Shown here: positions 1 through 64,000 of the stretch, one piece after another | Layout: each line of letters opens with the position of its first letter | Numbering within the stretch: position 1 is the stretch's first letter | Source of the DNA: Limisphaerales bacterium | Lineage (GTDB): Bacteria; Verrucomicrobiota; Verrucomicrobiia; Limisphaerales; UBA11358 | DNA: 64,000 nt | Assembly: GCA_025360325.1 (NCBI GenBank) | Contig: JANYCI010000013.1 | Location: 13,544-77,543 of the forward strand | Direction of reading: 5' to 3' | The notes under the pieces: generated by a model | What the model saw: only the letters and a program-made list of their open reading frames with translations | Database searches by the model: none | What the model was told of the DNA's origin: nothing | Position numbers and translations under genes: made by a program

Positions 1-1815
1 AGGAAAAATAAATTCGCCGCGCGAACTCAAGGCCGACGCCGTTTCGCTGCCGATGATCAGATTGGTCGGAAATTTTTCGTGGAATTCAGGATAACGCCCC
101 GGAGCTTTTCGCACGCCCGCACCTTGATAATTCAGGCCAATGACATCCACCGTCGCCGGCAAATCATTCGTCGCCTGCGCCCAATTCATCGCCGTCGTCG
201 TCGGGCGCGTCGGGTCTTCCTCGCGCACGATGTTGACGAGTTCTTTCGCCACCGCTGCGCCGCTCGCGCCGGTGTATTGCTCGCCGACTTCGTTGCCGAT
301 GCTCCACAGAATGACTGAAGGATGATTGCGATCTCGCCGCAACTCCGCGCGCAAATCCGGCTCGTGCCAGTCGGGAAAAATCAGGTGAAAATCCAGCGGC
401 GTTTTCTGGCGCAGCCACACGTCGAACGATTCGTCCATGACGAGGAAACCCAGCTTGTCCGTCAGCTCCAACAGCTCTGGTGCGGGCGGATTGTGGCTCA
501 TGCGAATGGCATTGCAGCCCATATCCATCAGCATTTCCAACTGCCGCTGCGCCGCGCGCTCGTTGAACGCCGTGCCCAGCGCACCGAGATCGTGATGATT
601 GCAAACGCCCTTCAATTCAATGCGCTCGCCGTTGACGAACACGCCTTTATCCGCATCAAATTTCAGCGAGCGAATGCCGAACGGTGTTTCGTAAACATCC
701 AAAACTTTTCCGTTTTGCGAAACCGTCGTGACTGCGACATGGCGGTTCGGCTGTTGCGTCGGCGGCGGCCCCCAAAGTTTTGGATTGGCGATGGAGGCGT
801 TGCCGGCTACGACCAAGCTTTGGCCGGGCGCAATCTGCAAATCCACCGGCGCAATTTTCGCAACCGCCGCACCAGGTTTTTTCCCATCCGCAGCCAGTGC
901 AAAAATTTCCGTTGCCACGCTGACGTTGACGTTCTGCTTGGAATCATTATCCACTGTCACTTTCAAATTCACCGTGGCGCGTTCGCGTAAAACTTCCGGC
1001 GTCGTAAGTTGCGTTCCCCACTGGCCCACATGGAGGGGCGAAGTTTTCACGAGCCAGACGTTGCGGTAAATTCCCGCGCCCGGATACCAGCGCGAGGAGT
1101 TGGGCGGATTATCGAGGCGGATCGCGAGTTTGTTTTCGCCGCCCGGTTTCACAAACGGCGTCAGGTCGAGCCGCCACGACGCGTAACCGAACGGCCAACC
1201 GCCGACAAATTGACCGTTCAGCCAAACCGCTGCGTAAGACATCGCGCCATCCACATCGAGAAAGATTTTTTTGTCCGCGGCGGCGGCGGGCAGGCTAAAA
1301 TTTTTTCGATACCAGCCAATGCCCGCGCTCGGCAATCGACCCATGCCACCGCCACCCGAATGTGTGAACGGCCCGGCGATGGCCCAGTCGTGCGGCAAAT
1401 TTATTTTTTGCCAAGCGCGGTCATCAAAATCCGGCTGCACATACGCCACGCCGTCGCCAAGATTTCCTTCCGGCCTGACAAATTTCTGCGCGGCATCTTT
1501 GATAAAATTATTTCCCGTCGGCAGAATCCATTGCTTGATAATTTTTACGCGCGCATTCGACGCAGCGGGCAAATTCGTCCCGGCATTGGTGGCCGCATTG
1601 CCATCCGCCTCGGCTTCCGCGAGCCGACGGATTTGTTTCTGCTCGCGCACATCGTAAAGCAAACTCACGACGCAGTTCGTCGGGTCGCCTTTCGTAAAAC
1701 GCCAGTCGTCATTGAGGGAAATCCGTTCGCGCGGCATATCCGCCACGGCCAATCCGGCGGTGATGGCGAGCAAAAAGATGAAACTAAAACGCAGCTTTGA
1801 AAATCGTGACGTCAT
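1..1815 (-). CDS. glycoside hydrolase family 2 (beta-galactosidase-like); C-terminal part lies beyond the window start
   Basis: Absent from the ORF track because there is no in-window stop. My reverse-strand translation from ATG 1815..1813 gives MTSRFSKLRFSFIFLLAITAGLAVA (signal-like). GH2 hallmarks follow: RAWQKINLPHDWA, GERIELKGVCNHHD, RRDRNHPSVILWS. I checked that these are in frame with the ATG. Confidence 0.85.
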   Translation of the reverse strand, partial: MTSRFSKLRFSFIFLLAITAGLAVADMPRERISLNDDWRFTKGDPTNCVVSLLYDVREQKQIRRLAEAEADGNAATNAGTNLPAASNARVKIIKQWILPTGNNFIKDAAQKFVRPEGNLGDGVAYVQPDFDDRAWQKINLPHDWAIAGPFTHSGGGGMGRLPSAGIGWYRKNFSLPAAAADKKIFLDVDGAMSYAAVWLNGQFVGGWPFGYASWRLDLTPFVKPGGENKLAIRLDNPPNSSRWYPGAGIYRNVWLVKTSPLHVGQWGTQLTTPEVLRERATVNLKVTVDNDSKQNVNVSVATEIFALAADGKKPGAAVAKIAPVDLQIAPGQSLVVAGNASIANPKLWGPPPTQQPNRHVAVTTVSQNGKVLDVYETPFGIRSLKFDADKGVFVNGERIELKGVCNHHDLGALGTAFNERAAQRQLEMLMDMGCNAIRMSHNPPAPELLELTDKLGFLVMDESFDVWLRQKTPLDFHLIFPDWHEPDLRAELRRDRNHPSVILWSIGNEVGEQYTGASGAAVAKELVNIVREEDPTRPTTTAMNWAQATNDLPATVDVIGLNYQGAGVRKAPGRYPEFHEKFPTNLIIGSETASALSSRGEFIFP

Positions 1816-1819
1816 TGGG

Positions 1820-3073
1820 TTAATGAGTGAACAGGTTCAGATCAATCGTATCCGCCATCGTTTTGTAACCAAGCGGGTTCAGGTGCAACCAATCGTTGGC
1901 ATTCACGCCGGGGTGAAACACTGCCTCGAACTTCGTCGCGTCCGCCGGGGCGCGCACAGCGGCATCGAAATCAATCACGCCATCGTAAAGTGAATTGGTG
2001 CGAGTCCACGCGTTGACCTGCTGCCGAATCACCTCGTGCTCGGGAGAAAAATATCCATTGCCGCCGAATGGCGTGATGGTTGCGCCATAGACGCGAATGT
2101 TCTTTGCGTGTGCCTTGACGGCGAACTGCGTGTAAGCCGCGATGAGATTCGTCGCGAGCGTCGCCGTGTTTTCGCCATGCGCGCCGCCGATGTCGTTGAC
2201 GCCCTCGAACACAATCAGCCAGCGCGCGCCGCTTTGTTTGAGCACGTCGCGGTCGAAACGTTTCACCGCCGCCGGGCCGAGGCCGCCAAAAATTCCGTTG
2301 CCGCCGATGCCCATATTGACCACGCCAACATTGGCGGTCGGCGCGTTCGTGTTCAGCCGTCGCGCCAGATTATCCGGCCAACGATTATTGCTGTCCGTGG
2401 TCGAGCCGCGTCCGTCGGTAATGGAATCGCCCAGCACAACAATCGTTTTGCTGGAACTGTCCGCCGACACCTCAATGCCCGTGACGAGATACCAGTGCGC
2501 CGTTTTTTTTGCGTCCGGCAAACTCGCCGCCGAAACAAAATTGCTCGCAACGATGAACGACGTGGTGCGCGAACCGGGATGGCCGGTGATGGTCGTGGCT
2601 GAAATGTCGCCGAAGTAAATACTCACCGCGACCTCGGCCAGCGCAGGTAAATCAAATTCCATCGGATCGGAAAAAATTGTTTCGCCGCGTGGGATGACCA
2701 CTTCGGAAGCGCCCTGAAACGTAAGTGCCTTGTCGGTGGCGAGCTTGATTTCACCGCTGCCCGCACTGCCCTTTTCAGCGGCGAGCGCGAGGTGCGCGGA
2801 GTGGATGGTCACGGAGTTCGTTCCAAAAATGTTGGCGAAACGGACGCGCAGATTTTTTCCGCCGAGGCTCACGCGGACAAATTGGCGCAGCGTGTTGTGA
2901 GCGAGCGACACGGGCGGCAAGTTGCCCGGCTCGGTCAGTTGCGGCGCGCAGCCCCACGTCGTGACCCAGTGATCTTCCGCTGCGAGAACGGTGGCTTGAG
3001 CGCTGGTGAAAATTGACGCGACCGCCAGCGTTTTCAACCATGTCATCATGGAACACGGCAGGTTTTTTTTCAT
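1820..3073 (-). CDS. SGNH/GDSL-family hydrolase (secreted esterase/lipase-like)
   Basis: ORF 1820..3115; the likely start is ATG 3073 (MKKNLPCSMMTWLKTLAVASIFTSAQA). It has the GDSL block VVLGDSITDG, plus GIGGNG, FEGVNDIG and C-terminal DWLHLNPLG. Confidence 0.85.
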   Translation of the reverse strand: MKKNLPCSMMTWLKTLAVASIFTSAQATVLAAEDHWVTTWGCAPQLTEPGNLPPVSLAHNTLRQFVRVSLGGKNLRVRFANIFGTNSVTIHSAHLALAAEKGSAGSGEIKLATDKALTFQGASEVVIPRGETIFSDPMEFDLPALAEVAVSIYFGDISATTITGHPGSRTTSFIVASNFVSAASLPDAKKTAHWYLVTGIEVSADSSSKTIVVLGDSITDGRGSTTDSNNRWPDNLARRLNTNAPTANVGVVNMGIGGNGIFGGLGPAAVKRFDRDVLKQSGARWLIVFEGVNDIGGAHGENTATLATNLIAAYTQFAVKAHAKNIRVYGATITPFGGNGYFSPEHEVIRQQVNAWTRTNSLYDGVIDFDAAVRAPADATKFEAVFHPGVNANDWLHLNPLGYKTMADTIDLNLFTH

Positions 3074-3205
3074 AAATGGGAGATACGATATTGACGTGCG
3101 ACGGTTGAATTTCAAAGGATGAATTGCATGGAATTGGGTATCAGGATCAGGCGGCTAACCGATGAATCATTAGTTAATTTTAGGATTGTATCTTTAACCG
3201 ACTTT

Positions 3206-3285
3206 GTCCGCAGATTCCGCAGATTTTCGCAGATGAGGCAAAACTTAATCGGCGTGAATCTACGGAATCAGCGGATGAAATGCGG
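3206..3285. repeat. imperfect palindromic intergenic element, CGCAGAT family
   Basis: ccgcagattccgcagattttcgcagat ... atcggcgtgaatctacggaatcagcgg are approximate reverse complements. It has the same core (atctgcg / cgcagat / aatctg) as the element at 7883..8006. It lies in the divergent region between the SGNH gene and tlyA. Confidence 0.7.
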
Positions 3286-3368
3286 TTCCGTTTGCAAGGT
3301 GTTTAATCCCTAGTAATTTCAAAAGCCAGATTGTCCCCTCCCAGAATTTGTCCTACACTGGCCGGACA

Positions 3369-4274
3369 ATGCCTGCGGCTCGACTCGATCAAACCCTCGT
3401 GGAACGCGGCCTGTGCGCCAGCCGCGAACAGGCCAAGCGGCTCATCCTCGCCGGCAAAGTCCGCGTCAACGGCCATCCCGCGCGCAAGGCCAGCGACTCC
3501 ACGAAACCCGGCGACGACCTCGCGGTGGACGTGCCCGAAAAATTTGTCAGTCGCGGTGGACACAAGCTCGAACACGCGCTGGAACATTTTCAACTCGCGG
3601 TAAAAAATCTCATCGCCATTGATCTCGGTGCCTCCACGGGCGGTTTCACGGATTGCTTGTTGCAACGCGGCGCGGAAAAAGTTTTTGCGGTGGATGTCGG
3701 CCAAGGCCAACTGGCGTGGAAATTGCGAAGCGACTCACGCGTGGTGGTAATGGAAAAAACTAACGCACGTTTTTTGAAGCCGGAGCATTTCGTGCCTTCT
3801 CCCTCGCTCCTCCTAGGGGAGAGGGCCGGGGTGAGGGGTCGGAGTGTGGTAGGACAATCAAATGACAACAGAACATCAAACCCGCCCGTTCACCCCTCAC
3901 CCTCAATCCCTCTCCCCTCCGAGGGGCGAGGGAAGTCCGTTGTGGACACAACGGTTGAACCGCCCGCAGATTTAATCGTCGTGGACTGCTCGTTCATCTC
4001 GCTGAAAAAAGTTTTACCACCAGCCGTGCCGCTGCTGAAGCTCGGCGGGAAAATTGTCGCGCTCATCAAACCGCAATTCGAGGCGGGCAAAGCGGAGGCG
4101 GACAAAGGACGCGGCGTCATCACCGATCCGACGGTCCACGCGCGCGTGATCGCGGAACTGGAAGAATTTGTCGCGGCGCAGGCTGGCCTTTGCTGGCGCG
4201 GTGTGGTTGAATCTCCGCTGCTCGGCCCTGCCGGGAACAAAGAATTTTTGACGCTGATTGAAAAAGTCCGCTGA
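3369..4274 (+). CDS. tlyA: TlyA-family rRNA 2'-O-methyltransferase (hemolysin A-like), carrying a 50-codon in-frame insertion
   Basis: S4-like N-terminus RLDQTLVERGLCASREQAKRLILAGKVRVNG. FtsJ-type SAM fold IAIDLGASTGGFTDCLLQRGAEKVFAVDVG and DLIVVDCSFISL. ATG at 3369 within ORF 3348..4274. Confidence 0.9.
   Translation: MPAARLDQTLVERGLCASREQAKRLILAGKVRVNGHPARKASDSTKPGDDLAVDVPEKFVSRGGHKLEHALEHFQLAVKNLIAIDLGASTGGFTDCLLQRGAEKVFAVDVGQGQLAWKLRSDSRVVVMEKTNARFLKPEHFVPSPSLLLGERAGVRGRSVVGQSNDNRTSNPPVHPSPSIPLPSEGRGKSVVDTTVEPPADLIVVDCSFISLKKVLPPAVPLLKLGGKIVALIKPQFEAGKAEADKGRGVITDPTVHARVIAELEEFVAAQAGLCWRGVVESPLLGPAGNKEFLTLIEKVR
3796..3945. mobile_element. 150-bp MITE/REP-like palindromic element inside the tlyA coding frame
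   Basis: Arm 3796..3838 (cttctccctcgctcctcctaggggagagggccggggtgagggg) is the near reverse complement of arm 3893..3945 (cccctcaccctcaatccctctcccctccgaggggcgagggaag). Length 150 = 50 codons with no stop in the gene frame. Confidence 0.75.
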
Positions 4275-5142
4275 ACCATTTCGTCGCATCGGCCTCGTGG
4301 GCAACCCGGAGAAAGCCGCTTGCGCGGAAATCGTCCGCCTCGCGGCGCGGCTCATCGCGCGCACCGGGCGGAAAATTTTTTGCGATCCGGCCACGGCGAA
4401 AATTGCCAATCTCAAATGCCCCGTGTTTCCTGACGCACCCGCGCTCGCGAGCAAAACGGATTTGATCATCGTCTTTGGCGGCGACGGCACGATGCTCCAC
4501 GCCGCGCGCGACATCGCCGGATTTCGCACCCCCATCCTCGGCGTGAACATCGGCGCGCTCGGTTTTCTCACGGCCGTTTCTTCGGACAAACTGGCCGACG
4601 CGCTGAAACTGATTTGGCGCGGCGAATTCAAATTTGAATCCCGCGCGCTCATCGAGGCGACCGGTAAGTGCCATGGAAAAAATGTCATCGCCCCGGCACT
4701 CAACGACATCGTCATCAGTCGCGGTGCGGTCTCGCGGCTGATCTCGCTCGACGTGAGCGTGAACGGCGAACCCATCACGCGCTACCGTTGCGACGGCCTC
4801 ATCGTGAGTTCGCCGACCGGCTCGACGGCCTATTCGCTCGCCGCTGGCGGCGCGATTGTTTTGCCGACGGCGGATGTTTTCACCCTCACGCCGATCTGTC
4901 CGCACGCGCTTTCCAACCGCTCCATCATTTTGCCGCTGTCCGCGACGTTGCAAGTGAAAGCCGTGGCCGCTGCGCCCGCCACGATTTTGAGCGCGGACGG
5001 CGAATTCGCGGGCGAACTCGATGCCGGCGATGAAATCACTATCCGCCGCAGCCGCCGCTCCGTGCGGATTTTGCAACTGGCCAACAGCTCCTTCCTCGAA
5101 GCGCTGCGCCGGAAATTGCACTGGCGCGGAACGTATCTCTGA
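4258..5142 (+). CDS. nadK: NAD+ kinase
   Basis: DLIIVFGGDGTML, GVNIGALGFL, NDIVISRG, CDGLIVSSPTGSTAYSLAAGG. The TTG start overlaps the tlyA end by 17 nt. Confidence 0.92.
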   Translation: MKKSAEPFRRIGLVGNPEKAACAEIVRLAARLIARTGRKIFCDPATAKIANLKCPVFPDAPALASKTDLIIVFGGDGTMLHAARDIAGFRTPILGVNIGALGFLTAVSSDKLADALKLIWRGEFKFESRALIEATGKCHGKNVIAPALNDIVISRGAVSRLISLDVSVNGEPITRYRCDGLIVSSPTGSTAYSLAAGGAIVLPTADVFTLTPICPHALSNRSIILPLSATLQVKAVAAAPATILSADGEFAGELDAGDEITIRRSRRSVRILQLANSSFLEALRRKLHWRGTYL

Positions 5143-5195
5143 AAGTGTGAAGGCAGAATTATGAATGATGAATTAAAACGCCGATGGACGCCGCG

Positions 5196-5235
5196 AATTT
5201 CATTTTCAACCTTCAACCTTCAACCTTCAACCTTC
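5196..5235. repeat. heptanucleotide tandem repeat (aatttca, then tcaacct x4)
   Basis: gaatttcattttcaaccttcaaccttcaaccttcaaccttct lies immediately upstream of the LacI-family start at 5241. Confidence 0.9.
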
Positions 5236-5240
5236 TAAAA

Positions 5241-6251
5241 ATGGTCCGCCTCAAAGACATTGCCCAGCTTGCCAACGTTTCCGTGATGACCATCTCCAAG
5301 GCGTTGCGTGACGCGCCAGATGTATCCGAGGCGACGCGCGCGAAAATAAAAAAACTCGCGCACGATCTCGGTTACACGCCCAACACCAGCGCGCAAGGTT
5401 TGCGGACGAACACCACGAAGCTGCTCGGCCTCGTCATCCCCTCCACGCTGAATCCGATTTACGCCCGCATCGTTTCTGCCATCGAGGAACGCACCCACGA
5501 TTTCGGCTACGACCTGCTCATCGCGCAGACGCAAAATAAATCCGAGCGCGAAGACGCCTGCCTGCGCCGCCTGCTCGCGCGCCGCGTGGACGGCTTACTC
5601 ATCACGCCGGTGTATCGTTTCGAGGCCGAGGCGCGCATCTATCAGGAAATAACCGCCCGGAAAATCCCGTCCGTGCTGCTCGGCCCGCCCGCGCCGTTCT
5701 GCAAAAATTTTCCCAGCATCGAGACGCAGGAACTCGCCGCGAGTTATTCGGCCACGAAACATTTGCTCGATCTCGGCCACAAAAAAATCGCCTATCTCAC
5801 TGGCCCGCCCGCTGCGCCATGGGCCCACGAACGCTTTGAAGGTTATCGCCGCGCACTGCGCGATGCCGGTTTGCAGCCGGATGATGAATTTGTTTTTCAA
5901 GCGGGCAGCACGATTGAAGACGGCGTCCGCGCCACGTTGCAGATGGTGAATGAAGGTTGTAATCCAACCGCCGTGCAAGCCGTGAGTGATCTCGTCGCCA
6001 TCGGCTGTGCGGAAACGTTGATGCAGCAAGGCGTGAAAATTCCCGAGGACATTTCGCTCGTCGGTTTCGGGAATGTGCTCGCGGCGGAATATTTTCGCGT
6101 GCCGCTCACCACCGTGCGCCAACCGAAGCATCGTCTGGGCGTCGCGGCGGTCGAAGCGTTGATGAAACTCATTCGCAAGGAACCGCTCGAACTCTCACCG
6201 CTCCCGGCGGAACTCGAAGTGCGGAAAAGTTCCGCGCTGCCGAAAAGTTAA
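5241..6251 (+). CDS. LacI-family transcriptional regulator
   Basis: N-terminal HTH MVRLKDIAQLANVSVMTISKALRD...ATRAKIKKLAHDLGYTPNTSAQGLR, then a periplasmic-binding-like sugar domain. The ORF-track start at 5184 reads through the heptamer repeat and is unlikely. Confidence 0.9.
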   Translation: MVRLKDIAQLANVSVMTISKALRDAPDVSEATRAKIKKLAHDLGYTPNTSAQGLRTNTTKLLGLVIPSTLNPIYARIVSAIEERTHDFGYDLLIAQTQNKSEREDACLRRLLARRVDGLLITPVYRFEAEARIYQEITARKIPSVLLGPPAPFCKNFPSIETQELAASYSATKHLLDLGHKKIAYLTGPPAAPWAHERFEGYRRALRDAGLQPDDEFVFQAGSTIEDGVRATLQMVNEGCNPTAVQAVSDLVAIGCAETLMQQGVKIPEDISLVGFGNVLAAEYFRVPLTTVRQPKHRLGVAAVEALMKLIRKEPLELSPLPAELEVRKSSALPKS

Positions 6252-6253
6252 GC

Positions 6254-6341
6254 GGAAGTTTGTTGGGGCAAGCGTCCTCGCGAGCCGCTTGGTCTGACGA
6301 CGCCCCGGCTCGCGAAGACGCTCGCCCCACCAGCAAACTTC
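6254..6341. repeat. 88-bp imperfect palindrome between convergent genes (terminator-like REP element)
   Basis: ggaagtttgttggggcaagcgtcctcgcgagccg (6254..6287) versus cggctcgcgaagacgctcgccccaccagcaaacttc (6306..6341), which are near reverse complements. Confidence 0.75.
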
Positions 6342-6759
6342 ACTTTTTCCCTTCACCAACCCGGCAGCTTCCGTTTTCACATTTTGATCCGCCAAACCAG
6401 CCACCGATTTTCACCCGGTTCCGCGCGAACCATTCGTAGAATTTATCCGTGAGCCAACGCAAGCCCGGCCAGCTCGTTGGCGCAACCAGCCAGCCGAGAC
6501 CAACCAACCGATACGCCGCGCGAAACGTCGCCACGCGCGTGACGACTCGGCCATCGGGGAAAATGCCGTGCATCACGCCTTCCACTTCCGTTTGCGTGAG
6601 GCCATAAATCGCCGCATCAAAACCGGGCGCGGAAATATCTTCGGTCGCCAATTTGCCTGCACGGTCACGACGCTTCAACCACGCGACTTCGCGGCAGCAA
6701 AATGGACATTGCCCATCAAACAATAATTTTAATTGCCAGTTGGTTTTAGTTTCCTTCAT
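6340..6759 (-). CDS. thiol-disulfide oxidoreductase DCC family (DUF393)
   Basis: LLFDGQCPFCCREVAWLKRRDRAGKL is the typical DCC/DUF393 N-terminal motif. Confidence 0.8.
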   Translation of the reverse strand: MKETKTNWQLKLLFDGQCPFCCREVAWLKRRDRAGKLATEDISAPGFDAAIYGLTQTEVEGVMHGIFPDGRVVTRVATFRAAYRLVGLGWLVAPTSWPGLRWLTDKFYEWFARNRVKIGGWFGGSKCENGSCRVGEGKK

Positions 6760-6841
6760 GCGTCGCTAATTTTCACCACACAGCAATGATTGACCTGAAC
6801 CTTGGCTTTGGCAACATAACGAAAATCTTTTTACAAAACTT

Positions 6842-7876
6842 ATGCCACGCACTGTCACTCTCTTCACCGGCCAATGGGCTGATCTCTCCCTCGCGCAACT
6901 CCTGCCGCTCGTCAAAAAAATGGGCTACGACGGCGTGGAACTCGCCTGCTGGGGCGACCACTTTGAAGTGGATCGCGCTTTGACCGAACCCGATTATTGC
7001 AAAAAGAAATGGGCGTTGCTCAAGAAATACGGACTCACCTGCCACGCGATTTCTTCCCACCTCGTCGGCCAGGCCGTGTGCGATTTGATTGACGAACGTC
7101 ATCAGGCGATTCTCCCCGCCGATGTCTGGGGCGACGGCAAACCTGAAAGCGTTCGCCAACGCGCCGCCGAAAAAATGAAAGCCGCCGCGCGTGCCGCCCG
7201 AAAATTTTTCGATGCGAAACCCGGCGCGAAGAAAGGTGAAGTAGCGGTCGTCAATGGTTTCACCGGTTCTTCCATTTGGCACGCGCTCTACGCGTTTCCG
7301 CCGACGAGCCAGAATTTTTTGAACAAAGGTTTTGCCGATTTCGCGAAACGCTGGACGCCGATTCTCGACGTGTTTGAAAAAGAAAACGTCAACTTCGCGC
7401 TCGAAGTGCATCCCACGGAAATCGCGTTTGACATCGCCTCCGCCAAACGCGCGCTCGAAGCGGTGAAACATCATCCGCGCTTCGGTTTCAATTACGATCC
7501 GTCGCACCTCGGTTATCAAGGCGTGAATTATGTGAAATTCATTCGCGAATTTTCCGACCGTATTTTCCACGCGCACATGAAAGACGTTTGGTGGGGCCAC
7601 GGCGATGGCAGCGTGGGCGTGTTCGGCGGCCACACGGATTTTACGGACGCGCGCCGCTTTTGGGATTTCCGCTCGCTCGGTCACGGCGACATCAACTTTG
7701 AGGAAATCATTGTCGCTCTGAACGACGTGGGCTATCGCGGCCCGCTCTCGGTGGAATGGGAAGATGGCCGGATGGATCGCATCCACGGCGCGACCGAAAG
7801 CTGCGCGTTCGTCCGCGAACTAGATTTCGCGCCCAACCAAGCGGCGTTTGACGCGGCATTTTCCAAGCAGAAATAA
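6842..7876 (+). CDS. sugar phosphate isomerase/epimerase (xylose isomerase-like TIM barrel)
   Basis: [40 protein letters not shown]: the typical AP-endonuclease-2 / TIM-barrel pattern. Confidence 0.8.
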
Positions 7877-7882
7877 TTCGGC

Positions 7883-8006
7883 CACAGATAGACACAGATA
7901 AGAAAAACATTTTATCCGCAGATGACACAGATTTTCGCAGATTAAGTTTTATCTGCGTGAATCTGTGTCATCTGCGAACACTTTTCTTATCTGTGTTTCA
8001 TCTGTG
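7883..8006. repeat. 124-bp imperfect palindrome, CGCAGAT family, between convergent genes
   Basis: cacagatagacacagataagaaaa...atccgcagatgacacagattttcgcagat | atctgcgtgaatctgtgtcatctgcg...ttttcttatctgtgtttcatctgtg. The two halves are reverse complements around ~7945. Confidence 0.85.
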
Positions 8007-8025
8007 CCCATCCGTGGCTAAAAAA

Positions 8026-8442
8026 TTATCTTTGCAACGCGAGCTGCGGAACCAGCGCGTTCGTCAACGGGTTGATGGTGAACTCATCTTTCTCCAGCCG
8101 CCACAGCCAGCCGGTGATGAGCTGCAGCACTGCGGCGAGGTTTAATTTTTCGTGCAGCGGCGGATACTTTTCCAAATTCGCCGCCGCGAGCTTGAATAGC
8201 GCGGCGGACGGGCGAAGCCGATTTTTTTGCAAATGCACGAACGCCCCCGCGAGTTGGATGAGGCCCTTGTAAAAATTGCCATTCGCACCATGTCGGTCGG
8301 GCAGCCAGAGGTCTTCGAGAATGTCGTGCGCCTCGTAAAATTTCTGCTGGTTGAACAGCGCAAAATAACCGGCGTAGCGGGCGTCCACACCGTCGCCCGC
8401 GAACTGTTGGGCGAAGGCGGCCATACGTTCATGTTTGCTCAC
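8026..8442 (-). CDS. DUF309 domain protein
   Basis: LFNQQKFYEAHDILEDLW...YKGLIQLAGAFVHLQKN matches the DUF309 signature as I recall it. Confidence 0.75.
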   Translation of the reverse strand: MSKHERMAAFAQQFAGDGVDARYAGYFALFNQQKFYEAHDILEDLWLPDRHGANGNFYKGLIQLAGAFVHLQKNRLRPSAALFKLAAANLEKYPPLHEKLNLAAVLQLITGWLWRLEKDEFTINPLTNALVPQLALQR

Positions 8443-8550
8443 AAAAATGAGTTTAGCGGGACGCAGGAAAATCTAAAGCAAAGTCTGGGGCGGACGATAA
8501 ATAAAATGTCCGGGAGCAATTCTGGATCATCGGTTGGTTTGAGTGCATCA

Positions 8551-8592
8551 GGCAAAAGAAAACGGTGCGGCTGGTTACCGCGCCGTTTTCAC
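8551..8592 (-). terminator. rho-independent terminator of the lipoprotein gene
   Basis: The minus strand reads aaaacggcgcggtaaccagccgcaccgttttcttttg. It is a GC stem with one mismatch followed by a T-rich tail, about 15 nt downstream of the stop at 8606. Confidence 0.65.
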
Positions 8593-8605
8593 TTTCTATT
8601 CGGCT

Positions 8606-8836
8606 TCATTTTTTCGGGCGCTTAAAAACGTATTGATACACAAAGTTCGTTCCCGTGGCGTCCTTGGGTCGGCTGGTGTAGCTCACGAGTTCCCAGCCAC
8701 CTTTGCCGTAGCCATCGAGCACAGATTTGCCTTTGGGATTATCCGTGGTGTCCCAAGAAGTTGTGGGCGTGGCGCAACCGGCCAGGAGCACGGCAGCGGC
8801 GCAGCCGACAAACATTTTGCGCGCGAGGGTTTTCAC
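8606..8836 (-). CDS. small lipoprotein (DUF4177-like C-terminus)
   Basis: Lipobox ...AAAVLLAGC|ATP. GTG 8836 gives MKTLARKMFVGCAAAVLLAGC; ATG 8815 is the alternative start. C-terminal GGWELVSY...YVFKRP. The ORF-track start at 8947 is unlikely. Confidence 0.7.
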   Translation of the reverse strand: MKTLARKMFVGCAAAVLLAGCATPTTSWDTTDNPKGKSVLDGYGKGGWELVSYTSRPKDATGTNFVYQYVFKRPKK

Positions 8837-8956
8837 AAGATGGAAGAAAAATTGATTTGGGGACGGACGAAAAATGAGGCAGTCGCAAACTCGTGGCAAG
8901 CATAAACCGGTTGGACTGAAATTGACTTTGACGCATCGCTGCGACAATCTGCGGCC

Positions 8957-9871
8957 ATGTCAAAACCTGCATTGGGACGTGGCCTCGGCGCACTTTTGGG
9001 CGGCAGTCCGCCCATGACAAATCTTGCGCCCGCGATCACCGTGGCCGCTACCCTGCCCGATTCGCGCGACCGCATCCAACGCGTTCCGCTCAATAAAATC
9101 AGGCCAACGGCGATGCAACCGCGCAAGGAATTTTCCGCCGAAGCGTTGCGAGAACTCGCTGATTCGATTCGCGAACAAGGCATTGTGCAGCCGCTCATCG
9201 TGCGCGAGCGCGACGGATTTTTTGAACTCATCGCGGGCGAACGGCGCTGGCGGGCGGCGCAGCTTTTGAATCTGCCGGAAGTCCCCGTCATCACGCGCGA
9301 GGCAGACGACCGCTCCGTTCTGGAACTGGCGCTCATCGAAAATTTGCAGCGCGAAAATCTGAATGCGCTGGAAGAGGCGCTCGGCTATTCGCAGCTCGCG
9401 GAACAATTTCAACTCACGCAAGAAGACATCGCCAAGAAAGTTGGCAAGAGCCGCGCGGCGGTGGCGAACGCGACACGGTTGCTGAAACTTCCGGCGGCGG
9501 TGCAAACATTTATCCGCGAAGGCCGGATTTCCGTGGGTCACGCGAAGGTGATTTTGGGATTGTCCGACGGCGCGCTGCAAGCGCTCGCCGCCGAACGCAT
9601 CATCAAGGAAGGTTTGAACGTGCGGCAAGCGGAAGGGCTGATTACCAAGCTGCAAACGCGTGGCGCAAAATCTTCTGGCGACGTTTCCAAGACGAAAGCC
9701 ATAGTGCCGATTGACGCGAACATTGGTCGGCTGGAAGAAAAAATGCGCGAGAAGTTTGGGACGAAGGTTCACTTGAAATACGCCCAGGGCAAAGGCGCGG
9801 TGGAGATTTCCTTTTTCAGTGACGACGAATTGCAGCGCGTGCTGGAAATTCTCGGCGTCAACGCAGATTGA
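8957..9871 (+). CDS. parB: chromosome partitioning protein ParB/Spo0J
   Basis: ALGRGLGALLG, IRPTAMQPRKEF, GIVQPLIVRE, ELIAGERRWRAA, ENLQRENLN, and HTH QEDIAKKVGKSRAAVANATRLL. Confidence 0.92.
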   Translation: MSKPALGRGLGALLGGSPPMTNLAPAITVAATLPDSRDRIQRVPLNKIRPTAMQPRKEFSAEALRELADSIREQGIVQPLIVRERDGFFELIAGERRWRAAQLLNLPEVPVITREADDRSVLELALIENLQRENLNALEEALGYSQLAEQFQLTQEDIAKKVGKSRAAVANATRLLKLPAAVQTFIREGRISVGHAKVILGLSDGALQALAAERIIKEGLNVRQAEGLITKLQTRGAKSSGDVSKTKAIVPIDANIGRLEEKMREKFGTKVHLKYAQGKGAVEISFFSDDELQRVLEILGVNAD

Positions 9872-9873
9872 TC

Positions 9874-9943
9874 CACCACCAAGGCACCAAGGCACAAAGT
9901 TTTTGTTTTGAATTTTCTTGGTGAGCTTTGTGTCTTGGTGGTT
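9874..9943. repeat. palindromic element (CACCAAGGCACAAAG family), terminator-like, after parB
   Basis: The reverse complement of caccaaggcacaaag (9885..9899) is ctttgtgccttggtg. This matches ctttgtgtcttggtg (9926..9940) with one mismatch. A partial duplication of ccaccaagg precedes it. Confidence 0.75.
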
Positions 9944-9960
9944 AATATATTTTTCAACCA

Positions 9961-10524
9961 ATGATTTTAGAAATTGTAAAATACGGCTCCCCAGTGCTTC
10001 GCAAAAAAGGCGAACGCATCGAAAGTGTCACGCCGGAAATCCGCAAGCTCATCACGGATATGTTCGAGACGATGGAGGAAAACCACGGCGTCGGTCTCGC
10101 GGCGCAGCAAGTGGGCGTGGCGAAATTACTCACGGTGATTGATGTGCGCGCGGTGACGGATCGGCCTTCCACGCTGGAACTCGACGGCGAGCCGGCAGAC
10201 GTGGCGAGCATCATGCCGTTGGTGTTGATCAATCCTGAAGTGACGCCGGTGGGTGAACGGGTGAAGGGCAGCGAGGGCTGCTTGAGTTTCCCGGAAATCT
10301 ACGCGGAGATTTCGCGGCCCGAATCGGTGGATGTGAAAGCGCTCGATGCGAAGGGAAAACCCATTTCATTTCGTTGCGGCGGTTTGCTGGCGCGCGCGGT
10401 GCAGCATGAGACGGATCATTTGAACGGGCTGCTGTTCATTGATCGCATGGAGAAAAAGGTGAAACAGAAATTACAGGCGGAGCTGGATGAATTGCAGGCG
10501 GAGACAAAGGCGGCGAAAAAATAG
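9961..10524 (+). CDS. def: peptide deformylase
   Basis: GVGLAAQQVG, EGCLSFP, QHETDHLNG: the three canonical PDF motifs. Confidence 0.95.
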   Translation: MILEIVKYGSPVLRKKGERIESVTPEIRKLITDMFETMEENHGVGLAAQQVGVAKLLTVIDVRAVTDRPSTLELDGEPADVASIMPLVLINPEVTPVGERVKGSEGCLSFPEIYAEISRPESVDVKALDAKGKPISFRCGGLLARAVQHETDHLNGLLFIDRMEKKVKQKLQAELDELQAETKAAKK

Positions 10525-10527
10525 TCG

Positions 10528-10652
10528 GTGGCGTTTGTCGCGCTGCGACAAACCCGCCGCGTGCAGCGGCGGAACACTTTCATTGTCTCGCGAATCTCCA
10601 AACGAATGGTTGCACCGCTGCACGCGGTGCTAATCGTCGCAGCGCGACGATT
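10528..10652. repeat. composite palindromic element with three nested hairpins
   Basis: H1 is gtttgtcgc-gct-gcgacaaac (10533..10553). A long-range 13-bp pair joins ccgcgtgcagcgg and ccgctgcacgcgg. H3 is atcgtcgc-agc-gcgacgat (10633..10651). H1 and the reverse complement of H3 share the core gtcgcgctgcgac. Confidence 0.7.
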
Positions 10653-10725
10653 TCTACCAAATTTCCATCCAAGTTCCACCGAAGTTCTGCTCGACGATTC
10701 TGCCATTCGCCGCTAATTTCCTGTC

Positions 10726-11967
10726 ATGTCGAATGAATTGCCTCCCGGCGAGCCGCGCAAAAAAATCAACCTCCGTCGTCCCGATGTGATGGAGGCGGTG
10801 CAAGCGCAGGTCTTGTCACATTACCGCAGTGAATTGGTCGAGAACATCCGCGCGAATGGCGGCGTGCTGGCGGCGGGCGATCTGACGGTGAAACTCGCGA
10901 AGGAATTTGGTTTCTGCTACGGCGTCGAACGGGCGATTGACCTGGCTTACGCGGCGCGAAAGTATTTTTCTGAAGTCTCTCCGCACACGCCGATTTATAT
11001 GCTCGGAGAAATTATTCATAACCCCGAAGTGAATGATCAAATTCGCAACATGGGCATTCAGATCATTGCGCACAAGCCGACGGATGAGGAACTGGAGCGG
11101 TTGCAAAAGGGCGATGTGGTAATTATTCCGGCATTCGGCACGGAGGTCGGCACGCGGAAAAAATTGGAATCCATCGGCTGCGAAATGGTGGATACCACCT
11201 GCGGCGACGTGATGAGCGTCTGGAAACGCGTGCGGCAATACTCGAAGGAGAATGTCACGAGCATCATTCACGGCAAGGCGAAGCACGAAGAAACGAAGGC
11301 GACGACCTCGCAGGCGCGGGCTTACGGCAGCGGACATTATCTCGTGGTGTTCAATCTTGGCGAGACGGATTACGTCTGTAATTATATTTTGCACGGCGGC
11401 GACAAGCATGAGTTTTTGAAAAAATTTGAGGGTGCGTATTCCGCCGGGTTCGATCCTGATTTGCATCTGCTCGCGGTGGGCGTGGCGAATCAGACCACGA
11501 TGTTGCGCGGTGAAACGGAAGAAGTTCAAAGACGTTTCAAGACGGCGATGCAAAACAAACACGGCGTGGAAAATGCGGAAAAACATTTCCGGTTTTTCGA
11601 CACCATTTGCGGCGCAACGCAGGATCGGCAGGATGCTTTGGAAAAAATGTTGGCGCAGCCGCCAGACCTTTTGCTCGTCATCGGCGGCTACAATTCTTCC
11701 AACACGTCGCACCTCGCGGAGATGGGCGAGGCGAAGCTGCCGACGTATTTCATCAAGAACGCGGCGAAGATGGAATCGGCAACGCTCATCGTTCACTACA
11801 ACCAGCACATCAAGGCCGAGGAAGAAACGCGCGATTGGCTCCCCGCCGGGAAACTTACCGTGGGCATCACTGCGGGCGCCAGTTGCCCGAACAACTTGAT
11901 CGAGGACACCATTCGCCGGTTGTTCGAGCTGCGCGGGATTTCGGTAGCCGATGTCATTAAAAAATAA
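10726..11967 (+). CDS. ispH: 4-hydroxy-3-methylbut-2-enyl diphosphate reductase (long, cyanobacterial/plant-like form)
   Basis: FGFCYGVERAI, GEIIHNPEVN, DTTCGDV, ANQTTML, DTICGATQDRQ, GGYNSSNTSHL, GITAGASCP. Confidence 0.9.
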   Translation: MSNELPPGEPRKKINLRRPDVMEAVQAQVLSHYRSELVENIRANGGVLAAGDLTVKLAKEFGFCYGVERAIDLAYAARKYFSEVSPHTPIYMLGEIIHNPEVNDQIRNMGIQIIAHKPTDEELERLQKGDVVIIPAFGTEVGTRKKLESIGCEMVDTTCGDVMSVWKRVRQYSKENVTSIIHGKAKHEETKATTSQARAYGSGHYLVVFNLGETDYVCNYILHGGDKHEFLKKFEGAYSAGFDPDLHLLAVGVANQTTMLRGETEEVQRRFKTAMQNKHGVENAEKHFRFFDTICGATQDRQDALEKMLAQPPDLLLVIGGYNSSNTSHLAEMGEAKLPTYFIKNAAKMESATLIVHYNQHIKAEEETRDWLPAGKLTVGITAGASCPNNLIEDTIRRLFELRGISVADVIKK

Positions 11968-12016
11968 AGATTCTTTTCGATTTGACGAATGATTCTTTTT
12001 GCATCATTTTAGGCAC

Positions 12017-12220
12017 ATGAGAATGACAGTGGATATAGACAAAAAAACCTTGGGTGAATTGTTGAAGGTCACTGGCCACTCGAAAAACAGTCCCGCCGTG
12101 GCCTTCGCCGTGCGGGATTTTCTCAACCGGAAAAAAGCAAAAAACTTTGGCCGGATGTTGCGGGAAGGCAAGTTTGATTATCCCGCCACGAACGACGAAA
12201 CCGAAACGCGGGACGTTTGA
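12017..12220 (+). CDS. vapB: type II antitoxin, VapB-like
   Basis: A small ORF (MRMTVDIDKKTLGELLKVTG...) ending 4 nt before the PIN-domain gene, which is the typical VapB arrangement. The start could be 12017 or 12023. Confidence 0.7.
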   Translation: MRMTVDIDKKTLGELLKVTGHSKNSPAVAFAVRDFLNRKKAKNFGRMLREGKFDYPATNDETETRDV

Positions 12221-12224
12221 GATT

Positions 12225-12644
12225 ATGGTGCTGGTAGATTCATCGGTGTGGATCGAGTCGTTGCGGCGCGACGGCAATGTTTACGTCAAGCTCGCGCTGG
12301 AGGCGTTGCTGGAAGAATACGAGGCCGCTTGGTGCGGGCCGGTGAAATTGGAAGTCCTTGGCGGTGCACGCGCGCAAGACCGCAAGGCGCTGGAGGAACA
12401 GTTCAGTTGCATCCCATATTTTCCGATGACGGATGCCGCGTGGGATTCCGCAAAAAATCTGGCGTGGCGGCTGCGCGACAATGGTTGCACAGTGCCGTGG
12501 AATGATATTTTAATCGCCACACTTTCGCGCCAGGCCGAGTGTCGCGTTTACAGCGTGGACAAGCATTTTAACCTCATGTATGAAAGCGGAGCGGGAATTG
12601 TGCTTTACGATCCTGGCTACGGCGGAAAATACAATCCAAATTAA
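12225..12644 (+). CDS. vapC: PIN-domain ribonuclease toxin VapC
   Basis: MVLVDSSVWIE... (N-terminal acidic D) and ...WNDILIATL...VYSVDKHF: the conserved PIN acidic pattern. The ORF-track start at 12147 overlaps vapB and is unlikely. Confidence 0.8.
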   Translation: MVLVDSSVWIESLRRDGNVYVKLALEALLEEYEAAWCGPVKLEVLGGARAQDRKALEEQFSCIPYFPMTDAAWDSAKNLAWRLRDNGCTVPWNDILIATLSRQAECRVYSVDKHFNLMYESGAGIVLYDPGYGGKYNPN

Positions 12645-12648
12645 TTTT

Positions 12649-13809
12649 ATGCCACGCAACCGGGAAGAACTCGAACAAATCGAACGGCAAACCCTCGCGC
12701 CCTTCGCGCAATTCAGCGGCGACACGCGCGGGCGCGAACACGCGGAAGCCCCGCCGGAAATGCGCACGCAGTATCAGCGCGACCGCGACCGCGTGATTCA
12801 TTCACGCGCTTTTCGTCGCCTCGAATACAAGACGCAAGTTTTCCTCAACGGCACGGGCGATCACCTTCGCACGCGGCTCACGCACACGATGGAAGTCGCG
12901 GCGATTTCACGCAACATCGCCAGCGCGCTGCGGCTCAACACCGATCTTGCCGAGACGATTGCGCTCGCACATGACCTCGGCCATTCGCCGTTCGGTCACA
13001 AAGGCGAAACCGTGCTCGCCCAATTGATGAAAGGGCGCGGCGGTTTTGAACACAACCAGCATAGCCTCCGCATCGTGGAATTTTTAGAACAGAAGTATCC
13101 GAATTTTTCCGGCCTCAATCTTTCGTGGGAAGTCCGGGAAGGTCTCGCGAAACATCACACCGCCTACGATCACCCCGGCAAGCGCAAAGATTTTGACGCA
13201 AAAAATTCTTCGCTCGAAGCGCAGATCGCGAATCTCGCGGATGAAATTACTTATTACAGCCACGACCTCGATGACGGCCTCGACTCCGGTTTGCTTGATG
13301 AAAAGGAATTGACCAAAAACATCCGCGTCTGGGCGCACGCGGAAAAATTGGTTCGCAAAGAATACGGCAAGTTGCCCGATGAATCCCGCCGCTACATCAT
13401 CATCCGCACAATCATTGATATGCAGATCAAGGACGTCGTCGAAAACAGCGAGCGGCTCATCGCGAAAGCCAAAGTGCAATCGGCCGATGACGTGCGCCTC
13501 TGTGCGAAGCCACTCGTGCAACACACGCCGGAGCGCAGCAAGCTGAATTTGGAAATGCGGAAGTATCTTTACAAAAATCTGTATTACAACCCGGTCGTCC
13601 ACGAGCCGAATTTGCGAGCGGTGAAATTACTTGGAAAGCTGTTCAATTATTTTCTCACGCACCCGAAAGAAATCGGCGAAAGCTCGCGGCGCCGTTTGAA
13701 GAAAGTCGGTTTGCACCGCACCGTTTGCGATTACATCGCCGGCATGACGGACCGCTATGTGATGCTTGAATGTGAGCGCATCTTCGGGAAAAAATTCGAG
13801 ATCAAGTAA
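12649..13809 (+). CDS. dgt: dGTPase-like HD-domain triphosphohydrolase
   Basis: YQRDRDRVIHSRAFRRLEYKTQVF, RTRLTHTMEV, LAHDLGHSPFGH, ADEITYYSHDLDD. ATG at 12649 lies 4 nt after the vapC stop. Confidence 0.88.
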   Translation: MPRNREELEQIERQTLAPFAQFSGDTRGREHAEAPPEMRTQYQRDRDRVIHSRAFRRLEYKTQVFLNGTGDHLRTRLTHTMEVAAISRNIASALRLNTDLAETIALAHDLGHSPFGHKGETVLAQLMKGRGGFEHNQHSLRIVEFLEQKYPNFSGLNLSWEVREGLAKHHTAYDHPGKRKDFDAKNSSLEAQIANLADEITYYSHDLDDGLDSGLLDEKELTKNIRVWAHAEKLVRKEYGKLPDESRRYIIIRTIIDMQIKDVVENSERLIAKAKVQSADDVRLCAKPLVQHTPERSKLNLEMRKYLYKNLYYNPVVHEPNLRAVKLLGKLFNYFLTHPKEIGESSRRRLKKVGLHRTVCDYIAGMTDRYVMLECERIFGKKFEIK

Positions 13810-14380
13810 GACGATTCCACGCGGCCAGTTCCGCGTGCAATTCCTCCACGGGCAAGCCGACGACATTGCTGAACGAGCCGGAAATTTCCGCGATGATGAG
13901 TTCGCCGTGTTGCTGCACCGCATAAGCCCCGGCCTTGTCGAGCGGATTTATTTTTGAAAGGTAACGGCGGATTTGCGCCGGATTCAAAGGGTGAAAACGC
14001 ACATCTGTGCTCACGGAAAAATTTCTTTCGCGCTGTCCACCCACATGAATCAAGCTCACCCCCGTCACGACTTGATGGATTTTCCCCTGCAACTGCGAAA
14101 GCATTTTCTCTGCGTCGGCGAGGTTGCGCGGCTTGCCAAAAATTTTCCGATCCAAAAAAACCAACGTGTCCGCGCCCAGCACCAGCGCGCCGGGATTTTT
14201 GGCGGCGACGGCGCGGGCTTTGCGGTGCGCGTTGAGCTGGCAAATTTCGTGTGGCGAAAGATGCGCGTGCGCGACTTCGGTGGCATCGCTGGCGACGATC
14301 TGAAATTTGAGCGGGAGCAGACCGAGCAGTTCCGCGCGGCGCGGCGAGGTGGAAGCGAGAATGAGCGGCGGCAGTTTCAT
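13802..14380 (-). CDS. maf: Maf-like nucleoside triphosphate pyrophosphatase
   Basis: LILASTSPRRAELL, GADTLV, KAGAYAVQ. Its 3' end overlaps the dgt-like 3' end by 8 nt (convergent genes). Confidence 0.9.
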   Translation of the reverse strand: MKLPPLILASTSPRRAELLGLLPLKFQIVASDATEVAHAHLSPHEICQLNAHRKARAVAAKNPGALVLGADTLVFLDRKIFGKPRNLADAEKMLSQLQGKIHQVVTGVSLIHVGGQRERNFSVSTDVRFHPLNPAQIRRYLSKINPLDKAGAYAVQQHGELIIAEISGSFSNVVGLPVEELHAELAAWNRLT

Positions 14381-14404
14381 ATTTTTTTAATTTAGCGCAA
14401 ATCG

Positions 14405-15085
14405 TCACACGCCGCTGGCGGGCGGCTGGGTGCGTTGAATGAGCGTGGTTTCCAAATTTCGCCGCAGACTGCGTTCCACCGCATGAGCGATCTCGGCCTC
14501 GGCACGCATGAGCTTGTGCAACGCGTGGCGCTCGAGCGCGAGATAGTGGATTTCGTTTTGAGCCGCAACCGTGGCGGTAGCGGGCTGACCGCTGGCGATG
14601 CTGATTTCACCGATCAAACTTTTGGGGGGACACGTTCCGACGGTCGCACCGTTCACCTGCACTTCAACGGAGCCGGTGTTCAGAAAACACAGGTGCGAAA
14701 CGACTTCGCCCTGCCGCGTCAGTTCGGTGCCCGCCGGGGCGGTGCGCCAATGACCGGTCTTGAGCAGCCGGCGCATCTGGTGAGGTTCGAGCTGGGGGAA
14801 AATCCGCTCATAAAAATCGCGGTCGTCCGGGCTGAAGCGGGCAGTGACGTTGCGATATTTAATGATGAGTATCTGCACGACGTTCACGAGCGTGAAGACG
14901 GTTTCCCAAAAAACCCCGACCGGATCGTGCAGCCACCAAGTGCTGTAAATAAATCCAGCCACGCCCGAAGCAATGGCGAGCAACCGCAGCCAGAGCATAT
15001 TCGTCATCATCATCGAGATGACCAGCAGGATGTATTCAATGTTGCCGACGAGCAGCCGGTTGAGCAGGGCAGAATCAATGTGCAT
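14405..15085 (-). CDS. membrane protein with C-terminal cyclic-nucleotide-binding-like domain
   Basis: The N-terminal ~90 aa are hydrophobic (ILLVISMMMTNMLWLRLLAIASGVAGFIY...). A cNMP-like beta-roll follows (LTRQGEVVSHLCFLNTGSVEV...IGEISI). The start is ATG 15085 or 15139. Confidence 0.65.
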   Translation of the reverse strand: MHIDSALLNRLLVGNIEYILLVISMMMTNMLWLRLLAIASGVAGFIYSTWWLHDPVGVFWETVFTLVNVVQILIIKYRNVTARFSPDDRDFYERIFPQLEPHQMRRLLKTGHWRTAPAGTELTRQGEVVSHLCFLNTGSVEVQVNGATVGTCPPKSLIGEISIASGQPATATVAAQNEIHYLALERHALHKLMRAEAEIAHAVERSLRRNLETTLIQRTQPPASGV

Positions 15086-15202
15086 GGCAGTGGGCAATCT
15101 GCCCGGGAGAAATTCAAACCGCAATCCAACGCTTTGCAATTAAAATCCCGCGCTGGAAAATTGAAGCGTGCGTCCGCGATTTTTTTTTTGCAGATTCACC
15201 CT

Positions 15203-15742
15203 ATGCAGAATGTCCGGCAACTCCAAAACCTTGCGCTCATCGGCTTCATGGGCACAGGCAAAACCTCCGTCGGGCGGCTGGTCGCGGATGTGCTGCATTT
15301 TGAGTTTGTGGACACGGACGAACTCATCGAGGAATACACCGGGCGCAGTATCGCGGACATCTTTGCGAAAGACGGCGAAGCGGCTTTTCGTTTGCTGGAA
15401 AAAAAAGTCGTCGAGGAACTGGCGAATAAAACTCAAACGGTCATTGCCACCGGCGGCGGCCTCCCGACCAATCCCGAAAATCTCGTCCGACTAAAATCCC
15501 ACGCGCTCGTTGTCTGCCTCTGGGCGTCCACGGAAAAAATCTGGGAACGCGTCCGGCACCAGTCGCACCGTCCCCTGCTCCACGATCCCGATCCGCAGAA
15601 AAAAATTCGCGACCTGCTCGCCGCCCGCGAACCTTTCTACCGTCAGGCGGACGTGCTGGTGAATACCGGCCTGCGTTCGCCGCGCGAAGTCGCCCAGCAA
15701 ATCGCCTTGCAGTTCAAGCTCGCCAAGCGCACGCGTCCATGA
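15203..15742 (+). CDS. aroK: shikimate kinase
   Basis: Walker A GFMGTGKTSVGR, DTDELIE, FRLLEKKVV, ATGGG. The ORF-track N-terminal extension to 14435 is antisense to the neighbouring gene. Confidence 0.9.
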   Translation: MQNVRQLQNLALIGFMGTGKTSVGRLVADVLHFEFVDTDELIEEYTGRSIADIFAKDGEAAFRLLEKKVVEELANKTQTVIATGGGLPTNPENLVRLKSHALVVCLWASTEKIWERVRHQSHRPLLHDPDPQKKIRDLLAAREPFYRQADVLVNTGLRSPREVAQQIALQFKLAKRTRP

Positions 15743-16782
15743 AGTCCGCGATCCGCCAGCGCGCGTTGGAACTCGGCTTTGACGTTTGCCGCTTCACCAC
15801 CGCCGCGCCGCCGGCCTCCACCGGAAAATTTCAGGACTGGCTCGCGCAAAAAAAACACGGCGAGATGCAATGGCTCGAACGCAACGCGGAGAAGCGCGTG
15901 GAACCACAGAAAGTTTTGGCGGACTCGAAAAGCGTTATCGTGCTGGCGGCGAGCTACGCGAATTTCAAATTTCAAATTTCAAATTTCAAATCCGCCACCG
16001 GCGTCGTCGCTCGCTACGCGCAATTTTCTGACTATCACAATATCCTCGGCGAAAAATTAAAACTGGTCGCAAAATTCCTCGACGAACTTGCCGGCGCGAA
16101 TTCCCGCTCCCTCTGGTATGTGGACACCGGGCCGATTTTGGAACGGGATCTCGCGCAACGCGCCGGCCTCGGCTTTGCCGGCAAGCACACCAACCTCATT
16201 AGCCGCGAACTCGGCAACTGGTTTTTTCTCGCGGAAATTTTAACCACCTTCGAACTAGCACCGGACGCACCGGAAAAAAATCACTGCGGCCAATGCACGC
16301 GCTGCCTCACCGCCTGTCCGACGAACGCCATCACCGCGCCATTTCAGCTCGATGCGCGCCGCTGTATTTCCTATCTCACGATTGAATTGAAAGGCGCGAT
16401 TCCAGAAGCGTTGCGCCCGCTCATCGGCAACCGCATCTACGGCTGCGACGATTGCCTCGCCGCGTGTCCGTGGAACCGGTTTGCCCGCGAAGGAAAATTG
16501 ATGGCGCCGCACGCACGGAAAGATTTGGCCGCGCCGGATTTAATCGAACTGCTTTCGCTCGACGCCGTGCAGTTCAAATCGCGCTTCGCCAACTCGCCCA
16601 TCTTGCGCACGAAGCGGCGCGGATTTCTGCGCAACGTTTGCGTCGCGCTCGGCAATGTCGGCGACCAGACCGCCCTGCCCGCGTTGCAAAAAGCCGCGAT
16701 TGACCCGGAGCCACTCATCGCCGAACACGCGCGCTGGGCCATAGAACAAATTCAACGCCGCACATTACTATTGCCAGACTAA
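15739..16782 (+). CDS. queG: epoxyqueuosine reductase
   Basis: Two 4Fe-4S motifs, CGQCTRCLTACPTNAI and CDDCLAACPWNRF, plus YVDTGPILERDLAQRAGLGFAGKHTNLI. ATGA overlap with aroK. It contains a heptamer-repeat insertion (NFKFQISNFKS). Confidence 0.9.
   Translation: MKSAIRQRALELGFDVCRFTTAAPPASTGKFQDWLAQKKHGEMQWLERNAEKRVEPQKVLADSKSVIVLAASYANFKFQISNFKSATGVVARYAQFSDYHNILGEKLKLVAKFLDELAGANSRSLWYVDTGPILERDLAQRAGLGFAGKHTNLISRELGNWFFLAEILTTFELAPDAPEKNHCGQCTRCLTACPTNAITAPFQLDARRCISYLTIELKGAIPEALRPLIGNRIYGCDDCLAACPWNRFAREGKLMAPHARKDLAAPDLIELLSLDAVQFKSRFANSPILRTKRRGFLRNVCVALGNVGDQTALPALQKAAIDPEPLIAEHARWAIEQIQRRTLLLPD
15961..15990. repeat. heptanucleotide tandem repeat (aatttca x4) inside queG
   Basis: aatttcaaatttcaaatttcaaatttcaaatcc read directly from the sequence. 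It is translated in-frame as NFKFQISNFKS. Confidence 0.9.
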
Positions 16783-16815
16783 TGCGGGCTGATAATTTTT
16801 ATTCGGATACTTGTT

Positions 16816-19800
16816 ATGAAAACAATCAATCGTTTAGTCATGTTGCTGCTAACGGTGCTGTCTGTGCCCGGCGTTCGCGCGCAAGCACCCGCTTCCCTCC
16901 ATGGCTCAACGCTGTTTCAAACGATCACCAGTGGCGACACCACAGTTTTTGACACTAGCGGCTACACGGTTGTTTTTATCGCCAACGCGGCCAACAGTTA
17001 CAGCCGGGTTGACCTACTTGGAACCCCAAACGCCAACGGCACTTTCACCTATGTTCAGTCGGGAGCGGATGCCGTGCTGACAATCACTGATACTCGCGCC
17101 GGAATTTTTACCGCCGACTACAATTTTAACGATTTGCTTTCAGGCGGATATTTATTCACGCAAGGCCCGTCGGCATTTCAAGACGGGTCGTTTATCATGT
17201 ATGCCGGGCAAGCGCCCGCTTCGCTTGCGGGCAAAACTGTTACTTTAGACATCAGCGATGGCGGCGGCGGGGCCGACGCTTCAGGAACTGAAACCATTTT
17301 ATTTACTAGTTCCGGCTACACGCTAACTGATAACTCTGGCATCCATACCGGAACTTATACTTATTCACTTGCTAATAGAAGCACTGGGAAGGTAACCGTT
17401 AGCAGCAGTAGTGGTAACGGTTTACTTTACCTATCTTTTACAGACTCGGCCAGTGGTGGATTTGCCGCCAGAAAAAGCAACGGCCACTGGCAGATCGGCA
17501 CTATCATCATCCCGGATACAACACCGCCGACCGTTACCTTCACTACGCCTACGCCCAACCAGCAATGGAGCAATGCGATGTTCACTGTGAACGGCAAGGC
17601 CAGCGATGATGTCGGCGTAACTTTCGTAGATGTTTCCTCGGATGGAAATACTTGGATTGATGGAGTGTCGTCAAACAGTTGGGTAAACTGGACGGCGGAT
17701 AATGTGCCGCTGACGCCCGGCACCAATACGATTTATGCGCGGGCGCTTGATGGCAACGGTAATTTCAAGACTAACACGGTGAAAATGATTTACATCTTGA
17801 GCACGCCATTGGCGGTGAGCATGAATGGTAAAGGCACCATCAGTCCGGCCTACAACAACGCGTTACTCCCAATCGGGAAAAACGTCACGCTGACCGCCAC
17901 ACCCGCCGTAGGTTATGCGTTTACGAACTGGACAGACGGCAGCAGTTTCATCATCACCAACAAACCGACGCTGACCTTCTTGATGGCGTCTAACTTATCA
18001 TTTATAGCTAACTTCATAGACATCGCCAAGCCGACCGTGGCGATCACGAACATTCCCGTGAGCGGAAACGTGAGTAATGCGGCGTTCACGGTCAAAGGCA
18101 AGGCGGGAGATAACTTATCAGTATCAAATGTGTTTTATAACTTGAACAACGGCGGTTGGCTCGGTGCGGATTTAGCGAATGGCTTCACTAACTGGTCAGC
18201 TTACTTGACGTTGACACCGGGAACGAACTTGCTCGCCACTTATGCCGTGGATACCACGGGCAACTTATCGCTGACTAATACGGTGAAGTTAGTTTATATC
18301 TTGAGCGCCCAATTGACGGTGAGCATGAATGGTAAAGGGAGTATCGCTCCCGCTTACAACAACGCGTTACTCCAGATCGGCAAGAACTACACGCTGACCG
18401 CCACGCCTGCCGTGGGTTTTGCGTTCACGAACTGGACGGACGGCAGCAGTTTCATCATCACCAACAAACCGACGCTGACCTTCTTGATGGCGTCTAACTT
18501 ATCATTTATAGCTAACTTCATAGACATCGCCAAGCCGACCGTGGCGATCACGAACATTCCCGTGAGCGGGAATGTGAGCAACGCGGCGTTCACGGTCAAA
18601 GGCAAGGCGGGAGATAACTTATCAGTATCAAATGTGTTTTATAACTTGAACAACGGCGGCTGGCTCGGGGTGGATTCAACTAATTACTTCAGCAACTGGT
18701 CAGCTTTACTCGACTTGACGCCGGGAACAAATGTTTTATCCACTTACGCTATAGACACCACGGGCAACTTATCGCTGACTAATACGGTGAAGTTAGTTTA
18801 TATCTTGAGCGCCCAATTGACGGTGAGCACGAATGGCAAAGGCAGCATTGCTCCGGCCTACAACAATGCGTTGTTGCAGATTGGGAAGAACTACACGTTG
18901 ACCGCCACACCCGCTGTCGGTTTTATCTTCACGAACTGGGCGGACGGCAGCGGTTTCATCATCACCAACAAACCGGCGCTGACTTTCTTGATGGCGTCCA
19001 ACCTATCGTTCATCGCGAACTTCGTGGACATCGCCAAGCCGGTTTTGACCGTGACGACGCCGACGGCGGCGACCAGCGCGGGAAATGATTTGTATCTTGC
19101 CAGCGGCAAAGCTTTGGACAATGCGGGCGTGACCAATGTGCTCTATAACTTGAATAGCATGGGCTGGTTCCCAGCGGGTCCTGCTAATAGTTGGACAAAC
19201 TGGACGACTACATTGGGATTGACACCCGGCACCAATTATTTTTCAGCCTATGCCGTGGATAGCAGCGGCAATTTATCTATTACTAATAACACTAAGTTCC
19301 TTTACACCACCGCCCCGGCAAGTTTGAGCGGACTGGCGGCGGCGATCACGCCGGACGACAGTGCAATCGCGCCGTTTGGCGTGGCATTTGGCGCGACAAC
19401 TTTCAGCCAGATAGCGACGGATACGAACAACGTGAACGGCCTAGGAAGCTATACTTATACCAAACAAACACCGAGCAGCGGGCTATTAAAACTGACTTAC
19501 ACCGCGCCACCCACCGCTACGAATGAAGGTTTGCAGACCATCAAGCTCGCATTCACCGCACCGAATATTGCACGCTACACAAATGGATTGGATACGGGCG
19601 GTATCATATTTACCTCTACGCCGACGCTTGTGCTGCCGGCCATCCTGAATCAAACCGTGGTAGCAGTGAACAATAACGGCGATGGTGAAAGCATTGTATT
19701 TACTGCGGGAAATTATATCAGAAGTAATTTGCTTACTCATGTATCAAACACCAACCTTAATTACACATATGCTGCCTACAGCCCACTCGGTGCGCTCTTA

Positions 19801-20238
19801 AAAAATTTAGATAGCAACGGTCAGGATTACACCGTAATCACTTTCGTCGGAACAAACTATGGCACTGCCTATTCAGAGAGTTATGATCGGACAGGCAATT
19901 TCACACAGACTAATCAAAGAGTATTTGGAGTAAAATCGCAGAAGTCTGGTGGCAATGCGCCGATAAATTTGGTTAACCACAGCACACTGGTTATCAACAA
20001 TAACTATCATTTCAAGCTGACTTTCGTGGACTCAACCAACTTTGTCACCACGCATGATGCAGACACTAATGGGATTGGCACATATGACTACACGCGGATT
20101 GGCACAAACTCCGGCAACATAGATTTGAATTATTCCACGTTACCTGGAGCGGCCTCGATTTACTTTCAGTTTGTCTCGCCCAATTTCGCCATTATCACCA
20201 ATAGTGATAACACCCTCGGCGCGGCTATCTGGAAATAA
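16816..20238 (+). CDS. large secreted repeat protein (Ig-like plus InlB-B-repeat-like modules flanked by five copies of an unassigned ~105-aa module)
   Basis: Signal peptide MKTINRLVMLLLTVLSVPGVRA|QAP. The internal period is 168 aa. B-units GKGxIxPAYNNALLxIGKNxTLTATPAVGxxFTNWxDGS resemble divergent InlB B-repeats. It is visibly lower in GC than its flanks. Confidence 0.85.
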   Translation: MKTINRLVMLLLTVLSVPGVRAQAPASLHGSTLFQTITSGDTTVFDTSGYTVVFIANAANSYSRVDLLGTPNANGTFTYVQSGADAVLTITDTRAGIFTADYNFNDLLSGGYLFTQGPSAFQDGSFIMYAGQAPASLAGKTVTLDISDGGGGADASGTETILFTSSGYTLTDNSGIHTGTYTYSLANRSTGKVTVSSSSGNGLLYLSFTDSASGGFAARKSNGHWQIGTIIIPDTTPPTVTFTTPTPNQQWSNAMFTVNGKASDDVGVTFVDVSSDGNTWIDGVSSNSWVNWTADNVPLTPGTNTIYARALDGNGNFKTNTVKMIYILSTPLAVSMNGKGTISPAYNNALLPIGKNVTLTATPAVGYAFTNWTDGSSFIITNKPTLTFLMASNLSFIANFIDIAKPTVAITNIPVSGNVSNAAFTVKGKAGDNLSVSNVFYNLNNGGWLGADLANGFTNWSAYLTLTPGTNLLATYAVDTTGNLSLTNTVKLVYILSAQLTVSMNGKGSIAPAYNNALLQIGKNYTLTATPAVGFAFTNWTDGSSFIITNKPTLTFLMASNLSFIANFIDIAKPTVAITNIPVSGNVSNAAFTVKGKAGDNLSVSNVFYNLNNGGWLGVDSTNYFSNWSALLDLTPGTNVLSTYAIDTTGNLSLTNTVKLVYILSAQLTVSTNGKGSIAPAYNNALLQIGKNYTLTATPAVGFIFTNWADGSGFIITNKPALTFLMASNLSFIANFVDIAKPVLTVTTPTAATSAGNDLYLASGKALDNAGVTNVLYNLNSMGWFPAGPANSWTNWTTTLGLTPGTNYFSAYAVDSSGNLSITNNTKFLYTTAPASLSGLAAAITPDDSAIAPFGVAFGATTFSQIATDTNNVNGLGSYTYTKQTPSSGLLKLTYTAPPTATNEGLQTIKLAFTAPNIARYTNGLDTGGIIFTSTPTLVLPAILNQTVVAVNNNGDGESIVFTAGNYIRSNLLTHVSNTNLNYTYAAYSPLGALLKNLDSNGQDYTVITFVGTNYGTAYSESYDRTGNFTQTNQRVFGVKSQKSGGNAPINLVNHSTLVINNNYHFKLTFVDSTNFVTTHDADTNGIGTYDYTRIGTNSGNIDLNYSTLPGAASIYFQFVSPNFAIITNSDNTLGAAIWK
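17524..19312 (+). repeat. 504-bp coding tandem repeat, ~3.5 units
   Basis: Unit boundaries (aag ccg ... = KP) fall at 18028, 18532 and 19036, each 504 nt apart. The 131-bp tract 17935..18065 is identical to 18439..18569 when compared base by base. Confidence 0.95.
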
Positions 20239-20255
20239 TCTGGCACTGGACAGAC

Positions 20256-21932
20256 TTATTTCAACAAGGCTTCGGCGTGTTTGCGAGCGGCGGTGCTTTG
20301 GCCACCGAGCATCCGCGCGAGTTCGGTGACGCGGTCTTTTTTTCCAAGTAAATGGATTTCCGAAATCGTCCGGCCAGCGGTCACCTGTTTGGTCACGACG
20401 TAATGGGCATCGGCGGGGGCGGCGACTTGCGGGAGATGGGTGATACACAAGACCTGACGTTTCGCCGCAATCTGTTTCATTTTTTCGCCCACCGTGTTCG
20501 CCGTTTCGCCGCCGACATTGGCGTCCACTTCGTCGAAAACCAAAACGGGAATTTCATCCTCGGCGGCCAGCACGGTTTTTAAGGCGAGCATCACCCGCGC
20601 CATTTCACCGGACGAGGCGATGGCGCGGAGCGGCTTGGCTGGCTCGCCGGGATTGGGCGCAAATTGAAATTCAATTTCATCCAGACCTGCCTGCGGAATT
20701 TGAGATTTGAAATTTGAGATTTCAGATTGGGAATTGATCGCCACATCAAACTGGCTTTGCTTGAAGCCAAGATCGTCAAGCTGTTGGGTGACGGCTTTGG
20801 CCAGCGGTGGGATAACTTTTTTGCGCGCAGCGGACAGTTTTTTACCGGCGCTCAAGATTTCGGAATCCAGTTTTGCCAACGCCGCATTGAGCCGCGCCAG
20901 TTCGGCGTCGCGCGATTCGAGCGTTTGTAATTTCGTTTTCGCCTCGTCCCCAAACGCACTGACTTCGGCGAGCGTCGCACCGTATTTGCGTTTGAGGGTT
21001 TGCAGCAAGTTCAATCGCTCTTCCAATTCCGCGAGGCGGGCGGGGTCAACATCTACTTTGTCGGCGTAGTGCGAGACGGCGGACTGGAGTTCGCGCAAGA
21101 TTTCGCTGGCCTGAACGTGCAACTCGACGAGACTTGCCGCGCCAATGTCCACGCGCTGAAGTTCCGCAAGCACGCGCCCGACCGCGCCGGACTGCGTGAG
21201 CAAGGAAGTATCGCTCTCGCTTAAAACATCCAGCGCAGCCTGGCTCAACTGCAACAGCTTGGCGGCGTTGTTGGCGCGATGAAATTCGGTTTCGACGGCT
21301 TCATCTTCGCCGGGTTGCAGCCGCGCGGTAGAAATTTCCTGCACTTGGAAACGCAATCGGTCGAGTTGCTGCGCGTAAGTTTTTTCATCCACGACGAGCG
21401 CGGATTTTTCATTTTCCAGAACGCTGCGGCGACGGACGAGTTCACCAAATTCGCCGCGCATTTTTTCCAGCCCGCCGAACGCATCGAGAATCGCGAGCTG
21501 TTTCGCCGCGTGCAGCAGGGACTGATGATCGTGCGGGCCGTGCATATCCACGAGCCATTCGCCAAGGCTGCCGAGCGTGGCGAGCGTGGTGGGCGAGCCG
21601 TTGATGAACTGGCGATTAGTGCCGGCACTCGTGAACGCGCGCTTGAGCACAAGCTGATTTTCCTCGCAGGGTTCGAGACCGTTTTCTTCGAGAAAACTTT
21701 TCAGCGGTGCCCGAAGTTTTTTCACATCGAACACGGCCTCAACCGAACAACTCTCCTCGCCGCTGCGGATGAGCGTGCGGTCGGCGCGCTCGCCCAAAAC
21801 GAGATTGAGTGCGCCGAGGATGATGGATTTACCCGCGCCGGTTTCGCCGGTGATGACGTTGCAACCGGGCTGAAGTTCCAACGTGAGGTCGCTCACGAGA
21901 GCAAGATTTTTGATACGCAGGGTCGTCAACAT
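20256..21932 (-). CDS. recN: DNA repair protein RecN
   Basis: Walker A GETGAGKSII, SMC-like coiled-coil middle, signature SSGEMARVMLALK, Walker B VLVFDEVDANVGG. It contains a heptamer-repeat insertion (SEISNFKSQIPQ). Confidence 0.93.
   Translation of the reverse strand: MLTTLRIKNLALVSDLTLELQPGCNVITGETGAGKSIILGALNLVLGERADRTLIRSGEESCSVEAVFDVKKLRAPLKSFLEENGLEPCEENQLVLKRAFTSAGTNRQFINGSPTTLATLGSLGEWLVDMHGPHDHQSLLHAAKQLAILDAFGGLEKMRGEFGELVRRRSVLENEKSALVVDEKTYAQQLDRLRFQVQEISTARLQPGEDEAVETEFHRANNAAKLLQLSQAALDVLSESDTSLLTQSGAVGRVLAELQRVDIGAASLVELHVQASEILRELQSAVSHYADKVDVDPARLAELEERLNLLQTLKRKYGATLAEVSAFGDEAKTKLQTLESRDAELARLNAALAKLDSEILSAGKKLSAARKKVIPPLAKAVTQQLDDLGFKQSQFDVAINSQSEISNFKSQIPQAGLDEIEFQFAPNPGEPAKPLRAIASSGEMARVMLALKTVLAAEDEIPVLVFDEVDANVGGETANTVGEKMKQIAAKRQVLCITHLPQVAAPADAHYVVTKQVTAGRTISEIHLLGKKDRVTELARMLGGQSTAARKHAEALLK
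20697..20738. repeat. degenerate heptanucleotide tandem repeat inside recN
   Basis: Plus strand aatttga gatttga aatttga gatttca gattggg aattgat. The minus strand has units tcaaaty, inverted relative to the queG copy. Confidence 0.85.
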
Positions 21933-22101
21933 TTGATTGAACGCAATAAATTTGCGGATTGACGCGGTTTGGGCAAACAGAAAAACAATTTATCGAGAGA
22001 TTTTGGGCCAGTCCATTTTAGCAGGTGGTCGCGCGGCGATACCTTTGCTCGTTCAGCAAAAAGGTTGCGGGCAGGCCCAAAAACTGCAAACGTCGAACAT
22101 T

Positions 22102-22932
22102 ATGAAATTCAAAAATCTATTGGCACTGTTCGCCGCTGCCACGCTTTCGTTAGAGGTGGCGTCCGCGCAGACCAGCACCAACACCACGCTCAATGAGCTG
22201 GTCCGCCAAGTGAGCGCCAAAATCAAAGACGGCAAAACGATCAACAGCGAAGCCGAGTTCGCAACCGAATTAGCGCAGTTTGATTTCCTCATTGCCGCGC
22301 AAAATGGCGCCAAGACCGACGAGGCCGCGCAGATCATTTACATGAAGGCGATGCTCTATCTCCAAGTTTTTGAAAACAATGAAAAAGCCGGGGAGATGAT
22401 GAAAAACCTCAAGGACAATTACGGCGACACCAAATACGGCAAGAGCGCGGGAAAAATCGTGGACAAGATCGCCCAGCGCGGCGAGTCGAAAAAATTACAA
22501 TCGGCGCTGACACCCGGCAAAGAATTCCCCGACTTTGCGGAAAAAGACCTGGACGGCAAGCCGCTCTCCGTGGGTGCGCTCAAAGGCAAAGTGGTGCTCG
22601 TGGATTTTTGGGCGACCTGGTGCGGCCCCTGCCGCGCGGAACTGCCGAACGTCATCGAAGCTTACAAAAAATATCATGCCCAAGGTTTTGAAATCATCGG
22701 CGTGAGCCTTGACTCCGACCGCACCAAGCTCCATGACTTTCTGAAAAAAACCGAGGGCATGACGTGGGCGCAGTATTTTGACGGCGAAGGCTGGAGCAAC
22801 AAGCTCGCGCAAAAATATGGCGTGGAATCCATCCCGTTCACCGTGCTGGTCGGGCCGGACGGAAAAATCATCGGCAAGGATTTGCGCGGCGAGATGCTCG
22901 CCACGGCGGTGGCCAAGGCGCTGGGGAAATAA
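22102..22932 (+). CDS. TlpA/ResA-like thiol:disulfide oxidoreductase (thioredoxin fold), secreted
   Basis: Signal MKFKNLLALFAAATLSLEVASA. Redoxin core GKVVLVDFWATWCGPCRAELP, GFEIIGVSLD, GVESIPFTVLVGPDGKI. Confidence 0.88.
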   Translation: MKFKNLLALFAAATLSLEVASAQTSTNTTLNELVRQVSAKIKDGKTINSEAEFATELAQFDFLIAAQNGAKTDEAAQIIYMKAMLYLQVFENNEKAGEMMKNLKDNYGDTKYGKSAGKIVDKIAQRGESKKLQSALTPGKEFPDFAEKDLDGKPLSVGALKGKVVLVDFWATWCGPCRAELPNVIEAYKKYHAQGFEIIGVSLDSDRTKLHDFLKKTEGMTWAQYFDGEGWSNKLAQKYGVESIPFTVLVGPDGKIIGKDLRGEMLATAVAKALGK

Positions 22933-22952
22933 TCTCCGCAAACGAAAATTTC

Positions 22953-22992
22953 AAAACGGCGGCGGGCAAATTGTCCGCCGCCGTTTTTGTAT
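22953..22992. terminator. bidirectional rho-independent terminator
   Basis: aaaacggcggcgg-gcaaattgt-ccgccgccgtttttgtattttt between convergent stops at 22932 (+) and 23000 (-). A perfect 10-bp GC stem is flanked by an A-run and a T-run. Confidence 0.85.
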
Positions 22993-22999
22993 TTTTCCG

Positions 23000-25477
23000 T
23001 CACGGCACGACTTCGATCTCGTAAAACTTTTGCGGCGCGGGCGGCGCGTTGGAGATGTCCGTGAACGAAGTCGTCAGGCTGTTGGCCGAAATGACGCCGC
23101 TGACCGGCGTGAACGGCTGCATCAGATTTGTCGTGGCCAGCACCAGATAATTTTGCCCCGGCGTGCTGCTCCACACCACTTGCTGCGCGTTGCTCGTCAG
23201 CCCGATGATGACCAGCGGTGGCGCGACGATGACCGTCCGCGCATCGGACAACACCGCGACGTTGTTGCTGAAAACAATTTGTAGAACATTGGTGCCGGGC
23301 GTCGTCACCGCCCAGTTGTAAAGCAGCGAACGAAAACCAGAACAGCCCGCGATCGCGCCAACGGGCCGCAAAATGTAATTAGCAGACGGCTGCAATATTC
23401 CATTGATCGTGAGTTGGAACAACGAGGCCGTGTTCGTGGTGAGCGTGGAGGTGAAACACACTTGCACGAGATAGGTGACGTTGTTGGAAATCACCGCGCC
23501 ATCAGCAGCGGGGCTGGAAAATAGCACGAGCGGAGGCGCAGCAGCGGTGCGAAACAGCAATGAATACGGCGCGTAAAGTGTTTTTCCCGAAGCGGTGGCG
23601 AAGGCAGAATTGCTCACGGTGATGGTGATGTTCGTCGCCGCCGCGAAGCCGCCGACGGCGGGCGTGAACGTCATCACATCGCGCGCAGGCGACCAACTGA
23701 ACGTGCCACTGACGGACGGCACGGCGCGGAACGCGGACTGCACGCTGTTGGTATTCATCGGCTGGCTGAATTGTAATACCACAGGCAGCAGCGGCGAAAT
23801 GTTCGTCGCGCTGTGCATCGGAAAATTGGTGACGACGACGGGATCAAGCGGGAGCAGTTGCGTTTGCGCGAGAAAAATTTTTGCGGTCATGGCCGGCACG
23901 GAAATGAGCGGTGTCTGCGGCCCGGCGAGGACAGAAATTATTTCGTTCGGGTTCAGCAAATTCACCAGCGCGGTGCCGGGCGCATAAATCGTCGGGCGGC
24001 TGGCGAGTGTTTGCGCGTTGCTCGCAGTGTTGAAGACGACAAAAACTTCCTGCGTGCCGAGCCGCCGCGAGTAGGCAAACAGACCAGCGGCGCTGGAATT
24101 GTTCCACTGGTTGACGTGTGAGCCGAGCGAGAGAGCGGGATAGAGGCGACGGAAATTATTCAACTTGGCGATCTGTAAAAAAAGCGGATGCGTCATATTA
24201 AAACTGTCCACGCCAGACTGACCGGCATCTTTGAACTGCCCGGCAAACATATCCTCGCGATTATTCGGATCGGTGCCGCCGTTGAACGCCTGCTCGGTTC
24301 CTTGATAGACGCAGGGAATGCCGCGCGAGGTGTGCAGGAACGTGAGCGCGATGGTGAGTTTGTTCGTGTCGCCATTGGCGTTGGCGGAATTAAGGAAACG
24401 CGTCGTGTCGTGATTGTCGAGAAAGGTGACGAGTTGGTTGAGCGTGGCGGCATCGTAGTTCGCGGCAAGGTTATTGAAATGATCTTCGATCTGTTTCGTG
24501 TTACCACCCCGCTCGAAAACATTTTGCGCGGCGAAGAAGAGCGGGTAGTCGAGCAACGAATCCAGCTTGAACGCGCCGCCGCCATTCGTGCCGGAATAGC
24601 TGCCGACTTTTGTATCCGAGCCGTCGAACACTTCACCGAACATGAAAAAATTCGGCTTGCCGTTAGTCGCGGCGGCGCTGTGGATGCGCGGACACCAGTC
24701 TTGCCAGAAACCCATTTCGGCGTGCTTCACCGTGTCCACGCGGAAGGCGTCGAAGCCCGCGTTCGTGATCCAATAATTATAGACCGCCGCTAGGTTCGTG
24801 CGGACGTAAGCGGACTCGGTGCGAAAATCATCAAGGCCGCTCAATTCGCCAAGCTCCAACTGTTGCGTGCTGCTGTAATCAATGATTGCGCCGAAGTTGT
24901 GAAAAAAATTCGTGAGCGATGGATTCAATGCGTTAGTGTTGAACGGCGCGGCGTATTTTTTGGACGAGTTCGCGTAAGTCAAATTGTAGCCGTTCGTGGT
25001 GAACGCGGTGTTACCATCAATGTTGTTGAGCGTGCTACCGTGATTCACCACCACGTCTTGAATGACGAGCAAACCCTTGGCGTGCGCGGCGTTCACCATC
25101 ACTTGCAGATTCGAGAGCGTGCCCCAGTGCGGATCTACGGAATAAAAATCCGCGCCGGAGTAGCCGTGGTATTCGCCGCTGCCGTTTTTGACGATGGGCG
25201 AACTCCAGATGGCAGTGAAGCCTAGTGCCTTGATGTAATCCAATTTCTGTTCGATGCCGCGAAAGTCGCCGCCGTGAACACTCGCGCCGTTGGCGGCATT
25301 GTAGGAACCAGAGGCGTTGTTGTTCGCGGCGTCGCCGTCAAAAAAACGGTCGGTAAAAATCTGGTAGATGCTTTGGGTCTGCCAGAATGTGTTGGGCGCG
25401 GATTGCGACCACCCCCGCAACGCCAGCAGTAAAAGCAGCAGCACGAGCGCGGAAAGTATTTTCGGAGGCACTTCCAA
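23000..25477 (-). CDS. GH13 alpha-amylase-family enzyme with C-terminal Ig-like domains and the shared C-terminal tail
   Basis: GH13 regions DVVVNHGS, FDAFRVDTVKH, FMFGEVFDG, FLDNHDTTRF. The signal peptide is leucine-rich. The start is TTG 25477 or in-frame GTG 25471. Confidence 0.9.
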   Translation of the reverse strand: MEVPPKILSALVLLLLLLALRGWSQSAPNTFWQTQSIYQIFTDRFFDGDAANNNASGSYNAANGASVHGGDFRGIEQKLDYIKALGFTAIWSSPIVKNGSGEYHGYSGADFYSVDPHWGTLSNLQVMVNAAHAKGLLVIQDVVVNHGSTLNNIDGNTAFTTNGYNLTYANSSKKYAAPFNTNALNPSLTNFFHNFGAIIDYSSTQQLELGELSGLDDFRTESAYVRTNLAAVYNYWITNAGFDAFRVDTVKHAEMGFWQDWCPRIHSAAATNGKPNFFMFGEVFDGSDTKVGSYSGTNGGGAFKLDSLLDYPLFFAAQNVFERGGNTKQIEDHFNNLAANYDAATLNQLVTFLDNHDTTRFLNSANANGDTNKLTIALTFLHTSRGIPCVYQGTEQAFNGGTDPNNREDMFAGQFKDAGQSGVDSFNMTHPLFLQIAKLNNFRRLYPALSLGSHVNQWNNSSAAGLFAYSRRLGTQEVFVVFNTASNAQTLASRPTIYAPGTALVNLLNPNEIISVLAGPQTPLISVPAMTAKIFLAQTQLLPLDPVVVTNFPMHSATNISPLLPVVLQFSQPMNTNSVQSAFRAVPSVSGTFSWSPARDVMTFTPAVGGFAAATNITITVSNSAFATASGKTLYAPYSLLFRTAAAPPLVLFSSPAADGAVISNNVTYLVQVCFTSTLTTNTASLFQLTINGILQPSANYILRPVGAIAGCSGFRSLLYNWAVTTPGTNVLQIVFSNNVAVLSDARTVIVAPPLVIIGLTSNAQQVVWSSTPGQNYLVLATTNLMQPFTPVSGVISANSLTTSFTDISNAPPAPQKFYEIEVVP

Positions 25478-25722
25478 GCTTAATCATTTTTTCCCAATCC
25501 TGCTTTCGCACAAAGATGCGATGGATAATTTGCGGAGCGCAGCTATGTTGTCCCGTGAACCCGAACGCTGTCTTGCGCCAAAATTATTTTTTGCCGTCGT
25601 CGGCAGGTTCAAAATTAAAATCCATCCTATGAATAAAAAACAAATCCTGCTGGGTCTGGGCGCAATGTTGGCCGCCGCGTTGACCGCCAGCGCGCAACCT
25701 TACTTATGTAGCCGGCAGCGGC

Positions 25723-27210
25723 GTGACTCCGTCGTGGACGCCCGGTGATGCCGGTCTGCAACTGCTCGGCTCGCCGTTTACCCTTACCACATCCACCGGC
25801 CCGGCGGACACCTATCACGAATTCAAAGTCACGGGTGCCACCTGGAGCGATCCCAACTATCCCGGCGTCAACAACGCCAAAATCAAAAGCAACGCAAACG
25901 GTTCCAACACATTTTATTTTTATCCCGGCGTCAATGCAGACGGCTGGAGCCCGTTGAACAACCGCGTGGGCTATGCCGACCCGGGCAACATGAGCTTTGA
26001 GATCATCGGCGGGTTCGCCGGCTGGAGCGCGGCAACGAACTTGAATCCAATCGGCAACGGAGTTTTCTCCAACAGCATCACCGGCATCGCGCCCGGCTCC
26101 TACGGCTTCAAGTTCCGCACGCCTGGCACCTGGGGCGAAGTAGCGTTTGGCGCAGACTTTCAAAATTTCGGCGCGGACGGCAGCTTCACCGTTTCCAGCA
26201 ATACGCAGGTGCTGCCCGTGGTGCTGGATCTGCCGAAAGGCCGCTGGCTCATTGGCACGCTGGCCCCGGCACCGGTGACCAATCATGTGGTGTTTGCGGT
26301 GGACATGACTTACCAGATTCAACTCAATTTATTTACCCCCGGCTCCTCGGTATTCGTTGCGGGCGCGTTCAACGGCTGGCCCGGAACCGGCCCCGCCGCG
26401 CTCGCGCTGACCAACTTTCCCGCCTACAACGGCGGCAGCAACACAAACATTTACTACGGCACGAACCTATTCGTCGGCGCACCCGGCGCGGTGGTGACGG
26501 CATTCAAATACACCCAGAACGATGTGAACGCGCAAAACGGCGGCTACGAAACTTCCAATGACCGTTCGTTGACGCTGACAGCGGCCAACGGCGCGGTGCT
26601 AAAGCTGCCCGTGGGTGTGTTCAGCGACCTTTATTCGATTGATGTTTTGAACGTGGACACCACGGTGACATTCCGTGTGAGCATGACCAACGCGGTGGGC
26701 ACAGACGCCCATGTGTTTGACTCGGCCAATGACTTGGTCAATATCAACGGTGATTTCATTCCTTGGGTCTCATGGGATCCGATTTCATTGAACAACTATC
26801 TGTTGGCAAATAACCCGCCGGGCACCTTGGTCTATACGTTCACCAAGACGTTTCTGGCCGGTCAGCCGCGCATCGTCACCTACAAATATGCAATCAATGG
26901 TCTGGATAACGAAGCTGGGTTTGCTCAAGACCATAAGCGCTACATCCGCAGCACCACCGGCACCTACATTTTGCCGCTGGACACGTTCGGCACCCAGACG
27001 GTGGAGCCGAAATTTGGCAACCTCGTCATCGCCAAGCCGACCGGCGGCGTATTGCCGGTGACGTGGACTGGCTATCCGGGCGTAAGCCTCCAGACCAGCA
27101 CGAGCCTCACCGGTTCGTGGAGCACCGTGGGAAACACCGACGGGCAGAGCAGCACCAACTGGCCCGCCACCGGCAACGGCAACCGTTACTTCCGCCTGAT
27201 TCAGCCGTGA
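25723..27210 (+). CDS. multi-domain carbohydrate-binding (starch-binding CBM-like) secreted protein; N-terminus apparently frameshifted
   Basis: Repeated beta-sandwich modules, e.g. [24 protein letters not shown]...KYTQND...[11 protein letters not shown] (CBM20-like by eye; the family call is tentative). A signal peptide MNKKQILLGLGAMLAAALTASAQ starts at 25629 but in a different frame. Confidence 0.75.
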
Positions 27211-27217
27211 TTCCAAC

Positions 27218-27251
27218 AGCCGGGCGGATGAGTGAAATCATCCGCCCGGCT
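27218..27251 (+). other. perfect 14-bp stem-loop between the CBM gene and the pseudopilin gene (possible attenuator/terminator)
   Basis: agccgggcggatga-gtgaaa-tcatccgcccggct, 8 nt after the stop at 27210. No T-run follows. Confidence 0.6.
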
Positions 27252-27263
27252 CCCAGCAAACGT

Positions 27264-28181
27264 ATGAACATTGCAGTCCACCCCCATAAAAACCGGCCGG
27301 CGGGTTTTACCCTCATTGAGCTGTTGGTAGTCATCGCCATCATCGCGATTCTGGCGGCGATGCTGTTGCCGGCACTGTCCAAGGCCAAAGAGCGGGCGCA
27401 GTTAATTTCATGCTTGAGCAACTACAAGCAATTGGGGCTGGCTTGGATCATGTATTCGGGCGACAACAATGAAAAGCTCGTCACCAATTCCGACCGCAAC
27501 GTGGGTGGTAACAAGGTGAACTGGATTTGTCCCTACGGCGTGACTATGGACGGAACCGCCAATATCAAGAATACTGAAACCCTCTACCTCACCGTGGATC
27601 AGCCGGTTCTGGGAACTGCTCTCATGGGTCAATACGTCGCCAAGTCGCTCAAAATTTTTGTCTGCCCTTCCGACCATTTCTTGAGCGCGAATCAAAGCGG
27701 CTTTGCCAACCGCATCCGCAGTTGCGCGATGAACGGAGCGATGGGCGATGGCGAAAAATGGTTCGGCCTCAAGGCCGACGGCTCGCCCAACGGTGGCCGC
27801 AGCCAGATGCCCACTTTTTTCAGCGCCAAAAAAAGCGGCGACCTGCACACGCCCGGCCCCAGTGATTGCTGGGTCATCACCGACGAGCACCCGAATAGCA
27901 ACGATGATGCGAGCCTCTACGTTGACCCTGCCGCGTCCAACGGGAACGGCACCACCTTCACCGAGCTTCCCGGCAGTATGCACGCCAGTTCCGCCGCGCT
28001 GGTGTTTGCCGATGGCCACTCGGAAACCAAGCGCTGGAAGGGTGCCGTCACGCTGACAAAATTTAACCCCAGCCTCACCGGTTGGATTAGTGGTTCAAGC
28101 TGGCTGTCAGGGATCAGCGGCTTGGATGCCGACAGTAAAAAAGACTTGCAGTGGCTGGCGGAACACACGCCAAAAAATTAA
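27264..28181 (+). CDS. prepilin-type N-terminal cleavage/methylation domain protein, H-X9-DG family (DUF1559-like pseudopilin)
   Basis: [29 protein letters not shown], and near the C-terminus [12 protein letters not shown] (exactly H-X9-DG). The ORF-track start at 27063 overlaps the upstream gene, so ATG 27264 is preferred. Confidence 0.88.
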
Positions 28182-28233
28182 AACACATTTTCGTGCGGTT
28201 GCGTTCACCGCGTGAATCGGGCATTTATTTTCC

Positions 28234-29616
28234 ATGAAATTTTCCGTCTCCTCCGGGCTGGTTCTGCTGCTTTCCATCACGGCTATTTTTCTTCCCACTG
28301 GTCTGCGGGCAGATTCGGATGCCGGTCACGCCCCCGCCCGCCCTTCCCCCGACTGGTTGCGCTCGGCTACGGTTTATGAAGTTTTTCCGCGCCACTTCTC
28401 ACCCGCCGGAAATCTCGTGGGCGTCACCGCGAAACTCGATGAGTTGAAAGAACTCGGCGTAACCGTGCTGTGGATGATGCCCATCCATCCCATCGGCGAG
28501 AAATTCCGCAAAGGCGATTTTGGCAGCCCCTATTCCATCAAGGATTATTACGCGATTGATCCGAACTACGGCACGCTCGACGATTTCAAAAAACTCGTGG
28601 ACGGCGCACATCAGCGCGGCATGAAAGTCATCATGGACATCGTGGCCAACCACACCGCGTGGGACAGCGTGATGATGACAAACAAAGATTTTTACAAACA
28701 GGACGCGCCCGGCCACGTCATCCCGCCCGTGCCGGATTGGACGGATGTTGCCGGCCTGAATTACACCAACGCCGCACTCCGCGAATACATGATTACCATG
28801 CTCAAATACTGGATCACGACGTGTGACGTGGACGGTTTCCGTTGCGACGTGGCCCACATGGTGCCGGTGGATTTTTGGGAACAAGTTCGCGACGCCCTCA
28901 TCCAAGTCAAACCCGACATCATGATGCTTGCCGAAGCCAGCAAGCCCGAATTGCTCACCAAGGCGTTTGACGTGGACTATTCTTGGCCGTTGCTCGCCAC
29001 CTTGAACGACGTGATGCTCCGCAACGCACCCGCCGTAAAAATCCGCCAGTCGTGGGAAGAAAGTTTGCAGCAGTTTCCGCAAGGCGCGCTGCACTTGCGA
29101 ATTTCCGACGACCACGACGAGGCTCGCGCCGTCGCTCGTTACGGCATCAACGGCGCGCTCGCCGCATCCGCATTGATGTTCATGCTCGACGGTGTTCCCC
29201 TGCTCTACAACGGCATGGAAGTCGGCGACGCCACCGAGTCCGGCGATCCCGCACTCTTTGATAAGCTCACCATTTGCTGGCATCCCAAGGACCGTCCCGA
29301 ACTTCGCAAAACTTACCAGCAGCTTATCCAATTGCGGAAAGACCACGCCGCCCTTCGCAGCGACCGCGTGACGTGGCTGGAAAATTCCGACGCGGATAAA
29401 ATCATTTCCTTCACGCGCACGGACGGCCATGAAGAATTTCTCGTGATGATCAATTTTTGCAACCGGCCCGTGAGCGGCTCGGTGAAGCTACTTAATGTGG
29501 CATCGTTTAAGCCTGTGAACATTTGCGGTGTCAATGACACCGCAACAGGAGACTTGCCGCGTTTCCAATTGAACGGTTTCGGCTGGCGCATCTATCACCG
29601 CGCAATTTCAAAATAA
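28234..29616 (+). CDS. GH13 alpha-amylase-family enzyme (secreted)
   Basis: VYEVFPRHFS, GVTVLWMMPIHP, DIVANHTAWDS, VDGFRCDVAHMVP, MMLAEA, plus a signal peptide. Confidence 0.9.
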   Translation: MKFSVSSGLVLLLSITAIFLPTGLRADSDAGHAPARPSPDWLRSATVYEVFPRHFSPAGNLVGVTAKLDELKELGVTVLWMMPIHPIGEKFRKGDFGSPYSIKDYYAIDPNYGTLDDFKKLVDGAHQRGMKVIMDIVANHTAWDSVMMTNKDFYKQDAPGHVIPPVPDWTDVAGLNYTNAALREYMITMLKYWITTCDVDGFRCDVAHMVPVDFWEQVRDALIQVKPDIMMLAEASKPELLTKAFDVDYSWPLLATLNDVMLRNAPAVKIRQSWEESLQQFPQGALHLRISDDHDEARAVARYGINGALAASALMFMLDGVPLLYNGMEVGDATESGDPALFDKLTICWHPKDRPELRKTYQQLIQLRKDHAALRSDRVTWLENSDADKIISFTRTDGHEEFLVMINFCNRPVSGSVKLLNVASFKPVNICGVNDTATGDLPRFQLNGFGWRIYHRAISK

Positions 29617-29629
29617 AAAACGTTTCCGT

Positions 29630-29827
29630 TCATTTGAATTTAATCTTGTTCGGCAGAAACAGAAGGCCGATGCCGCCAATAATCAACATCAGTCCCACCG
29701 GGCCGAGCTTGACCCACGGGATGCTGTTCACCGGCTTGCGTTGTGACCACAATGCGGTGACGGTCAGAAACAATCCCAGCGGAACCATCACGAATCCCAA
29801 CACGCGATACCACTTATTCTTTGTCAC
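29630..29827 (-). CDS. small two-TM membrane protein (hypothetical)
   Basis: 65 aa with two hydrophobic spans (VLGFVMVPLGLFLTVTALW and LGPVGLMLIIGGIGLLFL). It lies 15 nt downstream of lepA on the same strand. Confidence 0.55.
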   Translation of the reverse strand: MTKNKWYRVLGFVMVPLGLFLTVTALWSQRKPVNSIPWVKLGPVGLMLIIGGIGLLFLPNKIKFK

Positions 29828-29842
29828 GTTGATAAATTGGGT

Positions 29843-31633
29843 TCACGCCTTCAACACTTCAATGAACGCCTCTTGCGGGATGTTCACGTTGCCGATGGAT
29901 TTCATCCGCTTCTTGCCTTCCTTCTGCTTCTCCAACAGTTTGCGTTTGCGCGACACGTCGCCGCCGTAGCATTTCGCCGTCACATCTTTACGGAAGGCGG
30001 TGATGACTTCGGACGCCACAATTTTTCCGCCGATGGCCGCTTGAATCTTGATCTGAAATTGTTGGCGCGGGATGACTTCTTTTAATTTCTCCGCCAGCGA
30101 GCGTCCGCGCCCTTCGGCTTTCGTGCGATGCACGATGCACGAGAACGCATCCATCGCCTCGGTGTTCACGAGCAGATCGAGCTTCACCATGTCGCTCTCG
30201 CGATAATCCGCCGGTTCATAATCCATGCTGCCGAATCCGCGCGTGATGCTTTTGATGCGGTCGTGAAAATCAATCAGGATTTCATTCAATGGAATCAGGC
30301 TCGTGAGCATGACGCGCCGTTGATCGAGCGTCTCGGTGTGATCCACATTGCCCCGCTTGTCCGAAATCAGCGCCATCATGTCGCCGATGTTTTCGTTCGG
30401 ACAAATCACGAACGCCGTCACCATCGGCTCCTCAATCTTTTGGATGTAAGTCACGTCCGGCATGAACGCGGGGTTATCCACTTCCTTCACCTTGCCGTCA
30501 TTCATCGTGACTCTATAGACCACGCTCGGATACGTCGCGATGATGTCCATGTCGTATTCACGACGCAGCCGTTCCTGCACGATTTCCAAATGCAACAAGC
30601 CCAGGAAGCCGCAGCGAAAGCCGAAGCCCAACGCGACGGACGTTTCCGAGGAATAGGCGAACGCCGAGTCATTCAATTTCAATTTCCCCATCGCCTGTTT
30701 CAACTGCTCATAATCCGCCGTGTTGATCGGGTAAATACCACTGAACACCATCGGATGAATCTCTTTGAAGCCCGGCAACACCGACGAAGGATTCCGCGCG
30801 TCCGTGATCGTGTCGCCCATCTTCACGTCCGCCGCGCTCTTGATGTTCGCCGTCATGTAGCCTGTCTCGCCGACTTCGAGCTTCTCGCGGATATACGGCT
30901 TGGGATTAAAGCTGCCCACTTCCTTCACCTCGACGTTCCGGCCAGAGTGCAACAACTTCACCATCATGCCCGGCTTGATCTCGCCGTTGAACACGCGGAC
31001 GTGCGTCACGACGCCCTTGTAAGTATCGAAATACGAATCGAACGCCAGCGCCTGCAAACTCGGTTCGCCCGTCGGCTTCGGCGCTGGCACGCGTTCAACG
31101 ATGGCTTCGAGAATGTCCTGAATACCGATGCCTTGTTTCGCGCTGCACGGAATCGCCCATTCGCTGGGAATGGCCAGCACATCTTCGAGCTGCCGTTTCG
31201 CCTGCGGCACATCCGCGTGACCGAGGTCAATCTTGTTGATGACCGGAATGATCGTGAGATTCAACTTCGCTGCGAGATGATAATTCGCCACCGTCTGCGC
31301 CTCGACGCCTTGCGCGGCGTCAATGACGAGCAACGCACCTTCGCACGCGCTCAAACTGCGCGACACTTCATACGCAAAATCCACATGGCCGGGCGTATCA
31401 ATCAAGTTCAGCTCATACGTCTCGCCGTTCTTCGCCTTGTAAAGCATCGTCACCGGATGCGCCTTGATCGTGATGCCGCGCTCCTTCTCCAGATCCATCG
31501 CGTCGAGCAACTGCTCCGACATATCGCGTGTGGCGACAGTGCCGGTCATGTGGAGGAGACGGTCGGAAAGCGTCGTCTTGCCGTGGTCAATGTGGGCAAT
31601 GATGCTGAAATTTCGTATGTGTGCGGCGTCCAT
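29843..31633 (-). CDS. lepA: translation elongation factor 4
   Basis: IRNFSIIAHIDHGKTTLSDRLL, DTPGHVDF, and the LepA C-terminal domain ...RKRKLLEKQKEGKKRMK. Confidence 0.97.
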   Translation of the reverse strand: MDAAHIRNFSIIAHIDHGKTTLSDRLLHMTGTVATRDMSEQLLDAMDLEKERGITIKAHPVTMLYKAKNGETYELNLIDTPGHVDFAYEVSRSLSACEGALLVIDAAQGVEAQTVANYHLAAKLNLTIIPVINKIDLGHADVPQAKRQLEDVLAIPSEWAIPCSAKQGIGIQDILEAIVERVPAPKPTGEPSLQALAFDSYFDTYKGVVTHVRVFNGEIKPGMMVKLLHSGRNVEVKEVGSFNPKPYIREKLEVGETGYMTANIKSAADVKMGDTITDARNPSSVLPGFKEIHPMVFSGIYPINTADYEQLKQAMGKLKLNDSAFAYSSETSVALGFGFRCGFLGLLHLEIVQERLRREYDMDIIATYPSVVYRVTMNDGKVKEVDNPAFMPDVTYIQKIEEPMVTAFVICPNENIGDMMALISDKRGNVDHTETLDQRRVMLTSLIPLNEILIDFHDRIKSITRGFGSMDYEPADYRESDMVKLDLLVNTEAMDAFSCIVHRTKAEGRGRSLAEKLKEVIPRQQFQIKIQAAIGGKIVASEVITAFRKDVTAKCYGGDVSRKRKLLEKQKEGKKRMKSIGNVNIPQEAFIEVLKA

Positions 31634-31729
31634 TATGTCTCTAGTTTAGAGCACGACAGCATAACTGGAAAACACTTGATGAAAAGGAAATTTGACTGTC
31701 CTGTGCCAGCGGGGGCTGTCCGCAAAAAC

Positions 31730-32092
31730 TCATTGGTCTGACCACACGCCGAGTTCATTGCCCGATGGATCAACGTAATGAAAACGTCGTCCGCCGGGGA
31801 ACGGGAAAATATCCCGTGAGATTTTGCCGCCAGCTTTGAGGATGCGTTCCCGCACGGCTTCCAGATTTGAGGAAAACAAAACGACCAAAGGTTTGGCGGT
31901 CTGATGTTCGCCAGCGCCATTGAGGCCGGAACTGATGCCGCTGCTCTGGGTGTCGGAATAATCATCGCCCCAAGCTTGATACTTCCAGCCAAAGACGTCG
32001 CCGTAAAATTGTTTGGTGGCGAGATGAGCTTTGTTTGAGGCGGTGGGAAACTCGATGTAATCAATCCGATTTTCGCGCGATTCGTTTTTCAT
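31730..32092 (-). CDS. VOC (glyoxalase/bleomycin-resistance fold) family protein
   Basis: 120 aa; IDYIEFP...FYGDVFGW...GGRRFHYVDPSGNELGVWS is a typical VOC pattern. Confidence 0.75.
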   Translation of the reverse strand: MKNESRENRIDYIEFPTASNKAHLATKQFYGDVFGWKYQAWGDDYSDTQSSGISSGLNGAGEHQTAKPLVVLFSSNLEAVRERILKAGGKISRDIFPFPGGRRFHYVDPSGNELGVWSDQ

Positions 32093-32095
32093 AGT

Positions 32096-32485
32096 TTATT
32101 TTTTACCCGACGGCTGGTTGCCGGTCAGGAAACCGGCCTGCTTGAAAGCGGCGAATCCTCGCGCAGTCACCTGCTCCAGTTCCTGGAACAGCTTTTCATC
32201 AGCGGTCTTGAAATTGAAGCAGGACTTGCCCTGCATCCGCGCTTTCAGTTCTGCCGACATTTCATCGCGCAATTTCGGAAACGCATAGACGCCCATGTGA
32301 TGAAAGCTGACGTAGTTTTTGCCGATCTCGACCCACGCGACGGGCATGGCGGTTTTGTGCGTGGGATGCACGCCACCGGTCAGGCAATAACGCGCGGGCG
32401 TGTCCTGCGTCACGGCGAGCGTTTTGGCATACGGCACCAGAATTTGCCGCAGCCTCGCAAAGAGGGTTGGGAATTCAGCGGACAT
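32096..32485 (-). CDS. DUF1801 (YdhG-like) domain protein
   Basis: 129 aa; ...KNYVSFHHMGVY...KSCFNFK... is a DUF1801-like pattern, recognised by memory only. Confidence 0.6.
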   Translation of the reverse strand: MSAEFPTLFARLRQILVPYAKTLAVTQDTPARYCLTGGVHPTHKTAMPVAWVEIGKNYVSFHHMGVYAFPKLRDEMSAELKARMQGKSCFNFKTADEKLFQELEQVTARGFAAFKQAGFLTGNQPSGKK

Positions 32486-32553
32486 GATTGAAACAGTAAA
32501 ACTGAAATCCGTCGGACGGGAAGAAAATTAACCAACTGGGAAAATAATAAAAA

Positions 32554-32628
32554 TGGTGCGCGCTGCAGGTTTCGAACCTGCGACCCCTACCGTGTGAAGG
32601 TAATGCTCTACCACTGAGCTAAGCACGC
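32554..32628 (-). tRNA. tRNA-Val (anticodon CAC), CCA encoded
   Basis: Reverse complement GCGTGCTTAGCTCAGTGGTAGAGCATTACCTTCACACGGTAGGGGTCGCAGGTTCGAAACCTGCAGCGCGCACCA. I folded the cloverleaf by hand: 7-bp acceptor, D GCTC/GAGC, anticodon stem TTACC/GGTAG with loop TTCACAC, T-arm GCAGG-TTCGAAA-CCTGC. Confidence 0.95.
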
Positions 32629-32732
32629 AAAAAACTAATAAATACCGATTCAAAACTCGAACTTGATTCGAGCAGAAAAGCCGACTCGTCACCCAAACTT
32701 GTCACCCTATCCAAATTGTGCTGCTTTTTGCC

Positions 32733-32990
32733 ATGAAAACGACCGCGCAAAACAGCTTGAAACCGGCTAAACAACCGGTTTTTCACAAAGTGGCAGAGAA
32801 CCTATATCGGCTTGAATCATCGGGCGGCCATTATGCCCTCATTAAGAAAGGCGGCAAGCAATTTCGGCGCGCATTGAAAACCAAGGATCGGAAACTGGCC
32901 GAGTGCCGACTTAAAGAATTGAAGGGGCAGATTAGAAGTTTACCCCTGTCCGAAGATGCTAGGCTGGGTTTTGAGGCCGTGGCGAATCGC
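32733..32990 (+). pseudogene. tyrosine integrase, N-terminal fragment only (~86 aa)
   Basis: MKTTAQNSLKPAKQPVFHKVAENLYRLESSGGHYALIKKGGKQFRRALKTKDRKLAECRLKELKGQI... is a typical phage-integrase N-terminal arm/SAM-like region. The reading frame runs into antisense transposase sequence at ~32990. There is no catalytic domain. Confidence 0.7.
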
Positions 32991-33373
32991 TGGCTGTCGA
33001 GAATGGCAGCCGTGGGCCGTGCGTGTTTGTCCTCAGTTCTGCGGACGAGCGTGCGCAACGCGTCGTTGAGGGCGGCCCACAGGTGATTGAGCGTCCATTG
33101 CCGGAAGCTATGATAGACGGTTTGCCACGGCGGAAAGTCGCTCGGCTGATAACGCCACGGGCAGCCACACTTGACGACATACAAGATGGCATCGAGGATT
33201 CTCCGCCGATCCGTGGGTGGGCGTCCGCGTGAGGCAGGTTTGGGCAACATGGGTTCGAGGTAAGTCCATTGGGCGTCCGTGCGACTGGTGTCATAGATGG
33301 CGTTTTTCACGCCCCAACGGAAGCTGTGCTTAAAGTGAGCCGCCTCAACCCAAGGCCGATGCCAACGCATCAT
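32990..33373 (-). mobile_element. IS5-family transposase fragment (N-terminal DUF4096-type part only)
   Basis: DAQWTYLEPMLPKPASRGRPPTDRRRILDAILYVVKCGCPWRYQPSDFPPWQTVYHSFRQWTLNHLW...AAILDSQ, then homology stops. The DDE catalytic part is missing. Confidence 0.8.
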
Positions 33374-33577
33374 TGCACAATTTTCCCACTCACCAGCAAA
33401 CCGACAACTCAAACCTCAACCCGCAATCCAAACTTTTTGATGATTCAGACAGCCACTTAGATTTGAGCAGCACCCCAGAAAGAAACCCAACACCAGAGTA
33501 GCTTGCTGGATTTTACATAGTTTTATTCAAATGAGAAATGAGGGTTTCATTCCCGTTCAATAACAGCGATTGGAGCT

Positions 33578-34447
33578 TTATCTTATTATTTGGTTTTCCT
33601 CAAATTCAAGCGGCATTTTCGTGATGGACTGGATTTCCACGTTGCGAAAAAAACATTCGCCGCCTTCCGTTTGAAGACAGATTTTTCCGGAAGTGATCGC
33701 TGCCGGTGCGTCGCCATCGAGCCGCTGCGCGTGGTGCAGGCGCATAACGACCTGGCCGTTGACGACGTGGATGCTGTCGCCATTGAAGGTCATCAGGTCG
33801 AGCGTGTTCCATTCGCCCTTTGGCTTTTCGGCATCCACGCTGTGCGCGCAGTGATTGCCAATCGGTTTTTTCTGGAGAAAAAATGTGTTCGTGCCGGCGG
33901 GATCGTAGCGCCACAATTTTCCGTCCAATCGAGCGGGGACGGTGATTTGCGAGGCGAGCGCATAGAGGTCGCCGAACTCGTTCTGGCAGATTTGAAATTC
34001 AAACGAACGCGGCCACGTCTTGTCGGCCAGACCGGCATCGCTGTGGCAGAAATAAAGCAGGCCGGTGTCGAAGGGCTTGTTCGTTTTTTTGCTCCACTTC
34101 AAGTCGCCCCACTTGACTTGCAATCGCAGATGAATGTTGGTGAACGTCGCCGTGGTCATCATCATGCCAAAGCCCTGGCCGGAAATGTGGATCGTCGGCA
34201 CGCCGTCGAGGTTGGTCACGGTGAAGACGTGGAGCGGGTCGCGGTTTTTGCCGAGGGCTTCGAGATAGACGCCGTTCGTGCCGCGTGCGAGTCCCGGCAC
34301 GTCCCACGCGGGGTCGGGCAGATTCATCATTTCGGTGTCCCAACCAGCGAGGTCTTTGCCGTTGAACAATGCCTGCCATTCGGTGTCGGCGGCTAGGGCA
34401 ATGTCCGCCACAAACAATCCAGTGATCAGAAAAACGATGAGGCGCAT
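33578..34447 (-). CDS. DUF1080 (3-keto-disaccharide hydrolase-like) secreted protein
   Basis: WQALFNGKDLAGW..., KPKGEWNTLDLMTFNGDSIHVVNGQVV, ICLQTEGGECFFRNVEI. Signal peptide from MRLIVFLITG. Confidence 0.75.
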   Translation of the reverse strand: MRLIVFLITGLFVADIALAADTEWQALFNGKDLAGWDTEMMNLPDPAWDVPGLARGTNGVYLEALGKNRDPLHVFTVTNLDGVPTIHISGQGFGMMMTTATFTNIHLRLQVKWGDLKWSKKTNKPFDTGLLYFCHSDAGLADKTWPRSFEFQICQNEFGDLYALASQITVPARLDGKLWRYDPAGTNTFFLQKKPIGNHCAHSVDAEKPKGEWNTLDLMTFNGDSIHVVNGQVVMRLHHAQRLDGDAPAAITSGKICLQTEGGECFFRNVEIQSITKMPLEFEENQIIR

Positions 34448-34607
34448 GACGGATAAAAATGGAGGTCGCATTGATTAAACCAGATTCGCGCCACCGACAC
34501 ATCAGATGTTCGTCTGATGGCGGGCAAAGCTATTTAGTTTTTAATGTCACGAACGCCCAACTATCAAGACTTGTTTCGCTAACGCCGTCGTTGAAAAATC
34601 CCCCCCT

Positions 34608-35432
34608 ATGACCATCCGCCGATTCATTATTCTATGCGTGGCTACGCTGACCGCCGTAAAAATTTTCGCCCAGCAAAACCTCGGCTACACCAACACGCCG
34701 ATGATTCCCGACACGCCGTGGCACGTCCACGACGGCACGCGCCCGCAACCGCGCATCGTCACGCCGGGCGCGACGTTCAGCCTGCTCGCGCTCGCACCGT
34801 CGGATGCGACCGTTCTTTTTGACGGCAAAGATTTGTCGCAATGGCAGAGCAGCAGCAACGGTCCGGCGAAATGGAAAATTAAAAACGAATTTCTTGAAGT
34901 CGTGCCTTACGCGGGCGGCATCCGCACGACGAACAAGTTTGCCGATTTCCAACTGCATCTCGAATTCGCCGAACCCGCCGAGGTGAAAGGCAGCGGACAG
35001 GGACGCGGCAACAGCGGCGTGCTGATCAACGGAATATACGAAGTGCAGATTTTGGATTCTTACCACAATCCCACCTATCCCGACGGACAGGCCGGCGCGC
35101 TTTACGGCCAGTCACCGCCGCTCGTCAACGCCAGCAAGCCGCCCGGCGAGTGGCAGAGCTACGACCTCATTTTTGAATCGCCGCGATGGGACGTGAACAC
35201 CAACCTTGTTAAAAAAGCGAGCGTGACCGTCATCCACAATGGCATCGCAGTGCAAAACCGGCGCAAATTTTTCGGATCGACCGACGGCATTGGCGGCGTG
35301 CCGCACAAATCGCTCGGCGCGTATCTCAAGCCGCATCCGCCGGAAGTGTTCATCGAATTGCAGGATCACCACAATCCAGTTCGCTTCCGAAATATTTGGA
35401 TTCGTGCGCTCGGTGAATACGACCAGACCTAA
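34608..35432 (+). CDS. DUF1080 (3-keto-disaccharide hydrolase-like) secreted protein
   Basis: LFDGKDLSQWQ, FADFQLHLEF, GNSGVLINGIYEVQILDS, GALYGQSPP, KPPGEWQSYDLIF, VRFRNIWIR. Confidence 0.8.
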   Translation: MTIRRFIILCVATLTAVKIFAQQNLGYTNTPMIPDTPWHVHDGTRPQPRIVTPGATFSLLALAPSDATVLFDGKDLSQWQSSSNGPAKWKIKNEFLEVVPYAGGIRTTNKFADFQLHLEFAEPAEVKGSGQGRGNSGVLINGIYEVQILDSYHNPTYPDGQAGALYGQSPPLVNASKPPGEWQSYDLIFESPRWDVNTNLVKKASVTVIHNGIAVQNRRKFFGSTDGIGGVPHKSLGAYLKPHPPEVFIELQDHHNPVRFRNIWIRALGEYDQT

Positions 35433-35589
35433 ACTTTTTTGTGAAGCTAAATAAAAAGTTTGCGAAATCAACTGAGGTAATCAGACGAACATCTGGTGCA
35501 TTTTCGAGGTCGCTATGATTTAATATCGGCACGACCCCATGTGCATCCAAATTAATGGACAAAAGATTTGTTCGCGCTTCGCCGCGAAG

Positions 35590-36540
35590 ATGGGTTTTTA
35601 CGGGCTCGTGCTGATCTCGGTATTTGCTCTGCCGGCACAGGCGCAATTACTTTCCTTCCCCGGCGCGCAGGGCTTTGGTCGCTTCGCCACGGGCGCGCGC
35701 GGCGGCACGGTTTATCACGTCACGAACGCGAACGACACCGGCGCGGGTTCGTTCCGCGATGCGGTGAGCGTGGCGAATCGCACCGTGGTCTTCGATATCA
35801 GCGGCGTCATCCGCATCAACAGCCTGATCAGCGTGGCGAACAATGTGACCATCGCCGGTCAGACTGCGCCGGGCGGCGGCGTGACGATTTACGGCCACCG
35901 GCTTTCTTACACGGACGCGAACAATTCCATCACGCGCTTCCTCCGCGTCCGCATGGGCATCAACGGCGACGGCAACGACACCATCACGATCTCCAGCGAA
36001 CACGACATGATTTTCGATCATCTCTCCGTCTCGTGGGGACAGGACGAAACTTTTTCCATCAGCGGCAGCGATCCCTCGAACATCTCGATCCAGAGCACGA
36101 TGATTTCGCAGGGCTTGCAGACACATTCGGCGGGCGGTTTGATCCAGACGGTCGGCGGCGTGAGCATTCTCCGCAGCTTTTACATTGATAACCACACGCG
36201 CAATCCGAAGGTCAAGGGCGTCAACGAATACGTCAACAACGTCGTGTATAACTGGGAATCCGACGCCTACATCCAGGGAGATTCCACCAGCCCGTCCTAC
36301 GCCAACGCCATCAATAATTATTTCATCAACGGCCCGTTGAATCAAAGCCTCGTGACCGTGCGCAGCGGCGGCCCGACGAATGTTTCCTACTATGTGCTGA
36401 CGACAACAAACCTCGCGCTGCCCGCCGCCAACTGGACGCGGCTGGCGACGAACCAGTTCGACAACAGCGGCGGTTTCAAACTCACCAACGCGGTCTTGGC
36501 CGGGATGCCGCAGACATTTTATCGGTTACAACTGCCATGA
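35590..36540 (+). CDS. pectate lyase (PL1-like) with the shared C-terminal tail
   Basis: FPGAQGFGRFATGARGGTVYHVTNANDTGAGSFRDAV, TIAGQTAPGGG, DHLSVSWGQDE, NHTRNPKV, NNVVYNW. The start at ATG 35590 gives signal MGFYGLVLISVFALPAQA. Confidence 0.85.
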   Translation: MGFYGLVLISVFALPAQAQLLSFPGAQGFGRFATGARGGTVYHVTNANDTGAGSFRDAVSVANRTVVFDISGVIRINSLISVANNVTIAGQTAPGGGVTIYGHRLSYTDANNSITRFLRVRMGINGDGNDTITISSEHDMIFDHLSVSWGQDETFSISGSDPSNISIQSTMISQGLQTHSAGGLIQTVGGVSILRSFYIDNHTRNPKVKGVNEYVNNVVYNWESDAYIQGDSTSPSYANAINNYFINGPLNQSLVTVRSGGPTNVSYYVLTTTNLALPAANWTRLATNQFDNSGGFKLTNAVLAGMPQTFYRLQLP

Positions 36541-36625
36541 ACCGGAGCAACCTATTTTTAATTCAAACGCGGAAACCCCAAAGCCCGGCATCTCCGCGAT
36601 TCAAAATAATTTGCACACCACGCTT

Positions 36626-38248
36626 ATGAAAAATAAATTCTCCCGCCGTAAATTTCTCAAATCATCCGCGCTCGCCACCGGCGCCAGTATGACCGCGCCG
36701 ATGTGGTTGCCCCGTGCATTGGCCGCTGGTGAATCGCCTGCCGCCACTTACGCGATTGCGCCCGGGCCGTTCAAGCCGACGTGGGAATCGCTGGAGCAAA
36801 ATTACCAGCTGCCCGACTGGTATCGCGACGCGAAGTTCGGCATCTGGGCGCATTGGGGGCCGCAATGCCAGCCGCAGCAGGGCGACTGGTATGCGCAGCG
36901 GATGTATGTGCAGGGCCATGCGCAGAATAAATTTCACGTCGAGCATTACGGACCGCCGTCACAATTTGGTTTCAAGGATGTCATTCACGAATGGAAGGCG
37001 GATAAATGGAATCCCGAAGAACTTTTCAAGCGCTACCAGCGCGCGGGCGCAAAATTTTTTGTCGCGATGGCGAATCACCACGACAACCTCGACATGTATG
37101 ATTCGCAATTTCAACCGTGGAATTCCGTCAACGTCGGTCCCAAGCGCGACATCGTCGGCACCTGGGCGAAGCTCGCGCACGCAGCGGGAATGCCATTCGG
37201 TGTGAGCGTGCATTCCGCGCGCGCATGGAACTGGTATGAAGTCGCGCAAGGCGCGGACACCAACGGCCCGCTCGCAGGAATTCCTTACGATGGAAAATTG
37301 ACGAAGGCCGACGGCAAAGGTCTTTGGTGGGACGGCCTCGATCCGCAGGATTTGTATGCGCAAAATCATAAACCCGGCGTGCCGCCGGACGCTGCGTATG
37401 TGACCAAGTGGTTCAACCGCACCAAAGACCTGCTCGATAAATATCATCCCGACCTGCTGTATTTCGACGATTCCAAACTGCCGCTCGGCGACGCCGGACT
37501 GAACATCGCCGCGCATTATTTCAACGCGAACAAACAGTGGCACGACGGCAAACTTGAAGGCGTCATCACCTCCAAAGAACTCACCACGGACGAGCAAAGA
37601 GCCGTCGTCAACGACCTCGAACGCAATCTCACGGAAGATTTATTGATGACGCCGTGGCAAAAAGATTTGTGCATCGGCGCGTGGCATTACGACGACAACC
37701 GCTACAAAACCGGCTACCGCTCCGCGCGCTCAATGGTGAATCTCCTCGTGGATGTCGTCAGCAAGAACGGCACTTTTCTCCTGAACATCCCGCTGCGCGG
37801 CGACGGCAGCATAGACGACAAGGCGATTGCTTTTCTTGACGACTTCACGAAATGGATGGACGTGAACAGCGACTGCATCTACGGCACGCGCCCGTGGACA
37901 ATTTACGGCGAAGGCCCGTCCGTGAAACATGACGCCACCGCGCAAGCCAGCGTCAAGAACGCGCCGCGCGGCATCGGCCCGGAACACAGCGCGGCGGACA
38001 TCCGCTTCACCACGAAGGCTGGCGCGCTCTTCGCCATCGCGCTTGGCTGGCCGGCGGACGGCAAGCTCGTCATCAAATCGCTCGCGGCCAATTCGCCGCT
38101 CTACAAAGATGAAATCGGGAATATAGAACTGCTCGGCTCAACCGAGAAAATAATTTTCACGCGCGATGACACCGGCCTGACCGTGGCCATTCCCGGTGAA
38201 CGCGCAGGGAACTATGCAATTGCATTGAAGATTGTGCCGAAGAAATGA
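36626..38248 (+). CDS. alpha-L-fucosidase (GH29), Tat-signal-like N-terminus
   Basis: MKNKFSRRKFLKSSALATGA (twin-arginine-like), DAKFGIWAHWGPQ, AGAKFFVAMANHHDNLDMYDS, GPKRDIVG. Confidence 0.85.
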   Translation: MKNKFSRRKFLKSSALATGASMTAPMWLPRALAAGESPAATYAIAPGPFKPTWESLEQNYQLPDWYRDAKFGIWAHWGPQCQPQQGDWYAQRMYVQGHAQNKFHVEHYGPPSQFGFKDVIHEWKADKWNPEELFKRYQRAGAKFFVAMANHHDNLDMYDSQFQPWNSVNVGPKRDIVGTWAKLAHAAGMPFGVSVHSARAWNWYEVAQGADTNGPLAGIPYDGKLTKADGKGLWWDGLDPQDLYAQNHKPGVPPDAAYVTKWFNRTKDLLDKYHPDLLYFDDSKLPLGDAGLNIAAHYFNANKQWHDGKLEGVITSKELTTDEQRAVVNDLERNLTEDLLMTPWQKDLCIGAWHYDDNRYKTGYRSARSMVNLLVDVVSKNGTFLLNIPLRGDGSIDDKAIAFLDDFTKWMDVNSDCIYGTRPWTIYGEGPSVKHDATAQASVKNAPRGIGPEHSAADIRFTTKAGALFAIALGWPADGKLVIKSLAANSPLYKDEIGNIELLGSTEKIIFTRDDTGLTVAIPGERAGNYAIALKIVPKK

Positions 38249-38267
38249 CCGGCGATACCGAAACAAA

Positions 38268-40802
38268 ATGACAAAAAGATTTCTTCCGTATCTGATCCTG
38301 TTGCTGCTGCCGGGCGTGCTGCTTGGCGCGCAACCTTTGCCGTCGGCAACCGGTCTTCACCGCGAACGACTGCTCATGAATTTCGGCTGGCAGTTTTATC
38401 TTGGCGACGCGCCGGATGCGGGGGCGCAATTTGATTATCCTGAATTTGCGCGGCTCGATAAAAATCGTCCCGATGACGATGCGCAGGAAGCCAAAAATGC
38501 TCCGCTACGTGTGGATGCCGCCGCCGTAAATCTCGGCAAAAATGTTTCCTTTGTGCAGCCCAGCTACGACACCGCCAACTGGCGCACGCTCGATTTGCCG
38601 CATGATTGGCTGGTGGAACTACCATTCGAACATCGCGGCGACAAGGATCACGGATTCAAGCCGGCGGGGAAACATTTCGAGACCAACAGCATCGGCTGGT
38701 ATCGGCGCACGTTTGAATTGCCGGCGGGCGATAAAGGCCGCGCGTTGTGGATTGAATTCGATGGCGTGTTTCGCAATTGCCTCGTCTGGCTCAACGGCGT
38801 CTGTCTTGGCCGCAATGTCAGCGGCTACGGCAGTTTTTATTATGACATCAGCCGTGCGGCCAATTACGGTGGCACGAACACGCTCGTCGTGCGGGTGGAC
38901 GCGAGCCGTTTTGAAGGCTGGTTTTACGAGGGTGCGGGCATTTATCGTCACGTCTGGCTGGTGAAAACCGGCGCGGCACATGTCGCGCATTGGGGAACTT
39001 TCGTGACCAGCACGGTCATCAATCAAGACGCGGAAGTTTCGGCGGAGACAACTTTGCGAAATGATTTGAGCACGCCGGTGACGGCACGGATTGTTTCCAC
39101 CGTCGTGGATTCCACTGGTCTTGAAGTCGCCACCGTCACGCAAGCCGCAATGAAAATTGAAGGCGGCGCGGAAAAAATCGTGTCGCAGAAAGTAAAAGTT
39201 TCCGGCGCAAAACTTTGGTCATTGGAAAATCCTTATCTCTACAAACTTGTTTTACGCGTCGAAGTGGACGGTAAGGCATCCGACGTTTTTGAAACGCCCT
39301 TCGGCATTCGCACCATCAAGTGGGATGTGAATGAGGGTTTTCTCTTGAACGGCAAACGCGTTTTCCTCAAAGGCACCGCCAATCATCAAGATGCGGCGGG
39401 CGTGGGCATCGCCGTGCCGGACGCGCTCAATGAATGGCGGTTGTTGCAGTTGAAAAAATTCGGCGTCAACGCCTATCGCACCGCGCATGGCCCGGCTACG
39501 CCCGAACTCCTCGACGCCTGCGACCGCCTCGGCATTCTGGTTTATACCGAGCAACGTCGTCTCGGACACACACCTCAATCGTTCGGCGATTTTGAGAATC
39601 TCATCCGCCGTGACCGCAATCATCCCAGCATCATTGCGTGGGGCATTGCCAACGAAGAGCTGACCGCGCAGGGCAAAGAAGAACCCACGAAAACCCTGGC
39701 GGTGCCTAATCAAGACCTCGTGCATCGTCTTGACCCGACGCGACCCGCGACATGCGCGATGAATTGGGACTGGGGAAACGGATTTTCCAAGGTTCTCGAC
39801 GTGCAGGGTTTTAATTATTGGTGGCAAAGCACGCATTCAAAAAATCGCGGCAAGTTTCTCGACCTGGATGAATTTCACGTCGCATTTACGAACACGCCGG
39901 GCTTTGGTTCGGAAGAAGCCAGCACCGTCAGCACCCGCGGCATCTACGAAAACGACAAGACGCGTGGCTACGTTTCCGCCTACGACCGCAACCTCCCGCG
40001 CGGCGGCGACGCGGCGCGCGAATGGGGTTCGACCGCCGAGGCGTGGATGAAACATTACGCCGCGCGTCCGTGGCTCGCCGGTGCGTTCGTGTGGACCGGC
40101 TTTGATTATCGCGGTGAGCCGACGCCATATTCGTGGCCGAACGTCAGTTCGCATTTTGGCATCCTCGACACCTGCGGTTTTCCGAAGGATAATTTTTTTT
40201 ATTATCAGGCGTGGTGGACGGATGAGCCCGTGTTGCACATCCTCCCGCACTGGAATTGGCCGGGCAAAGAAGGCCGGGAGATTGAAGTCTGGGTTCACAG
40301 CAATTTCGAGGCGGTCGAACTTTTTCTGAACGGCCAGAGCCTCGGTAAAAAGAATATGCCACGCCTTTCGCATCTCGAATGGAAGGTCGCGTATCAGCCC
40401 GGTAAACTAGAAGCGCGCGGCTATAAGAACGGAAAGGTGGCCGCGAAGACAATTGTCGAAACTACCGGCGAGCCCGACAAACTCGTGCTGACTACGGATC
40501 GCAAAAGCATCAACGCCGACGGCCAAGATGTCGCCGTCATCAATGTTTCTGCGATTGATGCACAAGGCCGTGAAGTTCCCACGGCGAATAATCTAGTGAA
40601 GTTTGAAATCACCGGGGCAAAAATCCTAGGTGTCGGCAACGGCGACCCAAGCTGCCATGAATCCGACAAAGGCAGCGAGCGCAGCCTGTTCAACGGTCTT
40701 GCCCAAGTTATCGTTCAAACCAAAACCCCCGGCCAATTGAAACTTGTCGCCCAAGCCGACGGGCTGAAATCTGCCACGGCCACGCTCACCTCAAAAAAAT
40801 AG
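38268..40802 (+). CDS. glycoside hydrolase family 2 (beta-galactosidase/glucuronidase-like)
   Basis: LDLPHDWLVE, IGWYRRTF, FDGVFRNCLVWLNG, KGTANHQDAAGVG, NAYRTAHGPATPELL, RDRNHPSIIAWGIANEE. Signal from ATG 38268. Confidence 0.9.
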   Translation: MTKRFLPYLILLLLPGVLLGAQPLPSATGLHRERLLMNFGWQFYLGDAPDAGAQFDYPEFARLDKNRPDDDAQEAKNAPLRVDAAAVNLGKNVSFVQPSYDTANWRTLDLPHDWLVELPFEHRGDKDHGFKPAGKHFETNSIGWYRRTFELPAGDKGRALWIEFDGVFRNCLVWLNGVCLGRNVSGYGSFYYDISRAANYGGTNTLVVRVDASRFEGWFYEGAGIYRHVWLVKTGAAHVAHWGTFVTSTVINQDAEVSAETTLRNDLSTPVTARIVSTVVDSTGLEVATVTQAAMKIEGGAEKIVSQKVKVSGAKLWSLENPYLYKLVLRVEVDGKASDVFETPFGIRTIKWDVNEGFLLNGKRVFLKGTANHQDAAGVGIAVPDALNEWRLLQLKKFGVNAYRTAHGPATPELLDACDRLGILVYTEQRRLGHTPQSFGDFENLIRRDRNHPSIIAWGIANEELTAQGKEEPTKTLAVPNQDLVHRLDPTRPATCAMNWDWGNGFSKVLDVQGFNYWWQSTHSKNRGKFLDLDEFHVAFTNTPGFGSEEASTVSTRGIYENDKTRGYVSAYDRNLPRGGDAAREWGSTAEAWMKHYAARPWLAGAFVWTGFDYRGEPTPYSWPNVSSHFGILDTCGFPKDNFFYYQAWWTDEPVLHILPHWNWPGKEGREIEVWVHSNFEAVELFLNGQSLGKKNMPRLSHLEWKVAYQPGKLEARGYKNGKVAAKTIVETTGEPDKLVLTTDRKSINADGQDVAVINVSAIDAQGREVPTANNLVKFEITGAKILGVGNGDPSCHESDKGSERSLFNGLAQVIVQTKTPGQLKLVAQADGLKSATATLTSKK

Positions 40803-40835
40803 GATCTCGGAGTGATTCGGCGATTCAATAAATCC

Positions 40836-42461
40836 ATGAAATCAAAACTCATTCTCGGCCTCTTGCTGGTAGGCATCTCCGCAAAATTGTCGGCACAAAA
40901 TGCCGCGACAAATTCGGACGCTCCGGCAGCCGCAAAAACTCCGCCAGCCGGCCGCGTGACCGACCCGACGCTGCGCCCGCGCGCCGCCGACCGGAAGGAA
41001 TTGATTGACGCCGCCGCCGCGAAGCTGCCCGCGATTCCGCCCGGCCCGGTGCAGCCGAACTGGGAATCCATCCGCGCGAATTACCAGGACCCCGAATGGT
41101 TTCGCGACGCGAAGTTCGGCATCATGATGCACTGGGGAATTTATTCCGTTCCGGCGCACGGCAGCGAATGGTATGAACGCTATATGTATGGCGGCAACAA
41201 AGGCATGATGCAGTGGCACACGGAGCATTTCGGCCCGCCGGAAAAATTCGGCTACAAGGATTTCTTTCCGCTGTTCACCGCCGCGAAATGGGATCCCGAT
41301 GCGTGGGCGCAATTGTTCAAAGATGCCGGCGCGAAATATGTCATCGCCAGCGGCGAACATCACGACGGCTTTTCCAATTGGAAAAGTGACATCAATAAAT
41401 TCAACGCGTTCAACTACGGCCCGCATCGCGATCTCGTCGGCGACCTCACCGTCGCCCTGCGGAAAAAAGGTTTGAAGGCCGGCATCGCCAACCACAGCAA
41501 CAATCATTTCAACTGGGTCACGCCGATGCCCGGCACCGACCAGTTCGATCCGCAGTGGGCGGATTTTTACAGCGTCGCCGACCGCAGCGACACGGCGCAC
41601 GCGAAATTTTTTGAAACCTGGACGACCAAAAACATGGAGCTGATTGACAAATATCAGCCCGATATGCTGTGGTTCGACATGAACGGCGGCGACCGCAGTT
41701 GGGATCCGCTCAAGGTGCGGCTGCTCGCATATTACTACAACCGCGCGGCGACGTGGGGGAAACAAGTGGCTGTTAGCGCAAAGGGTGAATCGTTTCTCGC
41801 GGGCATGGTCATGGACTATGAGCGTCAGGGCCGCGCGCCGAAGCAGATCACGGATTTTGTCTGGCAGCCGGACGACCCCATCGCCGACAAGTTTGGTTAC
41901 GTTGAAGTTCCGGACGCGGACGGAAAAATGGTTGGCCTGCCGTTGAAATCGCCCGCCGGCCTTGTGCGCAATCTCGTCATGAACGTGAGCCGCAACGGAA
42001 ATTTGTTGCTGAACATTTCGCCCAAAGCCGACGGCACCATTCCCGACGCGCAGCAGCAGGTTCTGCACGCCATCGGCAAATGGCTCGGCGTGAATGGCGA
42101 GGCGATCTACGGAACGCGTCCGTGGAAAATGTCAGAGGAAGGTCGCGTGCATTTCACTACGAAGGGCCAGACCCTTTACGCCATCAGCCTCGTGTGGCCG
42201 ACGAATGAGCTGGTGATTCCTGCGCTCGGTGGCGACAAAGGACTTAATGGAAAAATCAGCAAGGTGGAGTTGCTCGGTCACGCAGGCGTGCTTGAGTTCA
42301 CGCAGAATGCCGCTGGACTCAAAGTAAAATTTCCTGCGGAGAAGCCGTGCGAGTTTTGTTATACGTTGAAAATTTCCGGGCTGAAACTTCCGCCGCCCGC
42401 CACATCTGTTCCTCCACATCCAACGGGTTCATCCGCGCCCATGGGAGAAATTCCACAATGA
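40836..42461 (+). CDS. alpha-L-fucosidase (GH29)
   Basis: DAKFGIMMHWGIYSVPAHGSEWY, AGAKYVIASGEHHDGFSNW, GPHRDLVGDL. Signal MKSKLILGLLLVGISAKLSA. Confidence 0.85.
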   Translation: MKSKLILGLLLVGISAKLSAQNAATNSDAPAAAKTPPAGRVTDPTLRPRAADRKELIDAAAAKLPAIPPGPVQPNWESIRANYQDPEWFRDAKFGIMMHWGIYSVPAHGSEWYERYMYGGNKGMMQWHTEHFGPPEKFGYKDFFPLFTAAKWDPDAWAQLFKDAGAKYVIASGEHHDGFSNWKSDINKFNAFNYGPHRDLVGDLTVALRKKGLKAGIANHSNNHFNWVTPMPGTDQFDPQWADFYSVADRSDTAHAKFFETWTTKNMELIDKYQPDMLWFDMNGGDRSWDPLKVRLLAYYYNRAATWGKQVAVSAKGESFLAGMVMDYERQGRAPKQITDFVWQPDDPIADKFGYVEVPDADGKMVGLPLKSPAGLVRNLVMNVSRNGNLLLNISPKADGTIPDAQQQVLHAIGKWLGVNGEAIYGTRPWKMSEEGRVHFTTKGQTLYAISLVWPTNELVIPALGGDKGLNGKISKVELLGHAGVLEFTQNAAGLKVKFPAEKPCEFCYTLKISGLKLPPPATSVPPHPTGSSAPMGEIPQ

Positions 42462-45400
42462 AATTCAAATCGCAAAAACTTGCTCAATTAACCCTGTTGG
42501 GTTCGCTGCTGATTTCAACCGCCCCGGCTGGCGCGCAGACGAACCGCGTCGTCGTGCCCGACCGCCCGGAGTTGATTTACCAGCCGCGCGGGAATTTTTC
42601 CAACAACGTCGCGCGTCCACTGCGTTACTGGCCGGTTGGCGGCGATTTTGTCATCACGAACGGCGGGGAATTTTTTAACCGTCCGCTCTACTGCCTGAAT
42701 TCCGGCTTCCGCATCGACGGCGGCGACCGTCCGGAATTTTCGCTCTACCTGCCCGGGCGCGGCGGTAATCTGCGACTCGGCATCAAGACCACCGCCGGCG
42801 TGAAATGGCTGAACGACGCGGACAAAATCGTCGCGCGTTATCGGCCCGGTTCGATGGTTTATGAAATCAAGGACTCGCTGCTGATGGACACCCGCCAGTT
42901 GCGCCTGACGGTTTTGCCGTCGAGTAAAATCAAGGGAGTTATTGTTCGTGCCGAATTGGATTATCCGTGGTTGCCGGTCGAATTAGTCTGGGCTTTTGGC
43001 GGTGCGAACGGCATGCGCGGTCAACGCGGCGGTGACATCGGCTGCGAACGCGAGCCGGTCGGGAAATTTTTCCAGCTCCACCCGGAACAATGCGCGGGCA
43101 ACGAAATTTCACTGGCGACAAATGCGTTCACCCTGCGCGGCAAAGGCGCGGAGATTGCGGGCGTGGCCTCGGCAGGCGCGCAACTTGCCATCGGCGATGC
43201 GAACTTATGGGCGCAACCAGACAAGCTGTTCGGGGCGGCCCTCGAAAGTCTCCCAGCATCCCAGCCGGATGCGGCCGAGCCAGTGGTCATTGGTCAGAAC
43301 ATGCTTGCGCCTAGTCAGCCGTTTTATCTCGTGGTGCAACCAGCCGGCGAGGATTTCCAAAAAATCACCGCCGAAGATTTGCCCAAACTTTTTGACGCCG
43401 CCGAGGAACATCGCCGCACAATTGCGGAGCGCGTCGCCGTCGAGACGCCCGATCCGTTCATCAATGCTGCTGCCGCTGCGCTGAATATCGCCGCCGACGC
43501 GGTTTGGGATGACAAGCAACAGTCTTATATGCACGGAGCGGTTGCGTGGCGGACGCGGTTGCTCGGCTGGCGCGGGCAATACGCGGGCGACGCGCTGGGC
43601 TGGCACGAACGCACGGCCACGCACTTCGCAGGCTTTGCAAAAAATCAAAACACGAGTCCGATTCCCGAAAACATTCCGCCCGCCGACGAACAGTTCAATC
43701 TCGCGCGCAGCGAGGCTGCTATTCACTCGAACGGCGATATGTCGAAGAATCATTACGACATGAACCTCGTCGCCGTGGACGCATTCTTCCGGCATCTGCT
43801 CTGGACGGGCGACACGAATTACGCGCGCGCAATGTGGCCGGTCATCGAGCGGCATCTCGCGTGGGAACGCCGCTTGTTCCGCCGCGAATTTGGTGACGAC
43901 AAGCTGCCGCTTTACGAAGCCTATTGCGCGATTTGGGCAAGCGATGATTTGAATTACAATGGTGGCGGCACAGCGCACGCCAGCGCCTACAATTATTTTG
44001 CGAACACCATGGCCGCGCGCGTCGCAAAAATTCTTGGCAAGGACTCGACCGTTTACGAACACGAGGCGGATTTGATTTTGCGCGGCATGAACAAATATCT
44101 CTGGCTCGCGGGCGAAAGGAATTTTGCCGAGTCGAAAGATTTGCTCGGCCTGCAACTCGTTCATCCGAACTCCGGGCTATGGACGTTTTATCACACGATT
44201 GATTCCGAAGTGCCGACGCCCACACAGGCATGGTGGATGTCCCGCTGGATTGACGACCACATCGCGCACATTCCGATTCGCGGCGCGAATGTGCCGGACG
44301 AAAATCTTTTCACGCTGCCGGAGACGAGCTGGATGCCCTATCAATGGTCGCTCAACAACGTCGTCATGGCCGAGGCTGCGCACACCGCGCTCGGCTTCTG
44401 GCAGGCCAACCGGCCGGAAACCGCGTTCCAGCTTTTCAAAGGCGAGTTGCTCGACTCGATGTTCCTCGGTTTGTGTCCGGGAAATCTCGGCTGCATGACC
44501 TCGCACGACATGGCGCGTGGCGAGGCGCAGCGGGATTTTTGCGACCCGACCGGCGTCAATTCCCGTGCGCTGGTCGAAGGGCTTTTCGGCGTGAAGCCGG
44601 ACGCGCTTGCGGGCGAACTAAAAATTGTTCCCGGCTTTCCGGCGAAATGGGATCACGCGGGCATCCGCCATCCTGATTTTAATTTTGAATTCCGGCGCGA
44701 CGGTTTGACGGAAAAATATATGGTCGAATCGAAATTTCCGAATCCGATGGAACTGAACCTGCAAATTGCCGCGCTGCGAACCGAACCGGAAGTCACCGTC
44801 AATGGCCGGCCCGCGAAATGGAATTGGGTTGAAGATTTGTTCGGCGTGCGGCGGATTCAAATTGAAAGTCCGCCTGCGGAAAAATTTGAAGTCGTCATAA
44901 ATTGGAAAGGAGAAGTTCCTGTCGCATTGATGTTGATGGAGGTTCTGCCCGACGCTCCTAAAAAAATCGAAGCGTTTGACTGGAATAAACAAATTTCCGC
45001 CGCTGCTAAATTTGAAACCGTTAATCTCACGTCATTTTTCAACGACAAGGTCACACAGATTTTCCGCAATGAATACCGCACGCCGCGCTCGCCGTTCGCG
45101 TCGCTGGCGCAGCCCAAGCAGGGTATCGGCGGCTGGTGTGAACCGAACGCAAATTTTGAAGTGGATGATTCCGGCCTACGCGAACTCGCAGCAAAAAACG
45201 GCGGCAAAATTGTTTTGCCAGACGGAATTTCGTTTGCCGCGCCTGGCGAGAGTGGCGCGAAAAATATTATTTTCACTTCGCAATGGGACAATCATCCGCG
45301 CGAAGTTTCCGTGCCGCTGTCGGGAAAATCGTCGCACGCATTTTTGCTGATGGCGGGTTCGACAGACGCGCTGAAAAGCCGTTTTGACAATGGCGAAGTC

Positions 45401-45724
45401 ATCGCGACTTACGCCGACGGCACGACCGCACGGCTCGCTTTGAACAATCCGGTGAACTGGTGGCCGATTGACCAGGATTATTTCATTGATGACTACGCAT
45501 TCCGCCGCGATGAGCCGATTCCGCCGCGCGTGGATTTGCGGACGGGAAACATCCGCCTTCTTGACATGGACAGTTTCAAAGGTCGCGGCGGAAAGATTCG
45601 CGGCGGTGCGGCGACGGTTCTGGACTTGCCGCTGGATGCGACGAAGGAATTGAAATCGCTCACCGTTCGCGCGCTGGCGAATGAAGTGGTCATCGGCCTT
45701 ATGAGCGTGACGCTAGAGCGATGA
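42458..45724 (+). CDS. large secreted protein, probable glycoside hydrolase-like, family not assigned
   Basis: Signal MKFKSQKLAQLTLLGSLLISTAPAGA. 1088 aa. ATGA overlap with the upstream GH29, so co-transcription is implied. I recognise no catalytic motif with confidence. Confidence 0.8.
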   Translation: MKFKSQKLAQLTLLGSLLISTAPAGAQTNRVVVPDRPELIYQPRGNFSNNVARPLRYWPVGGDFVITNGGEFFNRPLYCLNSGFRIDGGDRPEFSLYLPGRGGNLRLGIKTTAGVKWLNDADKIVARYRPGSMVYEIKDSLLMDTRQLRLTVLPSSKIKGVIVRAELDYPWLPVELVWAFGGANGMRGQRGGDIGCEREPVGKFFQLHPEQCAGNEISLATNAFTLRGKGAEIAGVASAGAQLAIGDANLWAQPDKLFGAALESLPASQPDAAEPVVIGQNMLAPSQPFYLVVQPAGEDFQKITAEDLPKLFDAAEEHRRTIAERVAVETPDPFINAAAAALNIAADAVWDDKQQSYMHGAVAWRTRLLGWRGQYAGDALGWHERTATHFAGFAKNQNTSPIPENIPPADEQFNLARSEAAIHSNGDMSKNHYDMNLVAVDAFFRHLLWTGDTNYARAMWPVIERHLAWERRLFRREFGDDKLPLYEAYCAIWASDDLNYNGGGTAHASAYNYFANTMAARVAKILGKDSTVYEHEADLILRGMNKYLWLAGERNFAESKDLLGLQLVHPNSGLWTFYHTIDSEVPTPTQAWWMSRWIDDHIAHIPIRGANVPDENLFTLPETSWMPYQWSLNNVVMAEAAHTALGFWQANRPETAFQLFKGELLDSMFLGLCPGNLGCMTSHDMARGEAQRDFCDPTGVNSRALVEGLFGVKPDALAGELKIVPGFPAKWDHAGIRHPDFNFEFRRDGLTEKYMVESKFPNPMELNLQIAALRTEPEVTVNGRPAKWNWVEDLFGVRRIQIESPPAEKFEVVINWKGEVPVALMLMEVLPDAPKKIEAFDWNKQISAAAKFETVNLTSFFNDKVTQIFRNEYRTPRSPFASLAQPKQGIGGWCEPNANFEVDDSGLRELAAKNGGKIVLPDGISFAAPGESGAKNIIFTSQWDNHPREVSVPLSGKSSHAFLLMAGSTDALKSRFDNGEVIATYADGTTARLALNNPVNWWPIDQDYFIDDYAFRRDEPIPPRVDLRTGNIRLLDMDSFKGRGGKIRGGAATVLDLPLDATKELKSLTVRALANEVVIGLMSVTLER

Positions 45725-45740
45725 ACGCAGCCGGCGGTTC

Positions 45741-48700
45741 TTGCCGCGCGCGGCCTTGTTTTTACCTTTGTTGGCAGACATGAGCGCGGCTTCGCAAGAT
45801 TTCACGCTCAACAACAGCAACATTCTTGGTGCCAATCAAATTTGGAATGTGGCCGCCGGTCGAATCCTTTCCGTTGCCAACGCCGGTCATCCGGGATTGA
45901 TCAAAGGCACGGCGAGCCTGACGAAAAATGGCAACGGCACTTTGTTATTGCGCGGGTTGAACAGCTATAGTGGCGGAACGATTGTGAACGGCGGCATTTT
46001 GCAGATTAACAACGGAACGACCGGCACGGGCACCAGCGGCACCAACAGCGCCGGCATCGGCGGCATGACCCTCAACAACGGCACCACGCTGCAATATGTC
46101 GCCGCCGTGAACATGGGCAATACGCTCACGGTCAATGGCACCGTATTCGTGGATATGAATTTAATTGGCGGCAGCACGCTGGCGAATGGGTCATGGATTA
46201 GCAGCGGCGGCACGGTGATCATCACGAACGCCATTTCCGGCACCACCTTCACCATCGGCGGCAACGGTGTCGGCGGTGGAAACATGAACAACTTTACTGG
46301 CGCAGTCGTGATGGCCAGCGTGACCAGTCAAGGGGTTCCGCTGACAAACAGTTTGCGGCTCAATGATAGCGGCGGAAACAACAACGTCGGCAATGCCAAT
46401 GCCTCCTTTGATCTTGGAAACGGCGTGGTCAACCTGACCGCGCGAAATCGCTCCGGCAGCACGATCAGTTTGGGCGCATTGAGCGGCGGTTCGAGCACTC
46501 TCGTGAAAATTGGCAGCAGCGGCAGTGCCGGCACCACTTACTCGGTTGGCGGACTGAATACCTCAACCACCTTCAACGGAATTTTTGATGGCACGGGAAC
46601 GACCGCCGGAATGTTTCTGGCGCTGACCAAAGTCGGCAGTGGTGTTTTCACGCTTACCGGAACCAATACCTATAATGGGACGACGGCGATCAACGCGGGG
46701 GCGTTGCAGGTTGGCAATGGCGGCACTTCCGGCCAGCTGGGAACTGGCGGCGTGGTCAATAATGCAACGTTGATCTTCAACCGCGCCGATGATGCTGCGG
46801 TCGGAAATGCCATCAGCGGTTCGGGAACCGTAATCAAAACTAACGTGAATACTTTGACCTTGAATGGCACCAACAGCTCCTCGGGCGCGACAGTCATCAG
46901 CCAAGGCACTTTAGCTCTTGGGGTTTCTGGGTTGATGTCTTGCCCGGTCTTCGTCGCCAGTGGTGCGAGGTTTGACATCTCGCAAAATCCCGCCTTCACC
47001 TTGAATCAGATTTTATCCGGCTTCGGCACGGTGACGGGATTGGTGACAGCGGTGGGCGGAACCATCAGTCCCGGAGGCAGCGGTGCGGCGGGCACGCTGA
47101 ATTTTTCAAACAACGTTACGGAAACGGGCAACGTCAATCATCAATTTGAATTGTCCAGCGTCGGCGGCACTAACGATCTCATCAACATCGTCGGCGACCT
47201 CACCGTTACGGGCACAAATATCATCAGCTTGAGTCATTTTGGCGGCGGAACGATTCCGAACGGCACTTACACGTTGTTCACCTACAGCGGCAATCTCAAT
47301 GGCGGCGTCACTAACTTTTCGGCCAGCGGCGTCGGCAACATCGCAGTGGTGACCAATGATGTGGCGAATCAAATCCGCGTGGTCATCACCCAGACTCCGC
47401 GTGGGGCAACAAATTTATCCTGGGTGGGTGATGGCGGCGCGAATAACTGGGCGGTTGGTGTCAGCAACTGGATCAGTGGAGCGACCTCCTTTGCCTTTCA
47501 GACCGGCGACAGCGTGCGCTTCGATGCAGCCGGCGTCGCGAATCCAACGGTGAATTTGAACGTCTCGGTCTCGCCGACCGCAGTGGTGGTGAGCAATACG
47601 ACGGCCTACACCATCACTGGTGGCGGCAACATTGCCGGGTTGACTGGATTGATTAAAACCAACTCCGGAACTTTAACCGTGCTGACAACCAACAGTTACT
47701 CCGGCCCGACGATCATTGGCGGCGGAACGCTCGTGGTCTCATCGGTCGCCAATGCCGGTTCGCCTTCGGGAATCGGTGCGGCCAGCAGCAACCCGACCAA
47801 TCTGGTGTTCTTTGGAACGACCTTGAACTACAACGGCGCAGACAGCGCCACTGACCGGGGTGCAACTTTGAATGGAACCGGCGGCATTATTGGCGTAGTG
47901 CCGGGAGTCACGCTTGAGCTGGACGGTGCCCTTACCGGTCTCGGTGCGCTGATAAAATCGGATACCGGCAATTTGACCATCAATAACAGCGTGCTTCCAA
48001 ACACCTACAGTGGCGGCACGATTATCAGCAACGGCGTGCTCGTGCTCGGCGGCAACAATGCCAACAGTTCCGGGCTGGGCACTAACTCGGTGACTTTCTA
48101 TGGCGGCACGCTCCAATTGTTTGGCTATAATGGCAGCACCGCCAACAACTACCTTTCGCCGCAAAACCTTTTGGTGGTGCCAGCGGGCCAATCGGGAACC
48201 GTGCAGATGTTTCCGCGCGGGCCTAATAACGCTTCCGGGCTGGCCAGCAAACTGGTTGGCGCAGGCACCATGAACTTGGTGGTGAATTATGTTCGCGATA
48301 ACATGGGCGGTGACTGGTCCGCCTTCACCGGCTTGATCAACGTGACCGGAAAAAATATTTCCGGTGATGAATTCCGCATTGATAATGCCGCTGGTTTCTC
48401 GAATGCCGTCATCTACCTGAACAGCGGTGTGATAATGGATCGCGCCAATACGGCGAATGCCACGATTGATATCGGCGAGCTGGCCGGGATCAATGGAGCC
48501 ATCATCGGACCAGGCACCGGCAGTGCCGCCAATCCCACCTGGCGCGTGGGCTGGAAGAACACCACCAGCTCCTTCGCTGGAACCATTGCCAATGATGGGA
48601 CGGCTTCTTCTATCACCAAAGTCGGCACTGGCAAATGGATTTTGTCGGGACAAAATACTTACAGCGGTTCCACCATCGTGAGCAATGGGGTGCTGGCGCT

Positions 48701-49448
48701 CGTGAATGATCCGGTGTCGTTGACGGATGGTTCCATCGGAAGCAGCGCGAACATCTTGATCAAATCCGGGGCGTTCTTGGATGTCATTGGCCGCAGCAAC
48801 GGGACGATGCCGCTGAATTCCGGTCAAGTCATCGGCGGCGAGGGAACCCTTCGCGGCATTCTTGACACCACAGCGGGTGGCACGGTTTCGCCCGGCGGCG
48901 GCATCAGTGGTGCGGTTGGCACATTGACGGTAACTAATTCCGTCAATCTCGGCGGCACGGCGTGGATGAAACTGAATCGTGGTGCCAGCCCGAACAGTGA
49001 CAAACTGTCCGCTCCACACATCGCCCTCGGCGGCGCGCTGTTGGTGACAAACATTGGTGCGGCGCTGCACGTCGGCGACAGTTTCACCCTGTTCAATGGC
49101 ACTTTGTCAGGAACGTTCAATGGCAATGTGACGTTGCCCAACGGTTACACTTGGAATACCAACTCGCTCGAAACGAGTGGAACTATTTCCGTGACCGCCG
49201 TCGCCGCCCCGCCGGTCATCAGCAGTGTGGACTATAGCCAATTGTCCAGCGGTATGCTGGCGTTCAATGCCACCGGCGGCGCACCGGGCGGCGCGTTTTC
49301 CATCCTGACCAGCACGAACCTCTCGTTGCCGCTGTCAAGTTGGACCACGGCGGCGACCGGTAATTTTGATGGCAGCGGCAATCTCACCGCCTTTTCCGTG
49401 ACGGTGAATCCGGCATTGCCGCAAAGTTTCTTCATACTAGCTCAATGA
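45741..49448 (+). CDS. autotransporter-associated beta-strand repeat (PATR) giant protein with the shared C-terminal tail
   Basis: Dozens of ~30-aa units, e.g. [30 protein letters not shown] and [33 protein letters not shown] start 45741. The signal peptide is weak ([18 protein letters not shown]). Confidence 0.85.
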
Positions 49449-49456
49449 TGCGGGAG

Positions 49457-49490
49457 AAAAAAACGCCCCGCGCACACCGGGGCGTTTTTA
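49457..49490 (+). terminator. rho-independent terminator after the PATR gene
   Basis: aaaaacgccccg-cgcacac-cggggcgttttt: a perfect stem followed by a T-run, 10 nt after the stop at 49448. Confidence 0.85.
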
Positions 49491-49527
49491 CTGTCAGATA
49501 ACATTCAATCGCGAAAAAGCAGTTGCC

Positions 49528-50307
49528 ATGAAAACAAAAAAACCGGCGGGATTCACGTTGATTGAATTGCTTGTGGTGATCGCCATCATTGCGATTCTTG
49601 CGGCCATGCTTTTGCCTGCGTTGTCGAAAGCCAAGAGCAAGGCATTGCAAACATCCTGCCTAAGCAACCTGAAGCAGATGCAGCTCTGCTGGCACATGTA
49701 TGCGGATGACTACAACGATGTCATGGCGTTGAATCCTAAAAATTCCACGACGAATGCGTGGATTTTGGGAAGTATGCAGAATGCTGCGGACGCGGTGAAT
49801 CTCACGCTGCTGCAAAACGGACAATTATATTCCTACAACAAAAGCACGGGCATTTATCGCTGCCCGGCAGACATCAAGGCTGCGCCGGGAGGCATAGCAT
49901 TTCGCGTCCGCAGTTATGCTATGAATTGCTACATGAGCGGAGAGGATGTCGGCGGGACTCACTACAGTTTGACCGGTTATCATGTGAACAAAAAAACGTC
50001 CCAAATCACCACGCCCAAACCGTCCCAGGCGTTTGTGTTTGTTGAGGAGGCGGAATTTTCCATTGATGACGGACACTTTGGTTTTACTCCCGATGGTTCG
50101 CCCGGACAGGGACCGATCAATGTCTGGCTGAACATTCCCGGGCTCTGGCATCACGGCGCGAATTTTTCCTTCGCGGATGGCCATGTGGCTTTCACCAAAT
50201 GGGTCGAAGGTTCAACGCTGGCGCTCAACACCATCACGTCGTCAGACCAATCAACCGCCCACACGGACTTGCGCAATGTGCAATCCATTCTCGCGACGAA
50301 AAATTGA
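49528..50307 (+). CDS. prepilin-type N-terminal methylation domain protein, H-X9-DG-like pseudopilin
   Basis: [31 protein letters not shown]-terminal [13 protein letters not shown] (H-X8/9-DG). Confidence 0.88.
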
Positions 50308-50316
50308 CAGTGACGT

Positions 50317-51177
50317 ATGAAAAGTAAAAAGCCGGAGGCATTCACCCTGATCGAACTCCTCGTCGTCATCGCCATCATCGCGATTCTGGCGGCGATGCTG
50401 CTGCCGGCATTGGCGCGTGCCAAGAGCCGCGCCATCACCGCCCGCTGCATCGGCAACATGCACCAGATTTCTACTGGCTGCGCGATTTACTCGACGGATT
50501 ACAACGACTGGTATCCAGTGTGGTCGGATCATCTGTCCAATCCCGGCGGCCATCCGCTGAATGAAATTCACAGTCAAGGCTACGCCTACTGGCTGGTCGG
50601 CCCCAAGACTGTTCCGACCGGCGTTACGATTTCGCAAAACGCGGACAAGAGCGTTTATGATTTCCAAAACCTCGGTCTGCTCTATTCCGGGAATCTGGCG
50701 GGCGACGGCCACATTCTTTACGACCCGGCTTTTAATGCAGCCAATTCCACGAGCCTGCCGGACATCAACACCTACTCGAAGCCATCTTTTCTTTCGCCGG
50801 ATGCTGGCGGCCAGGTTTATTCCAGCTACCTGTTCAATCCGCGTATCGTGAATGCCGCCGGTTATCTGGCCGGCAATCCAAAAGATCCCGCCACGCTGCG
50901 GCTTATGCCCAAGCAAAGCAAGGCGCAGCACAAACTGTTCATGGTGGATTATGTGCAAACGCCCGATCTCGGCGTGCCGCCAACCTTCAGCGCCACATCT
51001 TTTGCCCATCATCCATCCAAGGGCTTCAGTGTTCTCTTTGGTGATGGCGCGGCCAAATTTATTTCCAGCCAGTCCGCTTTGAAGATAGTTCTCTCCGGCA
51101 CCTTCACCACTGTCCAAACGGTTCAGTCTTGCACGGATTATGACAAGCTGTTCGACGCGCTTGAAGCCAGCGAGTGA
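50317..51177 (+). CDS. prepilin-type N-terminal methylation domain protein (divergent H-X9-DG-like pseudopilin)
   Basis: [31 protein letters not shown]-terminal [14 protein letters not shown]. It starts 9 nt after the previous pseudopilin gene. Confidence 0.85.
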
Positions 51178-51295
51178 TGTAGGGAGACGAACGGTTTCAG
51201 GATTTTGGAAGCCACATCTGGGCATACACGGATTAGCGGTGAAAGTGCATCACCGATTTCGGTATCTATGAATCCGAGGCGTATCTTGCGGGCAG

Positions 51296-52155
51296 CATCA
51301 CGGATTACGAGCGCCGCAGCCGCGTGCCAAAGGCTTTGACGACTCCGCTTGGAAGCAGGTCAATCTGCCGCACGACTGGGCGGTGGAGCAGCCGTTCGAT
51401 GAGAAGGCGAAACATCTCTCAAGGCTATCGCGCGCATTGCACGGTCTGGGTCAACAGCCTCCTCGCGGCGCGCAACTGGTGCGGCTACACGGCGGTCTAT
51501 ATGGACATCACGCCGTTCGCCAAGTTTAGTTCGGACGTGAATGTCATCGCCGTGCAAGTGGATGCCGTCGCGCAGGAAGGTTGGTGGTATGAAGGCGCGG
51601 GTCTTTACCGCCACACTTGGCTGGTGAAACAAAATCTCATCCACATCGCGACCGACGGCGTGTTCGCCAATCCCGTCCACAATGCCGACGGCCAGTGGAC
51701 AATTCCCGTCGAAGTCACGCTCAACGGCAGCGACAAAGCGCCGGTGATTGTCGAAGTGGAATCTACGCTGATTGATCCGGCGGGCAAAACGGTTGTCAGT
51801 GCCACGACCAAGGCCACCGTTGCTCCGTTAAAACAATCCGTCGCCAAACTCACGCTCGCGGTGGCGTCGCCGAAACTATGGTCAGTGGATGAACCGACGC
51901 TGTATTCCCTCCGCACCGTCGTTAAGCGTGATGGCGCAGTCGCGAATGAAGTCACCACGCGCTGCGGCTTCCTCACGATTCGCTTTGACACTGACAAAGG
52001 ATTTCTCCTCAACGACCAGCCGCTCATGCTGCTGGGCACTTGCAATAATCCGCAATGTCACCGGCAAGGCGCAGGTCTGGGTTGACGGCAAGTTCGCCGG
52101 TGACCGGAGCACACCGGCACGCCACGACTTGATGCTTTACGAAATCGGTCTTTGA
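51296..52155 (+). pseudogene. decayed GH2 gene (frameshift, internal deletion, catalytic domain missing)
   Basis: Frame 1 reads KGFDDSAWKQVNLPHDWAVEQPFDEKA. The frame then changes to NISQGYRA|HCTVWVNS...GWWYEGAGLYRHTWLV...FLLNDQPLMLLGTCN, followed by a stop. Compared with the intact GH2 at 38268, the GWYR...FDGV block and the entire TIM-barrel are absent. Confidence 0.8.
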
Positions 52156-52187
52156 GCGCTGCGGTATAGGCTGACTGGAAATGATTC

Positions 52188-52847
52188 TTAACTTTGCGCG
52201 CTGCCGACATGGCGCAAATGAACCGTCACAGCTTCCGTGCGGGAGCGGACGTGTAATTTTTCATAAATGTGGCGGATGTGTGTGTGAACGGTGGCGTAGC
52301 TGATTTTTAGGGCGTCGGCGATCTCCTGGTAAGTGTGACCTTGAGCCAGCCAGTCAATCACCTGCTGCTCGCGCAGCGAAAGTTTCTGGTAATCCTGCGA
52401 TGGGTTGATGATTTTTTGGAAGGAGGCAACGACTTTGCGGGCGATGTGGCTGGTCATGGGCGAGCCGCCAGCGTGAACTTCGCGGATGGCTTCGATAATC
52501 TGTTCGGGTGAACTTTGCTTCAACAGGTAGCCGCTCGCGCCGGACGAGAGCGCGCTGAAAATGATGTTGGTGTTTTCATAAACGGTGAGCATCACGACTT
52601 GAATTTTCGGCAAAATTTCTTTAAGCCGGCGCACGCAATCCACGCCGTTCATGCCGGGGAGATTGATGTCCATCAGCACGACTTCCGGCTGGGAGACAGG
52701 AATCTCCTTCAGCGCATTTTCTGCGTCGGGATGCTGGCTCACACAGACAAAACCGGCCGCGGAATCCACCATCCGCGCGAGGCTGCCGCGGACTTTCACG
52801 TCGTCCTCGACGATGGAAACTTTTATGGCGTTTTTTTCATTCTTCAT
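52188..52847 (-). CDS. NarL/FixJ-type response regulator (REC + LuxR HTH)
   Basis: VSIVEDD, VVLMDINLPGMNG, LSLREQQVIDWLAQGHTYQEIADALKISYATVHTHIRHIYEKLHV. Confidence 0.92.
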   Translation of the reverse strand: MKNEKNAIKVSIVEDDVKVRGSLARMVDSAAGFVCVSQHPDAENALKEIPVSQPEVVLMDINLPGMNGVDCVRRLKEILPKIQVVMLTVYENTNIIFSALSSGASGYLLKQSSPEQIIEAIREVHAGGSPMTSHIARKVVASFQKIINPSQDYQKLSLREQQVIDWLAQGHTYQEIADALKISYATVHTHIRHIYEKLHVRSRTEAVTVHLRHVGSAQS

Positions 52848-52869
52848 AAATCTTTTATCTGTTCGGAAA

Positions 52870-55800
52870 TTATTTCAATTCCATCTGCCGGTGGCTGCCG
52901 GTCGGCACGGTCAGTTCCACCTGCGTGCCTTGGCCGGGCGCGCTGGTGATGACGAAGCTGCCGCCGATTTCTTCGAGCCGGCGGGCGAGGTTGCGCAGGC
53001 CGTGGCCGGAAGAAAGACGTTCCTGGTCCGGCGCGCTGCCATTGGAACGGCCGGGCGTGAAGCCGACGCCGTTGTCCTTGATAACGAAGACGAACGCGCC
53101 CGGCGGCAGCTTGAGTTGAAACGAAACCTCCGTCGCGCGCGAATGTTTCACGACGTTGTTCAACGTCTCCTTCACGGCGAGAAAAAGACTGTGGCGTGTC
53201 TCGGCGGACAAAGCGACGGCGGGCGGCTGCGGCGGCAAATCCAGCCGGCAGCGCAGGTTCGCCGCCGTGGAAAATTCCTGGAAAAATTTTCCCGCGTAGG
53301 TCACGAGGCCGTCCAGCGAGTCATTCTCCGGGTTGATGGCCCAGACGATTTCATCCATCGCGCGGACGAGAGTGCGCGCGGTTTCGGAAACCTGCGTCAA
53401 ATCCGTCTGCATTTGCTCCGGCGATTCGCGGCGCGCGAGCGAGCTTTGGAGCATGATTTGTGTCAGCCCCGCGCCGAGGTCGTCGTGGATGTCCTGGGCG
53501 ATGCGCTCGCGTTCACGTTCGATGGCGCGCTGCTGTTTGAGCCGCTCAAGTTTCCGGCGCAGGCTGCGCGTCGCCGCCTGCCGCACGCCGACGGCGACCG
53601 CGATGATGACGGCGACACCCGCGAGTGTGGCAAACCACCACGTCTGCCAGAAGAACGGCAGTTGTTTGAGGGCGAGGGTTGCGCCTTGCTCGTTCCACAC
53701 ACCGTCGTTGTTGCAGGCGATGACTTGAAATTGGTATTGGCCCGGCGGCAGCGGACCGTAGTGCGCGGCGCGTTTTGTGCCGGCCTCAACCCACGTGTTG
53801 TCAAAGCCTGCGAGCCGGTAGCGGAAGCGCACCTTGTCCGGCGCGGTAAAGCTCAAGGCGGTGAAAATGAAATCAAATTGATGGCCGCCCGGCGGAATTT
53901 TCACCGCGCCGACAGTCGGAACTTTTTTCCCGTCCACCAAAAGATTTTCCAGCGCGACCGGCGGCGGCAGGTGGTTGGGCCGCACTTCATCCGGGCTGAC
54001 GGCGACGACGCCCTTGGACGTGGCGAACCAAAGTTTGCCGTCGTGTGCGCGCCAGGCGGACGGCTGGTAGTTGCCGGAACATTCCAGTGTCGGCAGGCCG
54101 TCATACAAACCATAGGCGGTGCAGGGCAGCGATGGGATTTTCCCGCTGTCAAGCGCGGTGAACGAGTCTTTTGGCAGATAAAAAATTCCCTTGTGCGAGC
54201 CGAACCATAATTTGCCGAGGCCGTCGTCAAGAATCTGGCAGATGACATCGCTGGGCAGCCCGTCGCGTGAACTGTAGCGGGTGAATTTTCCGTCCTTGAA
54301 ACGCAACAGCCCGCCGCGAAAAGTTCCGGCCCAAATCGCCCCGTCGTCGTCCGGTAGCAGCGACCAGATGGCTTGGTTCTCCGCGACGCTGTCCGGCTTG
54401 AAGGCGGTGAAATTTCCGTCAGCGAATTTGTAAAGCACGCCGCCGCCCGTGCCGATCCAAAGGTTGCCCTGCCGGTCTTCGGTGAGCGCGCGAACATCCG
54501 TGCGTGCGAAGCCGTTCCACTGGCCGTAATTCACCGCGACGCCGTTGGTCAGGCAGGTCAGTTGCGTCTGCCGTCCGAACCAGCTGCGGCCACGGCTGCC
54601 GGCGAGGATGGATTTGATGCCGTGAATTGCATTTGTGCTGCGGACGATTCCATTGTTTTCCAAAACAAATAAATCCTCATGGTCGGCGCTCAACCACAGC
54701 CGGCCCTGCGCGTCCGGGCTGGCGGAAAAAAACGCGTCGCGGTTCGTCGCGGCGGGCAGCGCGAAATGTTCAAGCACGCCGTCGCGCCAGCGGTCGAGGC
54801 CGGCGCTGAGAGTTCCAATCCAGATGTTGCTGCGGGCGTCCTCGCAGACGGTGGCGACGGCGGAACCGGCGGCGAGGATTTGAAATTGTTTTTTCCGCAG
54901 GCGCACAAGACCGCCCCGGTCAATGCCCGCCCAGATGTTGCCTTCGCGGTCTTCAAACCAGCAGTTGACGCGGTTGCCGGGCAGCCCGTTGGCGGCGGAA
55001 ATTCTTTCAGTTTTTCCACCCGCGCTGGCATGAAACAATCCTTGCCCGAAACCGCGAATCCAAACATCGCCAGCGCGTTCCTGATAAGTGCCGATGTAAA
55101 TCGAGGCGGCTTGGAGCAGGTCGCTCCACGAATCCACCGTGGCAATCCACCGCCGGTTGACCGCGTGGCGAACTGTCCCGTTGGCGAACGCCCAGAAATC
55201 TTTTCCGGTCGTGCAAAGGAGCAGTGTGGTGTTGACCGCCGGTTCACCGTTCGTCGGGCTTTCGTCCTCAAAAAAATTTCCGTTCCAACGCGCGATTTTT
55301 TTTTTCCGTTCCGACCCACACTTGGCCGTCGCGGTCGGTGGCGAGGTAGTTCGCTTTCTCGCCGTCCAGCCCGGAGTGGTCGGGGATGGTGACGGCGTTA
55401 GTGCCAAGGATGCGGCCGACGGTGCCGCCGCGATATAGAAACCATGGCGTGCCACCCGCGTCCTGGCGGAAAGAGTTGCCCGTGATTTTTCCGTTCAGGC
55501 TGACGGACTGCCAATCGCCGGGCGGATTGGAATTTTCCGCACGATACAGGATGTTGCCACCCAGCGTCGCAAAAAAAACCTGGTTCGATCTGGAAAACAG
55601 CGCAGACACCTGGCCGCCCTGCCATTCGTGGGTGAAGACACCGTTCCGCAGCGCCGTCAGCGATCCGTCGTAGTCGTTGATCCAGAGCGTGCCGTGTGCG
55701 TCGGTGAAGAGGGCCACGATGCGCGCGTGCTTGAGCGCGGGCGTGTTGAGCGGATCAAAGGTGACGAACCGCACACCGTCGAACCGCACCAAGCCGTTGT

Positions 55801-56005
55801 AAGTGCCGATCCAAAGATAGCCGTCCGGCGTCTGCGTGATGGCGCTCACGGAACTGTCCGGGAGGTCGTTGTCGCTCGTCCAGAGATCAATCAAGTAGTC
55901 GGATGACTCCGCGCCCGCGCCGCGCCATCCGGCCAGCAACATCAAGGCGATGATGACGGGCGAGAAAATTTTTCGGCGCAGCGGGAACACGCAGTGAAAT
56001 TGCAT
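52870..56005 (-). CDS. beta-propeller (Reg_prop/Y_Y_Y-type) sensor histidine kinase, HisKA_3 class; reading frame broken at a 10-nt homopolymer
   Basis: Two ORFs (55268..56077 and 52870..55455) overlap at T10 55296..55305. There are repeated LWIGT/IWAGT propeller motifs, a TM segment WWFATLAGVAVIIAVAVGV, H-box IAQDIHDDLG, and HATPase GHGLRNLARRLEEIGG. Confidence 0.85.
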
Positions 56006-56289
56006 CACGCAAAATTCAAAGACAAGATTCAATGCGCCGCACGCGCAAAAGTTTTTACGGCTCGTCGCCATCAACACAATTGGCGATGCCCCCGCTGGAA
56101 GTAACCATCACTGGCGATTTTCAATCCTGCGTCCGCTGGTAAGTTGATCGGCATAAACACCCGTTCAATCAGCCATGCTGTCATCCAGCCGCTTGTGCCA
56201 GCCGCACGCGGTTTGTCTTGCACGGGCTGATTAACGCCTGTCGCAAAGCATCATCAACCCCGTCACAAAACCAACCGACCCATACAAAA

Positions 56290-59200
56290 ATGAAACCCAA
56301 CACATCCATTTGCATTCGAAATATTTTACTGATGAGCGGTCTGCTTTTGCTGGCGGGCGTAGCCAATCTTGAGGCGGCTACTTTCACCACGGTGGCGGGC
56401 GCCAGCGGCAACTGGAGTTCCGGTGCCGTATGGGCTGGCGGTGGGGTGGCTGGCGGGGTCGGCAACATTGCGCAGTTGGGAGCGGGCGGCAGCACGTTCA
56501 CGCTGGATATTGCCACGAACATCGGAGTGATCAATGACGGTCAAGCATCGGCGCGCGCTTGGGCCATCAATGCCAGCGGCTCAATTGCAATAACGATGGA
56601 CAACACCGGCAACGCCGTGAACAACCCGGCCGGAACCCTCAACGCCTACATCGGCGAGTCCTCCAGCGGCACGATGACTTTCAACCCAAACATCATCATC
56701 CAAAACACGGATCTGGATTTTGCCAATACCGGGTCCACCACCCCCACTTTGGCCATTGGCGTTTTGGGGACGTCCACCATCACCGCCACGAGCGCGCGGA
56801 ATCTTTTCATCCGGCAAAATCAAGCCACCACCACCAAAGCCATCAACATCAACAGCAGCATCGGCGGCAGCGGCAGCAGCGTCATCACCATTCAAAACGT
56901 CGGCACTGGCGGCGGCGTTTCAGCCATGAACCTGAACGGCGTGGTCGGGCCAAATGCAGGCGTCGTCCAGAACAGTGCCAATTCGATTCTGTCGTTGAAT
57001 AACGCGGCGAACAACTACACGAACAGCACGATCATCACGCTGGGCACCTTGAGATTGGGCGCGGCCAATGCCGTTCCGAGCGCTAGCAGCGTGGATGTCA
57101 CTGGCACATTCAATTTGGTCAGCTTCAGTGACACCATCGGCGCCCTGACCGGTGCTGGCACGGTAAACGCATCGAGCGGCACGCCCACCCTGACAGTCGG
57201 TGGTGGCGATGCCAGCGGCACGTTTAGCGGCATCATCCAAAATTCTGGCGGCACAATGTCTGTGGCCAAGACCGGCAACGGCACGCAGGTTTTGAGTGGC
57301 GTGAATACTTACGGTGGCACCACGACCATCAACGGCGGTTTCCTCAACGCTGGTGTGGCGGATGCCGGCACCGGCCCGTTCGGCAGCGGCGGCAGCATCG
57401 CGTTCGGTGGCGGCACGTTGCAATACTCCGGCGCAAATAATTTCGATTACTCCGCCCGCTTCAGCACGGCAGCGAACAATGCCATCAGCATTGACACCGC
57501 CGGACAGGCCGTGACTTTTGCCACCGCGCTCACCAGCAGCGGCGGCAGTTTGAAACTCACCAACTCGACCGGCACCGGCACGCTGACGCTCACGGCGGCG
57601 GCAACTTACAGCGGCAACACCGCCATTAATGGTGGCACGTTGAGCTTGAGCGGCAGCGGCGCGCTGGCGAGCAACTCCACGGTGAGCATCGGTGCCGGAG
57701 GCACGTTTGATGTCTCTGCGCTGGCGAGTCCCTACACGCTCGGCAGCAGCGCAACTTTGCGCGGTAGTGGCTTCGGCACTTTGGTCGGCACCAACGCGGC
57801 CCGCATCGTCGCCGCTTCCGGTGGGATTTTTGACGCGGGTTCGCAACCGATTTCTCTGACGTGGAACGGCGCATCATCCGGCACGGACAACACGCACCCG
57901 TCGCTCCTCGTTTCGCAAGGCACGCTGAACTTGAACACCAATCCGATCACGGTCGTAGTGCCGGGAACGGCGTTGGATGTCGGCGTTTACACTTTGATTT
58001 CCGCCCCGGCTATCAGCGGAGTTGCGCCCAATCCCACGCCGTCCTACACCGGCGGCAACGGCGTTGGTCTTGGAAAAGTCGGCGTGATTTCTGTCAGCGG
58101 CTCCACCGTGATCCTAACAGTTAGCGCGGCTGGAGGAACGGTTGGCACCTGGGCCAACGATGTTGACGGCAACTGGACGGACGGAACCAAATGGAGCAGC
58201 AACCCTAACGTGCCGCATCTGGCGGGCGACGCCGCCACGCTAGGTATCGGCTCGGCTTTACGCACAGTCACGCTGAACGCGAATCAAACCGTCAGCACTT
58301 TGTCTCTGACCAATGCGAACTCATTCGTCATCGCAAACAGCGGCAAAGCGCTGACGCTCGACAACACCGGCTCCGGCGCGTCGGTCAATGTCATTGGCGG
58401 CACGGCGAACAACATCCAAACCGCCGTGGCCTTGAAGGACAACGCCGTGGTCACTGTCGGCAGCGGCAAGTCGCTGGCATTTTCTGGAACCGTCAGCAAC
58501 ACCGCCGCCGCCAAAACCATTTTGTTCAACGGTGCTGGCACGAACATTCTTTCCGGCGCCAACAGCTACGGTCCGGCGGCTGGCACCGTGGGCACCACCG
58601 TCAACGCCGGTGGCACGTTGCGCTTGGGCCACAGCAGCGCGCTCGGCGCGGGTGATTTGAGCGTGTCCGGCAACAGCACATTGCAGGCGGGCGCGGCGGT
58701 GAGCGTCGGCAATAACATCACCATCGCTGACACGACTACGGTGGACAGCAGCGGAAATAATTTTGCTTTGGGCGGCGTCATCAGCAGCGCGGGCGGCCTT
58801 ACAAAAACCGGCAACGGCACGCTCGCGTTGAACGGCAATAATACTTACACCGGCAACACGACGGTGAACGGGGGCACGTTGAGCCTTTCATCGCCGAACA
58901 ATTTTCTGAACAGTCCGAGCATCATCCTCAACGGCGGCGGACTGCTCGGCACCGCAACTTTCACCGCCGCCAACAACATCGGCATCGGCGCAGCCTCCGG
59001 CGCAGTCGGCACGAATGCGTTGATTGACGCGGCCAGCGGACAGGTCGTCACGTTGAGCGGCGTCATCGGCACGGCGGGCAACGGCGGTGGGAACGGACTC
59101 ATCGTCAACAGCGGCGCGGGCAACAACGGCACGCTGGTTCTCAGCGGAGCGAATACATTCAACAGCACGACGGTCATCTCGAACGGCACATTGCAAGTTG

Positions 59201-60855
59201 CGAACTCGCTTGCGTTGCAAAACAGCGGGTTAAATTACAATACGGGCACGCTGATCTTCGATGGCAGCATCACGGCGGCCACGCTTGCTGGAATAAACTC
59301 CACTAACAGTTTGAGAACTTTGGCGCTGACCAACACTGCAGGCGGCGCGGTGGCATTGACGGTGGGCGGAAATAATGCGCCTGTCGTTTTCACCGGCAAT
59401 TTGAGCGACGCTGGTTCGCTCATCAAAGCTGGCAGCGGCACACTGACGCTCAACAATCCCACTTACACCGGCAGCACCACGATCTTCGGCGGCTCGGGCG
59501 CGACGACCATCAGCGGCGGAAATTTCGGTTCGCTCGCAAGCGCGATTACGATTGGTGCCAACTTCTTCCTGACCGGCGGCACGGCCACGGCCTCCGCGTT
59601 CAACCTGGCCACCGCTGGCGGGCAGACCGGCGTGGGCGCAACCATCAACGGCACGGCGAATCTCACAAACACGGCGACAACCATCGGCAGCGGCGGCAAC
59701 ACGGCAGGAGCCATGACCCTCAACTCTGCTGGCAACGTGAATCTGGGAGATGTGAAGGTCAACAAGGATCAGGGTGGCACCACCAGCGGCCTGATCATCG
59801 CAAGCGGAAATGTTTTCGCGACCAGCGTCAACGTCGGCCAAAGCGGCACCGCTGCGAGGGCGTCCGACATGACCATTACCGGCGGAACGTTGACGGTTGC
59901 TGATGTGACGCAGACCGGCAAGTTTGCCGTCCACTGCGGCGCGGGCAATGGCACCCTGACGGTGAGCGGCGGCGCGCTGAATTATCTGGGAACAGATGGA
60001 TTGCAAATGTCCATCGGTGCCGGTCCCAGCATCGCTGCCATCATCGGCGGCACGGCTACGCTCTCCGGCGTCACGCTTAATTCTGGCAGCACCGCTACCA
60101 CATCCACTCTGACGGTGGCCGGCACGAACAATCCGACCCTTTATTTGGGTAGCGTGGGGCTGATCATCAATCTGCCAAGTCCCACCGTGGCAGCTACATT
60201 TGGTAACGGCACCATCGGTGCCTTGGCCGACTGGGCGTCTGAGGCGCCGATCACGCTCACAAATAATCCTATCTTCAAAGCCGCCGATGCCGCGAACGTG
60301 CCGCATAGCATCACGTTGAGCAATGTTCTGTCCGGCACGGGTAATCTCACCAAAACCGGCAATGGCACTTTGATCTTGATGGGTGCGAACACTTACACCG
60401 GCAACACCATCGTCAGCGCGGGCACGCTGGATTTGTTGCAGGCATCGCTCTTCACCAATTCCACCGTCTCGGTTTCCAACAGCGCGACCTTACGGCTGGA
60501 TTTCTCCGGCACAAACATCGTGGCCGGTTTGATTCTGAATGGCGTCAGCAAGGCGGCAGGCGTTTATTATAACGGCACCGATCCGACGTTCCTGACCGGC
60601 ACTGGATACATTCAAGTTCAGCCGCTTGTTTCTCTAGTGCCGACAAACATCACCACGACAGTTTCTGGCAGCACCCTCACGTTGTCATGGCCAGCGGATC
60701 ACCTCGGCTGGCATCTGCAAATCCAGACCAACTCGCTTGCTGATGGCTTCGGCACGAATTGGGTCACGCTGCCCGGTTCGGACACTGTGACTTCAACGAA
60801 CATGACTATTGATCCCGCCAATGGCAGCGTGTTTTACCGCATGGTGTATCCGTAA
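56290..60855 (+). CDS. autotransporter-associated beta-strand repeat (PATR) giant protein with the shared C-terminal tail
   Basis: Signal MKPNTSICIRNILLMSGLLLLAGVANLEA. Many PATR units (VAKTGNGTQVLSGVNTYGGTTTINGGFL, LTKTGNGTLALNGNNTYTGNTTVNGGTLSL). It ends ...GSVFYRMVYP. Confidence 0.9.
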   Translation: MKPNTSICIRNILLMSGLLLLAGVANLEAATFTTVAGASGNWSSGAVWAGGGVAGGVGNIAQLGAGGSTFTLDIATNIGVINDGQASARAWAINASGSIAITMDNTGNAVNNPAGTLNAYIGESSSGTMTFNPNIIIQNTDLDFANTGSTTPTLAIGVLGTSTITATSARNLFIRQNQATTTKAININSSIGGSGSSVITIQNVGTGGGVSAMNLNGVVGPNAGVVQNSANSILSLNNAANNYTNSTIITLGTLRLGAANAVPSASSVDVTGTFNLVSFSDTIGALTGAGTVNASSGTPTLTVGGGDASGTFSGIIQNSGGTMSVAKTGNGTQVLSGVNTYGGTTTINGGFLNAGVADAGTGPFGSGGSIAFGGGTLQYSGANNFDYSARFSTAANNAISIDTAGQAVTFATALTSSGGSLKLTNSTGTGTLTLTAAATYSGNTAINGGTLSLSGSGALASNSTVSIGAGGTFDVSALASPYTLGSSATLRGSGFGTLVGTNAARIVAASGGIFDAGSQPISLTWNGASSGTDNTHPSLLVSQGTLNLNTNPITVVVPGTALDVGVYTLISAPAISGVAPNPTPSYTGGNGVGLGKVGVISVSGSTVILTVSAAGGTVGTWANDVDGNWTDGTKWSSNPNVPHLAGDAATLGIGSALRTVTLNANQTVSTLSLTNANSFVIANSGKALTLDNTGSGASVNVIGGTANNIQTAVALKDNAVVTVGSGKSLAFSGTVSNTAAAKTILFNGAGTNILSGANSYGPAAGTVGTTVNAGGTLRLGHSSALGAGDLSVSGNSTLQAGAAVSVGNNITIADTTTVDSSGNNFALGGVISSAGGLTKTGNGTLALNGNNTYTGNTTVNGGTLSLSSPNNFLNSPSIILNGGGLLGTATFTAANNIGIGAASGAVGTNALIDAASGQVVTLSGVIGTAGNGGGNGLIVNSGAGNNGTLVLSGANTFNSTTVISNGTLQVANSLALQNSGLNYNTGTLIFDGSITAATLAGINSTNSLRTLALTNTAGGAVALTVGGNNAPVVFTGNLSDAGSLIKAGSGTLTLNNPTYTGSTTIFGGSGATTISGGNFGSLASAITIGANFFLTGGTATASAFNLATAGGQTGVGATINGTANLTNTATTIGSGGNTAGAMTLNSAGNVNLGDVKVNKDQGGTTSGLIIASGNVFATSVNVGQSGTAARASDMTITGGTLTVADVTQTGKFAVHCGAGNGTLTVSGGALNYLGTDGLQMSIGAGPSIAAIIGGTATLSGVTLNSGSTATTSTLTVAGTNNPTLYLGSVGLIINLPSPTVAATFGNGTIGALADWASEAPITLTNNPIFKAADAANVPHSITLSNVLSGTGNLTKTGNGTLILMGANTYTGNTIVSAGTLDLLQASLFTNSTVSVSNSATLRLDFSGTNIVAGLILNGVSKAAGVYYNGTDPTFLTGTGYIQVQPLVSLVPTNITTTVSGSTLTLSWPADHLGWHLQIQTNSLADGFGTNWVTLPGSDTVTSTNMTIDPANGSVFYRMVYP

Positions 60856-60893
60856 AAATTTCGGTCGGGGTTGATCGAAAAATGGGTTAGGTT

Positions 60894-60920
60894 CCGGCTG
60901 GGGCGTCAGGCTCCAGCCGG
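60894..60920 (+). other. stem-loop between the PATR gene and the pseudopilin gene
   Basis: ccggctgg-ggcgtcaggct-ccagccgg (8-bp stem), 39 nt after the stop at 60855. The T-tail is weak. Confidence 0.45.
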
Positions 60921-60951
60921 CTTTGAATAACACACGGCTAAAACCACTCTG

Positions 60952-61743
60952 ATGAAAAATTATCAAAAAAATATTCCGTCTCGTGCGGCATCCGGCTTCA
61001 CGCTGATTGAACTGCTCGTCGTCATCGCTATTATCGCCATTCTCGCCGCGATGCTGCTGCCCGCGCTGGCCAAGGCGAAAGCCAAGGCGCAACAGACCTA
61101 TTGTCTCAACAACATCAAACAGCTCAATCTGGGCACGACGATTTATGTGGGCGACTATGCGGACACTTATCCCGGTTCTGGCTCCCGCAGTGCCGCCGTG
61201 GCCAATGGCGGGGTGAATCTTCCGTCGGACTGGATTTATTTCATGAACGCACCCTCGGCACCGCTGGCCAAAAGTCCGGTTTTGGTTACGATCGGGGTCG
61301 GGGCAAACACAAATTTTTTCCGTTGTCCCATGGATCTGGACAGCCCGACGCGCACCGCCGGCTACCCGGCCAGCTATTCTATGACCAGTTTTGATGCGCC
61401 CACGACCGACCCGTCCAATCCGCATGGCATTACCTCATCCTTTTCCCTGACGGGTCCTCAATATCCTTTCAAGCAAACCCGCGTGCGGAATCCAGTCAAC
61501 AAAATTCTCGTGGCCGAGGAGGTGGCTTCCCTCACAGCCGCTGACAACCCGGTGGCCAGCAATACTCAAGTCATTGATGACGGACGTTTCGTGCCGACTT
61601 CCCGCAACGCCTACACCAACGCCAAAGATTTGCTCACCAGCCGACACAGCAAAAGGGCTGATGTCGGATTTTGTGATGGTCACGTCGAGCCGGTTTTTTG
61701 GATGATTGGCACCAATCAGGCGAACACGTTTGCCGATTATTAA
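60952..61743 (+). CDS. prepilin-type N-terminal methylation domain protein, H-X9-DG family pseudopilin
   Basis: [31 protein letters not shown]-terminal [12 protein letters not shown] (exactly H-X9-DG). Confidence 0.88.
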
Positions 61744-61762
61744 ATGGCACATCGTTTCCGTG

Positions 61763-62506
61763 ATGAACTGCCTCTGGCCATTCCGTTTGAGCACTGCCAT
61801 TTTTCTACTCGCGCCCTGCGCTTGGGCGCATGGCCCGTTTGATAGCAGCACGCGGGCAATCGTGATGGAGGCGACGGTGGAAGTCGTGTTGACCGTTGGC
61901 ATGGAAGGCGGCAAGACGCTGCTGGCGGGCGCGCCGCCGGAAGTTTTCCGCGTGCGCACCGTCGGGCCTGCCGCTGAATTGCCGAAGGAATTTGCAACGC
62001 GGTTTTATGAAGTTTCCATCGGCGACAAAACGCTGGCGCCGGACACGATTGCGGTGAGGTCGGATGGTTTGGAGTTCGCCGTGCTGCTGAAGTTCCCGCG
62101 TCCGGCGGGCAATGCGCTGGCAGTGCGCGCGGTTTTTCTGGATAAGTTGCCGTCGAAGTTGACTTCTTCTTTTGTGATGACGGATGAAGTTGGAAACATT
62201 TTCGCCGGGAAAGTTTTGTCGCGCGGGGACGCAGCCATCGGATTGACATTGCCGACGGTAGTGACGGCAGAAACGGCAGTAGTAGAAAGTGCGCCGTCCG
62301 TCCCGGCAAAAAACCCGGTGGCGACAGCGCAACCGGTTTTGCAGCCTAGCGTCGCACCCACCGTTGCTTCTGCCGACAATTCTGTGCTGCCAGACAAGCA
62401 GTCCGGAATCAAACCAGGCTATAATCGCTGGTTGGTTTTAGCCGGACTGCTGGCGGTTGTGCTGGGCAGCTTTGTGCTGAAGCGCAGAAATTATTTTAAC
62501 CGGTGA
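61763..62506 (+). CDS. hypothetical secreted protein with Pro/Val/Ala-rich linker and C-terminal TM anchor
   Basis: Signal MNCLWPFRLSTAIFLLAPCAWA|HGP. C-terminus ...KPGYNRW-LVLAGLLAVVLGSFVL-KRRNYFNR (motif, TM, then basic tail). I recognise no family. Confidence 0.65.
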   Translation: MNCLWPFRLSTAIFLLAPCAWAHGPFDSSTRAIVMEATVEVVLTVGMEGGKTLLAGAPPEVFRVRTVGPAAELPKEFATRFYEVSIGDKTLAPDTIAVRSDGLEFAVLLKFPRPAGNALAVRAVFLDKLPSKLTSSFVMTDEVGNIFAGKVLSRGDAAIGLTLPTVVTAETAVVESAPSVPAKNPVATAQPVLQPSVAPTVASADNSVLPDKQSGIKPGYNRWLVLAGLLAVVLGSFVLKRRNYFNR

Positions 62507-62651
62507 TTTTGGTTTGTATTAAATCGAAGCCGCCAATTGGTTGGATGCCGAAGTAGCATCAAGCCCTCGTTTCGGGGAGCACGGCGCTCACGCCGCTGCC
62601 ACGTCCAAACCGGGGAGTCATCGTGAAATTTATTTTGAGAAACGGTGTAAC

Positions 62652-64000
62652 GTGAATGTTAAACTAAAAATTGTGAACCCGAAAAGCATTAAAGCCATCG
62701 GCCTGCTGCTGCTGGCCGCAGTGTTGTTCAGCGCGACGACGGCCAGCGCCCAGCGTCAGATGGAACGCCTGGGTCGCGGCATGATTGCGCTGCGCAACAC
62801 GACCACGCAGGTTTATGTCGGTTGGCGGTTGCTGGGGAATGATCCCAGTGACATCGGTTTCAATCTTTACCGTTCTGCCAATGGCGGTGCCGCCATAAAG
62901 ATCAACACTGCGCCGTTGACCAACACCACCGATTATGTGGACGCGCCGACGAACCTCGCCACCACCAGTTACACCTATTCCGTGAAACCAGTGCTCAATG
63001 GCATCGAGGTGCCGGATGTCTGGGCCAATCCGCTCGCGCCTCCCGCCACGCTCCCGGCCAATGCGTCCGTGCAAGCCAGTCTTTACCTGCGCGTGCCCCT
63101 CCAGACCACGCCCGATGGTGATCTCGATGTGAAGTTCTGCTGGGTCGGCGATCTCGATGGCGATGGCGAGTTTGATTTTGTTGTGGACCGCCAGCCGCCG
63201 GGCGAGACCAGTCAGTATGTGGAGGCCTACAAGCGAGATGGCACCCTGCTTTGGCGAATCAATCTGGGGCCGAACAGCACCAACCATTACAACATCGAAC
63301 CCGGCGCTTCCACCGTCAGCATGGGGCATGGCGATAACATGACGGTGTTTGACATGGACGGCGACGGCAAGGCCGAGGTGATTCTGCGCACCGCAAATGG
63401 CGTGGTCTTCGGCAACGGCGCAACGCTCACCGCTCCGAACAACAACGTCCAGTTCCTCTCCATAATCAACGGCCTGACCGGCGCGGAAATGGCCCGCGCG
63501 ACTTTGCCCAATCTCAACTTGTCCGACGGGCCGATGAACGGTCACATGGGAATTTTTTATCCCGACGGCCAGCGTCCCTCTGTGCTGTGGGCCGCCAAGA
63601 ATCGCGCGGCGGACAACAGTTTTCACGGCAACATGACGGTATGGGATTATCGCAACGGCCAGCTCACGCAGCGGTTTTTTTACGCCTCGGATTTGACCGG
63701 TGATTACACAGCGGAAGCCCACCAGATCCGGCTCGGCGATCCCGACAATGACGGCAAGGACGAGTTTGTGGACATCGGTTTCACCCTCGACGACAACGGC
63801 ACGCAGCTTTTCAACGTTCCCGAAGTTCAGCACGGCGACCGTTTCCACATGGGCGACCTCGATCCCGATCGTCCCGGCCTGGAGACATTTGTCATCCAGC
63901 AAAACAATGCCAGCGGCCTGGCCACCGCGCTTTACGATGCGGGCAACGGCAAGATGATCAAGAAATGGTATGCCGGCAGCGTCGTGGACGTAGGCCGTGG
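62652..64000 (+). CDS. rhamnogalacturonan lyase (PL11, YesW-like); 3' end beyond the window
   Basis: Absent from the ORF track because it is open at the window end. My translation gives VNVKLKIVNPKSIKAIGLLLLAAVLFSATTASAQRQMERLGRGMIALRNTTTQVYVGWRLLGNDP...GDLDGDGEFDFVVD...FDMDGDGKAEVILRT...GDPDNDGKDEF. The start is GTG 62652 or 62673. Confidence 0.8.
   Translation, partial: MNVKLKIVNPKSIKAIGLLLLAAVLFSATTASAQRQMERLGRGMIALRNTTTQVYVGWRLLGNDPSDIGFNLYRSANGGAAIKINTAPLTNTTDYVDAPTNLATTSYTYSVKPVLNGIEVPDVWANPLAPPATLPANASVQASLYLRVPLQTTPDGDLDVKFCWVGDLDGDGEFDFVVDRQPPGETSQYVEAYKRDGTLLWRINLGPNSTNHYNIEPGASTVSMGHGDNMTVFDMDGDGKAEVILRTANGVVFGNGATLTAPNNNVQFLSIINGLTGAEMARATLPNLNLSDGPMNGHMGIFYPDGQRPSVLWAAKNRAADNSFHGNMTVWDYRNGQLTQRFFYASDLTGDYTAEAHQIRLGDPDNDGKDEFVDIGFTLDDNGTQLFNVPEVQHGDRFHMGDLDPDRPGLETFVIQQNNASGLATALYDAGNGKMIKKWYAGSVVDVGR

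Follow-up and report, generated by a model that had tools for sequence, protein, structure and literature searches.

A BoxC/PIT/TMECO-type palindromic repeat in frame within the rRNA methyltransferase gene tlyA of a probably verrucomicrobial genome

The gene tlyA encodes a 16S/23S rRNA cytidine-2'-O-methyltransferase, which acts on 16S C1409 and 23S C1920, and in the window analysed here, a 64-kb stretch of a metagenome-assembled genome, its reading frame (3369..4274, plus strand; 301 residues) runs without a stop through a long palindrome that lies shortly ahead of the codon for the catalytic Asp206. This raises the questions of what kind of element the palindrome represents, how it came to occupy a housekeeping gene, and whether the enzyme can work with the additional segment in place. 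The gene was identified from the list of open reading frames, Pfam, the PDB, and AF2: its product contains the S4 (PF01479) and FtsJ (PF01728) domains, the Mycobacterium tuberculosis TlyA structure 7s0s matches residues 4-140 and 200-295 (E = 5e-53) and skips the insert, the PDB entry 3hp7 is a further match, and the AF2 model aligns with TlyA structures (TM 0.82, to C-terminal domains). The segment is absent from the solved TlyA structures in the PDB, from more distant orthologues, and from most of the distant loci examined; the earlier note, made from the sequence of the window, had taken the two flanking parts of the protein to be normally near-adjacent.

Relative to orthologues with an empty site, as seen in an alignment of 120 homologues and in the DNA of filled and empty sites, the insertion amounts to 55 codons (3792..3956, plus strand; residues 142-196, VPSPSLLLGERAGVRG...GRGKSVVDTTV), its limits being ambiguous by a few bases. 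Within it lies a palindromic repeat unit of 140 nt (3796..3935, plus strand; CTTCTCCCTC...GAGGGAAG), delimited by the positions at which similarity to the tlyA copies of the loci L004 and L208, and to a copy at positions 6434-6573 of the locus L212, begins and stops. The earlier note had described an element of 150 bp, or 50 codons, without a stop; the tlyA frame indeed runs through the insertion without a stop codon, and only two of the six frames of the 140-nt unit are open, but the size has to be revised to the values given above, and 3796-3945 is not aligned with the codons, which start at 3795. The arms, placed at 3796..3838 and 3893..3945 and called near-perfect, do exist, but they lie at 3800-3839 and 3892-3933 and show 35 matches over 42 columns, with two gaps, when aligned with each other, which is a good match and less than near-perfect. 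The core between them, estimated at about 54 bp, measures 53 nt (3839..3891, plus strand) and forms the central loop of the long hairpin. This spacer is homologous in the L004 tlyA and L212 copies, is drifting (34 of 51 positions identical between the window and L004), and is unrelated in L208 and L006, whereas the third codon positions of the arms are as invariant as the first and second ones. Such extreme conservation of the arms could alternatively mean function. The tail of the insertion contains a perfect 8-bp hairpin, CCGTTGTG-GA-CACAACGG (3937..3954, plus strand), which is evident from the sequence and from minimum-free-energy folds and is specific to the window, being absent from L004, L208, and L212 on sequence comparison.

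That the palindrome described in the earlier note is real and far beyond chance follows from both shuffling and folding. An inverted-repeat search of the window returned a 26-nt pair with 88% complementarity and an 11-nt pair with 100%, each arm alone forms a small hairpin followed by a run of G, and the arm pattern is found in only two places in the 64 kb and never in 100 dinucleotide-preserving shuffles, there being no further copy of the 140-nt unit within the window. As RNA, the segment 3786-3960 folds with -96.8 kcal/mol (z = -7.6), and as DNA with -48 kcal/mol (z = -6.5), none of 200 shuffles folds as well, and the consensus hairpin of five copies shows compensatory changes in 6 of its 42 pairs. 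Within an mRNA, a hairpin of -97 kcal/mol could hamper translation or attract RNase III. At the gathering thresholds of Rfam, only a tRNA was found in the window, and with E values up to 10 the element gave only sub-threshold matches to miRNA precursors, long hairpins of a generic kind, so that the element belongs to no known RNA family.

In Escherichia coli, repeats of the BoxC/PIT/TMECO family were already known in the 1990s and have been described as strictly intergenic, and we know of no function or means of spread for them. Segment 3796-3935 of the window is a non-autonomous palindromic repeat of this family. Its left arm, a TMECO/BoxC unit of type B (3801..3838, plus strand), consists of a C-stem (3801-3810), a loop (3811-3815), a G-stem (3816-3825), the loop CC, and a third G-stem (3828-3838), and shares 35 of 36 positions with TMECO no. 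18 of E. coli K-12, its loop being 2 nt longer; its right arm, of type A (3893..3932, minus strand; CCCTCGCCCC TCGGA GGGGAGAGGG ATTGA GGGTGAGGGG), agrees equally well (35/36) with the E. coli type-A 'mm' copies, apart from two 2-nt loop differences. The three blocks are present in both arms, the 10 triads between the third strand and the purine stem are all of allowed kinds, and the C-stem of the left arm contains one additional mismatch. The strict published TMECO regular expression, which allows 3-6 nt for loop 1 and exactly 3 nt for loop 2, has no match in the window because the loops exceed it by 1-2 nt and because of the extra left-arm mismatch: if the stems are taken as 9 nt, both arms have a loop 1 of 7 nt and the right arm has a loop 2 longer than 3 nt, and if they are taken as 10 nt, the left arm has loops of 5 and 2 nt and the right arm two loops of 5 nt, inside the general ITxF limits of 1-6 nt. 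In E. coli, loop 2 of type A is TTA and inverted pairs always combine one type-A with one type-B unit (Holder et al. 2015, PMC4666352, where earlier descriptions of BoxC and PIT are cited). The same pairing rule is obeyed here, the left loop 2, CC(G), being of type B and the right one, ATTGA, type-A-like, and it is also obeyed in L208, L006, and L212. The whole element, including its flanks and the same internal mismatch, aligns with the BoxC pair between hrpB and mrcB of E. coli. For the E. coli sequence alone, CD and NMR have demonstrated an intrastrand triplex, which has not been seen in vivo (PMC4666352). The arm motif occurs in at least 120 DNA stretches from many phyla, often as inverted pairs, and 579 kb of related loci contain 14 TMECO units, of which 9 lie in tlyA.

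An indication that the unit moves or is copied comes from L212, a locus of a Limisphaerales metagenome-assembled genome. There, a UvrD/AddA-like helicase gene contains, in frame and between the parts for helicase motifs II and III, a copy whose spacer is homologous. L212 and the window have this element and a tRNA in common and nothing more, and since similarity ends at the same two boundaries in tlyA and in the helicase gene, the unit behaves as a mobile or copied one. On whether the arms are repeated elsewhere in the genome, as the earlier note had asked, the answer is indirect: they do not recur in these 64 kb, but the unit is found in another gene of this related genome and the arm motif in many phyla. 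The peptide, too, recurs in a UvrD/AddA-like helicase when searched exhaustively with phmmer; a word-indexed protein database gave no match, for which low complexity or the word index is the probable cause. No target-site duplication was seen at three junction pairs, GTGC/TCCG (window), CTGC/TCCG (L004), and AATT/TTGG (L212), and because none is visible, mobility is read from the distribution alone. The unit ends in CTTCTCCC and GGGAAG, and its sole GTAG lies within the spacer. The earlier description as a MITE- or REP-like element therefore stands as regards the repeat nature and gives way, as regards the class, to an inverted BoxC/PIT/TMECO pair with neither a target-site duplication nor a GTAG tag. 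We know of no parent insertion sequence whose ends match the 140-nt unit. In-frame TMECO units were also found in six further gene families, namely Mfd, IleRS, LigA, an ABC transporter, VgrG, and an MmeI-like methyltransferase. One further copy, P0125, is likely intergenic.

The proposal that a repeat element had landed in a housekeeping gene is supported by the closest TlyA homologues, of which 66 out of 120 are empty at the site and 54 carry an insert at the same codon, with inserts elsewhere in the protein in only two; as full-length called proteins only were sampled, frameshifted or inactivating insertions would escape, and the observation that inserts are always in frame is therefore partly an ascertainment effect. 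When all examined TlyA sequences are taken together, the palindromic families at the site number at least six and are unrelated to one another, and most of them fold with z of -6 to -8.6. The site is hypervariable even between TlyAs that are 95-96% identical, small-indel instability is seen at the locus, and L005 represents an intermediate allele in which the left TMECO unit is followed by a complete heptamer palindrome. One homologue, P0021, carries a type-2 insert. The loop is thus a landing pad, which related lineages have either empty or filled with this element, with half-elements, or with unrelated palindromes, and a similar insertion hot-spot loop, the second one, is found in the UvrD/AddA-like helicase. 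A neighbour-joining tree of the 120 TlyAs with the insert masked resolves too poorly to tell a single from a multiple origin; residue associations show partial clade structure only, with His140 and the 'PPADL' junction enriched in insert-bearing alleles. In L209 and L004 there is suggestive microhomology of the C-rich stem CCCTCGCCCC with the empty site (e.g., TTT CCT TCG CCC GCT GAT), but it is not general among the filled and empty sites compared.

What the insert means for the protein can be judged from its predicted structure and from the selection acting on its surroundings. The peptide is rich in Pro, Ser, Gly, and Arg, and AF2 models it as a disordered loop that connects helix 138-141 to strand 200-206 (pLDDT is under 50 and secondary structure absent over residues 147-192), with the remaining fold confident and TlyA-like; the insert ends at residue 196, 10 residues ahead of Asp206, and by inference the SAM and catalytic site would be at one end of the sheet and the loop at the other. 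The K-D-K-E tetrad (K66, D206, K234, and E292) is invariant in 57 sequences, as are the SAM motifs. For the tlyA flanks, dN/dS equals 0.117 between the window and L004 and ranges overall from 0.05 to 0.20, including pairs in which both members have the insert, the insert is present across lineages with a flank dS of 0.5-1.0, and the open reading frame is intact in many independent assemblies. Going by these substitution patterns, insert-bearing TlyA is under purifying selection, with dN/dS about 0.1. The full-length protein, whose insert would yield tryptic peptides such as SVVGQSNDNR and TSNPPVHPSPSIPLPSEGR, is presumably made and active, whereas the insert itself probably does nothing for TlyA and would be selfish or structural DNA in a permissive loop. 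Between the tolerated loop and the inactivated enzyme, the two fates that the earlier note had left side by side, the low pLDDT, the dN/dS range, and the invariant tetrad thus favour the loop over inactivation.

The explanation that we regard as highly probable is that selfish palindromic DNA of BoxC type was copied in frame into tlyA and is tolerated in a permissive loop. A type-B unit on the plus strand and an inverted type-A unit, with the 53-nt spacer between them, would have entered the reading frame as one block directly after the Phe141 codon, moving, as we infer, via a hairpin or single-stranded form by REPIN-like transposition or template switching. The block would have persisted as the frame used is one of only two that are stop-free and the insertion totals 55 codons, as the peptide would stay disordered in the connection ahead of the beta-strand that ends in Asp206, and as TlyA would still work, so that selection would leave the insert in place; recurrence at the site would then mainly reflect a filter by selection. 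It is also possible, if on balance unlikely, that the tlyA and helicase loops are genuine integration targets, where several unrelated palindrome families, among them the 140-nt BoxC pair with its arms conserved across phyla, enter at the same codon position by a shared structure-directed mechanism, which may be hairpin or single-strand capture, or template switching. If so, the route of BoxC/PIT mobilisation would become tractable through the filled, empty, and nested alleles of TlyAs that are 95-96% identical.

Several other explanations have to be weighed against that of a copied and tolerated element. The arms are conserved beyond coding need, the right arm being identical between the window and L208 at 45 of 45 nt where third codon positions in the flanks agree at only 59%, and this, together with a hairpin of -96.8 kcal/mol that is kept long by compensatory changes, the hypervariability of the site among near-identical TlyAs, and the local indel instability to which TMECO loci have been linked (Holder et al. 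2015, PMC4666352), would fit hairpin or triplex DNA kept for a role at the nucleic-acid level, be it an mRNA hairpin that throttles or pauses tlyA translation, a target for RNase III, or a DNA structure so unstable that tlyA alleles switch by insertion and deletion. We nevertheless consider such a role improbable, since more than half of the close relatives are without any insert and others have unrelated palindromes, since recent re-insertion or gene conversion from other copies explains the arms equally well, and since PMC4666352 reports of earlier work on the E. coli elements that promoter or terminator activity was not found; the presence of the unit in an unrelated helicase gene and of the arm motif in further genes argues against a role specific to tlyA. 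Co-option of the peptide as a functional segment of TlyA, for example as an extra ribosome-contacting or regulatory disordered loop, could account for the strong conservation of the peptide arms SPSPLGGERAGVRG and HPSPSIPLPSEGRGK among TlyA orthologues and for the retention of the insert over a flank dS of 0.5-1.0, but the conservation is one of DNA, extending equally to third codon positions, the same peptide occurs in a helicase, the site can hold unrelated peptides or none, and AF2 predicts no structure, all of which makes co-option very improbable.

Inactivation of tlyA, leaving a pseudogene that still resembles an open reading frame, deserves slightly less credence still. The gene is dispensable in some bacteria, its loss being viable in M. 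tuberculosis, where it leads to capreomycin resistance, and E. coli is not known to possess it; both the proximity of the insert to Asp206 and the very strong mRNA hairpin would suit a damaged gene; against this stand dN/dS of about 0.1 between element-carrying lineages, the invariant tetrad and SAM motifs, and the intact frame in many independent assemblies. Finally, simple G/C-rich sequence in a metagenome-assembled genome might suggest a chance low-complexity feature or an assembly artefact, to which we assign a negligible probability given that no shuffle in sets of 100 and 200 attains the observed values, that the arms are near-identical to E. coli BoxC, and that ENA, JGI, and NCBI assemblies independently show the same element at the same site. 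A group I or II intron, an intein, and programmed bypass were rejected, the segment being too small, its peptide read in frame, its contexts many, and matching motifs absent; an RNase III-excised intervening sequence would cut the mRNA, which is hard to square with dN/dS of about 0.1.

A copied and tolerated BoxC-type element has implications beyond this locus. It places the motif in a lineage that is very distant from E. coli and probably verrucomicrobial, as the sources named for the helicase homologues suggest; what is new is a discrete 140-nt BoxC composite in at least two unrelated housekeeping genes and the prospect, at the level of the reading frame, that a BoxC-type repeat can be read through as protein. 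At the tlyA codon, nature has supplied a series of alleles, some empty, some filled, some half-deleted, and some nested, which provides material for the study of palindrome insertion and decay and of the tolerance of an enzyme core to disordered sequence. For annotation, the lesson is that peptides such as PSPLGGERAGVRG or HPSPSIPLPSEGRGK in conserved proteins represent repeat read-through and not domains.

Among known systems, the element stands closest in sequence to BoxC/PIT/TMECO, with which it shares the three blocks CCCTCNCCC(C), GGG(G)AGAGGG, and GGGTGAGGG(G), 35/36 identity to K-12 copies, the conserved internal mismatch, inverted type-B/type-A pairing, the flanks TTCTCCCTC and GTTCACCC, equal to those of the hrpB-mrcB pair, and small-indel instability of the kind described by Holder et al. 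(2015). It differs in that the tlyA unit lies in frame in coding sequence whereas the 23 K-12 copies are all intergenic (Holder et al. 2015, PMC4666352), in a host outside the Proteobacteria, in a spacer of 53 nt as against about 16-27 nt within what is here a fixed 140-nt composite, and in loops 1-2 nt longer, which leave the strict published pattern unmatched. Small, non-coding, dispersed MITEs resemble it in their terminal inverted repeats and in the possibility of in-frame fusions (review PMC10969869), but the three junction pairs examined lack a target-site duplication. REPs and REPINs (Bertels and Rainey 2011, as cited in PMC3733652) are likewise two inverted units that form a long hairpin, with arms conserved over the loop and compensatory changes, as in the 140-nt unit, whose arm ends carry no GTAG or CGTC tag, however, and whose arms in tlyA are a triplex motif and not a simple stem-loop. 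Intragenic REPs have been reported in the highest numbers from the verrucomicrobium Opitutus terrae, and DNA-repair genes, among them those of UvrD/REP helicases, are a frequent location (Di Nocera et al. 2013, PMC3733652).

Also close to the element are the RPEs of Rickettsia, which, according to PMC10969869 and PMC3733652, are palindromic repeats of ~100-150 bp found in frame in unrelated housekeeping genes (Ogata et al. 2000, 2002) and translated as a fold-compatible extra peptide in host proteins that are thought to be functional. The tlyA insert is unlike them in that there is no sequence relationship, the host lineage differs, its arms come from a family spanning phyla, and one codon position takes many repeat families across close relatives. 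It is like them in being a stop-free, in-frame palindrome in a conserved gene with Pfam and PDB matches on both sides, in its constrained host protein and predicted fold-compatible loop, and in belonging to a repeat family that enters several unrelated genes (tlyA, the helicase, and six other families), and in our analysis it appears comparable to both the Rickettsia RPEs and the intragenic REPs.

The rRNA methyltransferase gene tlyA (ORF 3369-4274, plus strand) encodes a 301-aa protein made up of an S4 domain and an FtsJ-fold methyltransferase domain, whose best solved relatives are TlyA structures (M. tuberculosis 7s0s, E = 5e-53). These structures align in only two stretches, residues 4-140 and 200-295, and consequently about 59 residues between ...NARFLKPEHF and DLIVVDCSF... 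are left without a counterpart. The segment houses a 140-nt palindromic repeat unit (3796-3935) inside a 55-codon insertion (3792-3956). The repeat search finds inverted arms of 26 nt at 3800-3825 and 3908-3933 (88% complementary) and of 11 nt at 3829-3839 and 3892-3902 (100% complementary), and a gapped alignment of the two halves yields 35 matches in 42 columns; the arm pattern occurs within the 64 kb only at this palindrome and in 0 of 100 shuffles, and the predicted folding energy of the region is -96.8 kcal/mol for RNA (z = -7.6) and -48 kcal/mol for DNA (z = -6.5). Each arm is laid out as a small hairpin and then a second G-run: CCCTCGC(T/C)CC - loop - GGGGAGAGGG - short loop - GGG(G)TGAGGGG. 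Repeat search, alignment, shuffles, and folding z-scores agree that the palindrome described in the earlier note is real, with arms of about 40 nt each that are some 85-88% complementary and not the near-perfect reverse complements reported there; the element is indeed stop-free in the tlyA frame, but the 150-nt span then proposed lies off codon boundaries and the unit is 140 nt long. Two of the six frames of the unit are free of stops, and tlyA reads one of these two. Directly 3' of the unit, still within the insertion, lies a perfect 8-bp hairpin, CCGTTGTG-GA-CACAACGG (3937-3954), which is missing from the copies in two relatives' tlyA (L004 and L208) and in a helicase locus (L212).

Among the 120 closest TlyA homologues, which are 85-96% identical outside the insert, 66 have an empty site (...NARFLKPE(N/H/S)F-P(A/S/T)PADL..., with nothing between), as do 61 of the 71 sites read in more distant metagenomic homologues and the solved TlyA structures. 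Because the site is empty in most relatives and in the solved structures, the empty state is the ancestral one, and the segment is absent from most of the more distant orthologues, as had been supposed. When the 59-aa insert peptide was compared exhaustively by phmmer with 1.84 billion representative proteins, nine matched, including P0121 and P0123, two UvrD/AddA-like helicases (the latter from a Limisphaerales MAG by its NCBI name), in which the peptide together with its spacer part separates motif II (DEYQD) from motif III (GDVKQSIY) and has one stretch of the UvrD-helicase Pfam domain on each side. In nucleotide sequence, all 140 nt of window 3796-3935 can be aligned with L212 6434-6573, and the similarity begins at CTTCTCCCTC and ends at GAGGGAAG(T) in the window, L004, and L212 alike. 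A copy with common boundaries in an unrelated gene indicates that the unit was probably copied as a block; the window, L208, and L212 copies all measure exactly 140 nt, despite a spacer in L208 with no sequence relationship to the others, and no target-site duplication is visible at the unit junctions. With the empty site ancestral and the same unit in an unrelated helicase gene, the earlier proposal that a repeat element landed in tlyA holds.

The arms belong to a repeat family that was named BoxC first, PIT element next, and TMECO later, with the published pattern CCCTCNCCC N3-6 GGGNGAGGG N3 GGGNGAGGG (Holder et al. 2015, PMC4666352). According to the same study, a single strand of the repeat adopts an intrastrand triplex of the purine-motif type in vitro, which was seen neither in duplex DNA nor in vivo; every one of the 23 copies in E. 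coli K-12 is intergenic, and in each of the five inverted pairs there a type-A unit (loop TTA) is matched with one of type B (loop CCG). The repeat is not known to act as a promoter or terminator or to have an enzyme that mobilises it, and small indels between strains are in excess at TMECO loci (Holder et al. 2015, PMC4666352). The left arm of the window element agrees with K-12 copy no. 18 (type B) at 35/36 positions and the right arm, on the minus strand, with the common type-A 'mm' copies likewise at 35/36, and the pair keeps the A-with-B rule. The loops of both arms are 2 nt longer than their K-12 counterparts, which is why the strict published pattern finds no match in the element; Rfam holds no family found for it. 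An internal G.A mismatch and the flanking bases TTCTCCCTC..., ...GTTCACCC are common to the window element and the E. coli hrpB-mrcB pair. A scan with the arm motif GGGGAGAGGG N1-6 GGGTGAGGGG, taking one genome per species, listed at least 120 stretches, many of them inverted pairs, in Alpha-, Beta-, and Gammaproteobacteria, Verrucomicrobia, Planctomycetes, Acidobacteriota, Nitrospirota, Chloroflexota, Myxococcota, and others. The left arm in L004 (4295-4312) is broken by a piece of ~12-18 nt (GGGGAG-cagcgacagcggctatgg-CGGGTGAGGGG), an example of small-indel decay as reported for TMECO loci.

Of the 120 homologues, a sample of proteins called full-length in which out-of-frame insertions are invisible, 54 have 5 or more aa inserted at this tlyA codon and only two, P0043 and P0076, elsewhere in TlyA, both after residue ~214 of the 244-aa form; these second-site peptides are repeat-like (RRSPIRR...SETGAPG and GGAGSPLPAV...HGVTRP). 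The families filling the codon are mutually unrelated: TMECO pairs with at least six different spacers, left-only or right-only TMECO units, palindromes of AACATTC heptamers (KHSTFNIQH...ECSMLNVS) or GCGGAGT heptamers (L007), GGGACGAGT...ACTCGTCCC (L009, L014), 'DVEPGILPG...GGKMPPSTS' (L017), and 'TPQSRRSA...ECGGFSTAF' (L084). When folded, six of seven non-window inserts were strongly palindromic (z -5.9 to -8.6), L084 reaching only -2.4. The L005 insert, a left TMECO unit and then a complete heptamer palindrome, is an apparent nesting or replacement intermediate. P0003, which bears a TMECO pair, is 96.3% identical to the empty P0040 and 95.1% to P0021 with its heptamer palindrome, P0005, P0007, P0098, and P0031 form a similar set, and insert turnover is, on these comparisons, fast relative to the protein. 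Since TMECO units are otherwise sparse (14 in 579 kb of related loci, nine of them in tlyA), random independent hits on one codon are implausible unless selection filters them strongly, the site is targeted, or a founder palindrome seeded it. A neighbour-joining tree of the TlyA homologues did not settle between single and multiple origin; the 'PPADL' junction common to insert-bearing alleles and their bias to His140 hint at some common ancestry or a footprint.

The UvrD/AddA-like helicase (L212 6001-7752; P0121, P0123, P0133-P0225; Limisphaerales/Verrucomicrobia MAGs) has a hot spot of its own in the stretch from motif II to motif III, with a picture as in tlyA: the spacing is basal in 71 of 94 homologues read, longer by 18-49 residues in 21 and by 4 in two, all at one point, and the inserts belong to several palindromic families, among them the TMECO pair, 'GVPPSGG...PPEGGTPN', 'WGETPGEP...RGRSPH', and 'TGVSPV...RQDACATT'. 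L212 (GCA_037200185.1 JBBCIJ010000004.1) has many split genes (pantoate ligase, SRP54, the UvrD-like gene itself) and has the look of an assembly rich in frameshifts, for which reason the ORF boundaries on it need caution. TMECO units also stand in frame, within or between Pfam domains, in real genes of other phyla, namely those for Mfd, isoleucyl-tRNA synthetase (Devosia), NAD-dependent DNA ligase LigA (Planctomycetota), an ABC-transporter ATPase (Verrucomicrobia), VgrG, and an MmeI-like methyltransferase (loci L090, L106, L139, L093, L206, and L107; Proteobacteria, Planctomycetota, and Verrucomicrobia). In a relative (L006), a Methyltransf_28 (PF02636) gene (192-1340, minus strand) carries a lone TMECO unit together with two runs of heptamers (GCGGATT x4 and CTCCGCC type) at 682-721, 866-892, and 1093-1119, apparently in frame. 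In P0122, P0124, and P0126 the ORF runs across two TMECO-pair elements that are ~100 aa from each other and have conserved sequence in the interval, a layout that points to a larger module that is itself repeated or to elements in tandem.

We consider it probable that a selfish or structural BoxC/TMECO palindrome was copied as a block into a permissive TlyA loop, where it would be read through as a disordered 55-aa loop that the enzyme tolerates. The earlier note had left tolerated loop and inactivated enzyme side by side, and the former is favoured by sequence and model: dN/dS (Nei-Gojobori, flanking 726 nt) is 0.05-0.20 in 36/36 pairs, including 0.117 at dS 0.56 between the window and L004, which have a common element and homologous spacer, and the tetrad K66, D206, K234, and E292, assigned by alignment with M. 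tuberculosis TlyA, is invariant in a 57-sequence alignment. The AlphaFold2 model (mean pLDDT 81) is confident for the S4 and FtsJ parts, superposes on TlyA structures (TM 0.82 to C-terminal-domain crystal structures), and leaves residues 147-192, in the stretch that joins helix 138-141 to strand 200-206 (D206 at its end), below pLDDT 50 and free of secondary structure. As the insert precedes the N-terminal end of that strand, Rossmann-fold topology would place the loop away from the SAM and ribosome-binding surfaces. That the insertion inactivated the gene is thus very improbable, marginally more so than co-option of the insert as a protein segment, which we also doubt strongly.

A role of the hairpin or triplex at the nucleic-acid level is unlikely, though less so than either. 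The arms are conserved as DNA. Between the window and L208, tlyA-flank third codon positions are 59% identical and the spacers unalignable, and the arms match at 45/45 (right, 45 nt) and 41/44 positions (left); with ~15 third positions in the right arm, about six differences would be expected from coding constraint alone. Against L004 the right arm matches at 43/45 and the spacer at 34/51, the latter close to the 71% identity of third positions in the flanks. The consensus hairpin over five copies has 42 pairs, six with compensatory changes on both sides; L006 has the small-hairpin loop altered coordinately in both arms (GGCAA / TTGCC), and L004 has the 'mismatch' position switched in both. 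Such conservation fits hairpin maintenance, arm-to-arm copying, gene conversion from other copies, or recent re-insertion. Artefact or chance is negligible against 0 in 100 shuffles and the RNA folding z-score of -7.6. Block copying of a tolerated palindrome remains our preferred reading.

Other repeats accompany the element in the window. Palindromes of CGCAGAT-type heptamers, a family other than that of the tlyA insert, lie just 5' of tlyA and between the ends of two converging genes (3205-3290 and 7917-7976, both intergenic). A tandem run (TTCAACC)x5 (5196-5236), its heptamer of the same kind as the arms of the 'type 2' palindrome in relatives' tlyA, follows the NAD kinase stop (5142) and precedes the likely true start of a LacI-family gene (~5242), the listed ORF start at 5184 reading through it. 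Long hairpins occur at 6261-6332 (27-nt arms), directly 3' of the LacI-family gene stop, and at 22945-22995 (25-nt arms), AT-flanked and terminator-like in look. The sole Rfam match in the window at gathering threshold is a tRNA gene (32557-32628, minus strand), to which a tRNA in L212 is similar.

In relation to known systems, the element was earlier called MITE/REP-like; a MITE in the strict sense is ruled out by the absent target-site duplication, the element is not a GTAG-tagged REP, and it is at most a candidate RAYT-dependent REPIN. In the searchable literature, we found undescribed the BoxC/TMECO pair as a discrete 140-nt composite within coding sequence outside Proteobacteria, the near-identity of its arms together with the pairing rule across phyla, and the fact that close relatives fill a single codon position with palindromes of many unrelated families. 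Like the window element, Rickettsia RPEs are in-frame palindromic repeats in housekeeping genes, their hallmark according to summaries (PMC10969869, PMC3733652). GTAG and CGTC REPs inside genes have also been reported; the verrucomicrobium Opitutus terrae has the highest number of them, and DNA-repair genes, UvrD/REP helicases included, are frequent hosts (Di Nocera et al. 2013, PMC3733652). In-frame palindromic insertion as a phenomenon is therefore already known, as is BoxC/TMECO as a family.

Follow-up and report, generated by a model that had tools for sequence, protein, structure and literature searches.

A heptanucleotide array in the variable loop of queG as a probable tolerated frameshift hotspot rather than a dedicated phase-variation switch

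Selection normally removes repeats whose unit is not a multiple of three from internal positions of housekeeping genes, as each slip is a null mutation. The window (the whole 64-kb stretch of DNA that was analysed) contains a perfect heptanucleotide array within the reading frame of the tRNA-modification gene queG. How did such an array come to lie there, and is it kept as a switch or merely tolerated? The features needed to address this question are as follows.

15203–15742, plus strand: aroK, shikimate kinase (PF01202; synteny).
15739–16782, plus strand: queG, tRNA epoxyqueuosine(34) reductase, 347 aa, intact with four units (TIGR00276; 5d08).
15958–15999, plus strand: 42-nt variable loop, A74–T87, between the conserved segments ...LAASY and GVVARYA.
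15961–15991, plus strand: heptanucleotide array, AATTTCA x4 plus AAT (4.4 units, 31 nt, 100% matches).

The queG ORF scores 397 bits against TIGR00276 (curated cutoff 200), with profile positions 1–336 of 337 covered, and matches the solved structures 5d08 (B. subtilis; E = 2e-58) and 5d6s (S. thermophilus; E = 2e-47). Its start overlaps the aroK stop (ATGA, 15739–15742). The aroK–queG pair is kept in relatives, usually with maf upstream, and the downstream neighbours vary. In the window, the segment directly 3' of queG (16816–20238) encodes a secreted-looking protein of 1140 aa with long, near-identical internal tandem repeats of ~190 aa each (…VKLVYILSAQLTVSMNGKGSIAPAYNNALLQIGKNYTLTATPAVGF…).

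The array encodes N75–K85 (NFKFQISNFK) of QueG, and the translation around it reads VIVLAASY-ANFKFQISNFKSAT-GVVARYAQFSDYH. The G+C content of the tract is 13%, and that of the rest of queG is 59%. The original prediction, which described a perfect AATTTCA tract in queG, was right about the tract and its frame, and its translation matches that of the ORF; the tract ends at 15991, one base past the 15990 given there. The same prediction held that QueG homologs run straight into the ARYA motif, and took the tract for an insertion. Neither claim agrees with the loops of the orthologs. Specifically, among 89 queG loci in which both conserved flanks were located, the loop measures 45 nt in 60 and 42 nt in 17, the window included. 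The 45-nt loops belong mostly to distant orthologs (42–52% identity) without the repeat. In S. thermophilus QueG the loop has 14 aa, equal to the window, and in B. subtilis QueG it is slightly longer, with 16 aa (PSRMKDAPRSTRTERR). Repeat-free orthologs thus encode a loop of similar length, an outcome that the original prediction had itself named as a refutation, and the comparison indicates that the queG tract is not a new insertion and that the protein has not been lengthened by it.

The window loop corresponds to the tip or first half of the ‘Cbl-insert’ of B. subtilis QueG (Tyr77–Asp104), an extended loop of the cobalamin domain that supports the HEAT-like domain and within which the side chain of Arg86 has no density in two molecules (PMC5175355). 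The loop is unconserved among the solved QueG structures. These published structures were used in place of an AlphaFold prediction of the window QueG made from 46 close orthologs, which was too poor (mean pLDDT 53).

A small mobile or repeat element recently inserted into queG would be in keeping with the position of so AT-rich a tract within a G+C-rich gene, and the loop of other lineages does host hairpin or REP-like inserts of 75–222 nt. We nevertheless consider a recent insertion extremely improbable. In addition to the unchanged loop length, the array is found in register at the corresponding site of orthologs with as little as 78% identity, and the tract is without inverted arms or target duplication. 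The features of MITE or REP-type elements (inverted arms, hairpin, extra length) are absent from the queG tract, and no relative of >95% identity with an empty site, 21–31 nt shorter and with target duplication, was seen.

The nearest orthologs come from sources named Verrucomicrobia subdivision 3, Verrucomicrobiae or Limisphaerales, and their array is in the same place and phase. The unit number is four in all nine of the closest orthologs (9/9). The units are listed below with protein identity to the window.

Window (100%): AATTTCA x4.
L201 (86%): AATCTCA and AATTTCA alternating.
L202 (85%): AATCTCA x4, perfect.
L203 (84%): degenerate copy.
L204–L207 (77–81%): one diverged unit plus AATTTCA x3.
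L208 and L209 (80%): degenerate copy.

Clade members farther away (62–75% identity) have different heptamers in the 42-nt loop.

L001: AAATCNN.
L003 and L013: AYTCCGC.
L004: GTGTTGC.
L005: GCCATCA.
L006: AGAAGCC.
L008: TCCCGCG.

In L002, L009 and L011, two inverted heptamer arrays in the queG loop give a hairpin, and in L019 the loop contains a 222-nt REP-like insert that is read through in frame. Lag-7 identity of at least 0.6 was found in 14 of 28 close loops, in 0 of 60 distant loops and in 0 of 145 flanking 42-nt windows of queG in the close loci; with lags 3 to 12 examined, lag 7 alone reaches 0.6 in the close loops. These alignments indicate that period 7, but not the sequence of the unit, is conserved at the QueG loop in the clade. 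Within the AATYTCA group, the bases at position 4 of successive units are TTTT (window), CTCT (L201) and CCCC (L202), and one of those sites is synonymous (ATT or ATC). Because the units change together and new near-perfect units appear in lineages, homogenisation is probably ongoing, and the units are presumably homogenised by slipped-strand misalignment or conversion.

Conservation is higher in the AATTTCA core than in the gene around it, with 23–24 nt identical in orthologs whose flanks are only 76–80% identical, which is not predicted by pure neutral slippage. Such conservation would be expected if the loop peptide NFKFQIS were functional, or if a DNA or RNA motif were recognised by a factor, period 7 being incidental. 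The occurrence of AATTTCA-type units in recN loops of many species and, among the matches listed in the scan described below, in many phyla also favours a sequence-specific role. However, other lineages have unrelated units and peptides at the loop, and some have none; the loop is unconserved in the solved structures; and (AATYTCA)n arrays elsewhere are without conserved flanks among the matches listed. Signals in the nucleic acid were likewise lacking: a promoter and terminator scan gave no match at the queG tract, an Rfam scan of 14000–22500 at E ≤ 1 gave no family, and the RNA fold of 15930–16060 was no better than shuffles (z = -0.85). We therefore regard a sequence-specific function of the tract as very unlikely.

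The queG tract is accompanied by two other period-7 arrays in the window.

5205–5235, plus strand: TTCAACC x4.4, perfect, separated by TAAAA (5 nt) from the start codon (ATG, 5241) of a gene for a LacI-family regulator.
20698–20728, minus strand: degenerate AATYTCA x4.4 array in recN (ORF 20256–21932), in frame, encoding the peptide SEISNFKSQI in a variable RecN loop.

Perfect repeats of period 4–12 with at least three copies number two in the 64 kb, both of period 7. No period-7 repeat arose in 100 first-order Markov simulations in which the dinucleotide transition frequencies of the window were preserved, which excludes chance similarity. When mismatches are allowed, lag 7 gives three arrays in the window (5205, 15961 and 20698), and lags 4–6 and 8–13 give none. 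An assembly artefact is contradicted by the presence of homologous arrays in independent assemblies, and by the length of the tract, which at 31 nt is far shorter than a read or an assembly k-mer. The probability that chance or an artefact accounts for the array is negligible.

The array upstream of the LacI-family gene sits where the ribosome-binding site would lie, and an upstream ATG at 5184 would read it in frame as an N-terminal extension. The recN array, ~4 kb from queG, reads AATCTGA AATCTCA AATTTCA AATCTCA AATT on the coding strand. The loops of RecN orthologs fall into two length classes, one of 11–12 aa that contains one ‘EIS’ unit and one of 19 aa, the additional 7 aa corresponding to three units; other RecN orthologs have hairpin elements (VAAEVTRLK...SLLTSAAT) in that loop. 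The coding strands of both queG and recN carry the stop-free orientation, the complement TGAAATT having TGA in every frame. Ectopic conversion between the queG and recN arrays was considered and rejected: there is no co-variation in the window, and position 4 reads TTTT in queG and CCTC in recN.

A scan for (AATYTCA)3 with one genome per species found at least 120 loci. The matches listed come from Verrucomicrobiota, Planctomycetota, Cyanobacteria, Acidobacteriota, Bacteroidota and others; their flanks are not conserved, and most have 3–5 units. The 834 kb around the listed matches contain 199 lag-7 arrays in 74 unit families, and at most 7 arrays at any other lag, a sample that is biased by the seed unit, although the excess of other units is not so biased.

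The excess agrees with published work. In many bacteria, no class of long SSR is more abundant than heptanucleotide repeats, according to Mrazek 2007 as cited in PMC4679880 and PMC4692102, and a possible cause is that the polymerase contacts ~7 nt when slippage occurs (Mrazek 2007, as cited in PMC4679880). They show a preference for about four units, mostly 2–6 (PMC4692102), and within ORFs they survive only when stop-free and at permissive positions (PMC4679880). The dispersed families, namely cyanobacterial STRR, GGGNATC of Xanthomonas and Nostoc, and TAACTGA of Beggiatoaceae, have period 7, are scattered over the genome and often lie just upstream of start codons (PMC4692102, PMC4679880). 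All those traits are shown by the window arrays at 5205, 15961 and 20698, and the queG tract belongs to this dispersed heptanucleotide SSR class (long SSRs, STRR-like). The dispersed families are mainly intergenic, with one unit per genome, whereas in queG a single orthologous coding site keeps period 7 while the unit changes. A literature search found no paper on heptanucleotide repeats in Verrucomicrobia. STRR heptamers were reportedly found by Vioque, in 1997, within the gene for RNase P RNA in heterocystous cyanobacteria. As in queG, heptamers are tolerated there in a structurally variable region of a conserved housekeeping gene; unlike queG, that gene encodes an RNA, and the repeats have no consequence for a reading frame.

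Because seven is not divisible by three, only 1, 4 or 7 units are in frame. In silico, these unit numbers give full-length QueG, while 0, 2, 3, 5, 6 or 8 units lead to a stop at 92–111 aa, before the cobalamin and Fe-S core. The frame logic of the original prediction is thereby borne out. Its proposal that the tract has the architecture of a contingency locus stands in part: the repeat is non-triplet, lies in an ORF and shifts the frame, and the orthologous array of a relative varies by one unit (L213 versus L212, below), but queG does not belong to a gene class with a plausible benefit from switching.

Natural alleles include both in-frame and out-of-frame changes. Surviving loops sit at in-frame lengths: of 120 close QueG orthologs, 81 have a loop of 14 aa and two have one of 7 aa. 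The 7-aa loop, EIQNRKS, compared with EIQNRKSEIGNRKS in relatives of 85% identity, corresponds to the loss of three units, giving 1-unit alleles that are in frame. No frameshifted locus occurs among the 89 loci fetched as intact-looking genes, and the unit number is constant where the array is shared. The exact window QueG protein was found on no other contig, its 90% cluster has one member, and no sister strain is on record; in the closest relatives (L210 and L211), no queG lies in the vicinity of recN, and these loci yielded no closer queG allele.

Inspection of the 90%-identity clusters revealed a split gene, the DNA of which was compared with that of its intact cluster-mate. The intact locus, L213 (ERZ27248668), has AAATCGG x4 and encodes a 353-aa QueG. 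The split locus, L212 (ERZ27249170), has 3 units and is divided into two ORFs (104 and 263 aa); it is otherwise undamaged. The two are 98.8% identical: they differ by 12 substitutions over 1000 nt and by one gap of 7 nt, which equals one AAATCGG unit. Both contigs bear k141 names of the MEGAHIT type. Should they come from short reads assembled at k = 141, collapse of a 31-nt array can be excluded.

The truncated product predicted for a 3-unit window array, used as the query, retrieved 95 short N-terminal QueG fragments, several on contigs of 19–530 kb, and some split alleles on long contigs may derive from long-read assemblies with indel errors. In 17 fragments the tail matches an out-of-frame translation of the downstream gene. 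The break falls at the QueG loop in 11 of these, the loop making up 14 of the first ~180 codons, and near residue 120–124 in 6. One loop-site fragment is one unit short, and three more appear to be.

P0279 (the L212 allele, DNA-verified): loop 35 nt, canonical 42 nt.
P0327: inferred loop 35 nt, canonical 42 nt.
P0312: inferred loop 35 nt, canonical 42 nt.
P0306: inferred loop 80 nt, 87 nt in the in-frame cluster-mate P0102.

The remaining loop-site fragments differ by lengths that are not whole units or are not interpretable; P0299, which has the window's unit type, appears by hand calculation to be 1 nt short, not 7 nt. Breaks near residue 120 show that the gene has a fragile point besides the loop. 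The six fragments broken there come from other assemblies, and the site lies near ...LGGAxxRSLWY, is length-variable and corresponds to ~16096–16110 of the window, where there is no obvious repeat. Programmed -1 frameshifting, for which one phase of the array reads A AAT TTC, was rejected: both alternative frames stop within 7–22 codons past the array, and there is neither a downstream structure nor a conserved trans-frame product. As judged from the assembled alleles, OFF alleles have arisen from the orthologous array in relatives and have risen to consensus frequency.

The reading that we favour, and consider moderately likely, is that the tract is a frameshift hotspot, prone to slippage, that is tolerated because the loop can be dispensed with. 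Specifically, an array would have occupied the QueG loop before the sampled Verrucomicrobiota subdivision-3-like lineages diverged, and the window tract would be its local copy. Slipped-strand misalignment or conversion would homogenise the units, such that the periodicity stays while the unit sequence drifts between lineages. A gain or loss of one or two units would truncate QueG before the cobalamin and Fe-S core and give a null allele, and a further slip could restore the frame. Most likely, the tract would be a tolerated by-product of a lineage-wide tendency toward 7-nt repeats, and it would survive because the loop is permissive, the stop-free orientation alone is retained and the cell can do without QueG. 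Under normal growth conditions, E. coli does not require queuosine (PMC5175355). The window's tract itself may be mutable, and it probably lacks adaptive value. Several observations sit uneasily with a tolerated hotspot. The constant unit number in the nine closest orthologs and the intact frame of all 89 loci imply low variability or strong purifying selection; four units are few for a hypermutable tract; and the AATTTCA core exceeds its flanks in identity, with an AATTTCA-family unit also in recN.

A dedicated contingency (phase-variable) locus would instead place the array under selection for beneficial stochastic ON/OFF switching of QueG, the benefit being, for instance, the loss of a step that needs cobalamin or a change in how Q-tRNAs decode. 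Such selection would fit the retention of a non-triplet repeat at one site of a housekeeping gene clade-wide, as mutable coding repeats are generally avoided (PMC3315296). It would also fit the apparent OFF alleles at consensus frequency in natural populations, the L212 OFF allele being free of any other lesion, and the similar array in recN. On the other hand, there are only four units, invariant in number in the nine closest orthologs; QueG is a cytoplasmic housekeeping enzyme for which no switching benefit is known; OFF alleles look rare against thousands of intact orthologs; and similar arrays occur where no switch logic applies, e.g. at 5205, upstream of the lacI-type gene. On balance, selection for switching at queG is unlikely, and the broader proposal that short heptamer arrays, retained over family-level timescales in permissive housekeeping loops (queG, recN), are selected ON/OFF switches in free-living soil Verrucomicrobiota is distinctly less likely. 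The tract thus has a contingency-like ON/OFF architecture and is probably not a dedicated contingency locus.

The closest functional analogue of the queG tract is the neuO VNTR, located in the CUS-3 prophage of E. coli K1, which has the unit AAGACTC in 2–93 copies and is ON only at multiples of three (PMC3046976). Like the queG tract, the poly-psi of NeuO has a 7-nt unit within an ORF, and three units encode a 7-residue peptide (RLKTQDS in NeuO, NFKFQIS here); in neuO, slipped-strand events usually alter the array by one unit (PMC3046976). In both cases, one residue class of the copy number modulo 3 gives the full-length protein. The neuO tract begins 2 nt after the start codon, whereas that of queG is internal (residues 75–85) and has 4 units. 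Moreover, NeuO is a phage-borne capsule-modifying enzyme, whereas queG is a housekeeping gene on the chromosome of a free-living bacterium; the proteins are unrelated. High-frequency switching and graded activity have been measured for NeuO; the queG tract resembles that of neuO in its sequence architecture.

The repeat in the QueG loop, and a similar one in RecN, has persisted clade-wide while its units turn over, with alleles that differ by one unit (OFF) or by three (ON). It offers a natural system for asking whether such repeats persist by mutational pressure alone or by selection for switchability. For annotators, a “split” or “partial” queG in these genomes can be a one-unit slip rather than a decayed gene. 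If the arrays were switches, they would yield reversible subpopulations without the cobalamin-dependent last step of queuosine synthesis, or without RecN-dependent break repair, so that translation or the demand for B12, as well as the capacity for repair, would be phase-variable in bacteria other than host-adapted pathogens.

Composite elements are found in the QueG and RecN loops of relatives (L002, L009 and L011; proteins P0009, P0012 and P0220), all in frame. They are of two types, namely two inverted heptamer arrays, or inverted arms (SRREEA...SLLTSAAT) enclosing a heptamer array (KSEIGNRKSEI). In the window, positions 3890–3954 contain a C-rich degenerate heptamer run (TCACCCC-like) that leads into a near-perfect 13-nt hairpin (TCCCTCTCCCCTC / GAGGGGCGAGGGA) and then an 8-nt hairpin, an element that resembles the REP-like in-frame insert in the queG loop of L019.

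Follow-up and report, generated by a model that had tools for sequence, protein, structure and literature searches.

Fibrillar adhesin-like proteins carry a known surface anchor in only about half of cases (PMC8286594), and Tp0751 (pallilysin) of Treponema pallidum is a non-canonical lipocalin-fold adhesin (PDB 5jk2; PMC5040251). We found nothing in the literature on the repeat-protein family described here, nor on heptamer repeats in verrucomicrobial coding sequences. To place a gene from a 64,000-nt stretch of Limisphaerales DNA (the window) among such systems, we used the criteria for fibrillar adhesin-like proteins of Monzon et al. 2021 (PMC8286594). The reading that we favor, at a probability of about 60%, is that the gene encodes a Sec-exported, barrel-capped stalk protein resembling fibrillar adhesins, and that it belongs to a large Limisphaerales paralog family, is vertically inherited and diverges fast. 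A preliminary description of the locus had also called the protein adhesin-like, and a stalk of tandem Ig-like and InlB-B-type domains with terminal modules agrees with this. The features of the locus are as follows.

15739..16782, plus strand: queG (epoxyqueuosine reductase), upstream neighbor (TIGR00276, E 5.5e-119)
15961..15992, plus strand: heptamer array (AATTTCA)x4.5 in queG, encoding NFKFQISNFKS in a hypervariable loop; not a gene boundary
16816..20238, plus strand: gene of the secreted modular repeat protein, complete ORF, 1140 aa plus stop
16816..16878, plus strand: Sec-type signal peptide, aa 1-21, predicted cleavage VRA/QAP, no lipobox Cys (inspection of the translation)
16879..17205, plus strand: predicted barrel module N1, aa 22-130 (module HMM domain E 1.4e-17; in-register alignment A3)
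17206..17514, plus strand: predicted barrel module N2, aa 131-233 (AF2 pLDDT 96.4, 8 strands)
17515..18018, plus strand: stalk unit 1, aa 234-401, Big_7/OmpL47-type Ig-like plus Flg_new_2 (PF17957, PF18998, NF047446; self-comparison)
18019..18522, plus strand: stalk unit 2, aa 402-569 (domain matches; self-comparison; 504-nt period)
18523..19026, plus strand: stalk unit 3, aa 570-737 (domain matches; self-comparison; 504-nt period)
19027..19305, plus strand: half stalk unit 4, aa 738-830, Ig-like domain only (self-comparison)
19306..19629, plus strand: predicted barrel module C1, aa 831-938 (module HMM E 4.9e-23; AF2 cassette strands 13-107)
19630..19950, plus strand: predicted barrel module C2, aa 939-1045 (module HMM E 1.4e-19; AF2 cassette model)
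19951..20235, plus strand: predicted barrel module C3, aa 1046-1140 (module HMM E 1.1e-21; family-typical C terminus)
20256..21932, minus strand: recN, convergent downstream neighbor (TIGR00634, E 1.1e-146)
20697..20728, minus strand: heptamer array (AATCTGA/AATCTCA/AATTTCA...) in recN, encoding SEISNFKSQI in a hypervariable loop; not a gene boundary

The ORF at 16816..20238 is real and intact and, as initially reported, is sandwiched between queG and recN, with TIGR00276 and TIGR00634 matches on either side. A 33-nt spacer separates it from queG, which closes a conserved maf(-)/aroK/queG block, and its stop codon lies 17 nt from that of recN. At 1140 aa the product is large rather than "giant", as it had been called. 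Its near-twin in the NCBI database, P0001 (100% identity, 99% query coverage), has 1132 aa, the annotated start lying 8 codons downstream of the one used here. A pseudogene or a non-coding stretch was rejected because two species have the ORF intact and dN/dS is 0.16. Promoter and terminator scans at the locus gave nothing above shuffled background, and we therefore base no claim about the transcription unit on them.

The proposed architecture (signal peptide, two modules, 3.5 Ig-like plus InlB-B-like pairs, three modules) was confirmed in every part by HMMs, self-comparison and inspection of the translation. The N terminus reads MKTINRLVMLLLTVLSVPGVRA followed by QAP and looks like a signal peptide on inspection; N1 and N2 each begin with QAPASL.G. 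The stalk, which fibrillar adhesin-like proteins are expected to have, is present as 3.5 tandem units of 168 aa (aa 234-830; 504-nt period in the DNA). This periodicity was obtained by windowed self-comparison; a whole-protein blastp self-comparison gave the trivial match only, and Tandem Repeats Finder, with a period limit of 500, below 504 nt, gave nothing on the gene. Flg_new_2 (PF18998, divergent InlB B-repeat) scored 101.7 bits against a Pfam gathering cut-off of 23.6 (E 2.1e-29, three stretches), the OmpL47-type barrel (NF047446) 46.1 bits against 40 (E 5.1e-12, three stretches), and Big_7 (PF17957) 33.2 bits against 24.1 (E 8.5e-8). In the self-comparison, half unit 4 matches the Ig-like domains of units 1-3 at 35-59% identity.

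The terminal modules make up 46% of the protein, which is all-beta and rich in Thr, Asn and Ser. One detail of the initial description had to be corrected: the motif GSYTYTK sits in the first C-terminal copy, and the second has LNYTYAAY. C3 ends in SPNFAIITNSDNTLGAAIWK, with LGAAIWK as the last residues of the protein, and the C-terminal ends are conserved across the family. Searches against Pfam and NCBIfam found no known adhesive domain in the terminal modules and no anchor family in the protein, which also has no LPXTG, PEP-CTERM-like tail, autotransporter barrel or lipobox; the known anchor listed among the criteria for fibrillar adhesin-like proteins is absent. Likewise, no outer-membrane secretion signal of known type was recognized (Pfam, NCBIfam, translation).

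The ~105-aa module had been described as not assignable to any named family. Indeed, no Pfam or NCBIfam model matched it across 40 members, and the PDB yielded no sequence match. The HMM search that had been proposed as a check recovered one family of 795 representatives and no named model. Started from three different seeds, jackhmmer arrived each time at the same five modules in register, without ever recruiting the stalk. An exhaustive profile search was needed to see the family at its full size: among 1.84 billion proteins it returned 795 cluster representatives at E<=1e-3 (293 at E<=1e-10) with 2-6 module copies per protein, while the N- and C-terminal regions gave just 4 and 6 matches in word-indexed searches. 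A metagenome scan with the N-terminal head as query found no relative. By these sequence comparisons, the five modules are one undescribed, cleanly delimited family, which is also confidently foldable.

Modules were present in 60 of the 120 best full-length matches, mostly as 2-4 copies at the C terminus, and 147 of the 201 proteins with modules have one at the very end. At least 10 proteins share the full layout, with modules on both sides of the stalk, and the three-barrel cassette recurs at the extreme C terminus of many members with quite different N-terminal parts. There are also small secreted proteins of 209-367 aa made of modules only, in which AQAPAS follows an N-terminal signal peptide. 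Named homologs all belong to Limisphaerales/Verrucomicrobia, and the alternating pair of Big_7/OmpL47-type and Flg_new_2 domains is found in hundreds of Limisphaerales proteins.

AF2 modeled the single module with eight consecutive strands (pLDDT 96.4) and the C-terminal cassette with three sets of eight strands (pLDDT 87.8, pTM 0.82). These models confidently predict a small eight-stranded up-and-down lipocalin-like beta-barrel for the module. Its best Foldseek match in the PDB was Tp0751 (E 5.5e-3, TM 0.59, 14% identity); salivary lipocalins and designed eight-stranded barrels (TM 0.6-0.69) also matched, and so did leukotriene-bound lipocalins, hemophilin, HpuA and NHBA. Searching with the cassette gave spurious global matches only (sliding clamps, TM<0.2; TbpB, TM<=0.30). 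As no match reached E<=1e-3, these matches point to a fold class rather than to homology or a ligand. The signature elements of lipocalins include a conserved N-terminal motif and a C-terminal helix packed on the barrel. Of the lipocalin/calycin features, the module has the eight-stranded antiparallel up-and-down barrel, in the predicted structure only; DSSP assigned no helix, and no Pfam lipocalin matched even at E<=10. With no sequence match, no helix and Foldseek E values of 5.5e-3 or higher, we do not file the module as a lipocalin.

In the favored reading, the protein would be exported through Sec and would work outside the cytoplasm as a fibrillar-adhesin-like rod. Because the three-barrel cassette recurs at C termini behind varied N-terminal parts, it is taken as a putative common end, cell-proximal or partner-binding, and the two N-terminal barrels, which have diverged most, would be the specificity-determining, ligand-binding tip. 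Modules also occur N-terminally and in the small module-only proteins, which makes this placing of anchor and tip a guess. An alternative that we regard as unlikely is that the protein is no adhesin and instead captures ligands as a secreted or periplasmic protein, its barrels binding small molecules or a protein-bound nutrient, as those of TbpB, HpuA and hemophilin do, and its stalk serving as a spacer. The fold matches to leukotriene-bound lipocalins, hemophilin, HpuA and NHBA, and weakly of the cassette to TbpB, would suit such a role, as would the module-only secreted proteins and the lack of a surface anchor in the Pfam and NCBIfam searches. However, none of these matches is strong (E>=5e-3; TM<=0.6 with natural proteins and TM<=0.30 for the cassette), the conserved residues of the module (AP..L, F, G.YTY, G.L, l.F; alignment A3) look structural rather than pocket-forming, and modules are mostly C-terminal appendages of long stalk proteins.

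A more speculative extension, which we would rate as rather improbable, is that the module, notably the cassette ending in ...APNFAxFTNxDxTxGxAxxK, acts as an unrecognized Limisphaerales/Verrucomicrobiota envelope attachment or sorting device, in a role analogous to that of SLH triplets and T9SS C-terminal domains. The module is common to hundreds of secreted proteins with differing N-terminal parts, and such a device, if real, would explain why the stalk proteins lack a known anchor.

The gene stands out by composition. Its GC content is 49.9%, compared with 56.2% for the window, in which it is the lowest; the 1-kb bins across 17001-20000 measure 0.512, 0.502 and 0.490, two of them being the lowest of 64 and that at 17001-18000 the fourth lowest, after 32001-33000 (0.508). 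The two 60-nt lines from 18121 and 19741 that had been cited at 43% and 47% GC compute to 43.3% and 46.7%, though the neighbors, put at around 60%, have 57.9% (queG) and 57.0% (recN). Windowed GC and codon usage, recommended at the outset as a check, single out the gene in both respects: it is low in GC, and no other long gene of the window deviates as far in synonymous codon usage (distance 0.31 versus 0.14-0.20). It is also the most deviant 3.4-kb stretch of the window in tetranucleotide usage (L1 distance 0.355 versus a median of 0.197).

The low GC might be a mere by-product of a Thr/Asn/Ser/Ile-rich protein, uninformative on origin or evolution. Indeed, the protein contains 13.7% Thr, 10.3% Asn and 0.4% Glu, GC1 of the gene is 0.415 (mean of the other genes, 0.594) and matches that of the ortholog (0.417), and stalk units 2 and 3 have a host-like GC3 of 0.69-0.71. 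But the residue make-up predicts a GC of 0.543 where 0.500 is observed, and so explains only about one-third of the deficit; GC3 falls short of its expected value by 0.105, more than in any of the 29 other genes (sd 0.043, minimum -0.089); and two PATR repeat proteins in the same window keep GC at 0.57-0.60 and GC3 at 0.69-0.735. This explanation is therefore partly refuted, and improbable as a full account. The deviation is a mosaic within the gene, the GC3 deficit being concentrated in N2 (0.476) and in C2, which has both the lowest GC (0.424) and the lowest GC3 (0.421). A paralog of the same organism, P0071, located directly after rpoD (GC 0.548, GC3 0.633), has a GC of 0.485 and a GC3 of 0.527. 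Amino-acid composition thus explains part of the low GC, and AT-rich synonymous codons, which the same-genome paralog has too, explain most of it.

Such a composition raises the question of foreign origin, and horizontal acquisition had indeed been suggested. The comparison of queG-recN synteny among relatives that had been called for gave a divided answer. Of 80 species representatives, 79 lack the gene downstream of queG (in 8 of them the sequence there is shorter than 1.3 kb), and none of 80 metagenomic recN loci has it alongside. However, the closest relative (L001) carries a full-length collinear ortholog, P0002 (68% identity), directly after queG, with a GC of 0.524 (0.529 for its locus) and a GC3 of 0.658; the same gene in the same place with the same composition had been named beforehand as evidence against the proposal, and this is what the closest relative shows. 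Among the genes scanned around the locus, the flanking ones are housekeeping genes and none is an integrase or transposase; the locus has no flanking direct repeats, the only tRNA of the window is at 32554, and tblastn against plasmids and phages gave no match. The dS of the gene against its ortholog is 1.43 (neighbors, 0.93-1.40), which, being near saturation, is weak evidence of co-divergence. Presence at the same site in the closest relative and absence from 79 more distant species argue for a gain at about the genus level rather than a recent one.

Horizontal acquisition is thus weakly supported, in an old sense that the absence from 79 of 80 species and the deviant composition allow, and a recent event is contradicted by the ortholog at the same site and the lack of mobility genes among those scanned. 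We conclude that the gene belongs to a family native to the lineage, diverges fast and is no recent import of foreign DNA; an origin in a lower-GC relative would also agree with its codon usage. The gene was probably set downstream of queG in an ancestor that this organism shares with its closest sampled relative, at an insertion point 3' of queG that would be a recurrent synteny breakpoint, and would have been inherited vertically since.

The two flanking genes carry heptamer arrays in inverted orientation, present as first described, which had been read as bracketing the gene. They form an inverted repeat of 31 nt whose arms are 87% complementary and lie 4706 nt apart, and are the only clear arrays of this kind in 64 kb (9 pattern matches versus 1.3 expected, 8 of the 9 at the two sites). 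A recent 4.7-kb genomic island mobilized or delimited by these arrays would account for the repeat, for the lowest GC and most deviant tetranucleotide usage of the window, and for the absence of the gene from the queG and recN loci of other species. It is nevertheless highly improbable and largely refuted. The arms lie within reading frames, about 820 (queG) and about 440 nt (recN) from the 3' ends, so that such an element would carry parts of both genes. Moreover, arrays and gene each occur without the other: in L011 the same loop of queG holds (AATTTCA)x3, but a cbb3 oxidase operon follows and the repeat-protein gene is missing; L092 and L094 share the same SEISNFKSQIPQ insert in recN and also lack the gene; and L001, which carries the ortholog, has a different insert in queG. 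The ortholog at the same site, the lack of a tRNA at the locus, of an integrase or transposase among the scanned genes and of a plasmid or phage match also count against an island, and two random arrays in 64 kb would fall within 4.7 kb about 15% of the time. Hence the heptamer bracket is coincidental and unrelated to the gene.

The expectation of fast evolution was borne out: dN against the ortholog is 0.234, compared with 0.031-0.134 in five neighboring genes, and the stalk repeats are homogenized. Divergence is strongest in the two N-terminal barrels, above all in N2, the fastest of all segments (dN 0.417). Between stalk units 2 and 3, identity is 90% (aa) and 87% (nt), but each shares only 79-80% with its positional ortholog; half unit 4 is 76% identical to unit 4 of the ortholog. 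With a dN/dS of 0.16, the gene would be diverging faster than its neighbors under relaxed purifying selection, with gene conversion between repeat units. The closest matches of C1, C2 and C3 are P0042 (82%), P0044 (71%) and P0121 (74%), respectively, whereas P0002 is just 69, 60 and 52% identical to them. From these identities, the C-terminal modules have probably been swapped with those of other family members; as the closest matches are metagenomic fragments whose genome relationship is unknown, the mosaic C terminus could instead reflect unsampled orthologs and unequal rates.

The repeat-protein gene is therefore of an ordinary kind, fibrillar-adhesin-like, lineage-specific and fast-diverging, with an undescribed domain, and it illustrates that low GC and patchy distribution need not mean recent horizontal transfer. 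Defining the module family (~100 aa, a predicted eight-stranded barrel, ~800 cluster representatives) should improve annotation of these genomes. The order is abundant in soil and freshwater yet almost uncultured, and many of its large secreted proteins bear the module as a cap; a defined family would also help in studying how Verrucomicrobiota display or retain large proteins outside the cell.

Set against known systems, the locus shares features with several. Genomic islands likewise deviate in composition (here GC 0.499 versus 0.562), but the deviation is mosaic and common to the same-genome paralog, and the locus has no mobility genes among those scanned, no tRNA or direct repeats, and an ortholog in the closest relative. 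Unlike in mobile elements bounded by inverted repeats, the repeats and the gene each occur without the other and the arms lie inside coding sequences. The barrels of TbpB, HpuA, NHBA and hemophilin, all extracytoplasmic binding proteins, are similar in fold class, with weak matches (TM 0.3-0.5); those proteins are Gram-negative surface lipoproteins and combine a barrel with a handle domain, whereas the repeat protein has no lipobox and carries its barrels in tandem. Tp0751 is likewise a bacterial envelope-associated protein with a small eight-stranded antiparallel barrel (predicted here), but it is a single-barrel lipoprotein, whereas the module is in tandem within a stalk protein, and there is no sequence relationship. 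By sequence, above cut-offs, the stalk domains are members of the Big_7/OmpL47-type (Leptospira OmpL47) and Flg_new_2 (Listeria InlB) arrays, families that cover the stalk and not the terminal modules. With the fibrillar adhesin-like proteins (PMC8286594), from which it differs in having no recognized adhesive domain or anchor and the same barrel module at both termini, the repeat protein shares a single long chain, a signal peptide, a tandem Ig-like stalk and distinct terminal domains, as well as fast evolution and homogenized repeats.

The preliminary description had placed a giant surface-protein gene between queG and recN. The open reading frame is real, but with 1140 aa its product is better called large than giant. 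Spacers of 33 nt (queG to gene) and 17 nt (gene to recN) separate it from its neighbours.

15739–16782, + strand: QueG (TIGR00276, E = 5.5e-119)
16816–20238, + strand: modular repeat protein gene, complete ORF of 1140 aa
20256–21932, − strand: RecN (TIGR00634, E = 1.1e-146)
aa 22–130 and 131–233 of the product: predicted barrel modules N1 and N2 (iterated profile searches)
aa 234–401, 402–569 and 570–737: stalk units 1 to 3, 168 aa each (windowed self-comparison)
aa 738–830: stalk half unit (windowed self-comparison)
aa 831–938, 939–1045 and 1046–1140: predicted barrel modules C1, C2 and C3 (iterated profile searches)

By inspection, the N-terminus (MKTINRLVMLLLTVLSVPGVRA/QAP) resembles a Sec signal peptide without a lipobox. 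The 168-aa stalk unit corresponds to a 504-nt period in the DNA, and Pfam and NCBIfam resolve each unit into an Ig-like Big_7/OmpL47-type domain followed by Flg_new_2 (divergent InlB B-repeat); the stalk had thus been read correctly as three and a half such pairs.

The gene had been called low in GC among neighbours of around 60%. Its GC content is indeed 49.9%, compared with 56.2% for the window, but the value for the neighbours was slightly overstated (queG, 57.9%; recN, 57.0%); the two 60-nt lines counted originally do contain 43.3% and 46.7% GC. Among 64 1-kb bins, the two lowest in GC span 18001–20000 and the fourth lowest 17001–18000. GC1 is 0.415 versus a mean of 0.594 for other genes because the protein is rich in Thr (13.7%) and Asn (10.3%) and almost lacks Glu. 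Expected values were calculated by applying the synonymous codon usage pooled from 29 other genes to the amino acids of this gene; GC was 0.500 observed versus 0.543 expected, and GC3 was 0.604 versus 0.708. About one third of the GC deficit is thus accounted for by amino-acid composition, and the remainder by synonymous usage. The GC3 difference (−0.105) lies below the minimum of the other genes (−0.089; sd 0.043) and forms a mosaic along the gene: N2 (0.476) and C2 (0.421) are low, and stalk units 2 and 3 are host-like (0.69–0.71). The ortholog in the closest relative (P0002) is not deviant in its own genome (GC 0.524 versus 0.529; GC3 0.658). A paralog from the same organism (P0071) is deviant (GC 0.485, GC3 0.527; adjoining rpoD, 0.548 and 0.633). 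Two other large proteins of the window carry PATR (passenger-associated transport repeat) motifs (45741–49448, 1235 aa; 56218–60855, 1545 aa); the GC3 of their genes is high (0.69 and 0.735) and their tetranucleotide usage moderately deviant. The surroundings of the gene contain no tRNA or flanking direct repeats, the genes scanned yielded no integrase, and searches of plasmids and phages with the gene gave no match.

On the queG side, maf(−)-aroK-queG is kept in all 80 species representatives. The gene follows queG in one of them, JANYFN010000243.1, the closest relative (IspH 93–94%, HD 88–90%, Maf 83–84%, AroK 84–86% identity), where the ortholog is full length and collinear, with 68% identity; rmlA and related genes, not recN, lie 3' of it. 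The closest relative has the ortholog in the same place, with unremarkable GC; the gene is absent behind queG in the other 79 species, eight of which have less than 1.3 kb of sequence downstream. The organism has a second assembly whose contig (L085, JAYUML010000461.1; window 19761–24932) breaks off within the gene's 3' end, after 477 nt of C-terminal coding sequence; the gene is therefore evidently hard to assemble, and so absences on short contigs are to be read with care. A convergent cbb3-type oxidase operon follows queG in 41–44 of the 80 loci, about half of the species, and assorted unrelated genes in the rest. None of these loci has recN within 10 kb of queG, and no part of the gene or of queG was found at any of 80 metagenomic recN loci (RecN 75–89% identical; 56 with at least 1 kb downstream). 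In the proposed comparison of queG-recN synteny, the gene is missing at 79 of 80 queG and 80 of 80 recN loci, and queG and recN are adjacent at none of these loci. It follows from the two surveys that the neighbourhood of queG and recN is not ancestral and that breaks recur at the queG 3' flank. The gene would have arrived behind queG before the two closest genomes split, and recN would have come in through a further rearrangement at the 3' end of the gene. Variable genes seem to have landed in this flank repeatedly. In another species (L078 10091–16867, +91 to +6867 from the queG end), it holds a different ORF of 2258 aa whose N-terminus looks like a signal peptide and which lacks barrel modules.

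The heptamer arrays at 15961–15992 and 20697–20728, described as bracketing the gene, do exist but are not its boundaries: each lies in frame within a loop of its host protein, QueG or RecN. The QueG loop, between Y73 and G88, is hypervariable in about 80 Limisphaerales-like species (36–132 nt, often exactly 42 nt). Its DNA matches itself most strongly at lag 7 in 66 of 81 genes (80 species loci and the window), with a mean of 0.57 at lag 7 versus 0.22–0.30 at other lags. Heptamers vary by species (AATTTCA, AAGCGGA, CCGAACT, CATCTGC, GATTCAC and others), and longer loops are two inverted heptamer arrays. One locus without the gene (L011) has (AATTTCA)x3 in the QueG loop; the relative that has the ortholog carries another insert there. 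Across the recN loci (L091–L170), the RecN loop, at aa ~398–416, is likewise hypervariable, with short (AAAEPSS), heptamer-type (SEISNFKSQIPQ in L092 and L094, EFQIANFKSQIPQ in L096) and long forms, the last resembling a translated inverted repeat (VGDEVTSLKSK...SQSLLTSAPT). The insert of L092 and L094 is identical to that of the window, and both loci lack the gene. Period 7 does not dominate the loop across all recN loci. It is unusual for a housekeeping gene to carry a period-7 satellite in frame at a fixed position, as queG does, and a literature search found nothing on such a satellite.

Compared with its ortholog, the gene has a dN of 0.234 (five neighbouring genes, 0.031–0.134), a dS similar to that of its neighbours and near saturation, and a dN/dS of 0.16. 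The fastest segments by dN are N2 (0.42), C3 (0.37) and C2 (0.34). Stalk units 2 and 3 share 90% identity, more than the 79–80% that they have with either orthologous unit, and the mismatches are patchy, a pattern that indicates gene conversion between them. From C1 on, the nearest relative is no longer the positional ortholog: C1 is 82% identical to P0042, C2 71% to P0044 and C3 74% to P0121, all family proteins, and P0002 reaches only 69, 60 and 52%. The modules could be closest to non-orthologs simply because the true orthologs are unsampled. The switch coincides with saturated synonymous divergence in C2–C3 and with the synteny break, and it suggests an exchange of C-terminal modules within the family. 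Architecture and rates together support the earlier view of an adhesin-like, fast-evolving protein. All that remains of the horizontal-acquisition reading is an old gain at a breakpoint, within the order; beyond that, the ortholog at the same site, its ordinary GC and the lack of an integrase among the genes scanned speak against it.

A full-length search returned hundreds of Limisphaerales/Verrucomicrobia proteins that share the stalk. Barrel modules occur in 60 of the best 120 hits, mostly as 2–4 C-terminal copies. The layout of N-terminal modules, stalk and 3–4 C-terminal modules is repeated in at least 10 proteins, and a module forms the protein end in 147 of 201 module proteins. Precomputed Pfam annotation shows varied N-terminal parts (subtilase, cyclophilin, LRR, NHL) among all full-length hits, module-bearing or not. 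A three-barrel cassette with the conserved end ...APNFAxFTNxDxTxGxAxxK is found behind differing N-terminal parts, and module-only small secreted proteins occur too. Assembly GCA_043762705.1 is of the same organism (contig 99.96% identical to window 19761–24932) and encodes P0071 (L089 3415–6777), which has 1120 aa with two N-terminal and four C-terminal modules. Its gene lies 15 nt behind rpoD, with a convergent gene 2 nt away, and is tucked as tightly after a housekeeping gene as ours is behind queG; family members seem to sit directly behind housekeeping genes. Haem-copper oxidase genes adjoin several members (L086, L087, L082): behind P0013 (L087) and P0044 (L086) come first a CarboxypepD_reg protein, then CtaA and CtaB (UbiA family), with COX1 and COX3 next in the P0013 locus, and the module-only P0129 (L082) lies near COX2, COX3 and COX1. 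The presence of oxidase genes beside both family members and queG may be a coincidence.

The five terminal segments are weakly alike in pairs (N1 versus N2, E ~3e-4; C1 versus C3, ~1e-6), and iterated profile searches seeded with N2, C2 or C3 recovered identical sets of five in-register modules. The same searches picked up the corresponding modules of homologs and never recruited the stalk. The motifs AP..L.G, F, G.YTY, G.L and l.F...G.y are shared across an alignment of 29 modules. Not one of the five has a Pfam match, even at E ≤ 10; none of 40 family members matched Pfam or NCBIfam over the module region; and comparison with PDB chains by sequence gave no match. Where source names were seen, module-bearing proteins are called "hypothetical protein" or carry a generic repeat-protein label. 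The module had therefore rightly been assigned to no named family. The HMM search proposed for it shows that the family is real and fairly large, with 795 proteins at E ≤ 1e-3 in an exhaustive search of 1.84 billion cluster representatives, 293 of them reaching E ≤ 1e-10, usually with 2–6 copies per protein.

AlphaFold2, supplied with the module alignment, predicts N2 as eight consecutive beta-strands (pLDDT 96.4). For the C1–C3 cassette, the prediction (pLDDT 87.8, pTM 0.82) is a set of three such barrels arranged in a defined way; no global counterpart of the cassette was found in the PDB (TM ≤ 0.30). The leading PDB matches of the N2 model in Foldseek are exclusively 8-stranded up-and-down barrels, none at E ≤ 1e-3. 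Designed barrels match at TM 0.6–0.69, and other matches include leukotriene-binding salivary lipocalins, NHBA, hemophilin and HpuA. Tp0751, a non-canonical lipocalin adhesin (PMC5040251), matches with E = 5.5e-3 and TM 0.59. For the predicted model, such matches establish a fold class, not homology. The newness is modest: a probable lipocalin-like barrel module family, so far unnamed, that caps many Limisphaerales stalk proteins.

Follow-up and report, generated by a model that had tools for sequence, protein, structure and literature searches.

A conserved pair of starch-binding protein and pilin-like H-X9-DG genes in a putative starch utilisation locus of Verrucomicrobiota

We ask why a gene for a pilin-like protein of the H-X9-DG (DUF1559) type lies between the gene for a starch-binding protein and a glycoside hydrolase gene in the DNA of a Limisphaerales bacterium: is it a working part of the locus or a neighbour by chance, and, if a part, what might its product do there? 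The DNA analysed, called the window here, is a stretch of 64 kb.

Content and edges of the cluster

The cluster, its left edge and its control region hold the following features.

22953..22987, no strand assigned: G+C-rich long hairpin with a 16-bp stem and A and T runs on either side, between a TlpA-like gene and the 3' end of GH13A
23000-25477, minus strand: GH13A, 825 aa, Alpha-amylase PF00128 (E 3e-57) plus Big_5
25507..25520, no strand assigned: palindromic operator core CGCACAAAGATGCG, between the divergent genes, 124 nt ahead of the start codon of the binding protein
25629..25748, plus strand: short ORF with the Sec signal peptide of the starch-binding protein (ATG at 25629, MNKKQILLGLGAMLAAALTASAQ, then PY...)
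25723-27210, plus strand: starch-binding protein ORF, 495 aa, non-catalytic and multi-module
27264-28181, plus strand: prepilin-type H-X9-DG/DUF1559 protein, 305 aa, N_methyl PF07963 plus DUF1559/SBP_bac_10 PF07596
28234-29616, plus strand: GH13B, 460 aa, PF00128 (E 9e-45)

The content, order, strands and coordinates of the four genes are all as an earlier note on this DNA had described them. In the window the cluster is flanked by genes for RecN, a TlpA-like thioredoxin and LepA, and the hairpin is likely a bidirectional terminator that forms the left edge. We find no transporter or regulator gene within or adjoining the cluster, and no genes for secretion or pilus machinery within the 64-kb window.

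The two GH13 proteins differ in their architecture. In GH13A a hydrophobic leader at the N-terminus precedes a GH13 catalytic domain, whose regions I-IV can be read directly (DVVVNH, AFRVDTVKH, FGEVF and FLDNHD), and an Ig-like Big_5 domain; a tail domain at the C-terminus ends in ...KFYEIEVVP, and the protein is predicted to be an outer or surface amylase. GH13B has a Sec-type leader and no tail domain; we predict it to be a periplasmic maltodextrin hydrolase.

In the binding-protein gene, a 1-nt insertion (an extra T at 25704/25705) puts the signal peptide and the mature part in different frames: the window reads TACTTATGT where the closest relative (L001) reads TACTATGT. Removing one T yields an in-frame precursor of 526 aa, with a mature part that begins near 25698, ahead of the listed ORF start at 25723. 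The identical insertion is also present in three Logan assemblies, each from a different run. Since the binding protein is thereby left with no in-frame signal peptide, the system may be non-functional in the source organism. The leader ends in AQ, followed by PYY, and contains no cysteine, so the protein is not a lipoprotein; its C-terminus is a conserved tail domain ending in ...YFRLIQP. Two descriptions in the earlier note need qualification here. That all four products carry leaders is correct for GH13A, the H-X9-DG protein and GH13B and incorrect for the binding protein as encoded, and the label 'multi-CBM' draws its support from the family and not from the window copy alone. Among 28 family members we find X25_BaPul_like in 15, AMPK1_CBM in 12, CBM_20 in 5 and CBM_48 in 3, whereas the single Pfam match of the window copy (AMPK1_CBM, 19.8 bits) lies below the cut-off of 26.8.

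Pairing, operator and gene neighbourhood in relatives

We compared two sets of loci from relatives, 20 anchored on the binding-protein gene and 5 anchored on H-X9-DG orthologues. An H-X9-DG orthologue adjoins the binding-protein gene in 19 of the 20 loci of the first set, and in 18 of them it lies directly downstream on the same strand, typically after a gap of ~35-110 bp; conversely, all 5 loci of the second set have a binding-protein homologue directly upstream. The binding proteins of these loci share 33-79% identity with the window copy, which excludes near-identical strains as the source of the synteny. The one exception (L017) has the binding protein and GH13B and no pilin-like gene. Of the 19 anchored loci with the pair, 10 have GH13B after the H-X9-DG gene. 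One locus (L030), with the pair and the operator alone and no GH13 neighbour, is a minimal unit. Co-evolution within the pair is weak, with a Spearman coefficient of pairwise identities of 0.43 over all pairs and 0.27 in an 11-locus subset, against ~0 for control pairs.

Could the pilin-like gene nevertheless be there by accident? Genes of this kind are numerous: roughly 7% of the genes in the 64-kb window, four in all, are prepilin-type, and a search with the head alone matches 1765 representatives of 50%-identity clusters, so that one of them might simply have landed between a starch-binding and an amylase gene. Such an accident would not, however, repeat itself with the same subfamily in diverged loci. 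The head shares 35-64% identity with its partners in other loci, whereas its identity with the three paralogues in the window does not exceed 33% over 140 aa; by sequence comparison, the pairing involves one orthologous H-X9-DG subfamily and is a matter of orthology, not paralogy. Across 351 kb of locus DNA there are 19 prepilin-motif ORFs, all of them the paired H-X9-DG genes, and four flanking genes of the window cluster that served as queries (for a 1140-aa protein, RecN, the TlpA-like protein and LepA) have no homologue in any of 21 anchored loci. We therefore reject the chance neighbour, to which we assign a next to negligible probability. The neighbourhood statistics that the earlier note had proposed as a check come out clearly non-random, and its view of the pilin-like gene as a true component of the cluster is borne out by the conserved adjacency, the orthologous head and the non-recurring flanks. 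With high confidence, we take this gene to be a functional, co-inherited part of the locus, which ties one member of a very large, functionally uncharacterised family to sugar capture.

The pair also shares its control region with relatives. In 20 of 21 loci, the window included, the 220 nt ahead of the binding-protein gene contain a CGCA-N6-TGCG palindrome; in 19 of these 20 the spacer is of the CA(C/T)A(A/T)A type and the site lies 79-143 nt upstream, and the family consensus is ACCGCA-N6-TGCGGT. The site at 25507..25520 is the sole exact match in the 64-kb window. It is likely the site for a LuxR-type response regulator that relatives encode beside the locus: in 12 of 20 loci such a regulator adjoins the pair, together with a HisKA_3 kinase. 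Relatives also carry an MFS transporter (in several loci) and a CBM20-GH77 amylomaltase, which gives the fuller order sensor kinase, response regulator, [GH13A], binding protein, H-X9-DG protein, GH13B, MFS transporter and GH77, with GH13A in brackets as it is not always beside the pair.

This changes how the cluster should be read. It had been described as centred on a pseudopilin that stood in for a transporter or regulator; since the fuller locus of relatives has both, the pilin-like protein replaces neither, and since the window retains the operator, its copy is a normal, regulated locus in reduced form. In our best explanation, a locus for starch/maltodextrin utilisation is widespread among Limisphaerales-type MAGs of Verrucomicrobiota subdivision 3, and the window carries a reduced copy of it. 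Judged from conserved gene order, the invariant core of this locus is the binding-protein gene, followed by a dedicated H-X9-DG/DUF1559 gene, under a conserved palindromic operator.

The pilin-like protein and its possible roles

The listed ORF of the H-X9-DG gene starts at 27063, and the Met that precedes the prepilin motif lies at 27264. The protein scores 36.7 bits with N_methyl PF07963 (it matches TIGR02532/PF07963) and 30.9 bits with DUF1559/SBP_bac_10 PF07596 (cut-off 23.3), and the motif H240-X9-D250-G251 is directly readable. Its class III leader is followed after the cleavage site by FTLIE, giving the G-1, F+1 and E+5 that are also present in the window paralogues. The first 24 mature residues are identical across all four window paralogues, although 15-19 of the 78 DNA positions differ. 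An alpha1 helix (residues 17-67) leads into a loop-rich head with a small beta-sheet, and an AF2 model (pLDDT 88.7) likewise shows a small sheet behind an N-terminal helix of 50 residues. In the PDB this model resembles nothing but the N-terminal helices of pilins; a structure search of the PDB finds for the ~240-aa head no relative among solved pilins, pseudopilins or carbohydrate-binding folds, and a profile of the head has no match among PDB sequences. The protein falls below the cut-off of every GspG-K and PilA model (GspG: 32 bits against 88.85), with GspG-K matches confined to at most the first 56 residues.

Two further modules in the window, outside the cluster, have a similar layout.

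45741..51177, plus strand: module with a 1235-aa PATR-repeat protein (tail ...SFFILAQ), ending a GH29/GH2/GH29/DUF4450 cluster
49528-50307 and 50317-51177, plus strand: two H-X9-DG genes after the 1235-aa protein, part of the same module
52188-55455, divergent to the next module: Reg_prop/Y_Y_Y sensor kinase and response regulator
56218..61743, plus strand: module with a 1545-aa PATR-repeat protein (tail ...VFYRMVYP)
60952-61743, plus strand: H-X9-DG gene after the 1545-aa protein, part of the same module

Relatives of the paralogue at 49528-50307 lie in the order sensor kinase, regulator, PATR protein, H-X9-DG protein and then CAZymes. An aromatic-aromatic-x-aliphatic C-terminal tail is found in 24 of 26 genes directly upstream of a first H-X9-DG gene, against ~20 of ~316 other ORFs. 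As far as gene order and tail motif can tell, a large tail-bearing secreted protein followed by an H-X9-DG gene is a two-gene design that recurs in other clusters.

The reading we prefer, tentatively and with somewhat less than even confidence, is that the pilin-like partner displays or anchors the starch-binding protein. Prepilin peptidase would cut the H-X9-DG protein after G-1, and the invariant hydrophobic alpha1 helix with Glu5 would allow entry into a filament of a shared type II secretion or type IV pilus-like machine encoded elsewhere. The cluster-specific head would dock the co-expressed binding protein, possibly via its C-terminal tail, and starch would be held at the cell surface, where the tail-bearing GH13A would cut it; GH13B would trim the products in the periplasm, and in relatives the MFS transporter and the GH77 enzyme would complete uptake and use. 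Filament assembly, docking and the localisation of each enzyme are the steps that we infer.

The same parts could instead serve export. In type II secretion, minor pseudopilins form the cargo-contacting tip, and the H-X9-DG protein might be one of these, dedicated to a particular cargo: from the tip of a type II pseudopilus it would push a tail-bearing cargo (the binding protein, perhaps GH13A, recognised by the tail) through the outer-membrane secretin, and it would not be part of the final capture structure. We regard this as unlikely: the protein meets no GspG-K model past its first 56 residues, known type II systems use one fixed pseudopilin set for many cargos, and GH13A bears the same tail yet is not always beside the pair. 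It does draw some support from the recurrence, in unrelated clusters, of a one-to-one pairing with a large secreted tail-bearing protein, from an invariant N-terminal helix that fits a shared machine, and from the type II export of alginate lyases suggested for a Verruconatronum locus with a pulG-like gene (PMC13274419).

A membrane-anchored periplasmic component that forms no filament seems to us quite improbable as well. Here the leader would do no more than export and anchor the protein, whose head, on binding maltodextrins or the kinase in the periplasm, would act as a co-sensor or tethered binding protein. The Pfam name SBP_bac_10, the kinase and regulator beside many of the pairs, the MFS transporter of several loci and the precedent of the archaeal bindosome are all consistent with such a role, and the conserved polar residues of the head (D137, R150, R152, E208, D214, D215, H240, D250 and H252) could form a ligand or metal site. 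However, the high-confidence model resembles no periplasmic binding-protein fold, nor any PDB chain past the pilin helix, and the head profile finds nothing there by sequence. A mere anchor needs neither 24 identical residues nor a conserved Glu5 across paralogues with such dissimilar heads, and the H-X9-DG gene is linked most tightly to the gene of the secreted binding protein and less so to those of the kinase and transporter.

Comparison with known systems

The H-X9-DG protein resembles GspG-K pseudopilins and type IV pilins in its class III leader, its long hydrophobic N-terminal helix and its small beta-sheet head. Unlike them, it scores below all GspG-K and PilA cut-offs, its head has no detectable solved relative, it is encoded in a substrate-specific glycan cluster and not in a secretion or pilus operon, and its family is multi-copy in the window and reaches dozens per genome in the isolates cited below. 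In the archaeal bindosome of Sulfolobus, sugar-binding proteins have class III (pilin-type) signal peptides, so that there too a pilin-type leader serves sugar acquisition and not motility or adhesion. The bindosome proteins are, however, binding proteins of ABC transporters with a periplasmic-binding-protein fold, and we detect neither that fold nor an ABC transporter here.

In the Verrucomicrobiota isolate Verruconatronum alginivorum, an alginate locus contains a pulG-like pseudopilin that has 67 paralogues, and a separate pseudopilin, outside the two gene clusters, is over-expressed on alginate (PMC13274419). Both cases place a prepilin-type gene with many paralogues inside a Verrucomicrobiota polysaccharide degradation cluster. 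The alginate locus differs in substrate and in taxonomic order (Opitutales); its authors report no conserved one-to-one pairing with a binding protein and discuss only possible type II export of lyases (PMC13274419). In Planctomycetes, also of the PVC superphylum, pili-like fibres at crateriform structures bind gold-labelled dextran, a glucan (PMC5394234). One of the two organisms of that study, Planctopirus limnophila, has DUF1559 as its largest paralogue family, with 68 copies (PMC10632474). By analogy, the dextran-binding fibres may be linked to DUF1559 or starch-binding proteins.

The Sus system of Bacteroides combines the SusC/D transporter pair, the binding proteins SusE/F, the surface amylase SusG, the periplasmic enzymes SusA/B and the regulator SusR. 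The locus studied here has a similar division of labour, with an outer GH13, a non-catalytic multi-module starch-binding protein and a tail-less, leader-bearing GH13 that is probably periplasmic, and the full locus of relatives adds a dedicated regulator and an inner-membrane transporter. It differs from Sus in that it has no TonB-dependent transporter and no SusD-like gene, the leader of its binding protein lacks the cysteine of a lipoprotein, a two-component pair takes the role of SusR as regulator, and its pilin-like gene has no Sus counterpart. The pair of binding protein and pilin-like protein may, by this comparison, functionally fill the place of the surface binding proteins and the SusC/D pair in the starch loci of Bacteroidota.

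Conserved pairing of a starch-binding protein with a pilin-like partner

We re-read the four genes at 23000-29616 in the window and find their presence, order and strands as the earlier note described them: two enzymes of the alpha-amylase family (GH13A and GH13B), a non-catalytic starch-binding protein and a pilin-like protein of the H-X9-DG type. The features of the cluster are:

22953-22987: strong hairpin that bounds the cluster on the left
23000-25477, minus strand: GH13A, 825 aa (PF00128, E 3e-57), with a Big_5 Ig-like domain and a hydrophobic leader
25507-25520: exact operator core, the sole exact match in the 64 kb window
25723-27210, plus strand: binding-protein ORF, 495 aa, divergent from GH13A
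27264-28181, plus strand: H-X9-DG prepilin-type gene, 305 aa, counted from the Met at 27264 (the listed ORF opens earlier, at 27063)
28234-29616, plus strand: GH13B, 460 aa (PF00128, E 9e-45), with a Sec-type leader

Both enzymes belong to GH13 by their PF00128 matches and by direct reading of regions I-IV with the catalytic Asp/Glu/Asp (DVVVNH, AFRVDTVKH, FGEVF and FLDNHD in GH13A; DIVANH, GFRCDVAH, MLAEA and SDDHD in GH13B). The three plus-strand genes are separated by 53 and 52 nt, and a promoter and terminator scan inside the cluster returned counts equal to the shuffle expectation. The flanks hold unrelated housekeeping genes, encoding RecN, a TlpA-like thioredoxin and LepA. Immediately upstream of RecN (16816-20238) is the gene for a secreted protein of 1140 aa, in which a Big_7 domain accompanies three divergent InlB B-repeats (Flg_new_2); this protein does not carry the C-terminal tail motif described below.

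Because four prepilin-type genes sit in the 64 kb of the window, it was a serious option at the outset that an H-X9-DG gene merely happens to adjoin starch genes. Using a 10-sequence alignment as query, we collected 21 genome loci around the binding protein, each with flanks of 10 kb and each from a Verrucomicrobiota-type MAG; 20 of them encode a binding-protein homologue (33-79% identity). In 18 of these 20 the H-X9-DG gene follows immediately, on the same strand; in one more (L013, 3-3000) it lies directly upstream, and in the last (L017, 11662-11705) GH13B comes right after the binding-protein gene without a pilin-like gene. These 19 genes are the sole prepilin-motif ORFs across the 351 kb of these loci, and their heads are 35-64% identical to that of the window protein, as against at most 33% over 140 aa for its three paralogues in the window (49528-50307, 50317-51177 and 60952-61743). 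Homologues of four window flank genes (those for the 1140-aa protein, RecN, the TlpA-like protein and LepA) were found in none of the loci: the surroundings change while the pair stays. In the reverse direction, five H-X9-DG orthologues were picked independently of the binding-protein match list, and each is immediately preceded by a gene for a binding-protein homologue; in one of these loci (L030) the pair is on its own, no amylase gene being near. Synteny in both directions (19/20 and 5/5 adjoining) thus leaves a chance neighbour vanishingly improbable and bears out the proposal of the earlier note that the pilin-like gene belongs to the starch system. The MAG records assign L005, L011 and L018 to Candidatus Sulfotelmatobacter, Methylacidimicrobium fagopyrum and Bifidobacterium sp., respectively; the locus in each is typically verrucomicrobial, and the labels of L005 and L018 at least look like binning or labelling errors.

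Clustering of the neighbouring genes reveals a fuller locus in relatives. Upstream of the pair, 12/20 loci encode a histidine kinase (HisKA_3) and a response regulator of the LuxR type; an MFS transporter follows GH13B in several, and a CBM20-GH77 amylomaltase follows the transporter in at least L022 (probably also in L001), while in L028 a GH77 gene lies upstream of the kinase gene. Because kinase, regulator, MFS and GH77 recur around the pair, we read the ancestral order as kinase, regulator, (GH13A), binding protein, H-X9-DG, GH13B, MFS, GH77; judged by gene content, the window cluster is a reduced version of this locus.

The regulatory signal of the fuller locus is conserved as well. A CGCA-N6-TGCG palindrome (consensus ACCGCA-N6-TGCGGT) occurs in 20/21 loci at most 220 nt before the start of the binding-protein gene, and in 19 of those it has a CA(C/T)A(A/T)A-type spacer and stands 79-143 nt upstream. 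The window copy is also about 30 nt from the start of GH13A on the opposite strand. The palindrome is likely bound by the LuxR-type regulator whose gene adjoins the locus in relatives; in the window organism, the gene for that regulator must lie elsewhere in the genome. A domain scan confirms that no transporter or regulator gene lies within or adjoining the window cluster. The further suggestion that the pilin-like protein is there instead of these functions does not hold: relatives carry kinase, regulator and MFS genes beside the same pair and the window has kept the operator, so the pilin-like protein is no stand-in for either.

We considered the kinase and regulator at 52188-55455 as a local regulator and rejected them, as they resemble the pair of the starch loci in generic C-terminal domains only; this kinase has a different, Reg_prop/Y_Y_Y sensor domain and is part of the neighbouring PATR module. 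A LacI-family regulator is encoded at 5184-6251, 17 kb from the starch cluster and beside a xylose-isomerase-like TIM-barrel gene, with no link to the cluster.

The two members of the pair

In the window binding protein, Pfam finds AMPK1_CBM only, at 19.8 bits and so below the cut-off of 26.8. The family to which it belongs has 295 matches, nearly all of them unnamed Verrucomicrobiota proteins of 520-560 aa, and a scan of 28 members at E <= 0.01 gives carbohydrate-binding matches to X25_BaPul_like (15/28), AMPK1_CBM (12/28), CBM_20 (5/28) and CBM_48 (3/28). The closest relative (P0002) passes two cut-offs, X25 with 34.3 bits vs 27 and AMPK1_CBM with 31.1 vs 26.8. The binding protein has no catalytic domain. 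A Sec signal peptide is present in all 18 relatives examined, ending in QAQ before a mature PY in 14 of them.

In the window, the signal peptide of this protein (ATG 25629; short ORF 25629-25748) is out of frame with the mature part. The frame is broken by an extra T at 25704/25705 (TACTTATGT in the window vs TACTATGT in the closest relative), and deleting one T in silico brings a 526-aa precursor back into frame; the claim that all four products of the cluster have leaders therefore fails for this gene. Because the identical insertion is shared by Logan assemblies of three different sequencing runs (SRR22198310, SRR20627842 and SRR23617308), it is a true feature of the lineage and no assembly slip. 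The other 495 codons are intact, and therefore the gene either was inactivated very recently or is expressed in an unusual way; the window organism may have a binding protein that does not function or was newly inactivated.

The partner has a prepilin-type N-terminus (TIGR02532, 32 bits against a cut-off of 16.3; PF07963, 36.7 against 21.2), and direct reading of its leader gives FTLIELLVV after the cleavage point, with Gly-1, Phe+1 and Glu+5. It passes the gathering score of DUF1559 (PF07596, SBP_bac_10; 30.9 bits vs 23.3) with a match that spans residues 40-159 only, or profile positions 2-126 of 268. The motif H240-X9-D250-G251 is likewise readable directly, with H240 at least 90% conserved and D250 invariant in an 80-sequence alignment. 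TIGR04294, the model of the H-X9-DG C-terminus, has no match in this protein at E <= 0.01; it does match the paralogue at 49528-50307 (20.7 bits, cut-off 19). No record was found for the NCBI call of the window protein (P0121, 317 aa).

A first AF2 model, built on 51 close orthologues, reached a pLDDT of 66 only and had no Foldseek matches; a second model, from the 80-sequence alignment that includes a paralogue family, rose to pLDDT 88.7 and has a 50-residue N-terminal helix (17-67), five short strands and a C-terminal helix. Because Foldseek against the PDB matches this second model to FimA and PilA only, via the helix (E 0.7-1.2), and a profile of the head finds nothing among PDB sequences at E <= 10, we describe the partner as pilin-type, with a large head to which no solved structure is recognisably related. 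An identity as a periplasmic binding protein, which the Pfam name SBP_bac_10 would suggest, was dropped, neither AF2 model having a binding-protein-like Foldseek match. Searched by itself, the head matches 1765 cluster representatives (50% identity) at E <= 0.001 and only 7 at E <= 1e-30; on this count the H-X9-DG family is huge and its starch-type subfamily a small part of it.

A two-gene design with a shared tail and an invariant helix

The same two-gene design is seen beside pectin/fucose-type CAZymes and with PATR adhesin-like proteins. The window holds two such modules, and the corresponding features are:

45741-51177: PATR and H-X9-DG module 1, with two tandem H-X9-DG genes
56218-61743 (with regulators from 52188): PATR and H-X9-DG module 2, with a divergent Reg_prop/Y_Y_Y sensor kinase and response regulator
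25250-25477, minus strand: tail of a predicted secreted protein, ending FYEIEVVP
26990-27210: tail of a predicted secreted protein, ending YFRLIQP
49200-49448: tail of a predicted secreted protein, ending SFFILAQ
60620-60855: tail of a predicted secreted protein, ending VFYRMVYP
36330-36540: tail of a predicted secreted protein, ending FYRLQLP
27303-27380, 49549-49626, 50338-50415 and 60994-61071: invariant mature N-termini of the four H-X9-DG proteins

Relatives of the paralogue at 49528-50307 are found in loci that encode, in this order, a Reg_prop/Y_Y_Y kinase, a regulator, a PATR-repeat protein (1100-1300 aa), one or two H-X9-DG proteins and CAZymes (GH88, GH43, GH76 and pectinesterase); the order is that of module 1, to which these CAZyme genes are an addition. 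In the window, a second CAZyme cluster (33578-45724) runs into module 1; it encodes two proteins of the 3-keto-disaccharide-hydrolase family, a tail-bearing protein of 333 aa that lacks any Pfam match, a pair of GH29 alpha-L-fucosidases, a GH2 enzyme and an 1125-aa DUF4450 protein, and it probably targets a fucose-containing glycan.

The starch-binding and PATR proteins encoded upstream of H-X9-DG genes have in common a C-terminal domain of about 70-80 aa that ends in aromatic-aromatic-x-aliphatic and a few further residues. Of 26 genes that immediately precede a first H-X9-DG gene, 24 encode this tail, as against about 20 among some 316 further ORFs. Roughly half of these further cases are members of the amylase family from the starch loci themselves, chiefly GH13A-like; GH13B and the remaining enzymes are without the tail. 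Its Phe-Arg-Leu is invariant across 28 binding-protein homologues, and no named family in Pfam or NCBIfam matches it at E <= 1. The tail may be a sorting or docking module.

At the other end of the partnership, the first 24 mature residues are identical in all four H-X9-DG proteins of the window. Because the corresponding DNA differs at 15-19 of 78 positions, this identity points to strong selection at the protein level and not to gene conversion, which in turn argues that all paralogues fit one shared peptidase, platform or filament core.

Possible roles of the partner and comparison with known systems

What we observe is a regulated starch locus whose invariant core is a binding protein and its dedicated pilin-like partner. 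The likeliest single role for the partner, to which we give somewhat less than an even chance, is display or anchoring. It would be processed like a pilin and its invariant helix would take it into a shared type II/type IV-like filament, where its specific head would hold, or help export, the tail-bearing binding protein, so that starch would be captured at the surface. The tail-bearing GH13A would then cut outside and GH13B trim in the periplasm, and in relatives the MFS transporter and GH77 would complete the pathway. A retractile uptake pilus would be a bolder form of this model and, by analogy, would fit the fibres of planctomycetes, which bind dextran (PMC5394234).

Several observations weigh against any model with a filament. 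Genes for secretion or pilus machinery are absent from the larger window ORFs scanned, with no type II secretion genes near the cluster; the co-evolution signal between binding protein and H-X9-DG head is weak (mirror-tree rho 0.43 over all pairs, and 0.27 vs about 0 for controls in 11 loci); L017 does without the pilin-like partner; and the head is unlike that of any known pilin. A membrane-anchored periplasmic protein with a binding or co-sensing function would need no filament; we hold this unlikely. That the H-X9-DG protein is a cargo-specific secretion adaptor we also rate as unlikely, if slightly less so. A more general proposal we consider possible but doubtful: in PVC bacteria, a single type II/type IV-like filament would be shared by the H-X9-DG/DUF1559 proteins, which would serve as its interchangeable and substrate-specific subunits, each co-expressed and paired one-to-one with a tail-bearing glycan-binding or adhesin-like protein, and together they would form a glycan capture apparatus, possibly with retraction-driven uptake, used in place of SusC/D.

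Planctomycetota and Verrucomicrobiota are not known to use the SusC/D machinery of Bacteroidota when they break down complex glycans. In both phyla DUF1559/H-X9-DG, an orphan family, ranks with the largest families of paralogues. Its function could be approached simply through the subfamily that is strictly paired with a starch-binding protein and shares a defined operator with it: the substrate is cheap, the partner clear and the regulator predicted. Because the design recurs beside other clusters, a result from the starch locus would probably generalise. If the shared-filament reading is true, it would give a molecular identity to the glucan-binding fibres of planctomycetes.

Among known systems, type II pseudopilins differ from the window partner, which belongs to the prepilin-type and DUF1559 families and to no GspG-K family: its scores fall below the GspG, GspH and GspI cut-offs (32.1 vs 88.85, 29.2 vs 80 and 21.6 vs 44.35 bits), and no GspG-K, PilA or ComG model matches past the N-terminal 56 residues. 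Nor does it qualify as a component of the archaeal bindosome, with its class III-signal ABC sugar-binding proteins; neither the cluster nor the relatives' loci contain ABC transporter genes. The locus parallels the Bacteroides Sus system in function and fails its defining test, as domains of a SusC-like TonB-dependent transporter and its SusD-like partner are found neither in the cluster and its flanks nor in the conserved neighbour families or the relatives' annotated loci examined. No study of the family's function came up in literature searches on H-X9-DG, DUF1559 and prepilin with Kiritimatiellota, and we found no description of the strict orthologous pairing with a starch-binding protein, of the shared tail domain or of the operator. 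DUF1559 is the largest paralogue family of Planctopirus limnophila, with 68 copies and two essential members (PMC10632474). A loose association between H-X9-DG-type genes and glycan clusters is already on record, because the Verrucomicrobiota isolate Verruconatronum alginivorum, with 67 paralogues, has a pulG-like pseudopilin inside its alginate locus and over-expresses on alginate a separate pseudopilin encoded outside the two clusters (PMC13274419, 2026).
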